Assembly (NCBI GenBank): GCA_963799775.1
Contig: CAWCYD010000003.1
Location: 64,001 to 128,000 of the forward strand
DNA length: 64,000 nt
Reading direction: 5' to 3'
Source: an uncultured archaeon
GTDB lineage: Archaea; Thermoproteota; Nitrososphaeria; Nitrososphaerales; Gagatemarchaeaceae
The first letter of the stretch is position 1. Every line of letters begins with the position of its first letter. Below, in pieces: positions 1 through 64,000 of this stretch. The translations under genes and the position numbers were made by a program. The notes below the pieces were generated by a model. The model worked only from the letters and a program-made list of their open reading frames with translations. It was not told where the DNA came from and did no database searches.

Positions 1-1180
<1,180 letters not shown>

Positions 1181-1184
<4 letters not shown>

Positions 1185-2407
1185 AAAGTCGACCCGCGGA
1201 GAGGTCCGTCCTTACGATAAACTGCGGTTCCTCGAGCATAAAGTTCGCTCTCTTCGACGTTGTCGCCGGCAGTCCATCACGCCGGATTATCGATGGCGAG
1301 ATCGCCAGGATAGGATTACGCGACACTACCTTGACCGTGAGAGACGTTGACCGGACGAAGAACCTCTCCCGACGAATCAGGGCGGCGGACCATGCTCAGG
1401 CGGCAGCGACTCTGACAGAACTGCTCGATAGGACGAGCCGAGACATGCCCCTAGGTGCCATCGGTCATCGTGTGGTGCAAGGGGGGCCGAAGTACCACGA
1501 GCCGCGGCTTATCACCAAGAAGGTGCTCTCCGACCTCCGAAGGCTCATCCCGTTGGATCCCGAGCATCTCCCCAGCGAGATACTGCTAATCGAGGTTCTT
1601 GGCAGGCGCCTCCCTGGCCTTCCCCAGGTAGCTTGTTTCGACACGGCCTTCCACCACGACCTGCCCCGCGTGGCCCGGATTCTGCCGATTCCTCGCCGTT
1701 TCGAGGCGCGAGGCGCGAGGAGGTACGGGTTCCATGGCATCTCCTATGCGTTTCTGATGGAGGAGCTGGCGCGGCTCGCAGACCCGTCGGCCGCTACCGG
1801 CAGGGTCATACTTTGCCATCTCGGGAACGGTGCAAGTCTTGCGGCTGTCCGCGCAGGCAAGTCCGTCGACACATCGATGTGCCTCACCCCGGCTGCGGGA
1901 CTGCCCATGAGCACGCGCTCGGGAGACATCGATCCCGGGCTCTTGTCCTATCTGGCGCGCACCGAGAAGATGAGCATCACAAAGTTCCAAGACATGGTCA
2001 ACTTCCGATCGGGTCTCATCGGGATCTCAGAGACGAGCTCTGACATGCGAGACCTTCTGGCCCTCGAGACGAAAGACACGCGGGCCGCCGAAGCTGTCGC
2101 ACTCTTCTGCTACCAGGTGAAGAAATGGATCGGGGCCTACGCAGCGGCGCTCGGTGGGCTGGACACCCTGGTGTTCGCCGGCGGCATAGGAGAGAACTCG
2201 GACGTCGTCCGTGCGAGGGTCTCTGAGGGTCTTGAGTTTCTGGGGATAGTTCTCGATCCAAAGCGCAACGAGGCCAACGAGGGCGTCATCTCCGGCGATT
2301 CGAGCCGTGTCACCGTGCGCGTCATCCACACGGACGAGGAGCTGATGATCGCGAGGACCGTTTATAGCATCCTCGGCATCGGCGGAGGAAACCGCCCGAG
2401 GGGATGA
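1181..2407 (+). CDS. ackA: Acetate/propionate kinase
   Basis: [50 protein letters not shown] and HTDEELMIA motifs. Confidence 0.95.
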
Positions 2408-4807
2408 TTCTGACGACAATGAAGACCAGCGCGCTTTCTCCCGATCTGCTGAAGCGGATCGACGCCTATTGGCGCGCGGCCAACTATCTCTCGGTCGGCC
2501 AGATCTACCTCTCAGACAACCCGCTGCTGAAGCAACCGCTCAAACTGGCGCACGTGAAACCGCTCGTGGTCGGACACTGGGGCACGGTGCCCGGGCAGAA
2601 TTTCATCTACGTGCACCTCAACCGCGTCATCAGAAACTTTGACCTCAACATGTTCTACATTTCGGGTCCGGGGCACGGCGGCCCCGCCGTGATGAGCAAC
2701 GTCTACCTCGAAGGCAGCTACAGCGAGGTCTATCCGAACATCAGCGAGGACGAAGCTGGGATGAAAGCGCTGTTCAAGCAGTTCTCATTCCCCGGCGGGG
2801 TCTCCAGCCATGTCGCCCCGACCACGCCCGGCTCGATACACGAAGGCGGCGAGCTAGGCTACTCTCTCAGCCATGCGTTCGGCGCGGTCTTCGACAACCC
2901 AGACCTGATCGTCGCGTGCGTCATCGGCGACGGGGAAGCGGAGACCGGCCCCCTCGCGACTGCATGGCACTCGAACAAGTTCCTAGATCCGGTCACCGAC
3001 GGGGTCGTGCTGCCTATACTGCACCTCAACGGTTACAAGATCTCCAATCCCACCGTCTTGGCCCGGATCAAGCAAGAGGAGTTGGAGGAGTTTCTCAGGG
3101 GCTGCGGGTGGGAGCCTCACTTCGTCGAAGGGGAAAGACCGGACAAGATGCACGAGCTCATGGCCGCCACCCTCGACGAGGTGATCCGAGACATCCTTCG
3201 AATCCAAAGGAACGCTCGAAGCAAGGATGACGCGTCCCGGCCACGGTGGCCCATGATCGTACTGAAGACGCCCAAGGGTTGGACTGGGCCGAAGGTCGTC
3301 GACGGCGTCCGAGTCGAAGGGACGTTCAGGTCGCATCAGGTGCCTCTCCTCGTCGGGGCAGAGCACCCCGACCATCTAAAACAGCTTGAAAGGTGGATGA
3401 AGAGCTACAGGCCGGAAGAGCTCTTCGATGAGCAGGGACGCCTCATGCCGGAGCTGGCTGAGCTCGCACCCGAGGGTGACAGGAGGATGGGGTCAAACCC
3501 CCACACGAACGGGGGGCTTCTGCTCCGGGCACCTCCGCATGCCAGACTTCCAGGACTACGCCGTGGATGTGCTCTCTCCCGGCTCCGTCACTGCCCAAGA
3601 CACTTCCGTGCTCGGCAGATTCCTGCGGGATGTGGTGAAGCTCAACCAAGACACGCGCAATTTCAGGATCTTCGGTCCCGACGAGACGCTCTCGAACCTG
3701 CTAGGGGCGGTCTTCGAGGCGACCAACCGTCAGTGGGACGCTAAGCTAGAGAGGGACGACGAGTTCCTCGCGCCCTCCGGGCGCGTCGTCGACTCGATGC
3801 TCAGCGAGCACCAGTGCGAGGGCTGGTTGGAGGGATATCTGCTCACAGGCAGACACGGCGTCTTCAACTGCTACGAGGCCTTCATTCACATCATCGACTC
3901 GATGTTCAACCAGCACGCCAAGTGGTTGAAAGTCACGTCGGAGCTCCCATGGCGCCGAAAGATCTCTTCGCTCAACTACCTGCTCAGTTCCCACGTCTGG
4001 CAGCAGGACCACAATGGCTTCACCCACCAGGACCCTGGCTTCCTCGACCACGTGATCAACAAGAAGGCTGACATCGTGCGCGTCTACCTTCCCCCGGACG
4101 CGAACTGCCTCCTCTCCATCTTCGATCATTGTCTTCGGAGCCGGAACTACGTGAACGTCGTCGTGGGTGGCAAGCACCCTCTCCCTCAATGGTTGAGCAT
4201 GGACGCGGCGATTGCCCATTGCACCGAGGGGATCGGCATCTGGCAGTGGGCGAGCAACGACCAGGGCACAGAGCCTGACGTCGTCCTAGCCTGTTGCGGA
4301 GACGTCCCCACGCTCGAGACACTTGCGGCAGCCTCGATCCTACGCGAACATCTCCCTCGCTTGAAGGTAAGGGTAGTCAACGTGGTCGACTTGATGAAGC
4401 TACAATCGCCCAGCGCGCATCCGCACGGCCTCAGCGACCCGGACTACGACTCTCTTTTCACGAAGAACAAGCACATCATCTTCGCCTTCCACGGCTATCC
4501 TTGGCTGATCCATCGCCTTACCTATCGTCGGACGAACCAAAGCCTGCACGTCCGCGGCTACAAAGAAGAAGGGACCATAACGACCCCGTTCGACATGAGG
4601 GTGCAAAACGACCTCGACCGTTTCCATCTCGTCCAAGACGTGATAGACCGAGTGCCCGACCTGGGTTCCCAAGGCGCCTACCTCAAACAGCAGATGCAGG
4701 ACAAGGTCATCGAGCACAAGCGGTACATCAGCAGTCACGGTCAGGACATGCCGGAGATCCGGAACTGGAAGTGGGATCCCCTGCAGTTGAAGCCTCCGTC
4801 AACTTGA
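2404..4807 (+). CDS. xfp: Xylulose-5-P/fructose-6-P phosphoketolase (one frameshift near 3530)
   Basis: [60 protein letters not shown] and [12 protein letters not shown], split over ORFs 2404-3744 and 3428-4807. Confidence 0.95.
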
Positions 4808-4952
4808 AGATTCGATGCCCTACGCGCTGACCTGAGGGAGAGATGCCTGCCAGAGGTCAGCTTCGATATGGAGACCCGCTCTGGCTCGCCTCGAAAGACG
4901 GAGAGGTCGTATCAGTCGGTCTCGAAAGTCGAGCCATTTCCACAAAAGGCCG

Positions 4953-4968
4953 GATAATACATATATAA
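4953..4968 (+). promoter_or_regulatory. Archaeal TATA-box promoter upstream of R15P isomerase
   Basis: ataatacatatataag about 27 bp upstream of the GTG at 4995 in otherwise GC-rich DNA. Confidence 0.6.
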
Positions 4969-4994
4969 GCTCCCAAGAAGGCGAAACGGTTCAC

Positions 4995-6002
4995 GTGGAA
5001 ACCCTCAAGGACGGAAAGGAACCAACGAAGGAAGAATTTCCGCGGGTCTCCGTGGAAGAAGCCTACGACAACCTCAAGGCGATGCACGTTCACGGGGCGG
5101 GTCGCATCGCTAGGTATGCCGCACAGGCACTGAGAGACTACGCAGGCGAAGCCAAAGCAAAGACCTCGAGAGAGTATTGGGGCCTCGTCCTCAAGGCCGG
5201 CGAGAAGCTCAGGTCCGCGAGGCCTACGGCCGTCTCGCTCCCCAACGGAGTGAACTACGTGCTCTACGGCGGAAGGACCGCCTTCGAGTCCGGCGGGTCT
5301 GTCGAGGACGTCCGGACCGCGACTGTCAACACCGCCAACGACTTCCTGACCTCCAGCTTAGACGCCGTGAAGGTGATCGGAGAGATCGGCGCTAGGCGCG
5401 TGAAGAACGGCGACGTGATAATCACACACTGCAACAGCGAAGCGGCGATGAGCGTCCTGAAGAAGGCCTACGACATGGGCAAGGGGATCAAGGTCTACTG
5501 CGACGAGACCCGACCCAAGTTCCAGGGCCACAAGACTGCGGCCGCGCTCGCGAACTATGGCATCGACACCACCCTGATCTGCGACTCTGCGTGCAGGGTC
5601 TACATGTCGCACGCCGACAGAACGGTGGTGGGCTGCGACGCAATCGCAGTCAACGGGGCGTTGGTGAACAAGATAGGGACCTCCCAGGTGGCCACGATGG
5701 CCCACGAGGCGAGGGTGAACTTCATGGTGGCAGCAGAAACCTACAAGCTTGACTTCAAGACTTTGACCGGCGGATTAGTGGACATCGAGGAGCGCGACCA
5801 CACCGAGATCGCCTCGAAGGAGTGGATGAACCACAACCCCAAGGTAAAGTTCAGCAATCCCGTATTCGATGTCACTCCCCCAGAGTACATCGACTTCTAC
5901 GTCACCGAGAAGGGAATCGTCCCTCCGGGCGGCGTCTTCTCGCTGATGAAGGAGCTATACCAGTACACAGAAGGTGCCCAGGCCAAGCCGAGCACCGGTT
6001 GA
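4995..6002 (+). CDS. Ribose-1,5-bisphosphate isomerase (eIF-2B/MtnA family)
   Basis: HGAGRIAR, RPTAVSL, THCNS (catalytic Cys), ETRPKFQG, VGCDAI (catalytic Asp), NKIGT and NPVFDVTP motifs, next to RuBisCO. Confidence 0.88.
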   Translation: METLKDGKEPTKEEFPRVSVEEAYDNLKAMHVHGAGRIARYAAQALRDYAGEAKAKTSREYWGLVLKAGEKLRSARPTAVSLPNGVNYVLYGGRTAFESGGSVEDVRTATVNTANDFLTSSLDAVKVIGEIGARRVKNGDVIITHCNSEAAMSVLKKAYDMGKGIKVYCDETRPKFQGHKTAAALANYGIDTTLICDSACRVYMSHADRTVVGCDAIAVNGALVNKIGTSQVATMAHEARVNFMVAAETYKLDFKTLTGGLVDIEERDHTEIASKEWMNHNPKVKFSNPVFDVTPPEYIDFYVTEKGIVPPGGVFSLMKELYQYTEGAQAKPSTG

Positions 6003-6018
6003 TTGGAGAACGCGTAAC

Positions 6019-6912
6019 ATGATAATATTCGGCGGATCCGCAGGCGAGACCCTAGCAGTGAGGGTGTCGCTCCTCACAGGAGCGAAGCTCGGAAAGGTCA
6101 AGAGGCAGAGGTTCCCAGACGGGGAGCAATACCTCAAGATCGAAGAGGACATCAAGGGCCAGGACGTCGTCCTCATCCACCCTCTCGGCGGCAGGCCCGA
6201 CGAGCTGATCATGGAGTACCTCCTCACGATCGACGCGCTGAAGAGCGCCAGCCCAAAGACGATAACCGTAGTTATCCCATACTTCGCCTATGCAAGGCAG
6301 GACGCCAGGTTCCACCCGGGTGAGCCGCTGAGCTTCCACCTGGTGGCGAAGCTCCTCGAGGGGGCGGGGATCAACAGGCTGTTCACGATAGACGTCCATC
6401 TCCAGAGGGCCCCGTCCCTGAAGGAGGTCTTCAAGATCCCGGCCGTGAACCTGACGGCGGTCCCATACATCGCGGAATACATCAACAGGATATACCAGCC
6501 GAAGAACCCAATCATCATCGGTCCTGACGACGAGTCAGAGCAATGGGCCAAGGTCGCCGCAGCGAAGATCAAGACCGACTACGCCATCCTCTCGAAGACG
6601 AGGTTCTCGTCCACCGAGGTCAAGGTCAAGGTGAGGGCGGGCCAGGGCGTCAACGTAAAGGGAAGGGACGCAATCATCATCGACGACATCATCAGCACAG
6701 GGAACACCATAGTCGAGGCCGCGAACCTCGTCAGAAAGGAAGGAGCAAGGAAGATCTACGTCGGTTGCACTCACCCCGTACTGAGCCTCAACGCGCTCCC
6801 GTTGCTGTATAGCAACCACATCGAGGGAGTGGTGGGGACCGACACCTTCGCAGGGCCGGTAAGCTTCGTGAGCGTCGCCCCGGTGATTGCGGAAGCTCTC
6901 AAGAAGAAGTAG
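6019..6912 (+). CDS. prs: Ribose-phosphate pyrophosphokinase (PRPP synthase)
   Basis: RFPDGEQY, PYFAYARQD, IDVH, IIGPD, IIDDIISTGNT and CTHPVL motifs; ATG at 6019. Confidence 0.93.
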   Translation: MIIFGGSAGETLAVRVSLLTGAKLGKVKRQRFPDGEQYLKIEEDIKGQDVVLIHPLGGRPDELIMEYLLTIDALKSASPKTITVVIPYFAYARQDARFHPGEPLSFHLVAKLLEGAGINRLFTIDVHLQRAPSLKEVFKIPAVNLTAVPYIAEYINRIYQPKNPIIIGPDDESEQWAKVAAAKIKTDYAILSKTRFSSTEVKVKVRAGQGVNVKGRDAIIIDDIISTGNTIVEAANLVRKEGARKIYVGCTHPVLSLNALPLLYSNHIEGVVGTDTFAGPVSFVSVAPVIAEALKKK

Positions 6913-7041
6913 CTTCCAGATTTCGCCGACATTCATCGGGCCGACAAGAGCCTAGACTCAGTTCTCTCCCCCTTGCGACTTGCGTCAAGCACAACTGTGT
7001 CTAGGGCATTTGTCTCGAGACAGAAAACCCTCTACATCTTT

Positions 7042-7078
7042 GGGAAAAACAGAAAGGCGAAGGCCCGGCGCGGGGCCT
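7042..7078 (-). terminator. Putative terminator of the rbcL-small ORF transcript
   Basis: Hairpin aggccc-ggcgcg-gggcct (7061-7078) followed on the minus strand by the T-rich tract cctttctgtttttccc. Confidence 0.45.
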
Positions 7079-7100
7079 GCCCAAGTCGGGGAGGAATGAC

Positions 7101-7271
7101 TCAGAAGTTCTTAGCCGGTGCGCCCGAGTCCTTCAGGTAGTGGAGCTGGTAGGGCTTGCCCGACATCCCCGCTATGCAGCACGTGCATCCGTAGTCTGCG
7201 CACTGAAGCGAGTTGTCGTGAGAGCAAGACCCGCAGGAACAGAAGATGTCGCCCTGAGTATGGTTCTTCAT
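7101..7271 (-). CDS. 56-aa Cys/His-rich small protein directly downstream of RuBisCO (absent from the ORF track)
   Basis: Hand translation MKNHTQGDIFCSCGSCSHDNSLQCADYGCTCCIAGMSGKPYQLHYLKDSGAPAKNF*; AAAGGAG Shine-Dalgarno between the rbcL stop and the ATG; host-like GC3 codon use. Confidence 0.75.
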   Translation of the reverse strand: MKNHTQGDIFCSCGSCSHDNSLQCADYGCTCCIAGMSGKPYQLHYLKDSGAPAKNF

Positions 7272-7286
7272 GTTCTAGGCTCCTTT

Positions 7287-8714
7287 CTACTCCGAGCGGA
7301 ACATGTGCCGGTAGTCGCTCTCCTTCTTCCCTAGCTCCGGTACTGCGGTCATCGCGGAAGCCACCGCGTACTTTTGCCCGAAGAACTGGATTGCAGCCTC
7401 GAGCTCCGGGTGGGTCTTTGCGTACTCGTCGACGGGGATCTTCTTCATGTAGGCGTCGACTGCCTGCCTCGCAGCGGTCGCGCCGGCCTTGGTCCCCCAT
7501 GGGTGTCCGTGGACGCTCCCGCCGTTCTGCAGCACGATATCGAGCCCCATCAGGTCGATGGAGTAGTGGTAGTTCTGCGGAGTCAAGCCCCCCGAGGAGA
7601 CCCCCCATATCGGCTTGATGTGGCCCAGAGGACCTTGTATCGCGTCCATTACCTCTGGTATCTCGACGAACTTTATCGCGTCTCCTAGCTTACCCCTGGC
7701 CGTGCCGACGTGGATCGCGTCTCCCCCCGCGATCCTGCCTAGCGCAGCGATGACCTTGAAACTGATTCCGTGCCTAGGGTGTCGTGTGAGTGCGGCGTGC
7801 GAAGCCCTGTGCAGGTGGATGGGGACGTTTATGCTGGGGTCCTCCGCGAGCGCCCTCAGAGAGGGGTACCAACTGCACATGATGTTCAGCATGAGGCCCT
7901 TGGCGCCGTGCGCGATCATCTTGTCCGCAACCTCGAGCGTCCTCTCGGAGTCGGTAGTCACCTCGGGTGCGTACATGTAGTCGCCCTCCGGGTGGGCGCC
8001 CTCGGACTTGGCCTTGTCGAGCGCCTCGTTGACCTTGGCGACGCGGTCGAGTAGAGGAGAGCACCACTGGTTGTGGTATGTCTCGTCGTCCTTGAACGTG
8101 TCGACCCCTCCCATTGCTGCATCGTAGAACTGCTGGGCTGCTCCCACGTCGGTCACGCCCATCTTCGGCTTGATCGTTATTCCCACGTGCGGTCGCCTGC
8201 TCTTCTTCGTCCCGACGATCTCCCTCAACCCTTCTACGCCGAACTTCGAACCCTTGAAGAGCTTGAGGACGTCCTTGGGAAGTTGGAAATCGATCCATTT
8301 GCAGTTCGGAATCGGCGTGAAGCCCATCCAGTTCCCTGTCACGAAGGTGAACAGGTCGGGAATTCCCCTGTTGTCCATGTCTAGCAGGTATGTGGGAAAG
8401 GCCACCTTGACCCATCCCGAGTGCTTCAGCGAGCCTGAGGGATCCTCGTACTTCCAAGAATAGAGCTTGGCCGCTGTCTTCGTGGAAAGGTCTGTTGCGG
8501 TGGACACATCCGTGAAAGTCCCCACAGACTGTTCGGCGGCGATGATAACGCCCGCTTGGTCGATGGTGACGCGCGGATCGCACGTTATGAAGAACGTGGC
8601 AAGGACGTTCTTGTCGACGTCGACCTTCTCTGGAGTGGTAGAGAACAGGTCTCCTCTGTCGTGTTCTACGCTTGGGGCGCTCCATGTCCTTTCAATCATC
8701 GCTTCTTGTGTCAT
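7287..8714 (-). CDS. rbcL: RuBisCO large subunit, form III-like
   Basis: AAEQSVGT (E60/T65), GN (N123), TIKPK (K175/K177), GVDTFKDDE (K201/D203/E204), HRA (H294/R295), HVGTARGKL (H327/K334), SSGG (S379) and QNGGSVHGHP; full catalytic set argues against a form IV RLP. Confidence 0.93.
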   Translation of the reverse strand: MTQEAMIERTWSAPSVEHDRGDLFSTTPEKVDVDKNVLATFFITCDPRVTIDQAGVIIAAEQSVGTFTDVSTATDLSTKTAAKLYSWKYEDPSGSLKHSGWVKVAFPTYLLDMDNRGIPDLFTFVTGNWMGFTPIPNCKWIDFQLPKDVLKLFKGSKFGVEGLREIVGTKKSRRPHVGITIKPKMGVTDVGAAQQFYDAAMGGVDTFKDDETYHNQWCSPLLDRVAKVNEALDKAKSEGAHPEGDYMYAPEVTTDSERTLEVADKMIAHGAKGLMLNIMCSWYPSLRALAEDPSINVPIHLHRASHAALTRHPRHGISFKVIAALGRIAGGDAIHVGTARGKLGDAIKFVEIPEVMDAIQGPLGHIKPIWGVSSGGLTPQNYHYSIDLMGLDIVLQNGGSVHGHPWGTKAGATAARQAVDAYMKKIPVDEYAKTHPELEAAIQFFGQKYAVASAMTAVPELGKKESDYRHMFRSE

Positions 8715-8903
8715 GTAAACCTGAAATTTCAGCCTCCGCAGGTTATTTATGTCTTAGTCGTTATCTGGCGATTCGAGATCCCTGCGTAACGACAACAGTC
8801 GAAGAGATTCTCATGAGATGTCCTTCACAAAATCTCAAACGGGCGCTCGCGTCCTCGTTAAGCTTAAAACGGGGACGCGCTTTGGCGGCTTCGGATTCAG
8901 GAG

Positions 8904-9938
8904 TTGGCTAGTCTCTCCATCGAAAGCCTGACCGTACTCCTAAACAAGTTTCAGGGCAAGCGCATGCTTGTCGTCGGCGATTTTCTCGTTAGCAGGTTCG
9001 TCGAAGTCTCAGCAAGGAAGCTCGCACGCGAAGCCCCCGTCCCGGCTGGCGACTACGTCGGCGAGACGCTGCTCCCAGGGGGCGCAGCTAACCTCGCGAA
9101 CGAGGTCGCATCGCTCGGAGGCCAGGTCTCCGTCATAGGCTCCATCGGGGAAGACAACTACGGAATCTGGCTGAAGGAGGGCCTGACAAGGAACGGCGTC
9201 GCGACGGAAGGCATAGTCGCGGACAAGCTGAGGCCGACGTCTTTGCGGACCTGGATCATGGTAAACAGACTACACTACCTTCGCATCGACCAGGAAGTCA
9301 GGAAGGAGGTATCGATAGCGGTCACAAAGTCTCTCGCTGCAGCGGCGGAGGTCATGATTCCAAACGTCGACGCGGTGGTGTTCTCCGACTATGACAGAGG
9401 GGTCGTCACTTCTTCTCTCATCAGCTCGGTCGTCGCTTCTGCGCGAAAGGCAGGCAAGATCGTGGTCGCACAGCCAAAGGACAGGCACTACATGGACTAC
9501 TCTGGCGTGACCTACGTGAAGTCCAACCTTGGGGAGGCGACCCACGCCACCGGCATGGCGATGGTCAATGAGACGAGTTTGAGGAACATGGGTGTAAACC
9601 TTATGGGCAGGTTGGACTGCAAGGGCCTAGTGATCACCCGTGGTGAGGAGGGCATGACGGTTTTCGATAGAGAGCAGATAACGAGCTTCCCACTTCCGTT
9701 CGGGAGGAAGAGCTTCTTCAACAAGGTCGGGGTCCGCGATGCCATGACGGGCGTGTTCGCCCTCGCCGTCGCGGCGGGCGGCTCGATATCGGAGGCGGCA
9801 TGCCTGAGCAACATAGCGGGGACGGTGAGGAGTGAGAAGCCCAGGACCTCGACTCTGACTGCTGAAGACCTCCACAAGAAGCTCGAATCGATGGGAGACT
9901 TCCTCAGCCGCGTCTCCCAGATGCCGGTGAGGCGTTAG
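8904..9938 (+). CDS. PfkB-family sugar-phosphate kinase resembling HldE/RfaE domain I, divergent
   Basis: VVGD..., REAPVP, PGGAANLA, VFSDYDRG and ITRGEEGM motifs; C-terminal anion-hole motif reads VGVRD rather than TGAGD. Confidence 0.85.
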   Translation: MASLSIESLTVLLNKFQGKRMLVVGDFLVSRFVEVSARKLAREAPVPAGDYVGETLLPGGAANLANEVASLGGQVSVIGSIGEDNYGIWLKEGLTRNGVATEGIVADKLRPTSLRTWIMVNRLHYLRIDQEVRKEVSIAVTKSLAAAAEVMIPNVDAVVFSDYDRGVVTSSLISSVVASARKAGKIVVAQPKDRHYMDYSGVTYVKSNLGEATHATGMAMVNETSLRNMGVNLMGRLDCKGLVITRGEEGMTVFDREQITSFPLPFGRKSFFNKVGVRDAMTGVFALAVAAGGSISEAACLSNIAGTVRSEKPRTSTLTAEDLHKKLESMGDFLSRVSQMPVRR

Positions 9939-9943
9939 AGATC

Positions 9944-10773
9944 ATGGGAATGGCCCCCACCTCCCAGGAGATTACGAGGCTCCAGGACATGGCAAGGAAC
10001 ACCAGGAAGCTCATCCTCGAGACGCTCGCAGAAGCCGGCTCGGGGCACCCAGGAGGGTCGCTCTCGGCAGTGGAACTCCTGGTCACGCTCTACTTCTACA
10101 AGCTCCGTCACGACCCAAAGAACCCAAAGTGGCCGGAAAGGGACAGGTTCATCCTAAGCAAGGGACACGGGGCGCCTCTCCTCTATTCGATCCTCGCTCA
10201 AGCTGGATATTTCCCGCTCGCTGAGCTCAAGTCCTTGAGGAAGCTCGGGGCCTTGCTCCAGGGTCACCCTGACATGGACATCCCTGGAGTCGAGATGCCC
10301 GCCGGCTCCGAGGGCATCGGTCTCTCCGTCGGCGTGGGACAGGCCCTCGCGGCAAGGCTAGACAACAGACCCACGAGGACCAGTACGTCCTGATGGGCGA
10401 CGGAGAGCAGGGTGAGGGCGAGGTGTGGGAGGCGGCGATGTCAGCTTCCAAGTTCAAGCTTGACAACCTCGTCGGGATGATCGACAGGAACGGCATCCAG
10501 CAGGACGGTCTCACCGAGCAGATCATGCCCCTCGAGCCTCTGGCCGCAAAGTGGAGGGCTTTCAACTGGAACGTCATCGAGGTCGACGGCTACGACTACC
10601 TCCAGCTGATAGAGGCCTTCGACACGGCCGAGATGGTCAAGAACAGGCCCACGATGATCATCGCCCACACGGTCAAGGGCAAGGGAATCTCCTTCATGGA
10701 GTGGTCCCCGACCTATCACGGGACCGCGCCGACGAAGGAGAGGATGGAAGACATCTACAAGGAGCTAAAGTAA
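9944..10773 (+). CDS. tktA: Transketolase N-terminal subunit (frameshift near 10383)
   Basis: SGHPGGSLS, RDRFILSKGH, LQGHP, GDGEQGEG and AHTVKGKG across two ORFs. Confidence 0.92.
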
Positions 10774-10779
10774 GTAGGG

Positions 10780-11508
10780 ATGATGTTGGAGACGACGATC
10801 CCTCCGAGAGAGATAAAGCGCGTCATCAAGATCGCTCCATCGATCCTGGGCGGCGACCAGTCCAACTTCGCAGCAGCATTGGATATCGCGGTCAAGGGCG
10901 GGGCTGACCAGATCCACCTCGACGTCATCGACGGACACTTCGCGCCGAACATAACCTTCGGGCCTGGGACCGTGAAGGCCCTGAGGAAGAAGACCGATTT
11001 GAAGTTCGACACGCACTTGATGATCGACCAGCCTGAGAACTTCGTCGACAAGTTCCTGGACGCGGGCTCTGACCTGTTCTGCTTCCACGCGGAGGCACTG
11101 ACCGGGGAGCGATTCGACGCGATATACTCCAAAGTCCATGCAAAGGGCAAGGTGATGGGCCTGGCGCTCAAGCCCTCGACCGAGATGCCAAAGTGGGTCG
11201 AGCAGAGGCTGGACAAGCTCGACACGCTGTGCGTGATGACGGTGAACCCAGGTTTCAGCGGCCAATCGATGATGATGGACGTGATGCCTAAGCTAGAGAA
11301 GATAACGCAGATGCTGAACGACAAGGGGCTCCCCATCGACATCGAGATAGACGGCGGGGTGGAGCTGGAGACCCTGGAGAACGTCGTGCGACGCGGAGGA
11401 AACGTCCTCGTCGCAGGCGCAGGAGTCTATTACAAGCCAGACCCGATCAAGGCCGTGGGGATACTGCGAGAAAAGGCGAAGCAGGCGTTAACGGTGGGGG
11501 CCAATTAA
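10780..11508 (+). CDS. rpe: Ribulose-phosphate 3-epimerase
   Basis: IAPSIL, HLDVIDGHFAPNITFG, DTHLMI, MTVNPGFSGQ and EIDGG motifs. Confidence 0.95.
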   Translation: MMLETTIPPREIKRVIKIAPSILGGDQSNFAAALDIAVKGGADQIHLDVIDGHFAPNITFGPGTVKALRKKTDLKFDTHLMIDQPENFVDKFLDAGSDLFCFHAEALTGERFDAIYSKVHAKGKVMGLALKPSTEMPKWVEQRLDKLDTLCVMTVNPGFSGQSMMMDVMPKLEKITQMLNDKGLPIDIEIDGGVELETLENVVRRGGNVLVAGAGVYYKPDPIKAVGILREKAKQALTVGAN

Positions 11509-11509
11509 G

Positions 11510-12469
11510 ATGCTAGAGAAAATGGGAGCGATGCGGAATGCCTACGGCGAGGCTCTCGTCGAGCTGGGCGCCAACAACCAGCGGATAGTGGTCCTGGGCG
11601 CCGACACCACAGATTCTATGAAGTCCGGGATGTTCGGGGTCAAGTATCCTGACAGGTTCTTCAACCTCGGAATCGCGGAGCAGAACCTCGTCGGCGTCGC
11701 CGCGGGGCTCGCCTTCGGAGGGAAGATCGCCTACGCAGGCACCTACGCCATCTTCGTCCCCGGAAAGTGCGTCGACCAGATACGGAACATGCTCTGCTAT
11801 GCCGACCTCGACGTCAAGATAGTCTGTTCCCACGCGGGGATCACGGTAGGCCCCGACGGAGGCTCGCACGAGCAGGTCGAGGACATAGCTCTGATGCGGT
11901 GCATACCTCACATGAGGGTCGTCGTCCCCGCGGACGCCGTGGCCGTCAAGGGCATAGTCAAGGCGATCGCGGACATCCCCGGACCGTTCTACGTGAGGAT
12001 CACCAGGGGAGTGATCAAGGGCTCGAACACCCCCATCGTGTACGAGAACGGCTTCGAGTACAAGCTGGGCAAGGTGAACGTGATCAGGGAAGGGAGCGAC
12101 GTCGCGCTCTTCGCGTGCGGGATAATGGTCCCGGAGGCGATGAGGGCCGCCGAGTCGCTGGCGAAGAAAGGGGTGCAGGCCAGCGTCATCGACGTCCACA
12201 CGGTAAAGCCGATAGACGAGGAGACGGTAATCAAATACGCAAGGAAGTGCGGCGCAGCCGTGAGCGCAGAGGAGCACAACGTCCTAGGGGGGATGGGCTC
12301 AGCCCTCGCGGAGGTCTTCACCGACCAGTATCCGATCCCGTTGAAGAGGGTCGGAGTGATGGACACCTTCGGGGAGAGCGGCGAGGCACAGGAACTTCTC
12401 AACAAATACGGGCTGACGGCCGCACACATCGAGGAGGCAGCCTCGCAGTCTGTAGCGATGAAACGATAG
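11510..12469 (+). CDS. tktB: Transketolase C-terminal subunit
   Basis: RFFNLGIAEQN, VGPDGGSHEQVED, HTVKPID, EEHNVLGG and DTFGESG motifs. Confidence 0.93.
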   Translation: MLEKMGAMRNAYGEALVELGANNQRIVVLGADTTDSMKSGMFGVKYPDRFFNLGIAEQNLVGVAAGLAFGGKIAYAGTYAIFVPGKCVDQIRNMLCYADLDVKIVCSHAGITVGPDGGSHEQVEDIALMRCIPHMRVVVPADAVAVKGIVKAIADIPGPFYVRITRGVIKGSNTPIVYENGFEYKLGKVNVIREGSDVALFACGIMVPEAMRAAESLAKKGVQASVIDVHTVKPIDEETVIKYARKCGAAVSAEEHNVLGGMGSALAEVFTDQYPIPLKRVGVMDTFGESGEAQELLNKYGLTAAHIEEAASQSVAMKR

Positions 12470-12503
12470 GCTTATTAAAAGAAATCCGACCCAAAACTTC
12501 GCC

Positions 12504-13178
12504 ATGATGAAGTTCTACCTGGACACCGCGAACTTAGCATCCATCAAGAAGTACAACGCGATGGGCCTCGTCGACGGGGTGACGACAAACCCCACTTTGA
12601 TCGTAAAGGAGGGCGCAGACTTTGAAGAGACGATCAAGGCGATATGCAAGGAGGTCTACCCGAACCCTGTCAGCGCAGAAGTGACCGCGACCGACTACGA
12701 GGGGATGGTCTCCGAGGGCAAGCGCAACAAGGCCTTCGCCGAGAACGTCGTGGTGAAGATCCCAATGATCCCAGAGGGCCTAAAGGCGACGAAGACGCTC
12801 AGCAAGATGGGCATCCCGATCAACATGACGCTCATCTTCTCCGCCAACCAGGCTCTCGCTGCGGCCAAGGCCGGCGCCTCCTACCTCAGCCCGTTCATCG
12901 GGAGGCTGGACGACATCGGACAGGACGGGATGGGCATGATCCGCGACCTAGTCGCGATCAAAAGGGCTTATCCGGGGACTTTCAAGGCGGAGATACTTGT
13001 AGCCAGCATCAGGCACCCCATACATGTGATGGAGGCTGCCAAGTTGGGCGCCGACATCGGCACGATGCCCGCTGAGGTCATGGACAAGCTGCTCCTGCAT
13101 CCTCTCACAGAAATCGGGTTGAAGCGCTTCTTGGACGACTGGAACAAGGCCAAGAAGGAAAAGCCGCTCACAGTCTAG
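12504..13178 (+). CDS. tal: Transaldolase (short Tal/Fsa type)
   Basis: FYLDTA, GVTTNPTL, VVKIP, TLIFS, SPFIGRLDD and ASIRHP motifs. Confidence 0.93.
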   Translation: MMKFYLDTANLASIKKYNAMGLVDGVTTNPTLIVKEGADFEETIKAICKEVYPNPVSAEVTATDYEGMVSEGKRNKAFAENVVVKIPMIPEGLKATKTLSKMGIPINMTLIFSANQALAAAKAGASYLSPFIGRLDDIGQDGMGMIRDLVAIKRAYPGTFKAEILVASIRHPIHVMEAAKLGADIGTMPAEVMDKLLLHPLTEIGLKRFLDDWNKAKKEKPLTV

Positions 13179-13278
13179 AGTCAGAGAGCCGTTCTGACGG
13201 CGCGACCGGATTGCGCATCATCTGGATGAAAACCTGAAGGAGATTTCGCTCGTCGCGAGAGAGTCTTGAACGCTAGAG

Positions 13279-13753
13279 CTACTTCTTCGTGACGGCGCCC
13301 TTGACGTCTGCCATGTAGACACCGAGCCTGCCTATCTCGTACGTTAGCATCTCGAGGTCCATCGAGCTGTAGTAGTTCTGGTTGTTCCTGAGGTAGTTCG
13401 TCAGCGCCCCGTACCGGTCGTAGAAGTGCTTGGAAGCCAACTCTGGCCATTTTGCGTCGATCTCCCTGAGCGCGAGCCTGCGTTCATAGTTCCCCTTTGG
13501 GACCTTGTGAAGGAGCTTGTCGACAAGAATGTCTGTGACCTGAGTAAGAACGATCCATGACTTTTCAGAAGCCTCTCTGAACGGAAGCACGCCACCGGGG
13601 CCTCCTCGGGCATAGGTGAAGGTCCATTCCCTCGTAGGAGGTGTTCTCCGCCGCCTTGAGAAGGGCCGGCAGGTCTCCGAAGAGCTTCTCTGAGTTCGCC
13701 CAGAGCTCAGTCATGCTCATAGAGTATTTCTGGGTGTTTAGTATCTTGTTCAC
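13279..13753 (-). CDS. Hypothetical protein, probably one gene split by a frameshift near 13590-13610
   Basis: ORFs 13565-13753 and 13279-13590 have host-like codon bias and abut; no family recognised. Confidence 0.45.
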
Positions 13754-13881
13754 GAGAATATTCCGCTCTCTCGTGTCGTTTAAGAAGATTGCGACGAAGC
13801 GAGAAGCCTTCTCTCCGACGGCTGTCGAATTTGGAACTCGCTAGCATTTAAAGCGCCGCGGCTTGGCGAAAGGGCGAAGCA

Positions 13882-14491
13882 ATGCAGAGACCTACCGGGG
13901 CTCAGGACAAGACTTCGACGGTCCTTGAGGACTTCCTCGCCGCCCTCCGGGACACTCCACGTCCAAGGTCATGTGGTCAAGAGCGAGCCCGAGACGACCA
14001 AGGCGCTGAAGGGCATCCTCTCGGAAGCCGGCTCCCGGTCTGTCGTGGCGGCTGGGATACCGAGCCGCTACAGGAAAGCGGTCGACGCAGCGCTCGCCGG
14101 CCTGAGGTCGGACCATGTGGAAGAGATGAAAGGCACAACTCCAGAGAAGGCGGTAGGCGTCCTGGCCTCTGCCGACGCAGGCATCACGTGGGCCGTGAAC
14201 GGCCTAGCGATGGAGGGCGCAATGCTCGAAGTCGTTTACGACGATTCCCTGAAGCTCGCCTCCTCCTTGCCGATCCTCCATGTGGCCCTGCTCGAATCGT
14301 CGAGCATCCTGCGCGACCTCTCCGAGGCGATGCCCCTAGTGAAGGAATACGTCGCAGGCGCGCCTCCAGACAAAAAGCCGGTGATCTCCTTCATCGCAGG
14401 CCCCAGCAAGACCGGCGACATCGAGATGAGGTTGCTCTACGGAGTCCACGGGCCCCACACAGTGCATGCCATAATCCTCGACTGGGAGTGA
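13882..14491 (+). CDS. lutC: LUD-domain protein (LutC/YkgG-like), frameshift near 13955
   Basis: ADAGIT, SSLPILHVAL and FIAGPSKTGDIEMRLLYGVHGP motifs. Confidence 0.85.
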
Positions 14492-14501
14492 AGAACCGAG
14501 C

Positions 14502-16609
14502 ATGACGAACAACCGGCAGGTTCATCCTCGCCAAGCTGAAACGCGCCCTCAAGGACAAGGACTCCTCGGAGAAGTTCTGGGCCGCCATGACCAAGGCGAG
14601 GGCGAACCGCGAGGCCCTACTCGCCCAGGGCAAGCTGGACATCCACGCCATCAAAGAGTCGAACCGGGCTCTGAAGATGTCCGCGGTGGCCGACACCAGC
14701 CTGGTCCAGGAGTTCGCCGACAACATCACCAAGAACGGCGGGAAGGTCTTCATCGCCAAGACAGGCGCCGAGGCCATCCACTACGTGGAGGAGGTCTCGA
14801 AGAGGGTCGGCGCGAAGCTCATAGTCAAGGCCAAGTCGCTCACTTCAGACGAGATAGACTTTACACATGAGCTGGAGAAGTCGGGGGTCAAGGCGGTCGA
14901 GACCGACCTCGGAGAGCTGATCATACAAGTTGCCGGCGAGACCCCGGTCCATCTCGTCATGCCCGCCGCACACAAGTCGGTGCAAGAGATCGCTCAACTT
15001 GTCTCCAGCGCGGTGGGGAGGGAGATCCCCCCGGAAGACCAGGCGATACTGAGCGCGGTGAGGGCGTACCTCAGGCAGCTCTTCTTGACTGCAGAGATCG
15101 GCGTCACAGGGGCGAACATCGGGATAGCGGAGACCGGCTCCATCGTGATAGAGACGAACGAGGGCAACGGCCGTCTGGTCACCGCGATCCCGAAGGTGCA
15201 CCTCGTCATCATCGGGATGGAGAAGATAGTGCCAAAGTGGGCGGACGCGACCTACCTCGTGAAGGGGCACAGCGCGAGCGCCACTGGGCAGAACATGACG
15301 GTCTACGTCTCCGTTATCACGCAACACGCGCCCTTGGCGGGCTCCACGGACGGGAGGGAATACCACGTGATCATCCTCGACAACGGCAGGAGCAAGATGA
15401 GGGACGACCCCTGGTTCTCTGACGCTCTCAACTGCATCAGGTGCGGGGCGTGTATGAACATCTGCCCCACGTACGGAGTCGCCGGCGGGCACACCTTCGG
15501 CTACATCTATCCCGGCCCCATCGGGATCCCATGGACTGCGGAGGTCCACGGCCTGGACAAGGCCACCTTCGCCCACCTCTGCGTCTCGTGCGGCCTATGC
15601 AAGGAGATCTGCCCCGTGGACATCAACATCCCCATGATGATCGCAAAGGTCAAGGAGGAAGAGGTCCGGGAGAACGGACAGCTCACGGTAAACAGCTTCT
15701 TCATGTCCTCGGAGTCCCTCGCGAAGCTCGCGAGCGCGACGGCTCCCGCCTCGAACTGGCTCCTCAGAAGGAGCGCGACGAGGGCGGTGATGGAGTCCCT
15801 GGTCGGCGTCGACAAGAGAAGGACGCTCCCAAGCTTCTCCAGGAAGAGGTTGCGCAAGCGGATCGAAGGCCTGAGCAACGGAGAGGGGAACGCCGGGAAG
15901 GTCGTCTTCTTCCCGGACGTCTACGCCGACTACAACGACCCCGAACTCGGGGTGAGGGCCTTCAAGATCCTGGTCTCCCTGGGCTACAAGGTCGAGTGTC
16001 CCCAACCTTCATTGGAGCGGGATGCCATACATCTCGTATGGCGACATCGCAAAGGCGACCTCTGTTGCGAAGACCAACCTCGAGTCGCTCAAGAAGTATC
16101 TTGACGACGGCTATTCGGTCGTCTCCACCGAGCCCACGGCGATCTACATGTTCAAGGAGGTCTACCCAACCCTCGTCCCCGGCGCCCTCGCAGAGAAGGC
16201 CCGGACCGCGAGCTTCCCGTTCTTCGGCTTCATCCAGGAGGGACTCGGACAGCTCGAGCTCGACCCGGTCTATCCTACCCAAAAGCCGATAGGCTTCCAC
16301 ATCCCGTGCCACGACCGGGCCGTCTCGTCCGGAGGGCCCGCGATGGCCTTCCTCCGCGCGGCCGGGTACGACGTAAAGGTCGTCGAGGACGGCACTTGCT
16401 GCGGGATGGCAGGGACCTTCGGCATGAAGAAGGGGGACCTGGGCTACAACCTCTCGATGGAGGTGGGCGACCACCTCTTCAGGCTCTTCAGAGGCTCGGG
16501 CCTTGACCTTGTGGCCACGGAGAGCAGCGTCTGCTCGATGCAGATCTCGGACGGAGTGGGGCTGAAGGTCGTCCACCCGCTCTTGACGGCGAACCACGGC
16601 TCGAATTGA
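14502..16609 (+). CDS. lutB: LutB-like LUD/4Fe-4S protein fused to CCG domains (frameshifts near 14515 and 16005)
   Basis: KAKSLTSDEI, ETDLGE, HLVMPAAH, GVTGAN, NEGNGR, CIRCGACMNICP, CVSCGLCKEICP, HIPCH and CCGMAGTFG motifs. Confidence 0.85.
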
Positions 16610-16692
16610 GTCGCGGGCCTACCCAAGATTCCCGCGCACGAGCAACCGAGGGGCTCTACGGCTTAAGAATGGCTCTCCGCCCGGGATAAGCG

Positions 16693-17778
16693 ATGACAGA
16701 GAAGCTCCTGATGGTCCCAGGCCCGACGAACCTCTCGAAGAAGGTGCGGGAGGTCATCTCGCAGGCGCAGGTGGGCCACACAGACCCAGACTTTGTCAAG
16801 AACTTCACCGAGACGCTGGAGCTCGCAAGGAAGGTCTTCAAGAACAGCAAGGGCCACCAGTTCGTCTTCACCGGCACGGGAACCGTCGGCATGGAGGCCG
16901 CCGTTGCCGCAACGGTAGAGCCTGGGGACAAGGCCCTCGTCCTCAACACAGGATACTTCGGCCAGAGGATGGCGGACATCAACCGGGTCTACGGGGCGAA
17001 AGTGGAGGAGCTGACCACCGGGTTCGGTCAGCACGCCGACCCTGGAGACGTCCGCAAGAAGCTGACCGGAGGGTCGTTCAAAGCCCTCTATGTCACCCAC
17101 GTGGACACAGGCACGACGGTCTGCAACCCGATAGCGGAGATCGTCGCCGAGGCCAAGAAGGCCGGACTCATCGCAGTCGTGGACGGAGTGTGCTCGGTGG
17201 GAGGGCTCGAGCTCGACTTCGACAGACTAGGCGCAGACGTCGCATTCACCGGCTCCCAGAAGGCGCTCGCGGCCCCGCCAGGAGCCGTCCTGATCGCCAC
17301 GTCCAGGGAGTTCTTCACCAGGCTCGAGGCGAGGAGGGAGAGCGTCATGACGTATTACGCGAACCTGCTGAGATGGAAGATGGTGATGGACGACCCGAAG
17401 ACGTACTTCGCGACCCACGCCGTGCAGCTGCTCCAGGCCCTGAACCAGGCCTTGAAGGAGGTCCAGGAAGAAGGGATGGAGAAGCGCTGGCAGAGGCACA
17501 AGGCCAACGCCAGAATAATCCGCGACGGGATCGAGGTCACCAACAGCAAGCTCGTCGTAGAGCAGGGCTACAGGGCGGACACCGTGACGGGCCTCTGGAC
17601 AGAGCCTGGGGCGGCACCCGTCATCCAGAAATCCCTGCGGGAAGAGCACGGGATAGACGTCGCGAGGGGCCTGGGCGAGAACAACTCGAAGATGCTCAGG
17701 GTCGGCCACTTTGGGAACCTCACCGAGCAGCAGTCGAGGTTCTTCGTGGACTCGTTCAAGGCTTCGCTTCAAAAGTGA
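16693..17778 (+). CDS. Class V PLP aminotransferase (serine/alanine-glyoxylate aminotransferase family)
   Basis: LMVPGPT, GTGTVGMEA, HVDTGT, VDGVCS, GSQKALAAPPG and RVGHFG motifs. Confidence 0.9.
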   Translation: MTEKLLMVPGPTNLSKKVREVISQAQVGHTDPDFVKNFTETLELARKVFKNSKGHQFVFTGTGTVGMEAAVAATVEPGDKALVLNTGYFGQRMADINRVYGAKVEELTTGFGQHADPGDVRKKLTGGSFKALYVTHVDTGTTVCNPIAEIVAEAKKAGLIAVVDGVCSVGGLELDFDRLGADVAFTGSQKALAAPPGAVLIATSREFFTRLEARRESVMTYYANLLRWKMVMDDPKTYFATHAVQLLQALNQALKEVQEEGMEKRWQRHKANARIIRDGIEVTNSKLVVEQGYRADTVTGLWTEPGAAPVIQKSLREEHGIDVARGLGENNSKMLRVGHFGNLTEQQSRFFVDSFKASLQK

Positions 17779-17895
17779 GGCGTAAGAGCCCCTACTCCGT
17801 TTCGCAGCCGCCGAAGGCTCCTCCGAGGAAACGCCAAGAGTCGAAGAAAATCTGGATGAGGTTTTATACCTCCGAGAGGTCGCGTGGTGAACTCG

Positions 17896-19695
17896 ATGGC
17901 GAGCTCCGAGCAAGAGAAGATCCTTGGCATCGACCTCGGGACGACCAACTCCGCCGCGGCCGTCTACGAGGGGTCTGGCGCCATCTCCATCCCTAGCCAG
18001 GACGGCGAGGCCGTCGGGGGGAAGATGTTCCCCTCCGTGGTCGCGTTCATGGCGGACGGGAGCGTTGTGGTCGGGGAGAAGGCGAAGCGTCAGATGTCGC
18101 TCAACCCGAAGGGAACCATCCTCGAGATCAAGCGGAAGATGGGCACCGAGTACAGGGTCGAGGTCAACGGGAAGAAGTACACCCCTGAAGAGATATCCTC
18201 GTTCATCCTGCGCAAGATAAAGACAGAGTCCGAGGCCTACCTAGGGGCGACCGCCAGGAAGGCGGTCATCACGGTCCCGGCGCACTTCAACGACAACCAG
18301 AGGCAGGCGACGATGGAAGCGGGCGCGATGGCAGGCCTCGAGGTCATCAGGATAATCAACGAGCCGACCGCAGCGTGCCTCGCCTACGGCCTGGACCGGG
18401 CCGCGCAGGGAGCGGAGGGGACGAAGCTGCGGATCATGGTCTTCAGCTTCGGCGGTGGGGCCCACGACGTGACGACGATGGAGATCGAGGGGGAGACCTA
18501 CAAGGTCCTGGCGACAAGCGGAGACACGCTGACCGGCGGCGCCGACATCGACAACGCCATAGTCGAGAGGCTGGCGAACCAGTTCTACAACGAGACAGGC
18601 GTCAACCTGCGAAGCAATCCGTCCGCGATGGTCAGGCTCAAGGAGGCGGCAGAGAAGGCCAAGATCGAGCTCTCGACGGAGCTCTCCGTCGAGGTGGGCG
18701 TCCCGTTCCTCGCGAACGTCAGCGGCGTCCCGAAGCACCTGAAGTACGAGCTGACCCAGGCGGAGCTGGAGCAGATAGCGCTCCCGATAGTCAAGAAGGT
18801 GGAGTCGACGATAAAGACGGTCCTCATCGACTCCCGTCTCGCCCCCGAGGACGTCGACAGGCTCATCCTCATCGGAGGGCAGACCAAGATGCCGCTCGTC
18901 AGGAGGGTCGTCGAGAAATATATGGGGAAGGACGCAGAAGAGGGCGTCGACCCGATGCAGTGCGTCGCGATCGGAGCCGCCTATCAGGGAGCGGTGCTCG
19001 CTGGGAAGCTGAACTACAAGCTCCTCGACGTGACCCCGCTCACTCTGGGGGTCGAGGACGCGGCAGGGACGGTGCAGAAGGTCATCTACAGGAACACCCC
19101 GATCCCCGTCTCAAAGAGCCAATCTTTCACGACGGCGGAGGACGACCAGACGGAGGTAAGCATCCATGTCCTCCAGGGAGAGCGCCCCATGGCGGCCGAC
19201 TGCGTCTCGATAGGGCGGTTCGACCTGGAGGGGTTCGCCCCCAGGGCAAGAGGCGCGACCCAGATCATTATCGGCTTCGAGATAGACGCCAACGGGATCC
19301 TGCACGTCTCGGCACGGGAGCTCGCGAGCGGTGTCGAGCAGAAGGTCAAGATCACGGGCAGGATGAAGATCCCAGAAGACGAACGGAGGCGCCTTATCGA
19401 GGAGAGCCACATGTTCTCGGGCATCGACCGCGCGAGGAGGGAAGAGGCCCTGCTCCAGGCGAACGGCGACCAGCTCATCTACAAGGCGAGGAAGATTCAG
19501 GGGGCACTCCTTCTCCCACGGGAGAGGATCGAGAAGCTGAACAAGGTGTGCGCGGAGCTGAAGGCGACGATGGCCTCCCCCCTCGACTACGAGGGCGAGA
19601 ACATCAAGCTGGAGAACCTAAAGGCCAAGATGGTGGAGCTCGCCGACCTCATAAACGACACGATAGACGTCTACGAGATGGGCGAAGCCGCCTAG
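17896..19695 (+). CDS. dnaK: Hsp70/DnaK paralog with an altered phosphate-2 loop
   Basis: GIDLGTTNS, AVITVPAHF, INEPTAA, RLKEAAEKAKIELS and LLDVTPLTLG; the canonical DLGGGTFD reads SFGGGAHD. Confidence 0.9.
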   Translation: MASSEQEKILGIDLGTTNSAAAVYEGSGAISIPSQDGEAVGGKMFPSVVAFMADGSVVVGEKAKRQMSLNPKGTILEIKRKMGTEYRVEVNGKKYTPEEISSFILRKIKTESEAYLGATARKAVITVPAHFNDNQRQATMEAGAMAGLEVIRIINEPTAACLAYGLDRAAQGAEGTKLRIMVFSFGGGAHDVTTMEIEGETYKVLATSGDTLTGGADIDNAIVERLANQFYNETGVNLRSNPSAMVRLKEAAEKAKIELSTELSVEVGVPFLANVSGVPKHLKYELTQAELEQIALPIVKKVESTIKTVLIDSRLAPEDVDRLILIGGQTKMPLVRRVVEKYMGKDAEEGVDPMQCVAIGAAYQGAVLAGKLNYKLLDVTPLTLGVEDAAGTVQKVIYRNTPIPVSKSQSFTTAEDDQTEVSIHVLQGERPMAADCVSIGRFDLEGFAPRARGATQIIIGFEIDANGILHVSARELASGVEQKVKITGRMKIPEDERRRLIEESHMFSGIDRARREEALLQANGDQLIYKARKIQGALLLPRERIEKLNKVCAELKATMASPLDYEGENIKLENLKAKMVELADLINDTIDVYEMGEAA

Positions 19696-19697
19696 AG

Positions 19698-21164
19698 TCA
19701 GCCCTTGGGAGAGGAGTGGCTGGTTATCTGCTCTATGACGTCGGTCGACTCGACGAGCAACCTGAACGGCGTCGAAAGGGGGACCCCCTTCGCGGTGGTC
19801 GCCAATACAGTGATCGTGTAAGACCCGTCAGGCTGGTTGCTAAAGGCGAAGTCCATCTCGGTCGTCTTGTCGGGGGCGAGCGTCGCCCTCGTCTTGATTA
19901 TCTGGATTGTCTGGTTCGCCGCGTTCTTCAGCGTCGCGTAGAAGACGGTCTGCTGGGCGACGTTCTGGTCGTTCAAGAAGCTGAAGCTGACGCTGGGCGC
20001 GTTGGCGTACGAGTCGAGGACAGGGGCGTCCGCATAGTTCCCGTAGGTCGGCGTCCCTTGCATGACGAGCGAGTCGTCCGTGAACGGCGCCGCCTGTGCG
20101 GTGTAACTCGGGTTCATCGCCTCCATCAGGTCTGACGCCGACGCGTCCCTCTGGTTGATAGCCGGCAGGTCGAAGACTCTCTCGATGAACTTCAGTATGG
20201 ACACGTGGTCCGAGAGAGTGTGGTCGATGTATCCCTGCTTCGCGAAAGGCGAGATTAGCAAGAGCGGGACGCGGAATCCCAGGCCATAGTTGTCGATCTG
20301 GGGCGGCGCCACGTGGTCATACCATCCGCCGTAGTCGTCCCAAGTCAGAAGGATCGCCGTAGAGCCCCAATAGCTGCTAGACTGGACAGCTTCTATTATG
20401 CCCTGGACCCACGCCTGCCCTATAGCGACGTCGTAGGGCGGGTGCTCGTTCTGGCCGTCCGACGCTGTGATGTAGGTGACGGCGGGCAGGTTCCCGTTCT
20501 GGAGGTCCGTCATGAAGTTCTGGCTCAGCCTAAGGTTGCTCGACATCGTGTAGTTGTCAATTATCGAAGGGATTAGGCCCAGTGCGTTCTCGTTGCCTAG
20601 CTGGTAGGGGGAATAGTAGGCCCAAGAGTCTCCGGCGGCTTGCAGCTCGTTCGCGATCGTGTTGATGTTCAGAGGCGTCGTCCCCTGCGTCACCGAGTCC
20701 GGAACACCGTCGTCCTGAGCTGCCACGATGTAGAGGTGGTTCGGGAGGGAGGGCCCCATCTCCGAGGTGAAGTAGTTGTCGAAGAGAGTGTAGTTCTTCG
20801 CGAGGCTCCAGTAATAGGGGATGTCTCTCTGGTCATAGTAGCCAAAGGTGTCGTTCGAGCCTTCGGCTTGGAGGAAGCCGTCCATCTTCCCGTTGTCGTA
20901 GTCCGCGCGCGCGCAATCTGTTGAATGGCAGAGGTCGACCTGTGAGTTCACAAGGTGGTACGGATGGACGTTGGGAGGGTCATTCTTGATTCCGTTGGCG
21001 CCAGGGAACGTCCCGAAATAGTTGTCGAAGGTGTGGTTCTCCTGGACGATCACGATTATGTGCTTGATGGGGTTCCCGGAGACCACGTTCGGGGAGGCGA
21101 AGTACGGCTGGACAAGCGGCACGAACACGAGAAGGAACAGCGGGACGAGGGTCAGTAGCTTCAT
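19698..21164 (-). CDS. Secreted phosphoesterase (phospholipase C/acid phosphatase family)
   Basis: Signal peptide; [45 protein letters not shown] and GFRVP motifs. Confidence 0.9.
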
Positions 21165-21365
21165 GCTATCCAGTTATTCTCTTGTCGCGAATCTCCCCAT
21201 TCCCTCAAGATGCTCGGCGGACGAACCAAATTTGGACCGCTCCGAACATAGATTACCGGTATAGAACAAAGTTCTGTATATTTATGTCTCGCGACGTCGC
21301 CAAATTGTCACATTTGTGCTAACTCCGGACAAAAGGATTTAGCGTCTTCGTGCCTTCGAACGGCC

Positions 21366-22139
21366 GTGTCGAAGCCTCCACAGGACTTTAGGAGCGAGGA
21401 GAGGCTCATCCCTCTCATCCGAGCGCGGCTCGCAGAACGGCTCGTGCAAGAGGGGTTCAGGCCGAAGCAGGTGGCCTCTGCCCTCAACGTGACGCAGGCC
21501 GCGGTGACCCAGTACCTGAAGCGCAAACGCGGAGGAAACCCGTCGATGCTGGTCTCGATCGACCGCCTCATCGACCCTCTTGCGGAGAAGCTCGCTAAGA
21601 GGATCCGCAGCGGTCTCGGCGGGGTAGAGACGACCGAGCTCGTCGAGGCGGCGAGGCAGGTCATGGTGATGAACAGGGGCATGCTCGTGGTCCAGCAGCA
21701 CGCGGACCGGCCCGAGCGCGACAAGGCCCTGAAGATCCTGAGGGAGCGGCTCAAACTAGAGCTCACCGCCGCCGAGAGGTATCTGGAGCTCTCGAACAAG
21801 ACGGCGGACGACTACTCCAAGATGCTCCTGCGGATGATAGCCGCGGACAGCATCAGACACGGCGACGTCGTCTCACAGGTGATCTCCTGGTTCGAGGCCG
21901 GCAGGGAGACAGATGTGGAGATGCCTGGCAAGGCCATCCTGGAGAGCCTGATCGAATTGGAGGACTCTGCACACGAGGCGAGCCTCACCCAGAGCATCCG
22001 GATAGGCCACCCCATAGCCCAGCTCCTCTTCCAGTGGATCGACGCCGACGAGGAGAAGCACGAGAAGATCGTCTCGAAGATGCTGAAGCTGGAGCAGGAG
22101 CGCGACCGAAAGAGAGGGCGACCCGGCGGCGCGAAGTAA
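21366..22139 (+). CDS. HTH transcriptional regulator fused to a ferritin/rubrerythrin-like domain
   Basis: N-terminal VASALNVTQAAVTQYL HTH; C-terminal helical repeats ending DSIRH and DEEKH. Confidence 0.7.
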   Translation: MSKPPQDFRSEERLIPLIRARLAERLVQEGFRPKQVASALNVTQAAVTQYLKRKRGGNPSMLVSIDRLIDPLAEKLAKRIRSGLGGVETTELVEAARQVMVMNRGMLVVQQHADRPERDKALKILRERLKLELTAAERYLELSNKTADDYSKMLLRMIAADSIRHGDVVSQVISWFEAGRETDVEMPGKAILESLIELEDSAHEASLTQSIRIGHPIAQLLFQWIDADEEKHEKIVSKMLKLEQERDRKRGRPGGAK

Positions 22140-22190
22140 ACCAAACTTAATAGACTAAATCTGGGCGGTTAAAAAGGAATGTCGAATCAC

Positions 22191-22808
22191 TCAAGGAGCC
22201 AACTCATCAAAGCGACACGTGGCCGCGGAGGAGGAACTACTGACAGCCGTCGATGAACTACTTGTCGTTGTCGTCGAACTTGACGGAGTGCCAATCGTCC
22301 CTACCAAGAGTGTCAGATTGGCGTTCTGGGTCACTCCGACACCGGTAACTACGAAATGAGCCTTCACAGTGTCCAAAGGCCATGCGGTCGAATTCACAGG
22401 GATCCCGAACTCAATCCCTTGACCCGGAGCCAAAGTTGCGTTTGCCGTCGGAACAGGAAATGATTCGAACGCGGACGACGTGACGTTTGTGGACATGGAC
22501 ACAGCAGTAAGATAAACTGGAGCGTTTCCATTGTTAATCGCCGTGACGTCGATTTCGTTCATCCCCCTGAGAAAGGGCACCTCGCAGGCACGACCCGGAA
22601 TCGGCGTCGCTGTGCAGTTTCCATTCGAGAAGTTGAACTCTACCAAGTTGGTTGGTCCCAGACTCGGTATGACTTCTAACGACTCTGTCTTCGGGGGATT
22701 CAATGCATCGTAATGCGCTAGTCCTATGCCACCAACTACGACGAGGAGGGCAATGATAGCAACGACCAAAGCGTAAAACGCAAGTCGGTCGCTAAATTTC
22801 ATCAGCAC
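22191..22808 (-). CDS. Membrane-anchored exported protein, Ser/Thr-rich tail
   Basis: N-terminal transmembrane segment, beta-rich body with many NxS/T sequons. Confidence 0.6.
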   Translation of the reverse strand: MLMKFSDRLAFYALVVAIIALLVVVGGIGLAHYDALNPPKTESLEVIPSLGPTNLVEFNFSNGNCTATPIPGRACEVPFLRGMNEIDVTAINNGNAPVYLTAVSMSTNVTSSAFESFPVPTANATLAPGQGIEFGIPVNSTAWPLDTVKAHFVVTGVGVTQNANLTLLVGTIGTPSSSTTTTSSSSTAVSSSSSAATCRFDELAP

Positions 22809-22870
22809 GCCAATGGCGCAGGTTGGATATTAGACCTGCGCTCCGGAATTCCTGTAATTGTTTCTGCCGA

Positions 22871-23242
22871 CTATTCGCCGTAAAGATGGCTGCACCTAGT
22901 GCACCATCCGTTTGTCATCAGCCCTCCGCAGTTCTGGCACAAATTTGGAGGAAACCAAAGGAAAGACTGAGAGCCATCCAGTGAGGTTCCGGAGGCTATC
23001 ACCGGAGGGTTGGAGCGGAGATAATCCTGTGGGGAAGCATTGACTACATGGGGTTCCAGAACTACCACATCTGGCGCGGTGTATTTTATGAGTCGAACGT
23101 CAATCACTGTCGTCTTCAATCCGTCCAAGCTGGAAGGCAGCGTGCTGCTTGGAGGGAAAAGGTATGTCTGTTTGCATTTGGGGCAACTCTGGATTCCGGG
23201 CGACGTCTCGACGGTTTCTTCGTCGCAATCCGGGCACTTCAA
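22871..23242 (-). CDS. Small protein with zinc-ribbon motifs at both ends
   Basis: CPDC...CPKC at the N-terminus and CQNC...CTRC at the C-terminus. Confidence 0.6.
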   Translation of the reverse strand: MKCPDCDEETVETSPGIQSCPKCKQTYLFPPSSTLPSSLDGLKTTVIDVRLIKYTAPDVVVLEPHVVNASPQDYLRSNPPVIASGTSLDGSQSFLWFPPNLCQNCGGLMTNGWCTRCSHLYGE

Positions 23243-23415
23243 TTTGCCTCAGTTTGAGATGTGAGGATTAAGTAATTAAGTTTGCACCCAAAAAGGCATG
23301 AGCGCCACTTGGACATTGACTATGGTCTTCTTGTGCAGATTCTCATTCTCATCGTCCTCATCGTCATCCCCTTTTCATCTACCGGCGCGACTCTGAGAGC
23401 AAGACCACCGACGTC

Positions 23416-23763
23416 TTGAGGCCGTATTTCGCCCAGCTAAAGCAGGGTTTGGAGGAAACTTCGGGGTCCGAAGACGCTCCTGCCTTTCACCATCGCATCT
23501 CAGACGTAACAGGCCCGTTCGCTGAAATGAAGAAAAAATCACTAGACCTAACTCTAAGGAAGAAGGCTCCGAAAGTCTGGTCGGACCTCAGCGGGATACA
23601 AGGCAAGATTGACGCAATCGCTAAGGCGTCTGACCCACACACGAACACGCCAGAGGGCTATTGGACGTTCTACGGTGACCTCCTAAAGAAGGAAGGGAAT
23701 CTCAAAACAGAACGAGACGAGCTGTATCGTGATGTAATGAGTTGGCTCGACAAGCATTCCTGA
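23416..23763 (+). CDS. Hypothetical protein, possibly 5'-degraded
   Basis: 115-aa ORF with plausible composition; a hydrophobic out-of-frame fragment lies just upstream. Confidence 0.4.
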   Translation: MRPYFAQLKQGLEETSGSEDAPAFHHRISDVTGPFAEMKKKSLDLTLRKKAPKVWSDLSGIQGKIDAIAKASDPHTNTPEGYWTFYGDLLKKEGNLKTERDELYRDVMSWLDKHS

Positions 23764-24028
23764 ATTTGTAAAACACTCTGACTCGCAGGTGTTCTCAGGA
23801 CCGGCGCTTTCTGCGGGAATCAGGCTCCGATGCCGATGGAGACGGTCACCTTGCTGCCCGGCGCTCACATCTTTTGGGGCTCTTCGAGTAGGTCTAGCAG
23901 TTGAATAGGCATGACCTCAAACCCTTCCGTCAAGGCACTAAGGTCGAGGATGAAACCTTCTGAGTCAACAGATGGCATGTCAGACATCGGGGTGCTCGCT
24001 CAGCATGGGCTAACTCTGGAGTTCCTTA

Positions 24029-24871
24029 TTAGGGCTTCTGAATTTGGGGTGCAGGGTCCGGAGTGGGATTGACATATTTCATTATATCGAGCTTCGAAAT
24101 CATACCCTCGACCTCTGACGTTGCCTTTCTTTCTTGTTCGAGCTTCTTCTGATACATTGATTCCAACTCGGTAACGACACTTTGCGGTAGGTGAATTATG
24201 TTGTCCTTTGTTACGACATACATGTCGGTCTCCAAGCCCACACCGGGCGCTTTCTCACTCCTTTTCTTTGCTTCAAACGCTATGGCCAGACCCTTGTTCA
24301 GAGAAACGTCTGAAGCGTGATTGTTTGCTATGAAAGCACTCGTGGCGTGGATCTCTCCCGACCCGACCGCGAGATATCCGATTGAGTCGAAATTGAACAC
24401 CTTGCCGGGGTTCTCCATTCGATAGATGTGACACCCCTTTTCGTCCACTCCTGCGATTATCATTGATAGGCGATAATCATACTTTGCCATATTCTGGATG
24501 ATGACGTTGACTAGGTTCGCATTGAGACCTTGTTGGGCTTGGTAGAAGTTCTGTAACGTAATCCCGAACGGGAATAGAACCTCCTCCTCTAGTTTCTTGT
24601 TCCTTGCGTTGAGATAAGCGGTGCGGGTGAATTCGACAATCTTGTCAATCTCCTTAGTTGGGTTGGTGACGATAGCGTTCCCCACCTCCTGAACTATGGG
24701 AGTAATTGCGAGCGCCGACCCTGCTGACGCAAACATGCAGTTTTTTGTTATTTGTTTAGCCTTTGGAAAAGGTGCCTCATATTCGATGTTGGGAGGCGAG
24801 ACGGTAACCATCCTATCAGTAATCAAAACGACATACTTGTTCTCGCATATTCCCGCGACGCAAATTGTCAA
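24029..24871 (-). CDS. Proteasome-beta-like Ntn-hydrolase protein
   Basis: TTG start gives (M)TICVAGICENKYVVLITDRMVT (Thr1, D-R); K at KAKQI; YLAVGSG motif; IIAGVD...HIY strand pattern. Confidence 0.7.
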   Translation of the reverse strand: MTICVAGICENKYVVLITDRMVTVSPPNIEYEAPFPKAKQITKNCMFASAGSALAITPIVQEVGNAIVTNPTKEIDKIVEFTRTAYLNARNKKLEEEVLFPFGITLQNFYQAQQGLNANLVNVIIQNMAKYDYRLSMIIAGVDEKGCHIYRMENPGKVFNFDSIGYLAVGSGEIHATSAFIANNHASDVSLNKGLAIAFEAKKRSEKAPGVGLETDMYVVTKDNIIHLPQSVVTELESMYQKKLEQERKATSEVEGMISKLDIMKYVNPTPDPAPQIQKP

Positions 24872-25334
24872 GGTTGTTGTGACACCAAAGGAAGCGAGAC
24901 GAGAATGCCACCTCGCTATAGGTTTTGCCGAGCAACCGTCATGTGTCGTTTGAGGCGTCCCCAACCTCAATGTCGAAAGGGTAGGTATCTCGACTGCAAA
25001 GAGACTTGTTCATTCAAAAAGAAGGGGTGCCGGTGTCCTCAGCACAGGCACTTAGTCTTCGAGGATTCTCGATGCGCTGTCCAAGCCAGCCCCGAGGTTG
25101 TAGCCTCCGGTGAAGAAGCTCGAGCCAAACAGCCCATCGAGGCTTCTGAACGACCACTTCGGCTTGGGCTTGGGTTGGATCCACGACCGCCGCTTAATGC
25201 AAGAAAGGCGCGCGCTCCCGCAAGGCTGAAGGCATAACCTCGGCCAAGTCAGTCTTTGAGGTCGGCACCTGCCGAACAGCAGTCCGCGGCTTTCGTGCAA
25301 AATGCTTAATGGAATCCTCTCGCGTTAAACAACC

Positions 25335-25520
25335 ATGGGAAGAGCCGAGGTATTCGTTGCCGGTCTGACGATGTTCCTAGTCGGCTACGGGTTCTTCACT
25401 CGATTCTTCCCCAACGCGGCATACTCGTATTGACTGGCCGAAATAGTTGCCAATGGCACATTCTTCATGGGTCTAGGCGTGGTCTTCATGGCTTTGAGTG
25501 TGCTAGGTAAGGGACGATAA
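25335..25520 (+). pseudogene. Two-TM small membrane protein interrupted by an in-frame TGA
   Basis: MGRAEVFVAGLTMFLVGYGFFTRFFPNAAYSY*LAEIVANGTFFMGLGVVFMALSVLGKGR*; TGA at 25431-25433. Confidence 0.45.
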
Positions 25521-25527
25521 GCCAAAC

Positions 25528-25890
25528 TTGGGGGCAGCAGCAGAAGCCGCCTGCACCTCTTCGCTTTTTGCAGGCATTGTTTACGGAATCTATTTCGTCT
25601 CAGGCGTGGGAGTAGACCCGCAGGACCTCGCCGGAATGGTCTTTCAGGACATGGTAGGTCAACTCGCGCCACAGTATGACTCAGTTGTCGAGATTGCGCT
25701 GGTTCTCCTCCTAGTAGTGGGAGTCTGGCAAACAATTACACTGGTGGTTTCTGGCAGTGCCTTGGGCCCCGGGGGTCTTGCAATGACTCTACTGGCATTC
25801 TTCGGAGGAATAGCAATCTTCTTTCACACAACTCAAGAAGCTGGAGCTTTTATGATTCTTGCCGCCTTTATTCTGGGTGCGGTGCTCTAG
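25528..25890 (+). CDS. Small multi-pass membrane protein
   Basis: 120 aa with about four hydrophobic segments. Confidence 0.55.
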   Translation: MGAAAEAACTSSLFAGIVYGIYFVSGVGVDPQDLAGMVFQDMVGQLAPQYDSVVEIALVLLLVVGVWQTITLVVSGSALGPGGLAMTLLAFFGGIAIFFHTTQEAGAFMILAAFILGAVL

Positions 25891-25942
25891 TTACAACCGT
25901 TGCCCCGGATAGCGGAAAACACTTCTCGGTGGATTCATCACT

Positions 25943-26182
25943 TCACCTATGGGAGGCATGAGCCCCATGTGCTCCTTCACAGTAGGTGCGCTTGTCGGTC
26001 GCCAAGTCTTTGAGATATCGCGGAGCAAGAGTCTCCGCGTCTCCCTTCGGTCCGTAGACAGAGGCCAAGAAATGAGTCACTTCGCTCTTGTAGACCTTTG
26101 CTGTGCCGGGGCTGTCCTGTCGGAGACCCTCCATCCATTCGTCGTAGGTCTTCGACTTCCCCACGGCCTGAATCCTGCTCAT
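25943..26182 (-). pseudogene. Possible truncated N-terminal (SAM-like) fragment of a tyrosine integrase
   Basis: YDEWMEGL...SPGTAKVYKSEVTHFL resembles the S..T...Y...l..F pattern of integrase N-domains; lies at the edge of a low-GC block. Confidence 0.4.
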
Positions 26183-26331
26183 AAAACCGCAGAGGACTCA
26201 TTGAACACTTGTGTCCTTCTGTTATTAACCTAGATTTAGAAGGTTTACCAAACTTTACCACACCATCAAACCTTGTTGTCTGGGCTCGGTATCTCCGCAT
26301 CGTAGCGTATCGTGTGTCAAGAGATCACGAC

Positions 26332-27075
26332 ATGAGCAAATTCGAGAAGAACTGGAAACCGGCGGCATCGTCGGGAAGCTTCGGACAAAAGACCCGGGAT
26401 ACCATCAGAGGCCCGCAGCCCCTGAAGCCCCAGATCCAAAAGGCAACTGGCCAACTCAACCAGGAGGTCCATCGCTTGGACGGCGCCCTCGGCCGCCTGA
26501 AGCAGAGGGAGACATCGATCTTCAAGAAGACGGTCGCGGCGGTCCAGCACCACGACGAGGCCACGAGCAAGGCCTACTCGAACGAGCTCGCCGAGATCAA
26601 GAAGATGACGAAGATCGTCACCCAATCAAAGATAGCTCTTGAGCAGATAACAATGCGACTGCAGACCGTCACCGAGTTCGGCGACTTCACCGCAGTCCTC
26701 GCACCGGCAATCGGCGTGATCAGGAACGTCCGCGCGTCGCTCTCGACAGCGCTACCAGACGCCCAAGGTGCGCTAGGAGATATCGGCACCGAACTGAGCA
26801 CAATGATGACGGACGTCGGCGGACTCACGGGCGCGAACTTCTTCCAGAGCGGCGAGTCCTCGGAAGAGGCGGACAAGATCATGGCAGAGGCTGCCGCGAT
26901 CGCCGAGAAGCGCATGGGCGAGACCTTCCCAGAGGTTGCCCGTCGGCGCAAGACGAGTCCATCTTCAGCAGCGGAAGCTAGCCAAGTTAGTAGAGTGCTA
27001 GAGGCGTCATCCGGTCGCCATCTTAGGCGGCCGGGTGAACCCCTTAAATTTTCGGGCGGAAAGGAAAGGGAATAA
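26332..27075 (+). CDS. cdvB: ESCRT-III/Snf7 family protein (CdvB paralog); true C-terminus may be frameshifted near 26940
   Basis: PLKPQI, YSNELAEIKKM, KIALEQITMRLQTV, LAPAIGVI and EEADKIMAEAAAIAE..FP, typical of thaumarchaeal CdvB paralogs. Confidence 0.85.
   Translation: MSKFEKNWKPAASSGSFGQKTRDTIRGPQPLKPQIQKATGQLNQEVHRLDGALGRLKQRETSIFKKTVAAVQHHDEATSKAYSNELAEIKKMTKIVTQSKIALEQITMRLQTVTEFGDFTAVLAPAIGVIRNVRASLSTALPDAQGALGDIGTELSTMMTDVGGLTGANFFQSGESSEEADKIMAEAAAIAEKRMGETFPEVARRRKTSPSSAAEASQVSRVLEASSGRHLRRPGEPLKFSGGKERE
27019..27037 (+). repeat. 19-bp direct repeat, left copy (catcttaggcggccgggtg)
   Basis: Identical to 31216-31234. Confidence 0.9.
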
Positions 27076-27198
27076 ATTCAGAATACCTGTATCTTTTGCA
27101 AAAGATTACTGGGTGTTTGAGACCCTATTCAGAGTAAGGATTTACGGACCTTGATGGTGTTCCATAGGTGATTATATTCTCTAAGAGTGTTATAGGCC

Positions 27199-30087
27199 GT
27201 GGTTACCTTGGTCGGAGAGAAGAGAAGCCTCAAGCTTCTCAGTATGATCTTGCCGATGGTTCTTCTGATGCAACCGTTCACTGCTCTTAGCCCATCGTTC
27301 TTCTCCTCAACTCCTTACCCGAGCACTCCTTCCCCGAGCACTCCTTCCCCGAGCAATGCCTTGTCACCCTCAAACATTGCGGCGGTTCCGGCTCAGGGCG
27401 CTACTTCTCCGATGGTGGTGCAAACCCAGGATTACAACTTCAGGACTTCTACTCATGAGACATCTACGGGTGGAGACTACATCTTTGTGACGCCGGCAGG
27501 GAATTACTCTTTCTCAACACAGCTTCCTTGGGCGATGGGTTATCTTTCCCGATGGGGAAACAAGACTGACTTTTCGACATATGGGATTCGGAACGGAGAC
27601 GGAACATTCCTCACCCCTGGGACTTTCGCGGTTCATGTCACCCAGACTACTATCACGGTCAATTCGACAGAGTTGAATTCTGATGCATCCCTGCGCGGTT
27701 ACCTTGCTTGCAAATACGATTTCGCCCAGACGCCCGAAAAGACTTCGTGCAACTATAGTCCAGTTAAGGGAGTCATCGCCGACTTCAACATTGCATGGTT
27801 TACAAGCGCGGACTACGTCAGCGTCGGTGGTGGAACAACGGGGTCAGCTGCCCAAAACGGGCTGACGAGCGTTGGCAACTTCACACATGCTATAGTAGGT
27901 TCTCAATCAGAAGCCTCAAACTGGAGAATGGTGCTGTCCTTGAACTGGGGAGATTACGGACCTGCTTCGGTACAAGTCGGCCCATTTACCTACGCAGGCT
28001 CCGCTCACAACGGCGTCCTAGTACAATTTGCTCGGAACACGTCAGCCGTAGACCCTAGCCTCGTCCAGCATTACGAGGGGACGGGTAGTTGTACGCTGGG
28101 AAGCGTCTCAAGTGGAGATGTCCTCATCCTAGTAACAACCAAGACAGCAACGCCGACAGATACTCGCTCGACTTCATTCTCCCAACAGGCAGGCGTAAGC
28201 ACGACAGGAAGTTATGGCACTTCGTACGCCTACATCTTCTCGGGTAACCTGCCTTCTAGCGGAAGCGGAGATACGATATCTCAAACCGGAGGAAGCGCTC
28301 CGCCTGATGGCACCAACTCGGAGTGTTTCGAGGTCTCAGGAATTGCGGCGACTGCGAACCACGTACCATCGAATTACGGGAATCTTGTGTCCAACACGCC
28401 CGGCACCTCATCAGTCTCATCATTCACGCCCGCATCTTCAGAGTTTGTCATCGCCATCGTCGATGGCCTAACCTGCAACGAAGATGGCACCTTCGGTAGC
28501 GGCACGTCCGGTTGGACGGTCGGTTCTTTCAGCGCAGGCTATAGCCAACAAATCGACCCGAACGGATGCTATCATGGCTGGCTGGACACTTCAGACAACA
28601 TCTTTGACGAATATCTGACCTCATGGGGTAGCGGTTCAACGACAGCCGGCATATCCAATGGTGGCGATGGCCTTTGCGGTGGGTGTGGAAGTGTTTGGGA
28701 TGAGGCTGTGGCGGCATTCCCAATAACCGTCACACAGCCGCTGACGGGAACACTGAGCAGCACTTATGGAGGATCAACGCAAACCGTTACCACCTCAGGA
28801 TGTTCTGCCTTCCCATCAACCTTCTCAGGCGATAACACGCAGCACAATATTGCAATGTTGCCTAGCTGCGTCTACACTCTCAGCATTCCTAGCGGGTATC
28901 AGTGGACTGGTTCAAGTTCTGGCACCACGTGTTCCTCAGGCACCTGCAGTTCCTTTGGCTATACTTACGAGAAAAGCCCTGTCACACAGCCTATCAACGC
29001 AACTCTAGTTACGGATGAGGCAGGTGGGGCTATACAAGACATCACGCTATCGGGATGCGGCACGAATGTTTCCAATTTCAGCGGAAATAGCGCCGACCAC
29101 AATGTCACGATGGCTGCGTCCTGCTCGCTGACGGCTGGTGTTCCGACCGGATACACGTGGATGGGAAATGCGACCACCATGCCCCTCACTCCCTCCTGTC
29201 CTTCCGGTTCATGTGGAGTCAACGCGGTTCAGTACCTCAAAATCATTCCCTTCATCGCAGGTTTCGCATCTGGTATTTCGTCTAGCGGCAGCAATTACAC
29301 AAGAGTAAACGCTGTTCAGGTGACAGCTAGCCTCCGCGGAACCACGGCGTCAGATCTTCAGAGCAACAATACTCTTTTCGCGGGGATGTGGGCCACTGGC
29401 TTCTCATCTTCCGTCGATTATAGAGACTATGGGTTCCAAGCCTACATGAAGCTTGAAGGTTCGGGAACGAAGGTGCTCGCTGCAGAGGTCGACCGGATAT
29501 GCGAAGGGGTCCCACCGTTGTCAGGAGCGTCCTGTGGGCACAATAACAGTTGGGTGGACCATCTGTTTGTTAGCCAACCAACAGCCTCCTTCTCCTCGAC
29601 TGACAACGTGACATTGGAAATGAAATGGTCGGGCTCAACTGTGAATTGGTACTACCAAATAAACGGAGGTACCAACAGTTCCTATGCTTCGTACAACATG
29701 AACACCTTTGCCTCTGATGCCAATCATTATTTCGTAGTCGGAACAATCTGTTGCCATCCCGCTGGCGGTAGCATTACGTATCGTCATATCGCAAAATATT
29801 TCGAGTTCGGAATAGGGAGTGCGCGCAACATAGGGAATACGGGTTGGAAAGCCGGAATCTACAATCCTCGCTACAACAACGGTTCAGGATGGACTTCCAT
29901 TGCGCAAGCAACCTCCGTGATGGGGAGTAATGCGTATCTCGACTTTGCAGTTAGATGGGGGGGAGGAGATTACACAGGAGTCAGCGTTTGTTACGCAGAC
30001 AATTCGAGTTGCTCTTTGCCGAGCGACGACATTACGTTTAGTTCTTCCACGACGACTCTTTCCGATGGAACCAGGTTGTGGGGATAG
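27199..30087 (+). CDS. Large secreted Ser/Thr/Cys-rich multidomain protein (962 aa)
   Basis: Signal peptide, STPSP linker, two internal VTQP...SGC...FSG...HN..M..SC repeats, lower GC than the host genes. Confidence 0.8.
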   Translation: MVTLVGEKRSLKLLSMILPMVLLMQPFTALSPSFFSSTPYPSTPSPSTPSPSNALSPSNIAAVPAQGATSPMVVQTQDYNFRTSTHETSTGGDYIFVTPAGNYSFSTQLPWAMGYLSRWGNKTDFSTYGIRNGDGTFLTPGTFAVHVTQTTITVNSTELNSDASLRGYLACKYDFAQTPEKTSCNYSPVKGVIADFNIAWFTSADYVSVGGGTTGSAAQNGLTSVGNFTHAIVGSQSEASNWRMVLSLNWGDYGPASVQVGPFTYAGSAHNGVLVQFARNTSAVDPSLVQHYEGTGSCTLGSVSSGDVLILVTTKTATPTDTRSTSFSQQAGVSTTGSYGTSYAYIFSGNLPSSGSGDTISQTGGSAPPDGTNSECFEVSGIAATANHVPSNYGNLVSNTPGTSSVSSFTPASSEFVIAIVDGLTCNEDGTFGSGTSGWTVGSFSAGYSQQIDPNGCYHGWLDTSDNIFDEYLTSWGSGSTTAGISNGGDGLCGGCGSVWDEAVAAFPITVTQPLTGTLSSTYGGSTQTVTTSGCSAFPSTFSGDNTQHNIAMLPSCVYTLSIPSGYQWTGSSSGTTCSSGTCSSFGYTYEKSPVTQPINATLVTDEAGGAIQDITLSGCGTNVSNFSGNSADHNVTMAASCSLTAGVPTGYTWMGNATTMPLTPSCPSGSCGVNAVQYLKIIPFIAGFASGISSSGSNYTRVNAVQVTASLRGTTASDLQSNNTLFAGMWATGFSSSVDYRDYGFQAYMKLEGSGTKVLAAEVDRICEGVPPLSGASCGHNNSWVDHLFVSQPTASFSSTDNVTLEMKWSGSTVNWYYQINGGTNSSYASYNMNTFASDANHYFVVGTICCHPAGGSITYRHIAKYFEFGIGSARNIGNTGWKAGIYNPRYNNGSGWTSIAQATSVMGSNAYLDFAVRWGGGDYTGVSVCYADNSSCSLPSDDITFSSSTTTLSDGTRLWG
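27310..27354 (+). repeat. 3 x 15-bp tandem repeat encoding a Ser/Thr/Pro linker
   Basis: actccttacccgagc-actccttccccgagc-actccttccccgagc. Confidence 0.85.
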
Positions 30088-30125
30088 TAAGAAATAGGAG
30101 CGGGCTTGGATTGGCAGGGACTGGA

Positions 30126-30509
30126 ATGACATCGAGAATCTGGATCTTCAGGTCCCTCGCATTGGTAGGTTTGTTATTGCCTATTCTCACCGTTGGAATG
30201 TCCGGATTGGGTATTCTTTCTCCTGTTCCTGTTGAACCATGGGCAGACATATGGTACTGGATAGCGATTCTCACTCTCTTCGTGTCTCCATTCCTTGTCT
30301 TTCTTTACTTTCTCGGAACTGCTGGTCTGAGGCACACTGTTACGAAGATAATTTTGGCCGCCCTTGAAGTTGCTTTATATTCGATATACTGGGAGTTCTT
30401 CTACGTCGATGCGGGTTTCTTCCCTATGCTTTTCCCGCCACTCTTGACTTTCCTAGCTGGGATGGGTTTGAAAGCGTTCGAATCGACGTCATCTTCAAGA
30501 TTCAATTAG
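30126..30509 (+). CDS. Small membrane protein, paralog 1
   Basis: About four TM segments; LGILSPVPVEPWAD...TKIILAALEVALY. Confidence 0.7.
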   Translation: MTSRIWIFRSLALVGLLLPILTVGMSGLGILSPVPVEPWADIWYWIAILTLFVSPFLVFLYFLGTAGLRHTVTKIILAALEVALYSIYWEFFYVDAGFFPMLFPPLLTFLAGMGLKAFESTSSSRFN

Positions 30510-30637
30510 GCGATATCTGCCTGCGTTTTCGCATCGCGACGAAGTTAGCCTGTCATCTTTCTTCCACAAACGACCCTTGCGGATTTGACCAGATTGCGGG
30601 AATGGGCAATGCATAAAGAAAAGGAAGGAGTCTAACC

Positions 30638-31069
30638 TTGGCAGAGGGACGTTTGACCCTTCTCAAGCAAGAAGGACAACCCCGATTCCCCAGTCCACTT
30701 CTACTATTGGGACTGGTCGCCTCATTTGTGGCGGCAGTACTTTACGCTGTTTTTGCTTTGCTCGGATTCATGAGTCCCGTCTTTGTGGACCCTTGGGCCG
30801 AGGTGCTTGCGCTCTTCATGTTGCTTGCTATTAGTATCACACCCGTATCAATACCAGTCTATTTCTTCAACTACAGGAGAATCACGGCGACAAGAGACAA
30901 GATTGTTCTTATCGCTGTCGACGTGCTTTTTTATGCAGCGGCGCTAGTAGTTCCCCTCGGACTTTATTTCCCCGTTTTTCCCGTTGCTCTGTGGATTCTA
31001 GCGCCTATGGGAGTAATATCTTTTGGCCTATTGCTTCAGCGAAGTGGATTCAGAGTCCGCGCGACATAG
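30638..31069 (+). CDS. Small membrane protein, paralog 2
   Basis: About four TM segments; LGFMSPVFVDPWAE...DKIVLIAVDVLFY aligns with paralog 1. Confidence 0.7.
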   Translation: MAEGRLTLLKQEGQPRFPSPLLLLGLVASFVAAVLYAVFALLGFMSPVFVDPWAEVLALFMLLAISITPVSIPVYFFNYRRITATRDKIVLIAVDVLFYAAALVVPLGLYFPVFPVALWILAPMGVISFGLLLQRSGFRVRAT

Positions 31070-31215
31070 CTCGCCAATGTCGTGACCAACTATCGTATCA
31101 GAGCATAACATAACCTTAAGTAAATTTCATCCCATTCCTCCGTCATGAGCAACCCAATCAGACAGGCTGCCAAGAATCAGAAGAGCCCGAAGATTGGGGC
31201 GGATTCACCTTCAGG

Positions 31216-31234
31216 CATCTTAGGCGGCCGGGTG
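31216..31234 (+). repeat. 19-bp direct repeat, right copy
   Basis: Identical to 27019-27037. Confidence 0.9.
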
Positions 31235-31269
31235 GCTCCTTCACCACCGTTCCAAGCTTGGTCATTACT

Positions 31270-31980
31270 TCATTTGTTCGCACTCCATAGCAGTTCGAGG
31301 AACTGCATGAAGTGACTCGCGACCGCGCTGCTCTCCACCCAGCCAGCCGCGGATAGGTCTGGCAGGCCTATGAGCGCTGTGCTGTCGTCCACCAAGAGGT
31401 CGAAGGCGACTATGTTGCCGGTCCTTGCCTCTATCCTCGGAGGCAGCCCCTTCACGTCCTTCTGGTCGGTCATCAAGCGAATCTTCACGCCGCGTGACAC
31501 CGCCTTGCGGATCTCCTCCAGGAGCGCCTCGGACCCTTCGATCGTCTCAGCCGGGGTGACGAGCATCATGCTCTCTCTCGCCCCTTTGATCATCTCCACG
31601 AGCTTGGAGAGGACGCGGTCCCTGCCCCTGAGAGTATAGACCAACTCGGCCTGGTCAGTCGGCGTGGACTTGTACATCTCCTCCAGAGACTGGAAGGTCT
31701 CCTTCAGCTTGGACTGGATCTCCCCGAATATCGTCTCGGGGTCTCTTGCCCTATACACGACAGGCCTTCGGGTGACGAGCTCTACCCACCCGAGGTCGGC
31801 AAGTCGACGCAGGGCCTCGTATGCGCTTGGATACGGCACCGATGCCTTGGAGGCGACCTTTCTCGGGTCGCTCGGGCCCATCTTCACCAGGAACACGTAG
31901 CATTTCGCCTCGTAGCTGGTGAGCCCAAGTTTCCTCAGCTCCTTCGAGAGTCCGTCTTCCTTCTCAGGCAAGGCGCGCAA
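31270..31980 (-). CDS. TrmB-family transcriptional regulator
   Basis: LGLTSYEAKCY...AYEALRRLADLGWV...RPVVYRA wHTH plus a PLD-like C-terminal domain (RGVKIRLM, LLVDD). Confidence 0.88.
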   Translation of the reverse strand: MRALPEKEDGLSKELRKLGLTSYEAKCYVFLVKMGPSDPRKVASKASVPYPSAYEALRRLADLGWVELVTRRPVVYRARDPETIFGEIQSKLKETFQSLEEMYKSTPTDQAELVYTLRGRDRVLSKLVEMIKGARESMMLVTPAETIEGSEALLEEIRKAVSRGVKIRLMTDQKDVKGLPPRIEARTGNIVAFDLLVDDSTALIGLPDLSAAGWVESSAVASHFMQFLELLWSANK

Positions 31981-32321
31981 GACCTCGAAGTGTCACCGTA
32001 AATTCATTTGCCGGATTGCGTAGTGTCCCTAAAGAGGTCATTTTTGAGCCTCTCGTGTATGGACTACGTCTTTGATTATGAAGTCTAGTCTGGAGGCGTT
32101 AAGGGAGTGCGACTGTCCAGTGATTCGTCTCGCTTATCGTAAGCTCGTCAAAAACATGGAATGGCAAACCGTTTGCGCGAGAGCGAGAGGGAGGATGTGG
32201 GCTCGCGAGGAGGGGGGAGCGAAAGGCAAAGAAACAGGCAATTCTGGCAGAAACAGGCCTGCTACAGAATATACCCCGTTGGAGGGGTATCCTCTCATCT
32301 CGTGGTTTTGGCCTATGCTAT

Positions 32322-32873
32322 TCAAAAGCGTCTTGCTGACTGCTCAGGCTGTTGATTCAACTTTAATGTGACGAAAGTGCTCGTGATGTTTACGGTGAGC
32401 CGCGTATGCGACACTGACTCGTAGGCTCCAGAGAGGTAACTCTTCAGGAAGGTCGACCACCTGATTCCGAGTTTGTGCTTAAGGATTATCTCGCTTGTCG
32501 CCTCGTCAACGCCGTGTCCCTCAATTGTGAACCAATTCGCCCGCTTGCTCAAGATCTCGCTCAAGAACTTCACAAAGGTAAGTTGCTTTCCGATGGCCTC
32601 GAAGAGCGTCCTCGACATCGTGAAATGCCTCTTCCCCAGTTCTGACGCCAGTTTCTCCAAGGCATCCATATCACATGTCTCAAGGATTAATGCGAATGTT
32701 TCCGTTGTCAGCACTAGGCCATCGAACGTGGGAATCAAGGGATCGAAACCAATTCTCCATGAAAGCCAAGAGGCCACCAGCTGGTTCTCGGTCTGACCGT
32801 ACTTCTTAGCCAACGCGGCCAAATTCTCAATCAATCTCTCGTCCAGCCTGAACGACCGCGTCACCGTAGTCAA
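32322..32873 (-). CDS. Conserved archaeal hypothetical protein with RHH-like N-terminus
   Basis: TVTRSFRLDE...L...A N-terminus and ILKHKLGIRWSTFL motif; TTG start chosen, start uncertain. Confidence 0.6.
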   Translation of the reverse strand: MTTVTRSFRLDERLIENLAALAKKYGQTENQLVASWLSWRIGFDPLIPTFDGLVLTTETFALILETCDMDALEKLASELGKRHFTMSRTLFEAIGKQLTFVKFLSEILSKRANWFTIEGHGVDEATSEIILKHKLGIRWSTFLKSYLSGAYESVSHTRLTVNITSTFVTLKLNQQPEQSARRF

Positions 32874-32984
32874 TTCATTGAAGCCGGATAGATGCGGGTC
32901 TATTTTAGAGTTGGCATGAATTATTACACTGTGTTGCAGTGTAAACCCTAATTTTAATAGGGAATCTCTCCCCATGATTGTGTG

Positions 32985-34185
32985 ATGCTCGTCTCGAATC
33001 GGAAAGCGCTCGTCCTTAGAATTGGTCCGTTGACCATTGCACTCATTTTGATGCTCGTCATGCCATTCGTGGCTAACTCATATGCGGTCCCCCAAGTCGG
33101 AACTACAGCTTGCAACACACAGATTACATCGCAAGAACGCTCAATTCTTGAAAGCCTGGATACCACGCAAGCGGTGAGCTTGGCAGTGCAATCAACGTCG
33201 TTCATAGATGCCGTGGCCGGACAAGGATATCAACTCCAAGTTGTTTCCGGGGACTTTAGTCTCCATTCTCGAACTTGCAGCGTCGATGCCCTCGGAGAAC
33301 TCGCAGTCCTTTTCAGTGTTTCCAGGAATGGTTACCAAGGTTGGGAGTTACAATGTCCCCGAAACTGTTCAGGTCTGGGAGAATCCCGCGATGAGCCGGG
33401 TGCTTGGGATCAACATTACCACGACGGTTTACGCACCATGCTGCCAATGGTCGGGATATGGGGTGCAATATATTTCCGGTGGGAGTGCACAGGCGGTATA
33501 CGACACGGACTCATACTTCTACCAGCCGTCTGTCAGTTCCAATAGTCAGTGTTACGCATCATCTCCGTACACTTGCGATCTAGGTATTTGGGCTGGAATG
33601 TCTCAGAATGCAGGCGGAGGAGGTTTCCTCGTACAGTCAGGTACGGCCGGAACAATCACCTGCACCTCTGGAGGCTCATGTGGATCAGCGACTTATGACG
33701 CTTGGTGGGACTGGATTTACTCGGGCGGTTCGACGTTGGGAACATGCTCAACAAGTTCGTATCCTGTAAGCACGGGCGACTATATGCTAGCGCTCGAAGA
33801 GTGGGGGCCATATTGGGGTGGTAGCTCAAGCCAATACGAAGCCTTCGTGAATGATTACATTGCCAATAATGGAGGAGGCTGGGGTTGCGCGAGCGGTGTG
33901 CTGAGCCAGTCGGGCACGGCCTACTGGTCTCAGACTATTGCTGAAATCCCGACATTGAGCGGCGGAATAGCCGCCCTACCAACTTTCAGTTCAGTGACAG
34001 CCATCTATCCTGCGATATGCGATTCCACCACGAGCTGCCAATCTTACTACACGCCCTACCACAATGGCAACGACTATACCTTCGTGATGGATAATTGCGG
34101 ATCGCCATATAACCTGGCGCTATCCGCTCCTAACAGCATCACTGGTGACTTTACGTGGACTTACCAGAATAGCTGCGGAACCTGA
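32985..34185 (+). CDS. Secreted glutamic peptidase family G1 (eqolisin-like), frameshift near 33330
   Basis: Signal peptide and pro-region, then WSGY, IWAGM, LVQSGT (catalytic Gln), YDAWWDW and IAEIP (catalytic Glu). Confidence 0.7.
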
Positions 34186-34290
34186 GTCACCTTTTTTTCG
34201 CATCTAGGCGGCTTACAAGGGGATGCCCGGCATGATTCGGTTGGGCAAAGAGTTCAAAACGAGGTATGCCTTGCTTGAAGGCATTGAGCC

Positions 34291-35046
34291 ATGAACCAAA
34301 GTCCGCTTGGTCATAAGGTTCCGCTTGTTATAGGACTGATTGTCATAATTCTAGTCGGGGCCTTAACTTTGACCCTACTCCATCCCAACAAAGGGTCCGG
34401 CCCGAGAAGTTCGGAGACTGGCATCACGGCAACCGGAACATCGCAGACGACTTCATCCCCATTCATCCAATCAAACGCATCAACCACCCTTAGGCTGACA
34501 ACCTCCATCAGCTCTTCTAATCTGAGAGTGGGTCAAAATCTGAGCCTTTCTATGTCGGTAACGAACATCCTTCCGACTGCTGCAACGGTTCTTCCGTCGA
34601 CTGACTGGTCGTTCGAAGGTGTTCCTGTCACCCCTTGGGGTGCCTGTCATCTGAACTATCCACTCGAAGTTGAAATTGTCAGGGGAAACTACTCGGTCCA
34701 GCAGTTGCCGAATGCTGTCAACGCGACCTTCGGATATACTTGCTACAGCGCCCTGACCGCGAACACCATCACCTTCCAGGCTGACAGCGACTTGGCAAAC
34801 GTAACTTGGACTGGACCGGGGCCGGGAGTCGTTCAAACATTCGGACCCTATGTCATGTCGTACAACTTCACTACGAGCGGTTTTTGGAACCTCGCAGACA
34901 TCACCGGTTCGGAGATTCCCGTAATCGGGGGCGGCAATGGAGCACCTCCTCCACCCACGCCCTTCACTCCTGGAACCTACACTGTGGCTGTGGAGGACGA
35001 GTGGGGTCAAGTCTCGATCATGCATTTCACGGTGGTCAACGGCTGA
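34291..35046 (+). CDS. Membrane-anchored exported protein
   Basis: N-terminal TM segment, S/T linker, C-terminal FTPGTYTVAVEDEWGQ Ig-like strand. Confidence 0.7.
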   Translation: MNQSPLGHKVPLVIGLIVIILVGALTLTLLHPNKGSGPRSSETGITATGTSQTTSSPFIQSNASTTLRLTTSISSSNLRVGQNLSLSMSVTNILPTAATVLPSTDWSFEGVPVTPWGACHLNYPLEVEIVRGNYSVQQLPNAVNATFGYTCYSALTANTITFQADSDLANVTWTGPGPGVVQTFGPYVMSYNFTTSGFWNLADITGSEIPVIGGGNGAPPPPTPFTPGTYTVAVEDEWGQVSIMHFTVVNG

Positions 35047-35169
35047 AGTTCCAAATCCATTCGCAACCACTTCCACACCGGCGATTCCCGGCCAGGGATT
35101 TGAACTCAATTAGGTCTAGGAACCGGCGACCGCACTCGTCCCACCCCTCCCCGTTAGGCTGCGTGGGAC

Positions 35170-35410
35170 TCTAACGAGGACAAGAACGGCCCGCCACGTT
35201 CTGAAAGTCCCATGGGAACGTGTTGGACATTCGCAGACTGGGAAAGGCACCTTTAGAGGATTGAGCTCTGGGACGACCTATCAGGTGGAAGCCGACAGCT
35301 ATGGTAGCTGCACGTTCAACGACTGGTCTGGCGGAGGAGTTACCGGGAGCACATCAGACCCGTTGACGTGATTGCCCCAGCCACTCTCATAGCAATCTAC
35401 ACGTGTGCAT
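35170..35410 (+). pseudogene. Degraded remnant of a surface-protein domain
   Basis: Translates in part to SGTTYQVEADSYGSCTFNDWSGG...LIAIYTC, resembling SGSTYSIQVQSYGACTFGHWSDG...FMAIYDC in the ORF at 52179. Confidence 0.55.
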
Positions 35411-35545
35411 AGCGACCCCTCGAAGTCAAACGAGACACTATGCCAACTCTGGACTCCGCGCGATGGTTCTGAGCTGCAGCCAATTCAACAGGGGCTTGGC
35501 GCAGGCATTTGGTTGCCTTCGATGGTCATTTCAGTCACGCTTTGG

Positions 35546-35911
35546 CTAAAGCTGCTTTTCCAGCTCGTTCTCTGCCGTTCTCGCTCCCTTGACCATGTTT
35601 CCAAATCTAGTCGAGAATCGATAATTTCCAATGCCTATGATGGCCCATCCCGCCGCGAGAAGTAACAATATCAGCTCCACCGCGATCAGGCTAGGGTCAC
35701 CCACATTCACGGTTATCGTCGACTCGCCCCCGACGAATGGATAGAGAATCTGCACGAGGAATCCTGCAGCCAATAGGACCGCAACTATGATTGTTATGAC
35801 CGAGAGCGACCTGATTCTGCTCTGTCCTGCCTCAATATGCTGAATGAACTCTTCATGCGCTTCAATGAACATGGCCCCGGGCGACCTCCCAGCCTTTTCG
35901 CTCTCAGACAA
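35546..35911 (-). CDS. Two-TM membrane protein
   Basis: 121 aa, two hydrophobic helices. Confidence 0.6.
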   Translation of the reverse strand: MSESEKAGRSPGAMFIEAHEEFIQHIEAGQSRIRSLSVITIIVAVLLAAGFLVQILYPFVGGESTITVNVGDPSLIAVELILLLLAAGWAIIGIGNYRFSTRFGNMVKGARTAENELEKQL

Positions 35912-35936
35912 TCATCTCATTCCCTCATGTTCAAGC

Positions 35937-36239
35937 CTAAAACCCTTCCTGACCTCCGGTCAGTTTCATCCCTCTCTCCCATTCATTCCACAGGACAAGG
36001 TATCGGGTCAAAGACTTCAACCCCGCCTCGGTCAGTCTGAGTATGTCATGGGAACCCAGGGTTTCAGTGGTCACCCAGCCGAGGGCGACCATCGGCTTCA
36101 AGTCTTCGTCAAGTCGCCCGTAGTTGATGTTGCACCGCTGAGCCAGTCGCGATGAATTAAGCGGACCTTCTCGGAGCGCAGCTAGCATTTCCATTGCGAC
36201 GGCCAGACGATTCCTCCTGATCACAGAGCGACCGCCCAA
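35937..36239 (-). CDS. Winged-helix transcriptional regulator (archaeal HTH_45-like)
   Basis: RRNRL...EML...SRLAQRCNINY...L...RLTEAG. Confidence 0.75.
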   Translation of the reverse strand: MGGRSVIRRNRLAVAMEMLAALREGPLNSSRLAQRCNINYGRLDEDLKPMVALGWVTTETLGSHDILRLTEAGLKSLTRYLVLWNEWERGMKLTGGQEGF

Positions 36240-36713
36240 AAAAAGGCGCGGCCATCAATAATAAGCGTGCCCAGTCACGAGACTGACCAGAAGTCCGGAC
36301 CTGAAGTCAGAAACTGTCTATAAGTTGCGTCCAGCCTTTACGCCTATGGTCTCGGCTTCCCCAAGGTCGGTGCACCCAGGATGCAGCCAGGCTAGCGGTG
36401 GCGAACTTGAGGATTGATGTCCCCCTCTTCGATTTCCAGTGAAACACGCCTAGCTGATTTGATTACACAAAGCCTCGCGCTTAGGCTTGCGAACTCCCCA
36501 GACGACGAGGGCTGTTGCATCGCTAGGTTCGCAGAAATGCAACACGGCGACTTCGGGACGACAAACGTCCGTGGCCGAGCAGATGCAAGAGTTCGCAGTT
36601 GCCCGGCGCGCCCCTTCTGTCAGCGCAGAGGAGTTGTAGTGCCGGAGGGCCTTCGTCAATGACCCTTCCGTCAGCCGCGCGTTCCAACCTTTCGGATATC
36701 TAGACTCGTCCCA

Positions 36714-37496
36714 TTGGTGAATCCCGTCGACGAGAGGACGTTCGCCCATAGACACCTCGAAGGCGTCTTTCCAATGGTGGCCGTTCAATTATGGAAGCTG
36801 ATGAGGAGCGGCCCCGCATACCGGTTGGCACTCTCGAAAGGGCTGCACCGGATGCTCAAGTTCGACGGGAAGATTCTGATCTCGAGCGTGATGCCCGACG
36901 CCGACATCGTAAGGCGTGGCGCAGGTTGGTTCATCAACGCAATCAAGGAACTGGAGCCTGATGCCGTGACGACGTGGGATGTCCCCACCTACTCGGACCA
37001 TCCCAAGAGGGCGTCATTGAACTGGTTGCTCGCCGGCCTTGAAGCATCGAGAAGGATGGCCCTCGAACTCGACACGCCCATGATCGGCCTTGTGGCGGGA
37101 GCCGATCCGCACCAGGTCGAGCTGTCTTCGAGATGCCTTCGAGCGATGGGCTTCGAGCACCAGGCGCTTGCGTGTCATGAGCTGCTGCTTGCCAGACAGC
37201 ATGCATACTTGAGATCGTGTGCGTCGGTCGTTGCGAGGCATTGCTCGGACTTGACTCTGCTCTCATGTTCTCATCCGAACTTGTTTGAGAAGTTCGAGAT
37301 GGCTGACCATTTTGTCGGGATGTCCTGGTTCCACGAGGCCATCCGGGGGAGACGACTAGGAAAGAGATCCAGTGAGTCTCTTGGCCACGGACGCGACAGA
37401 ACGGCCCGATTGATAAGGGAGAATCTCATGGAGGCAGTCGACGCGGTGCGCGAGTCGTTCCCAACTGAAGGTCCACGAGGCGGTTGGGCTGGGTAG
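36714..37496 (+). CDS. Hypothetical protein, possible TGT/DUF4417-like TIM-barrel
   Basis: PDAVTTWDVPTYSDHP segment and a beta/alpha alternation; weak resemblance only. Confidence 0.4.
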   Translation: MVNPVDERTFAHRHLEGVFPMVAVQLWKLMRSGPAYRLALSKGLHRMLKFDGKILISSVMPDADIVRRGAGWFINAIKELEPDAVTTWDVPTYSDHPKRASLNWLLAGLEASRRMALELDTPMIGLVAGADPHQVELSSRCLRAMGFEHQALACHELLLARQHAYLRSCASVVARHCSDLTLLSCSHPNLFEKFEMADHFVGMSWFHEAIRGRRLGKRSSESLGHGRDRTARLIRENLMEAVDAVRESFPTEGPRGGWAG

Positions 37497-37569
37497 AGGA
37501 AATTACCTCCCGCATGTAGGGAAATCCGGCACCGGTGGAATTGACGCGCCGAGTTCCGGTCAAGAAATC

Positions 37570-38025
37570 TTGTCGGCCGAACAGCTCACCAACGACGAGT
37601 CGACATGGACCAATGCGGTGCCCGCCTCGGAGGACGACGAACACTTTCTTTGGGATAGGTACGTTCCGTTGTTGTGTGATTCTTACATATTTGAGAAATA
37701 TGGTGGCCGGACTCAGGTCCGCTTGCCTGCTAGCCACGGGCCGTTCGACAGATGTTATGTGGACAACGTGACTCGCGACGGAGACCTACACGAGAACAAG
37801 GCCGCTATGTCCGTTGGCGGCTACCATGCGTCGTATCAATTATCGAATTACTTGGCCTATCTAGACGAGAATGGAGGTTCCCTGGACTACAATTTCTTCA
37901 AGAGCCCGGTTACCGGAATGGGAGGCCCCGACTCCGTGTTCGCTCCGAAGCTTGCAGACGCGGCGACGAAATACGACATGGGCATTAATATCTACGACCA
38001 TGATTGGTGGGAGGAGCTCCAATAG
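37570..38025 (+). CDS. Putative PD-(D/E)xK nuclease toxin C-terminal domain (orphan)
   Basis: RCYVDN...LHENK...YQL...Y pattern typical of Tox-REase-type domains. Confidence 0.5.
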   Translation: MSAEQLTNDESTWTNAVPASEDDEHFLWDRYVPLLCDSYIFEKYGGRTQVRLPASHGPFDRCYVDNVTRDGDLHENKAAMSVGGYHASYQLSNYLAYLDENGGSLDYNFFKSPVTGMGGPDSVFAPKLADAATKYDMGINIYDHDWWEELQ

Positions 38026-38026
38026 C

Positions 38027-38378
38027 ATGTCAGAATTCAAGGGTCCGGAAGCGCTTTCGTGGCTCACCAGCAACAAGAACAAGTGCGCGCTTGCAGGGAA
38101 CCGTTTCCAGACAACCGCTGATGCGATTGAAGCGGTGAAGCGACTTTACGCGGCTGGTGCCACGCAGGTCTCTTGTGGCGCCGCCACTCGAGGAGCCAGA
38201 GAGAATCCGGACGGATGGAGGCCCCTATGCAGATGGGCTTGACGTAATTTTCCCGAAGGAGAAAACAGAACGGGTCTTGGCAGTCGTCAAATCGCTTCAA
38301 CCTGATGCTGGAGGAAAGAAGAAAGACGTGATCAATAGAGAGGAAGGAAACCGAAAGCTTATGCTTTGGTGGGACTGA
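38027..38378 (+). CDS. Small immunity-like protein (frameshift near 38175-38185)
   Basis: MSEFKGPEALSWL...ALAGNRF...LYAAGA joined to EEPERI..GGPYAD...LMLWWD; starts 1 bp after the toxin-like stop. Confidence 0.5.
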
Positions 38379-38447
38379 AGTGCGGTCTGACCTCGAGAAG
38401 CGCTTATATAGTTATTAGTAGCTTTCGATACTAACAAGTGAGTTCGA

Positions 38448-39917
38448 ATGGCCCAATACGACTATGACGTGATAATCGCTGGAGGCGGCATGTCCGGCCT
38501 CCTGACAGCAGCAGCGGTCGGCTTCTACTCGAAGCAAAAGGCGAGGGCCCTCGTGATCGACAGGAACAGCGCCGACGAGCCGGGCAAGAAGACCAACAAC
38601 GGATGGATATGCGGCGACGCTGCGAGCAAGAAGAGCGTAGGGTTCATCGAGAAGAGCATCGGGATCAAGTACGGCTCGCCCGAGCTGGAGCACCCGGTCA
38701 AGGGGATCTACGTCTACTCTCCCGACCACAAGACCAAGTGTCCTCTTCGAGGGAGAGGGCTACATCCTAAACAGGAAGCTGATGCCCCAGCGCCAGGTCC
38801 GGGACGCCAAGAAGTTCGGCGTCGAGTTCAAGTTCGGAATCACAGCCGAGAAGCTAATCGCGGAGGACGGCTACATCAGGGGAGTCGCGGGCCGCGAAGC
38901 AGACGGCAAGCCCTTCAAGGCCTCTGCGAAGATGGTCGTCGACTCGTCAGGCTCGTCGTCGGTGCTGAGAAAGTTCAACCCGATAAACAGCTACATCGAC
39001 AAGGAGATCGACATCGAGGACATGGAGGCCACCGGCCGCTACCTCATGGAGTTCGACCAGGGCGTCCAGGACGAGACCTACTTCACCCCGGAATACTGCC
39101 TCATCCACCTCGACCAGGACATTGCGCCCGCGGGCTACGCCTGGGTCTTCCCGAAGGGGAAGAACAAGGTGAACATCGGCCTCGGCGTCTCAAAGCCGGG
39201 ACTAGACAGGAGGAACAGGAGGCTGAAGAAGAACGACAACCTCTCCACGCTGATCGACCAATACGTGAAGGAGAATCCGTCGATCAGGAATGGGCGCCTC
39301 TCGACCAACCCCGACGACAAGGGCAACGAGAAGGGTAATTGGCATGCCCCGGTGAGGCGGCAGAACGACTGCATGGTCGCCAACGGGTTCGTCGTGGTGG
39401 GCGATGCGGCCTGGATGCCCAGGCCCCTCGACGCCGGCGGGATGGGGCCCCGCGATGTACGCCAGCATGATCCTCGGCAAGGTCGTCTCAAAGGCCCTCG
39501 AGGCCAACGACGTCTCCCAAGAGGGCCTGTGGGAGTACAACGTCGAGTACATGCTCACCCACGGGTACCAGATGGCCTCGTTCGACGGTCCTCAGGCGCT
39601 ACCTCCAGACAATCACGAACGAGCAGATCAACTATGGCATGAAGAACTTCCTCACCCAGGAGGACATCGACGCCATCACGGAGCGAAGGCATCCAAAGTT
39701 CAACGCCGTCAACAGGCTAGGCCTCATCGTAAAGGCAGCGAGCCAGATGGAGCTCGCAAAGGGGCTCCGTTTCACCGCGGACAAGAGCTCTTCCCTCGTC
39801 GATCTGAACCTCGAGTATCCCAAGACCCCGAAGGGCTTCCCCGAGTGGAAGAAGAGGATCGACAAAGAGATCAACGAGACGAAGGAACGCTTCGCGCCAA
39901 AGGAAGCGGCAGCGTAA
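38448..39917 (+). CDS. Geranylgeranyl reductase-family flavoprotein (three apparent frameshifts)
   Basis: DVIIAGGGMSG, CGDA, APAGYAWVFPKG, VNIGLG and VGDAA...PLDAGG across ORFs 38448, 38782, 39404 and 39639. Confidence 0.85.
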
Positions 39918-39953
39918 TAAAAGAGACCCCAGACGGCCGAGGCGAGACCTAAC

Positions 39954-41609
39954 ATGGTCAAGTCCCTTGACGACGAAATCCTCGAGCTCTGGAAGGAACT
40001 CAGCCCCTCCGGGGCATACACGACGGGGTTCGAGGAGTACGCGGGGAAGCTCTTCATCCCCAGCCAGGATAACATCGACAGGGCCCTCGAGAGAGTGAGA
40101 GGACTGAGGAGGAGGGCCGAGAACGAGCTGCAGACGCGCATCCTCGACAGCATGGAGGTGACGCTCTCATTTGACGAGCCTCAACCCGTCCTAGACGACA
40201 TCGTCGGGGCGATCTTCAACCATCTCACCAAGGAAGGCGTGAACGAGAAGCACCTCTCGTCGCTCGTCTCGGACTCGCTGAAGGCCCTGGAAGTGACGCA
40301 GAAGCGGTTCTCCCAGAGGAAATGCCCCGGCCGCCGTCAAGGCCCTGACGCTCTACAGGCTTGACGGGGTGATCGAGGTCATCGACGCCATCTCAGGACA
40401 GGTCAAAGGCAAGCAGCTCAAGAAGGACTGCGAGCGGCTCAAGGAGAAGGCGAAGAAGTTCGTCTCGCTCTTCGAGCTCCCGGGCTTCGGCAAGGTGAAC
40501 CTTCGAAGAGGTCGAGCAGGTCTTCAAGAAGACAAAGTTCGAGCTCGGCAGGGAGCGGTTCTACCGCGTCGCCCTCGAGAACGGGATGGCATACACCGAG
40601 ACGCCCGACGAGCTGGAGCAGAGGGCATTAGAATGGCTCGGCGACGAGCTACCCCTCTATCGCACTGTCACGAGGAGGCTCGCCAAGGAATACCGATGCG
40701 AGGCCACCCCCGAAGTCGTGGAGAAGCACCTCGTGGACAGGGCCCGCCTCAAACCGAATGAACCTGCTACGGATCACGAACGCGATGAGGAAGGTGATCC
40801 AGGCGTTCGTCGACGAGGACGTCGTCAGGATAAACAGCAAGTACAAGACAAAGGTGATTGAGACTCCGGCGTATCTCAGCGGCATGCTGCCGACGGGCGC
40901 CGCCTCGTTCTTCGACACGTTCACCAAGAAGCCCTTCCAGCTCTACTTCCTCACAACGGACCCCAAGAGGGACCCTGCAAAGTCCGTCTCGCAGTTGATG
41001 GACCTCCTCGTCCACGAGGAGTACGGCCACTGCGTGAACCACTCCAACAGCGTCCTCAGGTTCGGAGGTCGCGCCGGGAAGCTCGACCTGATCCCGACCT
41101 TGTTGCAGGCCCCGGTGACGGAGGGCCTCTCCTTCAACAGGGAGCGCGAGTTCCTCGAGGCCTCGCAGAAGCTCGAGACAAAGGAGAAGCTGACGAAGGC
41201 CGAGAAGGCCTATGTCGACCTCTTGAAGAAATACGGAGGCCTGAAGCTCATCAACTCGGAGCTCGAGTTCCAGACACGCAAGTGGAGGCTCATCAGGTTC
41301 CTCCGCGTGATCGGCGACGTCCGCATCAACACGGGTAGGCAGACCCTCTTCGACTTCATCGACTGGGCGCACGCGAAGACCGGGGTCCCTCGGAGCAACA
41401 TCTACTACCAGCTCTTCCCAGCGCACGAGGGCATGTTCCCAGGCTATGCCACCGCGTACGCCGTCGTCGGGGAGGAGATCCACGAGATAGAGGACACCAT
41501 AGCGGACGACAAGGGAAGGGTGAAGTTCTCGACCTATCTCACAGGGATCGGCTTCCCACCCCGCAACATCTACAGGAAGATGCTCCAGGACTACGCGTCT
41601 TCTCTCTGA
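39954..41609 (+). CDS. DUF885-like metallopeptidase (several frameshifts)
   Basis: LVHEEYGH zinc motif, VTEGLS, RFLRVIGDVRINTG and PGYATAY; split over four ORFs. Confidence 0.65.
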
Positions 41610-41730
41610 GCTGGCGGGAAAGAGCGTACAAACGAGGTCAAGAACGGCAACGGGGCCGACAAACGTCCGCACACGGCTCGGAAGATTGAAATATCATATT
41701 CAGGCGCGGCCTCGCTGAAGGCCACGGGGA

Positions 41731-42915
41731 TTGCCAAAGCAGATCACCACCTTCGAGGGGTTCATCCGGCACATAATCAAGCTCGTCCTATGGGTCGTCC
41801 TTCTCACCCCGCTGGTGGTCCTCCCTGTCTTCTTCTTCGCTTACACGCTCGCGGGCAAGAGCTTCCCCGACCTTTTCGTGCTCATGACCAACCCGACCAT
41901 GCTGATGGCCTTCCTCAACTCCCTGATGACGACGGAGCCGACCAAGACGCTCTTCGCGCTGACGACGTTCCCTGGCTTCACGTTTGCAGCCATTTTCTCG
42001 ACCGTCTTCATGGTCTGGGTCGAGAGGAAGTTCATCGCCAAGATCCAGCTAAGGGTCGGTCCCCAATACGCGGGAAGGTTCGAGGGGATACTCCAGAACT
42101 TCGCGGACCTCTTCAAGCTCCTGTTCAAGGAGATGCTCATCCCTGACCAGGTCGACAAGGCCGTCTTCGTCGCCGTCCCGCTCGCCCTGATGTTCATCGC
42201 AGGCTCGCTGCTCGCCCTCGTGCCTCTCGGGCCGACCACGTACATCGCCGACCCTTCGATAGGCGCGATCTTCGTCTTCGCGATAATCAGCTTCACCCCG
42301 CTCGTCGTGATGCTCGCAGGCTGGGCGAGCAACAGCAAGTATCCCCTCCTGGGGTCGTTGCGCGCCCTCCACCAGATGGTGGCGTTCGAGATCCCGATGA
42401 TCCTCTCCGTGGTGGGGGTCGTCGTCCTCTCCGGGTCTCTCGACCTGGTCAAGATCGTCAACGCCCAGAGCAGCGTCTGGTTCATCCTCCTCCAGCCTCT
42501 AGGCGCGATCGTCTTCTTCATCTGCGTCCTCGCCGAGCTGGAGAGGATCCCGTTCGACCTGCCGGAGGCCGACACCGAGCTCGTCGCGGGCTGGCAGACC
42601 GAGTACGGCGGGATGAACTTCGGCGTCTTCCAGCTGGCGACCTACATCAAGTTCTACTCTCTGGCGGGCATCTTCACGACTTTCTTCCTCGGCGGGTGGT
42701 ACGGGCCGGGGTTCCTCCCTGCGCCGGCGTGGTTCATCCTGAAGACGTTCATAGTGATGGTCGCCATGATGCTGCCGAGGGGGGTCTTCCCGAGGGTCCG
42801 ACTGGACGTCCTCCTCAGGGGCGGCTGGACAAAGCTCATGTTCCTCTCTTTCCTGAACCTCTTCCTTGCCCTGCTCATCATCTCGCTCGGGGCCTACACG
42901 ATCGGAGGCGTCTGA
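41731..42915 (+). CDS. nuoH: NADH-quinone oxidoreductase subunit H
   Basis: ERKFIAKIQLRVGP, ADLFKLLFKE, GWASNSKY and RIPFDLPEADTELVAG motifs. Confidence 0.95.
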   Translation: MPKQITTFEGFIRHIIKLVLWVVLLTPLVVLPVFFFAYTLAGKSFPDLFVLMTNPTMLMAFLNSLMTTEPTKTLFALTTFPGFTFAAIFSTVFMVWVERKFIAKIQLRVGPQYAGRFEGILQNFADLFKLLFKEMLIPDQVDKAVFVAVPLALMFIAGSLLALVPLGPTTYIADPSIGAIFVFAIISFTPLVVMLAGWASNSKYPLLGSLRALHQMVAFEIPMILSVVGVVVLSGSLDLVKIVNAQSSVWFILLQPLGAIVFFICVLAELERIPFDLPEADTELVAGWQTEYGGMNFGVFQLATYIKFYSLAGIFTTFFLGGWYGPGFLPAPAWFILKTFIVMVAMMLPRGVFPRVRLDVLLRGGWTKLMFLSFLNLFLALLIISLGAYTIGGV

Positions 42916-42918
42916 GGG

Positions 42919-44547
42919 ATGGGCATTCTCGGATCGATCAAGGGCGCATGGACGGCGTCGTGGGCCGGAATCCGCGCGGCCCTCCAGCCGAGGATGACGC
43001 TCCGCTACCCCGACCAGAAGCTCGACCTCGAAGGACCGGGATATCGCTTCGACCCGAGGAACGGCGTCGGGCTGCCAGGCTTCAAGGGAAGGCACATGCT
43101 CAAGGAGGACAAGTGCACAGGGTGCCAGCTCTGCGCCATAGCCTGCGACGGGGTCGCTGTCGCGATCGAGATGCAGACCCACGTGAGGAACCGCCCCCAG
43201 AACAAGAAGAACTACTGGCCCGCCGTGGACTACGGCAGGTGCGTCTTCTGCGGATTATGCGTTGATTATTTAACAGAAGTGCAAACTAATCCTGGATTAA
43301 AGCAAATAAATCAGATTGCAGTCGGCGACCTTCTTCTCACTCATAGGGGTGACTATAAGCCCGTCACCAAGATATGGGACATGAGTTATTCTGGGGCCTT
43401 CTACAGAATCTATGTTTACGGCAAGCCCGATTCTCTCGCTTGCACCGCCGACCATCCCATCATGGCTGTGTCCAGGCCGGTCTCCAATAGGAAAGACAGG
43501 CGTCTTCTACGCGTGACTACCCCTCTCGCTTTCTACAAGCCGGGCGAGCTAAAGGCAGGCGACTACCTGGTCAGCCCTATTGTTCGGAAGACCGTCCTGA
43601 CCTCCACCTACGAGAAGGATGTCCAGATCTACAGAGGCGGAAAGACCACAAGAAGGCTCTCTCTGATTGCATCTCCTGAACTCTTCCGCCTCATTGGATA
43701 CTATCTTGCTGAAGGCTCATGCGACGGCGGAAGGACGGTGAATTTCGACTTCAACGAGAATGAACTAGAGACCCACGCCAAAGATTGCTGCGACCTGGTT
43801 GCAAAATTCTTTGGGAAGGCATGCAAGATAAAGAAGAACGGAGAACACGGAATCAGGCTTGTTCTTTACTCGGCAATCGCGGAGGATTTCTTCTCGCAAT
43901 TCGGGAAAGGCGCGCCAAACAAGAAGATGGCCGACTGGATATTCTTCGCGGAGCCGGAGAAGCAGCTCGAGCTCCTAAAGGGCGAGTGGCAAGGGGATGG
44001 GTGCAGGGTGAGGCAAGCTCGCCAAAAATACCTCAACATCACGACCACGTCAAAAACACTCGCGTTTCAATTGCAATCCGTTTACGCGAGACTGGGCATA
44101 GTTGCCACCATCGACACAGAGCATTCCCCCAACCGGCTCCGGAGCTACCATGTCAACGTCTTCGGGCGGTGGGCAATCAAGCTCGCGAACATGTGGAATG
44201 TCGAATTTGATTACCGACCAACCAAGCACACCGACAAATTCCACATTGACGAGAACTACGTCTACCTTCCGATTCGGAGGATCGAGGTCGAGTTGGTTGA
44301 GAACCATCGCGTCATGGATGTCACCGTAAAAGACGATCACACGTTCGCCCCTCTCGGGCTCGCCACATCAAACTGCGTCGATGCCTGTCCTTTCGACGCA
44401 CTCTCCATGACCAACGACTACGAGCTGTCTGCATACGACAAGGAGAGCCTGAAGTACTCCTCTGACATGCTCATGATCCCGCCTCCTGCTTTCGGCGAGG
44501 CCAAGGTCAAGTTCGACCCGAAGAAAGGGACGGTCACACATGGTTGA
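42919..44547 (+). CDS. nuoI: NADH-quinone oxidoreductase subunit I, intein-containing (170 aa after splicing)
   Basis: TLRYP, CTGCQLCAIAC, DYGRCVFCGL-[intein]-CVDACPFDALSMTNDYELS. Confidence 0.92.
   Translation: MGILGSIKGAWTASWAGIRAALQPRMTLRYPDQKLDLEGPGYRFDPRNGVGLPGFKGRHMLKEDKCTGCQLCAIACDGVAVAIEMQTHVRNRPQNKKNYWPAVDYGRCVFCGLCVDYLTEVQTNPGLKQINQIAVGDLLLTHRGDYKPVTKIWDMSYSGAFYRIYVYGKPDSLACTADHPIMAVSRPVSNRKDRRLLRVTTPLAFYKPGELKAGDYLVSPIVRKTVLTSTYEKDVQIYRGGKTTRRLSLIASPELFRLIGYYLAEGSCDGGRTVNFDFNENELETHAKDCCDLVAKFFGKACKIKKNGEHGIRLVLYSAIAEDFFSQFGKGAPNKKMADWIFFAEPEKQLELLKGEWQGDGCRVRQARQKYLNITTTSKTLAFQLQSVYARLGIVATIDTEHSPNRLRSYHVNVFGRWAIKLANMWNVEFDYRPTKHTDKFHIDENYVYLPIRRIEVELVENHRVMDVTVKDDHTFAPLGLATSNCVDACPFDALSMTNDYELSAYDKESLKYSSDMLMIPPPAFGEAKVKFDPKKGTVTHG
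43258..44373 (+). mobile_element. 372-aa intein with LAGLIDADG homing endonuclease
   Basis: Block A CVDYLTEV, block B CTADHP, LAGLIDADG blocks LIGYYLAEGS and LLKGEWQGDG, block F VMDVTVKDDHTF, block G ATSN/C. Confidence 0.93.
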
Positions 44548-45067
44548 CGTGACCGACGTAGCGTTCATCTCCCTCACCGTGGTCGCGGTCGGTGGAGCTC
44601 TTGCGGCGCTGGAGGCTCGAGAGATAATCTACGGGGCGGTGGGCCTGGCGGCGAGCTTCTTCGGCGTTGCGTCTCTGTTCTTTCTGCTCGACTCTCCGTT
44701 CATCGCGGTCTTCCAGATCACCGTGTACGTCGGAGCTGTCGCCGTCCTCGTGCTCTTCACGGTCATGCTCGTCCGCGAGGGAAGATGGTTCGGCGACTCG
44801 ATGGGACCCAGAGCGAGGGCAGCCGCGATCGTGACCGTCCTGGCCCTCATCGCCTCCCTCATCTCCAGTTTCATCGCCGCGGGCCTCTCAAACTCCACAG
44901 AGCAGGCGCAGGCCCCGAGCTTCGTCGGCATAGGCCAGCTGCTCACAGGGCCCTACGCTCCCGCGTTGGAGGCGATGGCGCTCGTCCTAGCCGCCTCGGT
45001 CCTTGGGGCGCTGACGTTGGCGAAGGTCGAACCCGCCGAGAGCGCGGCCGAGGGCAGGGGTGCGTGA
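44540..45067 (+). CDS. nuoJ: NADH-quinone oxidoreductase subunit J
   Basis: FQITVYVGAVAVLVLFTVML motif and operon position. Confidence 0.92.
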   Translation: MVDVTDVAFISLTVVAVGGALAALEAREIIYGAVGLAASFFGVASLFFLLDSPFIAVFQITVYVGAVAVLVLFTVMLVREGRWFGDSMGPRARAAAIVTVLALIASLISSFIAAGLSNSTEQAQAPSFVGIGQLLTGPYAPALEAMALVLAASVLGALTLAKVEPAESAAEGRGA

Positions 45068-45076
45068 GGGAGGGCC

Positions 45077-45385
45077 TTGACGGTAGCGCTCTCGGACTAC
45101 CTCATCGTCTCGGCGCTCCTCTTCGGTGTTGGGGTGTACGGCCTGATGACGAAGCGCAACGCGATGCGGCTGGTCTTCTCCGTCGAGATACTCGTCAACG
45201 CCGCGAACATCAACTTCATCGCCTTCAACAGGTTCCTCTGGCCGACCGCTCTAGGGCAGACCGTGGTGCTGTTCTCGATAGCCCTCGCGGCCGCGGAGGC
45301 AGCGGTGATCCTCGCCATAGTCGTAGTGGCCTACAGGATCCACGACGATGTAGACGTGAGCGCACTGAAGAACCTCAAGGGTTAG
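45077..45385 (+). CDS. nuoK: NADH-quinone oxidoreductase subunit K
   Basis: SVEILVNAANIN, LAAAEAAV and LKNLKG. Confidence 0.95.
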   Translation: MTVALSDYLIVSALLFGVGVYGLMTKRNAMRLVFSVEILVNAANINFIAFNRFLWPTALGQTVVLFSIALAAAEAAVILAIVVVAYRIHDDVDVSALKNLKG

Positions 45386-45466
45386 GGTGCTTGGTCGAGA
45401 TGAGACTTCGCGACCTCTTAGTGGGGGCAGTGGGCTCGACCTCCACCTTGGAAGAGTGACATCAGC

Positions 45467-46981
45467 ATGGCGTCGATCCCCTTTGTCCTGCTCCAAATCG
45501 TGCTGGTGCCCCTCCTGGGCGGAGCCGCCTCTTTCGCTCTCGGAGGGGCGCTGGGAAAGCGCGTGGGCTGGATCGCGTCAGCGTCCTTGGTCTACACCTC
45601 CGTCCTTCTGCTCTCGGTCGGGAGCGGTCTCTTCGGCGGCGGCCAGCCTGTGGCTGAGAGCTACTCGTGGGCCCCGGCCGCCGGCCTGAACTTTGGCTTC
45701 CTCGCAGACGGCCTCAGCCTCCCTGTCGCGCTGGTGATGTCGCTCGTCTCTGCCGCGGTCGCGATCTACTCGATGCCCTACCTCGAGCACAGGTTCGAGG
45801 AGCTCTCCGGAGACTCTGGCAGGCGATACGGGCTCTACTACCTGAACTTCTTGCTCGTCGTCGTGGGAATACTCGGAGTCTCGCTCTCCACCAACCTCAT
45901 CGAGCTCTATCTCTTCGTCGAGCTCATGCTCATCCCCACCTTCTTCATCCTGGGGCTCTTCGGATACGTCCAGAGAGGTCGCGTCGCCATCATGTACTTC
46001 GTCTGGAACCAGCTGGGGGCATTCATATTCCTCGTCGGGATACTCTTGGCGTACTCCTCGACGGGGAGCTTCCAGGTCTCCTCGCTCTCAGCAATGAGCT
46101 CGGCCTCGACGCTGAGCTACTGGGTCTTCTTCCTCGTGATGCTCGGCTGGTTCGTGAAGATGGGAGTCGTGGGCGTCCACATGTGGCTGCCCACATCCGA
46201 GGCAGAGCCCCCGACCTCCTTCGCGCCGATAATGGCGGCGGTGGTGGGCTTGGGGAACTACGTCGTGGCCAGGCTCCTCGTACAGAACATGCCCTCGGTC
46301 TTCCAGACGTTCTCCATCCCTTTCATGGCGGTCGCGCTCCTTACGATGATCTTCGGCGGGGCGATGACGCTCGTCCAGAACGACGTCAAGTACCTCTTCG
46401 CGTGGTCGACTATGAGCCAGAACGCCTACTCCCTCCTCGGGATAGGCAGCCTGACGGTCCTCGGCGTCTCTGGTGGGATATTCTACGCCCTGAGCCACGT
46501 CATCGGCAAGTGCTTGCTCTTCTCGGTGGCCGGCATACTCCTCGCGCGGACAGGGCTCCGCGACATGAAGCAGATGGGAGGCCTGGCGAGCAAGATGCCC
46601 CTGACCGCGACCATTTGCCTCATCGGGGCGCTGATCCTCTCTGCGGTCCCGCCTACGAGCGGATTCCAAGCGGAGTGGATAATGTTCACCGGCATATTCT
46701 ACCAAGGGGCATACGGGGCGACCACGAACCTCGCGATCGGCATCCTGGGGATCATAGCGACCGCCCTCACGGTGGCCTACACGTTCTGGCCCGTGAGGAG
46801 GATCTTCTTCGGACCTCTCCCCGCAAGCTTGCAGACCGTGACGGAGGCACCGCTCACGATGACCGTGCCGCTCTTGGCGCTCGTCGTCGCGGCCCTCCTC
46901 CTCGGGATCTATCCTGACCTTGCCACGAAGATGCTCGTCAACTTCGCGAACTCCCTTCACGTCTTGAAAGGAGGACTCTGA
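45467..46981 (+). CDS. nuoM: NADH-quinone oxidoreductase subunit M, copy 1
   Basis: ADGLS, FVELMLIP, HMWLP, MGGLASKMP and GFQAEW. Confidence 0.85.
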   Translation: MASIPFVLLQIVLVPLLGGAASFALGGALGKRVGWIASASLVYTSVLLLSVGSGLFGGGQPVAESYSWAPAAGLNFGFLADGLSLPVALVMSLVSAAVAIYSMPYLEHRFEELSGDSGRRYGLYYLNFLLVVVGILGVSLSTNLIELYLFVELMLIPTFFILGLFGYVQRGRVAIMYFVWNQLGAFIFLVGILLAYSSTGSFQVSSLSAMSSASTLSYWVFFLVMLGWFVKMGVVGVHMWLPTSEAEPPTSFAPIMAAVVGLGNYVVARLLVQNMPSVFQTFSIPFMAVALLTMIFGGAMTLVQNDVKYLFAWSTMSQNAYSLLGIGSLTVLGVSGGIFYALSHVIGKCLLFSVAGILLARTGLRDMKQMGGLASKMPLTATICLIGALILSAVPPTSGFQAEWIMFTGIFYQGAYGATTNLAIGILGIIATALTVAYTFWPVRRIFFGPLPASLQTVTEAPLTMTVPLLALVVAALLLGIYPDLATKMLVNFANSLHVLKGGL

Positions 46982-46988
46982 GATTGTC

Positions 46989-49121
46989 TTGACGACCGCC
47001 TCGGTCCCGTCCATCTATTTCTGGCTGGTAATCATCCTCCCCTTCGCCGGTGCGCTCCTCACGCCGCTGCTCTCGAAGCTCGGAAGGCTGAGAGACTATG
47101 CCGCGGTCCTCTTCACCGGGCTCTCGGCGCTCTTCGCCTTCATCCTCCTCATCCCAGTGCTGGCCGGCCAGACCATCTCGGTCTACAACTCGGTCATCCC
47201 CACGTCCGTCCCCTGGATAAGCGAGCTCGGGATCAACATGGGCGTCCTCTACGACCCCTTCACGATAATCATCGTCAACGTCGTCACCTCGATCGCCCTG
47301 CTCATCATGGTCTACAGCCTCGACTACATGAGGGGCGACAAGGGCCTCACTCGATACTGGTTCTTCATGAATTTCTTCCTAGGGAACATGCTCCTGATCG
47401 TCCTCTCGGACAACCTCCTCTCGCTATTCATCGGATGGGAGGGCGTGGGGTTGTGCAGCTATGCCCTAATCGGATACTACTTCCACGACGAGCTCGAGGC
47501 GTGGGTCGGCACGCCAGGGCAGAAGGCCTTGGGCGAGGAGCAGGCATACTCGCCCTCCCACGCCGGGCTGAAGGCCTTCGTGATGACGAGGATAGGCGAC
47601 ATGGCGATGCTGATCGGGCTCTTCCTCGTCTTCATCTACGCGCACACGTTCAGCTTCCAGGCCCTGGCCAGCAACAACTCATGGGCCACCTCCCTTTCAA
47701 ACGCGGGGCTCTTGGTCCCGGCCGGCCTCCTCCTCTTCGGCGGGGCCATCGGCAAATCCGCCCAGTTCCCGCTTCAAGAGTGGCTCCCCGACGCCATGGC
47801 GGGGCCCGCTCCGGTCTCGGCCCTCATCCACGCCGCGACGATGGTCAACGCAGGAGTGGTCCTCGTGGCGCGGATCGGGCCGATATTCTATTTCGCCATG
47901 GCGGCCAACCCTTCGCTGGTCCAGCCTTTCTTCCTGACAGTGGCCTGGATAGGGGCGATCACGATGTTCCTGATGGCGACTCAGGGGATGGTCGGGTTCG
48001 AGCTGAAGAAGATCCTCGCCTACTCCACCGCCTCCCAGATCGGCTACATGATAATGGCGCTCGGGATTGCGGGCCTCTCGTCCGACTTCGCCCAGGGTCT
48101 CTCTGCGGGAATCTTCCAGCTCATGAGCCACGCCATCTTCAAGGCGAGCCTCTTCATGGCGGCGGGGTGCATCATCCACGCGACGGGAAGCAAGTACGTG
48201 ACAGGCATGGGCGGCCTGAAGGACAAGATGAGGCTCACCTTCGCGGTCTTCCTCATCGGGGCGGCATCCCTCTCGGGTCTCCCTCCGTTCGGTGGCTTCT
48301 GGAGCAAGGACGCCGTGCTCGCCTCGGCGTGGAGCGCCGGTCAGTGGGGGCTCTTCGCCGTAGGAGCCGTGACCGCCGGGATAACGGCGTTCTACACGTT
48401 CAGGATGTTCGGGCTGATATTCTACGGGGAGACGAGCGAACAGGCCGTAGAGCACCACGTCCACGAGGCGGTGCACCTCGCTTGGGTGCCGTATGCGATC
48501 TTGGGAGTCACGACGGTGCTCCTAGGCGTCTTGGCGCCGCTTGTCAACATCGAAGGCGCGCTAGAATCGGCGGCGACCACCTATCTTCATGGCCTCTACC
48601 CCTCGGCCGCGCTCCCGAGCGTCCCTGGGGCCTTCTCGTTCAACATCGAACCAGCTGGCATCGCCCTCGTGTTCGTGCTCATAGGGGTGGGCGCGGCCTA
48701 CACACTCTACATCGCCAGGCGCGTCCAGCCATCCACCCTGATCGGACAGACCGGCGTCTTGCACTCGCTCTACAGGTTCCTGGAGAACAGGTGGTATCTC
48801 AACGCGATATACTACCGGATCTTCGTGGACCCGCTCCTCGCAACCTCCTCCTGGTTGCTCGACCACGTCGAGCTGAACGGGCTCGAGCGCGTCAACACGG
48901 GCGCAGCCGGCCTCTGGGTCCGCATCTCCAAGGCTGGAGGTTGGATAGACGACAACGTCATCGATGCGGCGGCGACCGGTGTCGCCGTCGACGGCGAGTC
49001 CATCTCCAAGGCACTCAGGCGCATCCAGAGCGGAGTGCTCGAGAACTACACGCTGATCTTCGCGGCTGGCCTGGCGATAATCCTGCTCCTCTTCATCCTC
49101 GCCACAGGAGTCCTGGGATAG
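46989..49121 (+). CDS. nuoL: NADH-quinone oxidoreductase subunit L with an elongated C-terminal lateral helix
   Basis: GWEGVGLCSY, GKSAQFPLQEWLPDAMAGPAPVSALIHAATMV, HAIFKA and GFWSKD. Confidence 0.95.
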   Translation: MTTASVPSIYFWLVIILPFAGALLTPLLSKLGRLRDYAAVLFTGLSALFAFILLIPVLAGQTISVYNSVIPTSVPWISELGINMGVLYDPFTIIIVNVVTSIALLIMVYSLDYMRGDKGLTRYWFFMNFFLGNMLLIVLSDNLLSLFIGWEGVGLCSYALIGYYFHDELEAWVGTPGQKALGEEQAYSPSHAGLKAFVMTRIGDMAMLIGLFLVFIYAHTFSFQALASNNSWATSLSNAGLLVPAGLLLFGGAIGKSAQFPLQEWLPDAMAGPAPVSALIHAATMVNAGVVLVARIGPIFYFAMAANPSLVQPFFLTVAWIGAITMFLMATQGMVGFELKKILAYSTASQIGYMIMALGIAGLSSDFAQGLSAGIFQLMSHAIFKASLFMAAGCIIHATGSKYVTGMGGLKDKMRLTFAVFLIGAASLSGLPPFGGFWSKDAVLASAWSAGQWGLFAVGAVTAGITAFYTFRMFGLIFYGETSEQAVEHHVHEAVHLAWVPYAILGVTTVLLGVLAPLVNIEGALESAATTYLHGLYPSAALPSVPGAFSFNIEPAGIALVFVLIGVGAAYTLYIARRVQPSTLIGQTGVLHSLYRFLENRWYLNAIYYRIFVDPLLATSSWLLDHVELNGLERVNTGAAGLWVRISKAGGWIDDNVIDAAATGVAVDGESISKALRRIQSGVLENYTLIFAAGLAIILLLFILATGVLG

Positions 49122-49124
49122 AAG

Positions 49125-50632
49125 ATGAGCTTCGTCCTCTCGCTCCTCATCCTAATCCCCTTCTTGGGAAGCGGCGTCACCTTCGCGTACTCCAGCCTGG
49201 CTCAAGGCCGGCGGACTGCCCCTGCCGTCGCGGGCGCTTTCGCCCTCGCGACTCTCCTCGTCGCGGGCTACGCGTTCTGGTCGGTGTATTCCAACACGCC
49301 GGCCCTAGGTCAGTATGCCTTGGGGGAGGACCACCCTTGGATCAGCCTCTCCACGTTCAACGTCGACGTCCTGCTCGGTCTCGACGGGCTGAGCGCGCCC
49401 CTCGTCCTCGCGACCTCCATCGTGGCCTTGCTCTCGATCTTCACCTCCAGGGTGTTGATAGAGTCAAAGGCAGCGGTGTACTACGCGCTCCTGCTCCTCG
49501 CGGAGGGCTCGGCGATCGGGGCCTTCGCCTCCCTCAACCTCGTCGTCTTCTACCTCTTCTGGGAGCTCACGCTCATACCCATGTTCTTCCTTATCGGCGT
49601 CTGGGGCGGAGATAGACGCAGATACGCGGCGCTGAAGTTCATCATATTCACGTTCGCAGGAAGCTCGGTGATGCTCCTCGGGTTCCTAGCGGTCTACTTT
49701 GGGGCGACGCCCTCAACCTTCGACATCCCCAACCTCGCGGGGAAGATCCCGACGGGGCTGCAGTACCTCCCGCTTCTGGCTGTGTTCGTGGGGATGGCCG
49801 TGGAGCTCCCGATATTCCCGTTCCACAGCTGGCAGCCTGACGCGTACGAGCAGGCCCCGGCTGCCGTCAACCCCTTGCTCTCAGGGATACTTCCGAAGTT
49901 CGCAGGCTACGCCGCCATCAGGATAGCGGTCGGCCTCTTCCCGCAGGCCGCGTACCAGTACGCCTGGGCCTTCATCGCGGTGGCCGTGGTGTCCATGTTC
50001 TACGGGGTCGTGGTGGCGCTCTTCCAGAATGACATGAAGAGGATGTTCGCCTACACGAGCATGAGCCACATGGGCTTCATCCTCTTCGGTGTCTTCGCCA
50101 CCGTCCTCTCTGGGAACCCCCTAGGAATCGAGGGCGCCATCCTTCTCATGTTCGCGCACGCCCTCGTGGTGGGCGGCCTCTTCTCCACCGCCGGCCTGAT
50201 AGAGAAGATGAGAGGCACGAGGAAGATCGCCGAGCTCGGCGGGCTGCTCTGGCGGGCCCCGGTGACGGCCGCACTCTTGGCCCTCTCCAGCGCCGCCACG
50301 ATGGGGATACCGCCTTTCGTGAGCTTCCTCGCAGAGCTGATGGTCATCTCCGGAGGGATTTCTGCGTACGCGGTCACGGCAGTGACCGTCCTCGTCCCCG
50401 TGATCACCGGCGGCTACATGCTCTGGATGCTGAAGAGGGTGTTGATCGACCCGGCAGGAACAGGGGTCCTGCCGGTGGGCTCGGAGACGTGTCGCGCGCG
50501 GACGCCCTTGCGATATGCCTCTACCTCGTCCCCCTCGTCCTTCTGGTGGCCTTCTCGTATGTGATTCTCTCGCCCGCCGCCCCAGTCGCGCAGTGGGCCG
50601 CTAACCTTGTGCATGGAGGCGCGCCTCCCTGA
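49125..50632 (+). CDS. nuoM: NADH-quinone oxidoreductase subunit M, copy 2 (frameshift near 50490)
   Basis: LDGLS, FWELTLIPMF, FHSWQPDAY, AYTSMSHMG and FLAELM; restored stop overlaps the nuoN ATG. Confidence 0.88.
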
Positions 50633-52116
50633 TGGCTGACTACATCCTCTACGCGGTCGTGGCCCTGGCAGCCTCGGGGCTAGGCGTCCCGTTCCTGCAG
50701 CTTCTCGGGAAGAGACGAGAACTCTCGGGTTACCTGGTCATCGTCGCCCTCTTCGTGGCGCTCGTCTCGATAGCCCTCAACACGCTCACCGGCTCTGCGA
50801 GCTCCGCCCCGTTCGGGTCGCTCCTCACCTCCGACCTCCTCGGCGACCTCTTCGCGATGTTGACCCTCTTTGTCACCCTGTTCGTCGCGGTCGCTTCTCT
50901 GACACTCATCAAGTCGCCCAACTCGGCGTTCTACAACTCGCTCCTCTCCTTCGCGGCTCTGGGGATGCTGCTGATCTCCTACTCGGCAGACCTGCTGATG
51001 CTCTTCGTCGCCTGGGAGCTCATGAGCATCCCGACCTACGCGTTGGCCGGGTTCCAGAAGGGGAAGGAGGAGTCGAACGAGGCGGCCGTGAAATACGCAG
51101 TGCTGGGCGCGCTCTCGTCCGCGATAATCCTCTACGCGATAAGCCTCACCTACGGGCTCACGGGGACAACCGGGATAGCCGCGGCGGTCGCGTCCCTAGG
51201 CTCTCAGCTGTCCGACCCCATCGCGGGCTTGGCGGTCCTTCTCTTCATAGTCGGCTTCGGGTTCAAGATGTCCATCGTCCCATTTCACATGTGGGCGCCG
51301 GATGCGTATGAGGGCGCGCCCACCCCCGTCGCGGCCCTCTTCGCCTCGGGGACGAAGAAGGCAGGGTTCGTCGCGTCCATCAGGGTGGTGCTGGCCATCT
51401 CCACCGTCTACTCGCTCGCGCCCCACGGGGGCCTCTTCACCGTCCCAAACGTATTGGCCGTCCTGGCTGTCGCCACGATGACCCTCGGAAACCTCGCCGC
51501 CCTCACCCAGAAGAGCATGACCCGCCTCTTGGCCTACTCGAGCATCGCCCAAGCCGGATACATCCTGATCGGCTTTGTGATCTACTCATACGGCCAGGGC
51601 AACCCCGCGTTCGCACAGCAGGCCCTGCTCGGGATGACAGGCTCGCTCTTCCACATCATCAACCACTCTCTGATGAAAGGGGCGGCATTCCTTGCCGCGG
51701 GCCTGGTCATACTCAAGATAGGCAGCGGGAGCGTAGAAGCGTTCAACGGCCTGGGGCGCAGGATGCCGGTGACCGCCTTCACGATGGCAATCTCTTTCCT
51801 CGCTCTGGCCGGGGCCTCGCCTCTCAACGGCTTTTGGAGCAAGCTCATCCTCTTCACGTCGGTGCTCAACACCCCCTACTCCTGGCTCGCGGTGGCGGGG
51901 GTGCTCAACAGCGCCGTGAGCATCGGATACTACGGATGGGTGATCAAGAGGATGTACCTGGACGACCCCGAGGGAGAGGCCACGCGCCTCGATGAGCCCA
52001 TCTCCTTCGTCCTTGTGCTCGGAGTCCTGGTCGCGCTCATAATAGGTCTGGGGCTGTTCCCCGGGCCTGCAATCTCTTTCGCCCACAGCGCTGTCCCTTC
52101 TCTGACGGGCCCCTGA
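50632..52116 (+). CDS. nuoN: NADH-quinone oxidoreductase subunit N
   Basis: SNEAAVKY, GFKMSIVPFHMWAPDAYEGAPTP and RLLAYSSIAQAGY. Confidence 0.95.
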   Translation: MADYILYAVVALAASGLGVPFLQLLGKRRELSGYLVIVALFVALVSIALNTLTGSASSAPFGSLLTSDLLGDLFAMLTLFVTLFVAVASLTLIKSPNSAFYNSLLSFAALGMLLISYSADLLMLFVAWELMSIPTYALAGFQKGKEESNEAAVKYAVLGALSSAIILYAISLTYGLTGTTGIAAAVASLGSQLSDPIAGLAVLLFIVGFGFKMSIVPFHMWAPDAYEGAPTPVAALFASGTKKAGFVASIRVVLAISTVYSLAPHGGLFTVPNVLAVLAVATMTLGNLAALTQKSMTRLLAYSSIAQAGYILIGFVIYSYGQGNPAFAQQALLGMTGSLFHIINHSLMKGAAFLAAGLVILKIGSGSVEAFNGLGRRMPVTAFTMAISFLALAGASPLNGFWSKLILFTSVLNTPYSWLAVAGVLNSAVSIGYYGWVIKRMYLDDPEGEATRLDEPISFVLVLGVLVALIIGLGLFPGPAISFAHSAVPSLTGP

Positions 52117-52178
52117 GAGATACACGAGACGTCATTCACAAGTCGTATATAGAAGAAAGTCCCGTTCCAAGCATCTTC

Positions 52179-53379
52179 TTGAGACTAAGGTCTTCGTCTA
52201 GAGCAGCATGGGCAAAGAGCTCCTCGATCCTCGTGGCGCTCTTGCTCGCCGCAGGCGCAGTCCTACTGGTCCCCCTCGCCATGACCCACGGGCAGAGTCA
52301 GGCGAGCTCGACCACCACCACGCAGTCCGGTGGGGGTATCACGACGACCGTGACGACCACCGTCTTCATCAACAGCACGAGCCGACAAGGTCCATCAAGC
52401 GTCTCCGTAGCCTCAGTGAACCAGAACGGAACCGCGATCTTCGGGTACTACGTCGTCTTGTTCAGCTCGAACGGCAGCGTACTTGCGACAGGTCTCACGC
52501 CTCAGACCTTCCAGACTGCGTCTGGCAGCACCTACAGCATCCAGGTCCAGAGCTATGGGGCTTGCACCTTTGGCCACTGGTCGGACGGAGACACAAGCGA
52601 CAGCCGATTGTTTGTCGCCAACAGCGCCAACATGGAGTTCATGGCGATTTATGATTGCGCTGCAAACGCTGGGTCGCAGGGCGTCGGTCTCGTGCAGCAG
52701 GCGGAGGCGACGTGCTCCTACGTCTGTGTGAATGGGTCTGCCACGGCCAGCTTCCCGTCGACAGTCAGCGCGGGGGACATGATGGTGATTACGATAGTGA
52801 GCGACGACCTCACGACTCTTAACGTCCTGGATACGCTCGGGACCGGCCTCAAGCTGGCGACGAGTTCGACGAGCACCTCATGTGACTCGAACACCGGGAC
52901 TTGTCAGGCGGACATTTATTGGGGCATCGTAAAGTCTTCGGGCCTCGACACGGTGGTCGCGAGCGAAGGGGCGTCTAACCGGGCGCTTAGGATGCAGCTC
53001 TGGGAGTTCAGCGGCGTCACCGGGATCTCCACGGGCGATTGCAGTGTAGTCTCCTATCCCGCGGGCTCGGCGCTCCTTGCCACGGGCAGGGACGCCTATG
53101 GGGCTGGGACGGGCTTCACGTGGAAGGTCTATTACGCCTCAGGACTCGCGGGCAGCGAATACCAGATCCCGTCAGGCGCTGGGACGGCCACCTTCGCGTT
53201 CTCGACCAGCGTCAATTCAGTCGAAGCAAACATCGTCCTGCTCCAATCTCCTGCGCAGGTGGGATGCGGGATCGGGTCAGTGTCCTTCCACCTCGTCATC
53301 TATTCCTCCGACGACAACGGTCTCGGGGACAGTCACGACTGTCACGGTCACGACGACAGAAACCTCCAGCAGTTCCTAG
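52179..53379 (+). CDS. Secreted Ser/Thr-rich surface protein (frameshift near 53265)
   Basis: Signal peptide and T-rich linkers; the natural C-terminus ...TTVTVTTTETSSSS* is in the 53077-53379 frame. Confidence 0.65.
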
Positions 53380-53438
53380 GCCGCGAGCGAGCTCCCAACT
53401 TTTCCGGGACGGATGTCTTAGTCGATATCTACGCCACG

Positions 53439-54068
53439 CTACTTCGCGTTCGACATGATGAAGGTGTGCTCGCTCATCTCTTTCGTTACCCGCATCCCCT
53501 TCTCGATGAACTTGTCCTTCAGCTCCACGCTGTGCACCTCGGCTATGACGCTGGGGAGCTTCTCGAGGCCTATCAGCGCAGCTTCGCACCCTTCGCAGTC
53601 CATCTTGACGAAGTCGATTTCGCTCTTGAGCATCGATAGGTCGAATCCGGAAGGGATGACCTCACAATTCCATCCGTTCGTCTTGATGTTCTCTCTGAGG
53701 TAGGCGACCTCCTCCTGGCTCGGTTCGACGCACACGACCATCTTGGCGCCTTTCTCGAACATAAGCGCCGTGCTCTCTCCGCAACCGGCCCCCACATCAA
53801 GGACCGTCTTTCCCGCCACACCGCTGGAAGGCAGGTAGTAGTCGTTCCAGAGCTTCCACTCACTGACCATCAGGGCCGCCTTCCTCCTGTTGAGCTTCAG
53901 TTTGCTCCTCCCGGTACTCACCATCGCGCTGTCGCCGATGTCCTTTAGCGAGAAGCCGGAGGTGGACCAAATGACCTTGAGCATCGTCATTGGCCCGAAG
54001 CTGAAGTCAAGGATCTTGAAGACCGGAAGATGTGATTTCTTTCCAAGACCGACCCTTGGAATTATCAA
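53439..54068 (-). CDS. SAM-dependent methyltransferase (FkbM-like)
   Basis: VLDVGAGCGE, CVEP and FVKMDCEGCE; start uncertain. Confidence 0.8.
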   Translation of the reverse strand: MIIPRVGLGKKSHLPVFKILDFSFGPMTMLKVIWSTSGFSLKDIGDSAMVSTGRSKLKLNRRKAALMVSEWKLWNDYYLPSSGVAGKTVLDVGAGCGESTALMFEKGAKMVVCVEPSQEEVAYLRENIKTNGWNCEVIPSGFDLSMLKSEIDFVKMDCEGCEAALIGLEKLPSVIAEVHSVELKDKFIEKGMRVTKEMSEHTFIMSNAK

Positions 54069-54101
54069 CCCAGAGACACCGGAGAGCTCAGCGTTTCCCG
54101 G

Positions 54102-54962
54102 CTAGTAGTCACGTCGAACGGAGAAGTCCGTGAGCTCTCTCAGCAGAGAGGCTGCCTCGCTCTCGCCGAGGACGCTCAGCCTCTCCTTGGCCTTCTTCGC
54201 GTAGGAATCTGACATCGCCTGCAAGCGAGCCATGAGCGCCCTGTCGTCCCCGTCCCGCTTCAAAGCCAAAGTTATCTTGTCCTCGCTCCCCCAGTCGAGT
54301 ATGTCGTCGTGGATCTGGTATGCGATGCCCAGGAACCTCCCGTACTCTGTAAGGGCCTCGAGCTTCTCGGCGGACGCGCCTCCCACGAGGCCTCCGAGCC
54401 TGACGGCGGTCTCGAAGAGCGCCGCCGTCTTCTTTGATATCACCTCGAGGTACTCGTCCCAGTCGAGCTTGTACACCTCGGGGTCGATGGTGAGCTCCGC
54501 ATACTCTCCCTCGCACATGTTCATCGCCGCGTTGCTTATCGTCGTCGCCACCCTCCTGTCGGGATACCGCGCAGCGATTGCGAGGATCATGGCGAAGACA
54601 AAATCCGCGGTCAGGAGCGAGGTGCTGTACCCGTACCTGACGTGGAACGCCGCCCTGCCCCTTCGGGAAGCCTCTTGATCTATGATGTCATCGTGGATTA
54701 TGGACTCGGCGTGCAGCAGCTCCACAGCGACCGCGGCATCCAGCGTCTTCTCGTTCTGCCCGTCTCCCACCGCCTCGGCAGCCAGGAGCAAGACTAGGGG
54801 CCTGATACGTTTCCCTCCCTCCAGCGCGTATCGAAGTGGCCCGTGGAAGCGAGAATCCGAGTACCTGCTCAGCTCCGTCTCGATTGCCGCATCGATCTTC
54901 TGAAGATAGTCCGTAGTCTTGAGTTCGATTCTGTCCAGGAATTCTAGGTTCTTCTTGGCCAA
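54102..54962 (-). CDS. Polyprenyl diphosphate synthase (GGPP synthase family)
   Basis: GGKRIRP, IHDDIID...RRG, KKTAALF and YQIHDDILD; TTG start downstream of a TATA at about 54996-55007. Confidence 0.9.
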   Translation of the reverse strand: MAKKNLEFLDRIELKTTDYLQKIDAAIETELSRYSDSRFHGPLRYALEGGKRIRPLVLLLAAEAVGDGQNEKTLDAAVAVELLHAESIIHDDIIDQEASRRGRAAFHVRYGYSTSLLTADFVFAMILAIAARYPDRRVATTISNAAMNMCEGEYAELTIDPEVYKLDWDEYLEVISKKTAALFETAVRLGGLVGGASAEKLEALTEYGRFLGIAYQIHDDILDWGSEDKITLALKRDGDDRALMARLQAMSDSYAKKAKERLSVLGESEAASLLRELTDFSVRRDY

Positions 54963-55028
54963 AAGCGCGGAACCGGTGCGCGACAGACCCGCGCGATATA
55001 TATAATATTTTGCGAGTTCTTCTCGGCC

Positions 55029-55736
55029 TTGCTGAGGTTTCAGCTCAGTCAGCTCTGCTTGCCCTCTCAAGGGAGGTTCTTCATCCCCCTGCCGAAGCTG
55101 TCCCGGGCTCAGATCTCCCTGGTCTCGGAAGGCCTCGTCAAACGGGGATTCCACGTCAGGACCGGCAGCGGAAACGGCAGAAGGCTGGCGCTCAAGGGAG
55201 GACAGCGGATTGCGATTGACGGGCGCCTCGGGCTCGCCAGCTCAAGCCAGGACATGCTCGACGTCCTGGCTCCCATGATTCCCTCGATTCTAGCCTCCTG
55301 CAAGGGCGACGACTCGGACGTGGCAGCGAGATACTTCGCCCTCAAGACCTCCGACTCTGGATTCGAGCTGCAGCTATTCCCGCGAATGGAATCACTCGGC
55401 ATCTGGACAGGTCTCAGAAAGGAAGGGCTCTGCGGACTCACGGCAGATGAGTTCTTTGTGCTGAAGCATGTCGTCGGGAGATCGTCGAACTCTTCAAGAA
55501 TCCAATGCATTTCGGACAGGCCTAGCCGAGATTCAAGGCTCCTTCAATTCGGGAGGCACGTCTATTACGAGACCACGATGCCGCCTCGCAGCTTCCTCTC
55601 GAGCCTGCGGACCATCGACCCTGACAGCAACGGCTCGGCATATCTTCCGCGAGACTCTATCATCAGGTTGAGAGGGACCGCGGAAGATGTGCACGTGTCG
55701 GCATCCCAACTGGGCGAATGGTGCTGCGGGGACTAG
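55029..55736 (+). CDS. Hypothetical protein
   Basis: 235-aa ORF divergent from the prenyl synthase and sharing the atatatataat element. Confidence 0.55.
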   Translation: MLRFQLSQLCLPSQGRFFIPLPKLSRAQISLVSEGLVKRGFHVRTGSGNGRRLALKGGQRIAIDGRLGLASSSQDMLDVLAPMIPSILASCKGDDSDVAARYFALKTSDSGFELQLFPRMESLGIWTGLRKEGLCGLTADEFFVLKHVVGRSSNSSRIQCISDRPSRDSRLLQFGRHVYYETTMPPRSFLSSLRTIDPDSNGSAYLPRDSIIRLRGTAEDVHVSASQLGEWCCGD

Positions 55737-55738
55737 GG

Positions 55739-56188
55739 CTACTTCGAAGCGTCGATGCTCTTCCTGATCGCAGCCAGCAGCTTCGGATTTCGCTTTAGAT
55801 AATTGAGCAACCGGCTCAGCCTCTCGATGGTCGCTGGATGAAGGTCGTGCTCGGCCCCTTCCGCGTCAGTGTAGGCAATCTCCTTGTCCACACCGAGAAT
55901 GGTGAGCAGCTCTTCGATCGTCCCGTGCCGTCTGATCACCGACCTCGCCACGCTCTCGCCCTTCTCCGTCAGCCTCATCCCTCGGTAGGGTTCGTGGATC
56001 AAGTAGCCCCTCGTATTCAGCTTCTGGAGCATGTTTGAGACGCTCGGCGGTTTCACCTGGAGACGCTCGGAGATGTCGACGGTGCTCGCGAATCCCTTGT
56101 CGTGGATGAGGTGGTATATCGCCTCGAGATAGTCTTCTAGCCTCGGTGTCTCCCTCCTCAGCTCGCTGGTCCGAGACAACCTTTTCAT
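55739..56188 (-). CDS. mntR: DtxR/MntR-family metal-dependent repressor
   Basis: EDYLEAIY, LQVKPPSVSNML, LTEKG, RRH..IE and DAEGAEH. Confidence 0.9.
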   Translation of the reverse strand: MKRLSRTSELRRETPRLEDYLEAIYHLIHDKGFASTVDISERLQVKPPSVSNMLQKLNTRGYLIHEPYRGMRLTEKGESVARSVIRRHGTIEELLTILGVDKEIAYTDAEGAEHDLHPATIERLSRLLNYLKRNPKLLAAIRKSIDASK

Positions 56189-56270
56189 GCACGGGCCGTA
56201 ACCAACCGATAAAAACGCTTCTGAGTCCTTAGCCTTCGAGTGCTCTACAGGTTGTAGGAGGGACATATCA

Positions 56271-56305
56271 TATTAGACGTGCCAAACTTATGCTGGTGTC
56301 TCTAA
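56271..56305. promoter_or_regulatory. Possible DtxR/MntR operator
   Basis: Imperfect palindrome ttagac-gt-gccaaa and a second half-site tctctaa between mntR and the Nramp remnant. Confidence 0.35.
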
Positions 56306-56395
56306 GGGCAAAGGCAATGATTCTCCACAAGATGCATCCGGCACACTCGCGGAGGAACGCGGGGATCGAGTTCAATCATTCCGGCAATTTACCGG

Positions 56396-56520
56396 ATGGG
56401 TCGGCCCTGCTCTGATGGTCTCCATAGCGTACATGGACCACGTTACTACGGGACCGACATCGCCGCGGGCTACAGGTACGCACTCCTTCGGGCCGTCTGG
56501 TTCGCCTCCGCGATGGTCAT
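56396..56520 (+). pseudogene. mntH: Nramp/MntH Mn2+ transporter remnant
   Basis: Fragments GPALMVSIAYMD and YGTDIAAG..YALL.AVWFASAM in shifting frames match Nramp TM1-2; the rest is missing. Confidence 0.65.
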
Positions 56521-56638
56521 CGCAAAGAACCCCATCTCTCAGTCGGCTCCGATCCGAGGAATGCGGTCGCAGTCTAGGCCAAAGGAACGCAAGGCGGCGA
56601 AAGGGGTTAATTAGAGACGTTTCTGGGCAAGAAACGGC

Positions 56639-56749
56639 GCCCCGGTAGTATAGAGCGGCACGCGTATAGCCCGGTCAAACTGATCGTCAGTATCGAGAGT
56701 ATGCTGGCCTTTCGAGTCGGCGACGCGGGATCGAATCCCGCCCGGGGCA
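56639..56749 (+). tRNA. tRNA-Glu(TTC) with two non-canonical D-arm insertions (about 16 and 20 nt)
   Basis: Acceptor stem GCCCCGG/CCGGGGC-A, anticodon arm CTGGC-CTTTCGA-GTCGG, T-arm GCGGG-ATCGAAT-CCCGC; removing about 56654-56669 and 56679-56698 gives a 75-nt cloverleaf. Confidence 0.88.
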
Positions 56750-56821
56750 CCTTATCCTACAATGGCAAATCCCCGACTTTCTGGATACCCCGCCTTAAAT
56801 ACGAAAGAAGGCCCATACCGC

Positions 56822-58097
56822 ATGACCCCCGACCTCATCCACGACTACGAGTACAACCTCAAGAACGCGCTCTCCAGGGTGAACAACGACCCGACGCTGA
56901 GGGATGAGGACAGGAGGCTGCTGCTGGCCTTCCTGGAGCACATCAAGGCCCTGCGGGTCTCGACGGGCAGGCAGGCGAAGTACGCCAACATGCTGCGCAC
57001 CGCGTCTCACATGCTGCGCGTCCCCTGGAGGAGGGCGAAGAGGAAGGACATCGATGGACCTCATGACGAAGCTGGCCGACCACGAGATCGTCAGCAGGAG
57101 GACAGGGGCGGTGCGGCACTACTCCGCTGAGACGATGGCGGACTTCCACATGGTGGTGAAGAGGTTCCAGAAGTTTGTCAGGTACGGTGACACAGACCAG
57201 GAGACCCCCTACCCCGACGAGGTCAGATGGCTCAGGAAGAATGTGAAGGAGTCCGAGAGGCGGGCGCCGCTCTTCTTCACCGACCAGGAGGTCGAGGGCA
57301 TGATCAGGGCAGCCGACAGGCTCAGGGACAAGGCGTTCATAGCGACATACGGGGAGATGGGCGGGAGGCCGTCGGAGTTCCTCCTGCTCAGGATAGGTGA
57401 CCTGACGTTCGACGAGAACGGGGTCGTGGTCCAGATCAGGCAGGGGAAGACGGGGTGGAGGACGCTGAGGCTGATCTCATCGGCCGCCTACCTCGCCGAC
57501 CATATCTCGACCCACCCCTACAGGAGCGACCCCAACGCCCCGCTCTGGCTGACGACCTCGACCAACCACCTGAACCAGCCGATGAGCTGGCTCGCCTCCG
57601 ACAAGCTCGTCAAGGAGGCGGGGTCGAAGGCGGGCCTCAAGAAGGGAAGGTGCCACATGTACATGTTCAGGCACGGGAGCGCGACGAGGAACGCGAGGTT
57701 CCTCACCGACGCCGAGATGAGGCTGATGTTCGGGTGGTCGCCCAGCTCCAAGGTCCCAGGGAGGTACGTCCACCTCTCGGGCGGCGACCTGGACCAAAAG
57801 TACCAGCAGGTCTACGGCTCGGGGAGGCCCGTCGAGCCTCCGAAGCCGAGCTTCGCGCCTGTGATCTGCCCGAGGTGCCAGGCGAAGGCCTCCCCCGGGA
57901 TGCTCTACTGCCCCAGGTGTGCTTCGCCCCTGGACCAGGCGGAGAGGGCGAAGATCGCGGTGCGGGAGGAGAGCACCAAGAAGGAGGTTTCAGAGCTGAG
58001 GGGTCTTTTGGAAAAGTACCTCAAGACGCCGGCTTCCAAGGAGCCAAGTCCCGCAGCAGGTGATGCCACTTCGCAGCGGGGCATGGCGCCTGGCTGA
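56822..58097 (+). CDS. Tyrosine recombinase/integrase with C-terminal zinc ribbon (frameshift near 57055)
   Basis: GGRPSE (R), GKTG (K), [19 protein letters not shown] (Y) and CPRC...CPRC. Confidence 0.9.
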
Positions 58098-58108
58098 GGG
58101 GCTCTGGT

Positions 58109-58570
58109 TTGACCCGAGACTTCTACGAAGTCCTGGGGGTGCCGAGGGTGGCTTCGAGTGCCGAGATCAAAGAGGCATTCAGGAGACTCGCGTTCCAGTA
58201 CCACCCCGACAGGGATGCGGGGGAAGGCGAGAATTTCAAGGAGATAAGCGAAGCTTATGCCGTTCTGTCGGACGCCGAGAAGAGAGCCCTGTACGATGCC
58301 CTGGGCCCCGACAAGTACGATGACCCACGTGAGGTCCTATTTTACAGGCTGAACCAGGAAGCAGCCAACCGCGAGGTGGAGAGGGAGTATGAGGGGTCGA
58401 GGTCGGCGCAGAAGTACAACGATGCGGAGGGCCTAGGATTTGTCATCTTCATCCTCGTCATAATAGATTTCGTGATTCCCTCGTGGGTCTTTGGGCCCTG
58501 GTTCTACGTATTCAATACCTTCCTCATCCTCGCCATAGCCGTCGGCATTTATGATCAGTTCAAGTCTTGA
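58109..58570 (+). CDS. J-domain membrane protein
   Basis: [12 protein letters not shown] and [11 protein letters not shown], plus two C-terminal TM helices. Confidence 0.88.
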
Positions 58571-58626
58571 TTTGGCGCCTGCTGTCAGTGGAGCGAATTT
58601 TCTGCAAGACCAATCACCCAAAGTAT

Positions 58627-58660
58627 CCCCGTGAAGGCGCAATGAACCCATCGGCATGGC
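58627..58660 (+). repeat. Inter-gene motif copy 1 (ccccgtgaaggcgcaatgaacccatcggcatggc)
   Basis: Shares aggcgcaatgaaccc-N4-gcatggc with 61456-61481. Confidence 0.8.
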
Positions 58661-58783
58661 AAACTGTTCTGACGGGAGACAAATCCTGCCACTTCACAAA
58701 TGATATTACTTCGCTTGAATTGAAAACACCTCGGCAAGGAGCCCGACTAGACAGTGCAACCTCAGGCCCGACGAAGGAGAACC

Positions 58784-61305
58784 ATGCTGAACTTACTGGC
58801 CTCTTTGGTCGTCACCGCCCTACTCGTGCTCTCCTTGGCGTTTTACATTCAGAACAAGTCAGCGCCGCAGCCGTCCTCGGCTCAGAGCGAAGAGACTGGA
58901 CCATCCTCATCATACCCGGCGCTCAACGTGACGGGTCTGGGAGCTAGCCAGTCCTCCTCATACACCACCCTCCGGGCGACAAATGGGAAGGGTGGTGTGC
59001 TGAACTGCACGGGGCCGGCAGAGGCCTTTGTCGACGAGGGCGCACTCTACTCCCAATTCGGATACCCTCTGCTATCCGGTTATACCACCGCCAATTACAT
59101 TGACCCTCTGCGCCCATCCTTCATCTACTTCGTCCAGTTTCCCAACGAATATGACGTGGCGCTTGGCAATCTGGAAATCCCGATGTCCACCGTGTGCCAG
59201 GGGATAGGTTATGCTGCGACCGCTCTCGGCATTAGTCCTTCGAATTACACCCTGGCCGAGGTCTCCCTCAACGACGCGGAGCTCAACACCGCGTATCCAA
59301 GTACGACCGTGAGTTGGGATTTCTATTTCGCCAGAGTCTACGATGGCTACTGGATTTACGGGACAGTCGGCAGCAGCTATTCCGCGGTGGCCAGGGTCAA
59401 CGCGGTGACAAACAACGTCTACGACGTCTCTATGGACAACTACAGCCTGTCGGGTTCGCCTCCCGTTCACAGCCCAACTGTCAATTCGAGCCAGGCTCCT
59501 CGAGATTGTCCGACACACGACGATGAACCACGTGCCCTCCGCTGTGGCGAACGGCTCGGTGACCTCCATGGATCTCAGGTTCGCGACATTTTACAACGAG
59601 CAGGGAGGAGCCTACCCGGCCATTCATTCCGTGAACGACACCACTCAGGCGGACGACTTGAGGTTGCTGTGGATAGTCGTCACGAGCGCGCCAAACTACG
59701 TGGGCTACTTCGTCGTCGACGCGGTGTCAGGCCAGGGCCCTCGAGGCCCTGGCCGAATCGACCTTGCCTTGCGGAGGCGGCCCTTGCGCAACAACGACCA
59801 TCACGCCGTCGGGCGTGACGGCCACGCCTGACTTCGACCAAGCCCACGGTCTCGCCGTCGAACCAGAATCGTTCGACGTGGATGGCAGAGTGTTCGGCCT
59901 GAACGGAACCTATCCGGTTTACGTGCCAAACGTGGTAGTGGTGGCACCAGGAACATCGGGGACGCTCGGACTGACCCTCCAAGGGATAGAGGTAAACTGC
60001 CCGCCCAGCCAGACTTCAAGCTCAGGTTCGCAAACCGTCATAACCGTGCAGAACTGTCCAACTGCATACCAGGTAAGCCCATCCACCAGCCACCTCCCCA
60101 CTGGGGTGTCCGTTTCGTTCTCGCAGCCGACCGTGAATGTCGCCGATGGAGAAACCTTGAACGAAACTATGACAATCTCGGTTTCGGCGAGCGCAGCGCA
60201 AGGGACCTACATGGTGTTTCTGGGAAACGCGCCCTACACTAGTGGCGTATTGGGAGACTACTACATACTGTCGGTGTGGGACGGCAAGGGGCAATGGCCA
60301 GTCCTTCCCTTGCTCAGCGTCCCCCTGTTCAATGGGGATAACCAGCCGATTATCGTCAACGGGACGGCCATCTTCACTTATACCATCACTCGCACGTCGG
60401 CAAGCATAGGGACGGTCGACCTGCCTGGGAGCACCCCGATTGCTGCGGCCGTGGACCAAGCCAGGAACCTGATTTTCGTTCAAGAAGGCGGTCTCAACAA
60501 TGGCGGCAGGGACGTCGGTGTCTCGGTTGTGAGCGGGTCCAACGACAGCATCCTTGCTACCATCCCGATTTACAACGCGACTCTTCAGGCTATCCCTGGC
60601 ACAATGGCCTTCAACCCCAACAACAATCAGCTCTACGTGGCCGCATACGCGGATGGTGGACATGTGTTCATACTCGACACTGTCTTGATGAAAGTCGTGG
60701 GCAGTATTCCGGTGGACGGGGCAGAGGCGATAGCCTACAATCCGATTACCAACATGATCTATGTTTGCGGAGATGGTGCGATCGGTCTCAACGCGATTGA
60801 CGCCTCGACACTCAGGGTGGTGGCTTCTCTTGGAACAGGAGGGGTCGCGATAGCTGTGAATGCTGCGACGAACATGGTCTACGAGGCTAACGACAATGGG
60901 ATGGTGAACGTGATTGACGGAAGCACAAACACGATTAGGGCGAGCGTTCACGTGGGCACACATCCCGAGGCGCTAGCGGTCAACTCCAAGACGAACACCA
61001 TATACGTTGCGAACTACGGTTCGAATTCCCTGTCGGTCATCAACGGAGCGACCAATCAGGTGATAGCCACGGTTCCCGTAGGGACGAATCCATATGGGGT
61101 CGCCGTCGACTCTGACACGAACAGGATTTATGTCAGCGACTACGGTTCTGACAGCGTGGTCGTGATAGACGGGGGGCTTAACCAGCCCCTGTATGCGGTG
61201 CCCACAGGCTCAGGTCCGATTGGACTAGCCGTCAATACGTCGACCGGCATGGTCTACGTATGCGATAAGTACATGGTCTCAGAGCTTTCCGTGCTTAGAC
61301 CTTAG
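58784..61305 (+). CDS. Exported protein with YVTN/YncE beta-propeller repeats (frameshifts near 59500 and 59740)
   Basis: AAGGAG RBS, N-terminal TM segment, repeats such as VGTHPEALAVNSKTNTIYVANYGSNSLSVI. Confidence 0.8.
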
Positions 61306-61446
61306 ACCCTCTAACTTCTTCGAATAATCAGTGCAGACAAACCAACTGTCGGTCGACATTGCGGCCCCGTTCGAAACAATGCACTCTTCTCGGGATTCTC
61401 CATCGAATTTTCATCGTTACTTGCGTTGCATTAGGGGCCTGGTCGC

Positions 61447-61481
61447 CCCCTGCGGAGGCGCAATGAACCCTTATGCATGGC
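61447..61481 (+). repeat. Inter-gene motif copy 2 (cccctgcggaggcgcaatgaacccttatgcatggc)
   Basis: Matches copies at 58627 and 62221. Confidence 0.8.
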
Positions 61482-61577
61482 GACACAATCGCCGGCAATT
61501 GAAGATAGCTGGCTCGGGCAATCCTGATAGAGCAGGGGAGCTTATAGCTGCATTTGGGAGTGTGATCGAGGGGAAGG

Positions 61578-61907
61578 TTGGAACGTCTCCCAGCTGAAAC
61601 GACCGCTCCTGACGGAACAAGAGTCGTTCTAACGCTGGACGATTGGCTTCACGTGCAGTTCAGGCACCCTGAAGTTGGAACAAATCCGGCGGTCTTGCTT
61701 GGAGCAGTCTCGGACCCGGACGAGGTGCACCCAGACGAACGAGGAGGGCTCCACGCCCTAAAGCGAGTTGACCAAGACCATTTCTTGGTGGTTATCTACC
61801 AGTCCACCAATGAAGCCGGTGGAGGCTTAATTAGGACGGCGTTTTTGATTAACGAGAGAAGGAAGAACCGGAGGTATAGCGAGACATGGCGAGCAAGACA
61901 ATCCTAG
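61578..61907 (+). CDS. Putative BECR/DUF4258-like RNase toxin
   Basis: LTLDDWLHVQFRHPEV...LVVIY...IRTAF; overlaps the downstream small gene. Confidence 0.55.
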   Translation: MERLPAETTAPDGTRVVLTLDDWLHVQFRHPEVGTNPAVLLGAVSDPDEVHPDERGGLHALKRVDQDHFLVVIYQSTNEAGGGLIRTAFLINERRKNRRYSETWRARQS

Positions 61908-62146
61908 ACCTTGACCTGAGGAAGATACTCACCCGGGTCGAGGAGAGATACAAGGTGAGGCTCCCCAGAACGGTCCTTGCCGTGGACTACGGGGAGCGGG
62001 GCGACCTCTACCTCAGATTCAAGCACGTCGAGAGGCCTGTCGGCGAGCCAAGCAAGGACGGCTTGGTCATCTTCTTCTACAAAGGCAATGATGGGCAGGT
62101 CGTCGCGATCGAAATCATGGACCAGGCCCAGCTGATGCGAAAGTAA
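61886..62146 (+). CDS. Putative DUF2283-like antitoxin
   Basis: VDYGERGDLYLRF...GQVVAIEIMD. Confidence 0.55.
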   Translation: MASKTILDLDLRKILTRVEERYKVRLPRTVLAVDYGERGDLYLRFKHVERPVGEPSKDGLVIFFYKGNDGQVVAIEIMDQAQLMRK

Positions 62147-62220
62147 AGCGCTTCGATTCCGCCAAAGCCTACTATTCCTGTCGCTCATCCAAGTGTCAAT
62201 CCCAACGTGCGAGTGAAATG

Positions 62221-62250
62221 CCCGGCGGAGGGGCAATGAACCCGCATGAC
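62221..62250 (+). repeat. Inter-gene motif copy 3 (cccggcggaggggcaatgaacccgcatgac)
   Basis: 18/19 match to copy 2 over gcggaggcgcaatgaaccc, with the 4-nt spacer absent. Confidence 0.75.
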
Positions 62251-62298
62251 AATGGATTCGACAACCTCACTTCGGAGCCCTTCATGAGTCCAAACCTG

Positions 62299-62334
62299 GG
62301 TGACTACAACGCTCGAAAATTGTAGTCACCTTTT
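62299..62334. terminator. 11-bp perfect inverted repeat followed by TTTT
   Basis: ggtgactacaa-N10-ttgtagtcacc-tttt; terminator or protein-binding site. Confidence 0.5.
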
Positions 62335-62359
62335 GAGCGCTGCCTTGAGCCGCCGGTGA

Positions 62360-62515
62360 CTACGTTGGGGCTCGCGCCTGGCGAATGTGGTTCTGATCTT
62401 CCAGCCTCGAAAGGAGGGCCATAATCCTCTCTAGGTCAGCTCTCCTGACCGTTACGAACTCTCCCTTCTCAGCCTCGTGACCTTCCTGGACCACGGGTGT
62501 ATTCTGGTTCTGCAT
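62360..62515 (-). CDS. Possible 51-aa small protein (absent from the ORF track)
   Basis: MQNQNTPVVQEGHEAEKGEFVTVRRADLERIMALLSRLEDQNHIRQARAPT*, amphipathic helix. Confidence 0.3.
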   Translation of the reverse strand: MQNQNTPVVQEGHEAEKGEFVTVRRADLERIMALLSRLEDQNHIRQARAPT

Positions 62516-62590
62516 ATTTAACGCAGGTACGGAATCAAGCTCTCCTCACTGTCTGGTGGGAATATGTGACAACCCTTGTCCCCTACCTCG

Positions 62591-63038
62591 AAGGGTGGAC
62601 ATGGTAAGGGTGGACGTGTCCATCCTTGTCCAGCTAAGGTGGACATCGGAGTTCAAGGTGGACATCACCGATGTCACCATCCGACGTCCGGGTGTCACCC
62701 ATTCTCCCTAGATGTCACCATTTTTGCCCCATTCGATGTCACCATTCCGCTCTTGGATGTCACCATTGCGGCCGCGATGTCACCCTTCTCGCGTCAGGAT
62801 GTCAAGCCTGGACGGAAAAATGTCAAGCCTGCACGTCAGGATGTCAAGCCTTTGGCTCTCAAGGTTGACATCAACGACCTTCACGCCCTCCCTAAACACC
62901 GAAGGTGGACATTTCAGGTCCCTAAGCGCGCGAAAGTGGACATGGATCTTGCAAGCACGACCCGGTTTTGGCACCGCAGATGTCCATATTCACCCTCAGA
63001 ACCACCTTCCGATGTCCACTTTCGACCAGAACGTCCAA
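62591..63038. repeat. Iteron-like array of direct and inverted ATGTC-core repeats, period about 21 bp
   Basis: (G/A)(A/G)TGTCA at 62670, 62691, 62711, 62735, 62756, 62776, 62798, 62819 and 62840; inverted GGTGGACAT-like copies at 62594, 62609, 62638, 62657, 62863, 62904 and 62935. Confidence 0.85.
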
Positions 63039-63247
63039 TTTGGCTGCCCGCGTTAAATAGTCCCGCCTACTTCACCACTGCTATTCTTAGCAAAACCAAC
63101 CCCCCCCAAAACAAAAAACAGAGGCCCGCTCCAGTAGGAACGTGCCGTCAAGGACGTCCTGAGCAGAAGCTATGAACGAAGCGCAAACCATCATTCCTGC
63201 CGAGACTCTGCCTCCGCGCGTTATATGGCAACCAACTCTCCGTCTTC

Positions 63248-63850
63248 GTGACCGAGATTAGAGGCCTCAGGACGAGGTTCTGCCGCAACTGCGGGTCAAC
63301 GACACCCCATAGGACGCTCTACGTGAAGACCGAGACAGCCGGCCAATCCAGATGGTCGCAGATCTTCGGGCTCTGCACCGAATGCGACTCGCTGAACCGC
63401 GTGGTTCTGCCGCTCTACAGGCTGGTGTCTGTTCCATCCGAACTGCCATCACCGCTGGTCGCGCTGGTAGTCGAGGCTCTGAAAGCCGGCCCGCGGGATG
63501 GTCACGAACTCTTGTTAGATCTCAGGCGGAGACGGGACCAGCAAGTCCGGCACGTCTCCGGCTTGGATGTCGGGATGGCCATCGTCTACCTCAAGTCAAG
63601 AGGAGTTGTGGCAGAGGAGACGGTAGACCGGACGGCGTCGATCATGGACGCGCTGAGGGCGAGCCCCTGGAAGTCGAAGCACCTCGACCCGTGTCCTGCC
63701 GAACTTGAGCAGGGCCTCGCAAAGAAGAGCCTTGTCTCGGTGTACGCCCAAAGGCAAGTATCAGCAACGCATGTCAAAAGGGTAGGTTCTGTCGGCGTCG
63801 TCTGCCTTTCGTGTCCTTACTGCAAGATCGACCTAGAATCTATGATGTAG
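63248..63850 (+). CDS. Zinc-ribbon plus winged-helix-like protein
   Basis: CRNC...H...CTEC, VVEALKAGPRDGHELL...IVYLKSRGVV and C-terminal CLSC. Confidence 0.6.
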   Translation: MTEIRGLRTRFCRNCGSTTPHRTLYVKTETAGQSRWSQIFGLCTECDSLNRVVLPLYRLVSVPSELPSPLVALVVEALKAGPRDGHELLLDLRRRRDQQVRHVSGLDVGMAIVYLKSRGVVAEETVDRTASIMDALRASPWKSKHLDPCPAELEQGLAKKSLVSVYAQRQVSATHVKRVGSVGVVCLSCPYCKIDLESMM

Positions 63851-64000
63851 GAAGTGGATGGGCGATCGGTAGAGAGTTGCGGCTTAGTTAATACCCTCCC
63901 TCTTGGGTTTTTTTTGAACGTCTTCGACGTCTCTACGGATGGCTCCTGGTTCCTCGCTTCGTTGCGGAGTTCAGGGGAAAATGTGCCAGCATTAGCGCTT

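What the first reader, a model, noticed from the sequence alone, without database searches (positions are those of the whole stretch)
4995..13178. Form III RuBisCO clustered with pentose-regeneration genes but no PRK or AMP phosphorylase: candidate PRK-independent Calvin-like cycle
Seen: R15P isomerase, prs and an intact rbcL, then a divergent operon kinase-tktA-rpe-tktB-tal. Established: archaeal form III RuBisCO usually serves nucleoside salvage (AMP phosphorylase -> R15P isomerase -> RuBisCO), and the known form III Calvin variants regenerate RuBP with phosphoribulokinase. Inference: Tkt/Tal/Rpe regenerate ribose-5-P, which is taken to ribose-1,5-P2 by the novel kinase or through PRPP and then isomerised to RuBP. 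That would close a cyclic CO2-fixing or electron-sink route I do not recognise as described. Rpi, Pgk, GAPDH and FBPase are not in the window.
Basis: partly seen in the sequence, partly recalled or inferred. Interest (0 to 1): 0.85.

Follow-up and report, generated by a model that had tools for sequence, protein, structure and literature searches.

The report
RuBisCO module beside housekeeping pentose operon
A soil archaeon carries an intact RuBisCO with two helper genes next to its ordinary pentose-phosphate operon and no known enzyme for making RuBisCO's substrate the usual way, but this gene set and the proposed bypass through PRPP are already described for close relatives.

Summary
In order they are R15P isomerase (e2b2), prs and an intact divergent form III RuBisCO, then, on the other strand, PfkB kinase-tktA-rpe-tktB-tal. 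In this assembly tktA carries a 2-nt insertion.

No PRK was found in this genome or in any of the 22 genomes that carry this RuBisCO clade. No AMP phosphorylase was found in any of the 8 genomes of the window's genus.

The locus is two units.
- **RuBisCO module:** e2b2, an extra dedicated prs copy, and rbcL. It is patchy, present in 8 of 23 genomes of the genus.
- **Pentose operon:** kinase-tktA-rpe-tktB(-tal). All 19 relatives examined keep it, 18 of them without any RuBisCO, and the four families with the kinase mostly lack e2b2.

The "novel kinase" is an HldA/RfaE-like PfkB enzyme tied to the pentose pathway, not to RuBisCO. The marine relatives that carry the same RuBisCO lack it.

RuBP most likely comes from R5P through PRPP and R15P. 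The enzyme for the PRPP to R15P step is unidentified.

This PRK- and AMPase-free route, closed by the pentose pathway and gluconeogenesis, was proposed in print for pSL12/HMT Thaumarchaeota. The rbcL-e2b2-prs adjacency was reported for Gagatemarchaeaceae.

Verdict: a real feature and a new member of a known but biochemically untested kind.

The parts
4995..6002 (+). e2b2, ribose-1,5-bisphosphate isomerase. First gene of the RuBisCO module.
   Evidence: TIGR00511 380 bits (cut-off 314), PF01008 278 bits. Orthologues 88-91% identical sit beside prs in the 7 RuBisCO-bearing congeners.
5974..6912 (+). prs, PRPP synthase. An extra copy dedicated to the RuBisCO module; it probably starts at 6019.
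   Evidence: TIGR01251 288.5 bits (cut-off 113); NF002095 290.7 bits, just under its cut-off of 296. Canonical motifs are kept against 1u9y and 1dkr. This is one of three Prs genes in the genome. Copies at 85% identity or more occur only in the 8 RuBisCO-bearing genomes among 97 of the family.
7287..8714 (-). rbcL, a divergent form III RuBisCO large chain of 475 aa.
   Evidence: PF00016 and PF02788. Below the NCBIfam cut-offs (form III 286 of 497; form I 289 of 438). The best solved structures are archaeal form III enzymes at 204-221 bits, against about 175 bits for form I. Catalytic motifs are conserved in that alignment.
8715..8903 (.). 189-bp intergenic region between the divergently oriented rbcL and kinase genes.
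   Evidence: Coordinates, sequence printed. No promoter analysis was done. In one congener (G186) rbcL lies in the opposite orientation.
8904..9938 (+). HldA/RfaE-like PfkB kinase of unknown substrate. Lead gene of the housekeeping pentose operon.
   Evidence: TIGR02198 230 bits, below the cut-off of 345. Best solved structure 4e84 at 118 bits. The usual GAGD motif reads G[V/I]RDA in 6 orthologues from four families. Distribution.
9944..10773 (+). tktA, the N-terminal half of a split transketolase. Frameshifted in this assembly.
   Evidence: PF00456 matches profile positions 4-130 and 151-268 in two frames. There is a 2-nt insertion relative to G156, G225 and G186. The gene is in one frame in the relatives.
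10780..11508 (+). rpe, ribulose-phosphate 3-epimerase.
   Evidence: PF00834 196 bits; NF004076 202 bits (cut-off 165).
11510..12469 (+). tktB, the C-terminal half of the split transketolase.
   Evidence: PF02779 and PF02780.
12504..13178 (+). tal, a small TalC/FSA-type transaldolase.
   Evidence: TIGR00875 282 bits (cut-off 246); PF00923.

Best explanation
The locus is two functional units placed side by side in a soil Nitrososphaerota genome. On named relatives and GC content, the organism is most likely Ca. Gagatemarchaeum (Group I.1c).

**Unit 1: a three-gene RuBisCO module.** It holds R15P isomerase, an additional and apparently canonical PRPP synthase, and a divergent but catalytically intact form III RuBisCO.

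**Unit 2: the lineage's housekeeping non-oxidative pentose-phosphate operon.** It holds split transketolase, epimerase and transaldolase, and is headed by an uncharacterised HldA/RfaE-like kinase.

**Proposed flux.**
1. The pentose pathway and RpiA supply ribose-5-P.
2. The module's own Prs makes PRPP.
3. PRPP loses its terminal phosphate to give ribose-1,5-bisphosphate. The enzyme is not identified. A Nudix-type pyrophosphatase or spontaneous decay are the candidates named in print.
4. e2b2 isomerises R15P to RuBP.
5. RuBisCO adds CO2 to give two 3-phosphoglycerate.

Neither PRK nor AMP phosphorylase takes part. The gene content and its conservation are shown here. The PRPP to R15P step, the direction of flux, and whether the route closes into a net CO2-fixing cycle are inferred. 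The alternative is a route that only turns pentose-P plus CO2 into C3 units. By textbook stoichiometry the PRPP route costs two ATP equivalents per RuBP, against one with PRK. The kinase belongs to the pentose operon, not to the RuBisCO route.
For: **Gene identities:**

**The module is a unit.**
- e2b2-prs-rbcL are contiguous in G000 and in 5 of 7 congeners with this RuBisCO. The other 2 are split by contig ends but have prs beside e2b2.
- prs and e2b2 are adjacent in 7 of 12 loci of family f14, in the same cluster as rpe, tkt, tal, pgk and rbcL.
- e2b2, prs and rbcL are adjacent in G017.
- In G168, e2b2, prs and a RuBisCO only 34% identical lie next to each other.

**The prs is dedicated.** G000 has three Prs genes. 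Cluster-type copies occur only in the 8 RuBisCO-bearing genomes of 97 searched. All the other genomes have only copies 28-39% identical.

**No PRK.** 0 of 22 genomes over the cut-off.

**No AMP phosphorylase in the genus.** 0 of 8 genomes; only weak TrpD-like hits.

**The link to the pentose pathway arises in two architectures.**
- In the genus it sits next to the split-tkt operon.
- In f14 it sits with a full-length tkt plus pgk.

**The kinase is independent of RuBisCO.**
- 19 of 19 loci keep kinase-tktA-rpe-tktB, and 18 of 19 also have tal in the locus.
- e2b2-type genes occur in 32 of 401 genomes, and in none of f4, f7 or f9.

**Named relatives.**
- RuBisCO is 89-91% identical in records titled AcS1-13 and palsa_1368. 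Both names are listed under Gagatemarchaeaceae in PMC10640624.
- It is 73-75% identical in ASW8_bin1, ASW2_bin45 and ATL. 'ASW8 MAG' is cited in PMC7300363.
Against: - No enzyme for PRPP to R15P is encoded in or next to the module in any lineage examined.
- The genome is estimated 81.7% complete, so absences are not proof. The congeners searched are 76-95% complete.
- tktA is frameshifted here. If that is real, the pentose operon is broken in this strain.
- FBP aldolase/phosphatase (PF01950) was not found in G000. Class II aldolase was found in 0 of 8 genomes and class I FBPase over the cut-off in 0 of 8. Closure of a cycle therefore rests on weaker candidates: a DeoC-family aldolase next to a PFK, and an IMPase-type phosphatase.
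- Two f14 genomes of one genus (G014, G085) carry the same RuBisCO clade with no PPP, e2b2 or prs gene found in the about 9 kb fetched on each side of rbcL, and they do have AMP phosphorylase. The RuBisCO itself is therefore compatible with the classical AMP route.
- RuBisCO-bearing congeners form one subclade. Their kinases are 85-89% identical to G000's, against 67-70% for the other congeners. Their shared synteny is therefore one evolutionary event, not seven.
- There is no expression or activity data for this organism.
Confidence: 0.6

Rival explanations
1. The HldA-like PfkB kinase phosphorylates C1 of ribose-5-P (or of ribulose-5-P) and so supplies R15P or RuBP directly. That would make it a non-homologous replacement for PRK.
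For: - Its nearest characterised relatives phosphorylate the anomeric C1 hydroxyl of a sugar that already carries a terminal phosphate. This chemistry of HldA is recalled, not tested; the similarity is.
- It lies 189 bp from rbcL and in the same operon as the enzymes that make pentose phosphates.
- The route otherwise lacks an enzyme that forms R15P.
- Its substrate is unknown, and its catalytic Asp is kept within an unusual, invariant G-x-R-D-A motif.
Against: - It is present with the same operon in 19 of 19 loci from relatives. 18 of those genomes have no RuBisCO match.
- It is present in all genomes searched of f4 (9/9), f7 (13/13; one of these, G108, is an unpublished genome with a partial match) and f9 (11/11). 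Those families have no e2b2-type gene (0/9, 0/13, 0/11).
- It is absent from 0 of 15 f14 genomes that carry the orthologous RuBisCO module.
- The module carries its own prs, which a direct kinase would make unnecessary.
Confidence: 0.07
2. The adjacency of the RuBisCO module and the pentose operon is a neutral accident of where the module landed. On this view the module works as a linear salvage route for surplus PRPP or ribose moieties, with no special coupling to the operon.
For: - Within the genus, the adjacency traces to one subclade and so to one event.
- In G186 rbcL has flipped orientation without loss of the neighbours.
- Two f14 genomes have rbcL away from any pentose gene.
- The ackA-xfp pair just upstream in G000 is not found in the fetched flanks of any of the 6 congeners that have upstream sequence.
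Against: An independently organised cluster in f14 joins rbcL to rpe, a different (full-length) tkt, tal, prs, e2b2 and pgk. This is seen in 7 of 12 loci, and 3 more are cut by contig ends but agree. That argues for selection on the linkage.
Confidence: 0.2
3. A PRK or AMP phosphorylase exists but lies in the unassembled part of the genome.
For: Estimated completeness is 81.7%. One genus of f14 with the same RuBisCO clade does have AMP phosphorylase (G014 at 588.7 bits; G085 partial).
Against: - The assembly is 3 contigs. Many genes I inspected are split by frameshifts, which lowers marker-based completeness without loss of sequence.
- The searches were six-frame.
- 0 of 8 genomes of the genus have either enzyme.
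Confidence: 0.03
4. The kinase is a true heptose-7-phosphate kinase. On this view it draws sedoheptulose-7-P from the pentose pathway into heptose for cell-surface glycans.
For: The best family match is TIGR02198. The closest solved structure is HldA. The ESM Atlas neighbours are ADP-heptose synthase and heptose-7-P kinase clusters. Sedoheptulose-7-P is made by the neighbouring enzymes.
Against: - The score is below the family cut-off (230 of 345).
- The GAGD motif is altered.
- No GmhA, GmhB or nucleotidyltransferase gene flanks the operon in the 5 loci annotated.
- The genome's heptose-type cluster (SIS isomerase, HAD phosphatase, nucleotidyltransferase) has its own GHMP-family kinase.
Confidence: 0.2

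Closest known systems
PRPP-fed RuBisCO route proposed for marine pSL12-like / heterotrophic marine Thaumarchaeota (Reji & Francis, bioRxiv 10.1101/2019.12.22.886556; Aylward & Santoro, PMC7300363). Passages read.
   Same: - The same RuBisCO clade: named MAGs ASW8_bin1, ASW2_bin45 and ATL are 73-74% identical.
- The same partners, e2b2 and prs.
- No AMP phosphorylase, and non-oxidative pentose genes nearby.
- The same proposed chemistry: R5P to PRPP to R15P to RuBP to 3-PG, closed by gluconeogenesis and the pentose pathway.
   Different: - This is a 59% GC soil genome, against about 32-36% GC in the marine loci.
- The module sits against a split-transketolase operon headed by a PfkB kinase. The marine lineage lacks that kinase.
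- The marine cluster has a full-length tkt, pgk and an NAD-dependent epimerase instead.
- Here the module's prs is demonstrably an extra copy.
rbcL-e2b2-prs adjacency in three topsoil Gagatemarchaeaceae genomes (Sheridan et al. 2023, PMC10640624). Passages read.
   Same: - The same three adjacent genes, in what appears to be the same genus.
- The named record AcS1-13 has a RuBisCO 90% identical to this one and is listed as Ca. Gagatemarchaeum.
- The patchy presence within the family agrees with 8 of 23 genomes in the genus.
   Different: - The passages I read do not mention the neighbouring kinase-tkt-rpe-tkt-tal operon.
- They state that prs is absent from the other family members. I find housekeeping Prs homologues in 82 of 97 genomes.
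- I did not open their supplementary data.
Archaeal AMP / pentose bisphosphate pathway of Thermococcus (AMP phosphorylase, R15P isomerase, form III RuBisCO; also nucleoside phosphorylase plus ribose-1-P kinase). Recalled: Sato 2007, Aono 2015. Both are cited in the papers read.
   Same: R15P isomerase and a form III-type RuBisCO act in series.
   Different: There is no AMP phosphorylase. The PfkB kinase here scores only 30.5 bits on the ribose-1-P kinase model NF053626, whose cut-off is 330. A dedicated Prs takes the entry position.
PRK-dependent form III routes: the reductive hexulose-phosphate pathway of methanogens (Kono 2017, PMC5241800; search listing only) and the transaldolase variant of the Calvin cycle (Frolov 2019; recalled).
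   Same: A form III-type RuBisCO is linked to sugar-phosphate rearrangement enzymes, including transaldolase.
   Different: No PRK-family gene was found.
HldA / RfaE domain I, D-glycero-beta-D-manno-heptose-7-phosphate kinase (solved structure 4e84).
   Same: The PfkB fold family. The N-terminal REAPVP and GGAAN motifs, the NxxE motif and the catalytic Asp are shared in the alignment.
   Different: - The score is below the family cut-off.
- GAGD is replaced by G-V/I-R-D-A.
- It always heads a pentose-phosphate operon.
- It is confined to four families of one order: 2 of 401 genomes in a phylum-wide sample, both from this order.

Membership tests
Bona fide (carboxylating) RuBisCO, form III | The catalytic and RuBP-binding residues (KPK, KDDE with the carbamylated Lys, HxHR, the H...GKL region, SGG, GG). 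Residue roles and numbering are recalled. | tested here: met
   The alignment to the archaeal form III structure 8dht shows ikpkmg, fkdde, hlhrashaa, ihvgta..gkl, vssggl and nggsvhghp aligned to the equivalent motifs.
Bona fide (carboxylating) RuBisCO, form III | Closer to form III than to forms I, II or IV, and passing the curated form III model. | tested here: inconclusive
   The best solved structures are archaeal form III enzymes (204-221 bits), against about 175 bits for form I and 165 bits for 5mac. NCBIfam TIGR03326 gives 286 bits, below the cut-off of 497, and equal to the form I subfamily score of 289. Published trees place the marine orthologues as 'divergent form III-a' (passages). 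I built no tree.
Archaeal AMP pathway (AMPase, R15P isomerase, RuBisCO) | AMP phosphorylase (a DeoA homologue, TIGR03327). | tested here: not met
   The only hit in G000 is 38 bits and is TrpD, inside a trp operon. 0 of 8 genomes of the genus are over the cut-off.
Archaeal AMP pathway (AMPase, R15P isomerase, RuBisCO) | R15P isomerase of the e2b2 type. | tested here: met
   TIGR00511 380 bits, cut-off 314.
Calvin-Benson cycle / reductive hexulose-phosphate pathway | Phosphoribulokinase (PF00485). | tested here: not met
   No match in G000; 32 first-look candidates were scored. 0 of 22 genomes with this RuBisCO clade are over the cut-off. The control search rang in 11 of 14 reference genomes.
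Calvin-Benson cycle / reductive hexulose-phosphate pathway | Regeneration enzymes: Tkt, Rpe, Rpi, Tal or SBPase, PGK, GAPDH, FBP aldolase and FBPase. | tested here: inconclusive
   - Found: Tkt, Rpe and Tal in the window; RpiA; a PGK candidate at 27% identity, E 2e-22; GAPDH, split; a DeoC-family aldolase beside a PFK; an IMPase-type phosphatase.
- Not found: PF01950, PF01116 (0 of 8), PF00316 over the cut-off (0 of 8).
- TPI was not searched.
PRPP synthase (Prs), archaeal class III | The ATP-binding PY..YARQD motif, the His of the D-x-H motif, the PD loop, the K-x-R flexible loop and the DDIISTG ribose-5-P loop. Motif roles are recalled. | tested here: met
   All of these align with 1u9y (M. 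jannaschii) and 1dkr (B. subtilis). TIGR01251 gives 288.5 bits (cut-off 113). The archaeal equivalog NF002095 gives 290.7 bits, just under its cut-off of 296.
HldA/RfaE domain I heptose-7-phosphate kinase | Score over the curated cut-off of TIGR02198. | tested here: not met
   230 bits against a cut-off of 345.
HldA/RfaE domain I heptose-7-phosphate kinase | The PfkB GAGD anion-hole and catalytic motif. | tested here: not met
   It reads G-V/I-R-D-A, invariant in 6 orthologues from four families. The Asp is kept.
HldA/RfaE domain I heptose-7-phosphate kinase | Genomic association with GmhA, GmhB and a heptose-1-P nucleotidyltransferase. | tested here: not met
   None lies in the flanks of the operon in the 5 loci annotated. 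The genome's SIS/HAD/nucleotidyltransferase cluster has a GHMP kinase of its own.
Ribose-1-phosphate kinase of the pentose bisphosphate pathway | A match to the curated model NF053626. | tested here: not met
   30.5 bits against a cut-off of 330. The ADP-dependent Thermococcus type was not tested.

The most novel reading that the evidence does not exclude
In acid-soil Ca. Gagatemarchaeum, the e2b2-Prs-RuBisCO module and the adjacent pentose operon run as a true PRK-independent CO2-fixing or mixotrophic cycle. PRPP is the committed intermediate, formed by a Prs paralogue recruited for this purpose. The missing R15P-forming step is either an unrecognised PRPP pyrophosphatase or, less likely, the lineage-specific HldA-like kinase acting on ribose-5-P. 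That would be a biochemically new way of regenerating RuBP.
Probability: 0.15. Interest if true: 0.8.

Novelty: new member of a known kind. Interest (0 to 1): 0.35.

Why it matters
The route from ribose-5-P to RuBP without PRK or AMP phosphorylase has been inferred from genomes for the marine heterotrophic Thaumarchaeota, but never shown biochemically.

This soil lineage adds three things that make the idea easier to test.
- The prs in the module is an extra, dedicated copy. That points to PRPP as the real entry metabolite.
- The same e2b2-prs-rbcL grouping recurs with different RuBisCO types and in different families.
- RuBisCO has become linked to pentose-pathway genes twice, in two different architectures.

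The work also removes a tempting false lead, the neighbouring kinase. In doing so it exposes a separate small puzzle: an uncharacterised, lineage-restricted HldA-like kinase that always heads the pentose operon of non-ammonia-oxidising relatives.

If the cycle were shown to fix CO2, it would change how carbon budgets of abundant acid-soil and deep-ocean archaea are read. As it stands, the finding mostly confirms published inference.

Tried and rejected
1. **Reads.** I used them to test whether the tktA and xfp frameshifts are real. Only one soil-metagenome study held a small share (0.11) of the words. The contigs were short and mostly from relatives, and none bridged position 10381 with an identical strain. 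No RNA holder was listed. The result was uninformative.
2. **The listing of cluster members** was unavailable, so I could not get names for the RuBisCO homologues that way. I used record titles instead.
3. **The search of earlier findings** was closed.
4. **The kinase as the missing phosphofructokinase.** I dropped this for G000 because a canonical PFK (PF00365, 347 bits) sits beside a DeoC-family aldolase.
5. **The module's Prs as an altered enzyme that makes R15P directly.** I dropped this because all the catalytic motifs I could recall are conserved.
6. **The third Prs-like paralogue (genome C3:786546-787565)** as a candidate for the missing step. It keeps the Prs motifs and sits with ThiI and a nucleotidyltransferase. 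It co-occurs with the RuBisCO-bearing subclade, but that is confounded by shared descent. I left it open.
7. **ESM Atlas** returned only heptose-kinase-like PfkB clusters.
8. **A literature search for a heptose-kinase-like gene in archaeal pentose operons** listed nothing relevant among the 15 papers shown of 371.
9. **No RuBisCO tree was built**, because no form I, II or IV reference sequences were available as stored proteins.

Full report
**What is there**

The window is contig 3, bases 64001-128000, of a 2.47-Mb genome in three contigs with 59% GC. Between 4995 and 13178 the ORF list and two profile libraries agree on the following genes.

| Coordinates | Strand | Gene | Key score |
|---|---|---|---|
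| 4995-6002 | + | R15P isomerase, e2b2 type | TIGR00511 380 bits, cut-off 314 |
| 5974-6912 | + | ribose-phosphate diphosphokinase (prs) | TIGR01251 288.5 bits, cut-off 113 |
| 7287-8714 | - | RuBisCO large chain, 475 aa | PF00016 and PF02788 |
| 8904-9938 | + | PfkB kinase | TIGR02198 230 bits, cut-off 345 |
| 9944-10773 | + | tktA, N-terminal half of split transketolase | PF00456 in two frames |
| 10780-11508 | + | rpe | PF00834 196 bits |
| 11510-12469 | + | tktB, C-terminal half of split transketolase | PF02779 and PF02780 |
| 12504-13178 | + | small TalC/FSA-type transaldolase | TIGR00875 282 bits, cut-off 246 |

A 189-bp gap separates rbcL from the kinase.

The RuBisCO has no internal stop. 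It aligns best with solved archaeal form III enzymes (204-221 bits), better than with form I (about 175 bits). The lysines of the KPK motif, the KDDE motif, HxHR, the H...GKL region, SGG and GG all align. It falls below the curated cut-offs of both the form III and the form I NCBIfam models (286 of 497 and 289 of 438), so it is a divergent member.

tktA is in two frames because of a 2-nt insertion relative to three congeners. The upstream phosphoketolase is split in the same way.

**Frameshifts and completeness**

Several other genes I looked at in this genome are also split. They are the housekeeping prs, a second e2b2 copy, GAPDH, a peptidase and a nucleotidyltransferase. With only three contigs, I read this as indel errors of a long-read assembly rather than as pseudogenes. 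I could not test that, because the public runs were uninformative. The same errors would depress the marker-based completeness estimate of 81.7%.

**Who it is**

The closest RuBisCO homologue that carries a name is from a Nitrososphaerales MAG, at 82% identity. In the species-representative genome collection, record titles give two groups of relatives.
- MAGs titled palsa_1368, SMAG_U15343, AcS1-13 and MFD05512.bin.2.38 have RuBisCOs 89-91% identical.
- MAGs titled ASW8_bin1, ASW2_bin45, ATL, SAT139, UBA223 and others have RuBisCOs 73-75% identical.

AcS1-13 is listed as Ca. Gagatemarchaeum, and palsa-1368 as a Group I.1c genome, in Sheridan et al. (PMC10640624, passages). That paper gives 54-62% GC for the family. 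'ASW8 MAG' is the pSL12-like marine MAG cited by Aylward & Santoro (PMC7300363).

The organism is therefore most likely a topsoil Gagatemarchaeaceae archaeon. Its RuBisCO belongs to the clade that two papers call a divergent form III-a.

**Are PRK and AMP phosphorylase missing?**

A six-frame search with the PRK family found nothing in this genome. It found nothing over the cut-off in any of the 22 genomes that carry this RuBisCO clade. One of those had a sub-threshold hit of 18 bits.

The AMP phosphorylase model gives a single 38-bit hit in this genome. That hit is TrpD, lying between TrpE and TrpC. Across the 22 genomes, only one genus of the marine-related family has the enzyme: G014 at 588.7 bits, and G085 with a partial copy at a contig end. 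None of the 8 genomes of the window's genus has it.

**The locus is two units, not one**

I searched 401 genomes sampled from the order with the RuBisCO.
- The clade at 72% identity or more is in 8 of 23 genomes of the genus, counting this one.
- It is in 13 of 15 genomes of a second family, f14.
- One genome of a third family has a copy at 53% identity.
- Seventeen further genomes have other RuBisCO types at 33-39% identity.

I then fetched about 9 kb on each side of rbcL in 20 of these genomes. G050 was left out for lack of slots.
- Five of the 7 congeners show the full order e2b2-prs-rbcL-kinase-tktA-rpe-tktB-tal. The other two are cut by contig ends and agree with it.
- In one congener (G186), rbcL lies in the opposite orientation.

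The same search with the kinase gave a very different picture.

| Family | Genomes with the kinase |
|---|---|
| f1 (the window's family) | 81 of 96 |
| f4 | 9 of 9 |
| f7 | 13 of 13 (one, G108, is an unpublished genome with a partial match) |
| f9 | 11 of 11 |
| f14 | 0 of 15 |
| f12 and f15 (the two largest families) | 1 of 224, a 24%-identical PfkB |

I fetched 19 loci from those four families. All 19 have kinase-tktA-rpe-tktB in the same order, and 18 of the 19 also have tal in the locus. None has e2b2, prs or rbcL nearby. Eighteen of those 19 genomes have no RuBisCO match at all.

The flanks in five annotated loci are unrelated housekeeping genes. In a 401-genome sample of the whole phylum, the kinase appears only in this genome and in one genome of f9.

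R15P isomerase genes follow RuBisCO, not the kinase. They occur in 32 of 401 genomes, with none in f4, f7 or f9.

So the kinase-led pentose operon is an old, lineage-specific housekeeping unit. The RuBisCO module was placed next to it in one subclade of the genus. That subclade shows in the kinase identities: 85-89% among RuBisCO-bearing congeners, against 67-70% for the others.

**What the kinase is**

It is an HldA/RfaE domain I-like PfkB protein. It scores 230 bits on TIGR02198, below the cut-off of 345. Its best solved structure is the Burkholderia heptose-7-phosphate kinase 4e84, and its Atlas neighbours are all heptose-kinase-like.

Six orthologues from four families keep the REAPVP, GGAAN and NxxE motifs and the catalytic Asp. 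They replace the usual GAGD with an invariant G-V/I-R-D-A.

It is probably not the cell's heptose kinase. The genome has a separate cluster with a SIS isomerase, a HAD phosphatase, a nucleotidyltransferase, a GHMP kinase and a second transaldolase.

Nor does it need to be the phosphofructokinase, since a canonical PFK lies beside a DeoC-family aldolase. It scores only 30.5 bits on the ribose-1-phosphate kinase model.

Its substrate remains unknown. I take it to be a sugar-phosphate kinase acting on a pentose-pathway intermediate.

**How RuBP is most likely made**

The strongest clue is the prs. This genome has three Prs genes.
- One is a housekeeping copy next to a Nudix gene.
- One is a third, divergent copy.
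- One is the copy in the module.

Among 97 genomes of the family, copies 85% or more identical to the module's prs occur only in the 8 RuBisCO-bearing genomes. All the others have only copies 28-39% identical.

The grouping of prs with e2b2 and rbcL recurs in three other settings.
- In f14.
- In G017.
- Next to a RuBisCO only 34% identical, in G168.

The module's Prs keeps the motifs of the M. jannaschii and B. subtilis enzymes. I therefore take its product to be PRPP.

The chain is then R5P to PRPP to R15P to RuBP to two 3-PGA. The PRPP to R15P step has no gene in or next to the module in any lineage examined. It stays inferred.

**Can it be a cycle?**

The pieces for regeneration have candidates in this genome.
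- Tkt, Rpe and Tal are in the window.
- RpiA is present.
- There is a PGK-like gene at 27% identity to the marine PGK, E 2e-22.
- There is a GAPDH, split.
- There is a class I-type aldolase beside a PFK.
- There is an IMPase-type phosphatase.

The enzymes usually looked for in archaea and bacteria were not found.
- The bifunctional FBP aldolase/phosphatase was not found.
- Class II aldolase was found in 0 of 8 genomes.
- Class I FBPase over the cut-off was found in 0 of 8 genomes.

In f14 the RuBisCO cluster also contains pgk, a full-length transketolase, rpe and tal. RuBisCO has therefore become linked to pentose-pathway genes in two different architectures. That argues for a functional link rather than accident.

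The sequence cannot tell whether the flux closes into net CO2 fixation, tops up heterotrophy, or simply converts pentose phosphate plus CO2 into C3 units.

**Comparison with what is known**

The route is not new as an idea. Reji & Francis (passages) describe the same steps for the pSL12-like marine lineage.
- R5P is formed by the non-oxidative pentose pathway.
- Prs makes PRPP.
- R15P forms abiotically or through a Nudix hydrolase.
- R15P isomerase and RuBisCO follow.
- Gluconeogenesis returns the carbon to F6P.

They note that key genes are co-localised. Aylward & Santoro concur and report high expression of the RuBisCO. Sheridan et al. report rbcL, e2b2 and prs adjacent in three topsoil Gagatemarchaeaceae genomes.

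This window adds four things.
- The module abuts the pentose operon.
- Its prs is an extra copy.
- The neighbouring kinase is not part of the route.
- One genus of the related family pairs the same RuBisCO clade with a classical AMP phosphorylase instead.

I did not open the supplements of these papers. They may already contain some of this.

**Verdict**

The feature is real and conserved. The kinase hypothesis is not supported, and the PRPP branch is supported but already published as a genomic inference. I rate it a new member of a known, still untested kind, with moderate-to-low interest. The open biochemical question, who makes R15P, remains worth an experiment.

Noticed in passing
window 1181-4807: Acetate kinase (1181-2407) followed by a phosphoketolase lies directly upstream of the RuBisCO module. 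The phosphoketolase is split into two overlapping frames (2404-3744 and 3428-4807), with contiguous profile coverage 8-379 and 359-795. This pair is not found in the fetched flanks of any of the 6 congeners that have upstream sequence.
   Followed up: partly
genome-wide, e.g. window 10381, window about 3500, G000 C2:164709-165568, C3:1928521-1929365, C3:549603-550035: Many genes are split by frameshifts in this 3-contig assembly. Other few-contig relatives (G294, G336, G342) show split genes too. This is probably long-read indel error. It would lower the completeness estimate.
   Followed up: partly
G000 C3:437000-447900 (locus L120): A heptose-type glycan cluster. It holds a nucleotidyltransferase, a GHMP kinase, a polysaccharide flippase, a SIS isomerase (96 bits on the gmhA model), a HAD phosphatase, a second transaldolase paralogue and two NAD-dependent epimerases/dehydratases.
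   Followed up: partly
G000 C3:1928521-1929365 (L124) and C3:1239863-1240720 (L123): A second e2b2-type copy, 71% identical to the module's and frameshifted, occurs only in a few congeners. A separate MtnA-type isomerase is also present (TIGR00512 383.6 bits).
   Followed up: partly
G000 C2:164709-166579 (L121): The housekeeping prs (frameshifted) lies directly downstream of a Nudix hydrolase gene on the same strand. A Nudix enzyme is the candidate named in print for converting PRPP to R15P. I did not check whether this adjacency is conserved.
   Followed up: no
G000 C3:786546-787565 (L122): A third, divergent Prs-like gene (162 bits on the archaeal Prs model) lies downstream of ThiI and a nucleotidyltransferase. 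Homologues appear in all 8 RuBisCO-bearing congeners and in G360, but not in the other congeners. This is confounded by shared descent.
   Followed up: partly
G000 C3:773925-775611 (L125, L145): A canonical PFK (PF00365, 347 bits) lies divergently adjacent to a DeoC/LacD-family aldolase (142 bits). The passages read in PMC10640624 say the family lacks phosphofructokinase.
   Followed up: no
L039 (G085) and L041 (G014); G014 C3:92406-93863: One genus of the related family has the same RuBisCO clade (79-82% identical) next to dnaK only, with no pentose, e2b2 or prs neighbours. It does encode an AMP phosphorylase (588.7 bits in G014).
   Followed up: partly
L044 8108-9067 and 1394-2593 (G068): In the low-GC family the RuBisCO cluster contains an NAD-dependent epimerase/dehydratase between tal and rbcL, and a pgk next to prs. 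dnaK lies next to rbcL there and about 9 kb away in the window, a remnant of shared synteny.
   Followed up: no
L035 (G186) 9125-10552: In one congener rbcL lies on the same strand as e2b2, prs and the kinase operon. This is a local inversion of the single gene.
   Followed up: no
window 8904-9938 and orthologues (alignment A1): The kinase clade has an invariant Arg inside the PfkB anion-hole motif (G-x-R-D-A in place of G-A-G-D). It is confined to four families of one order.
   Followed up: partly
window 13882-14505: A 207-aa ORF after tal has no Pfam or NCBIfam match and no tblastn hit in any of the 20 related loci. It may not be a gene.
   Followed up: partly
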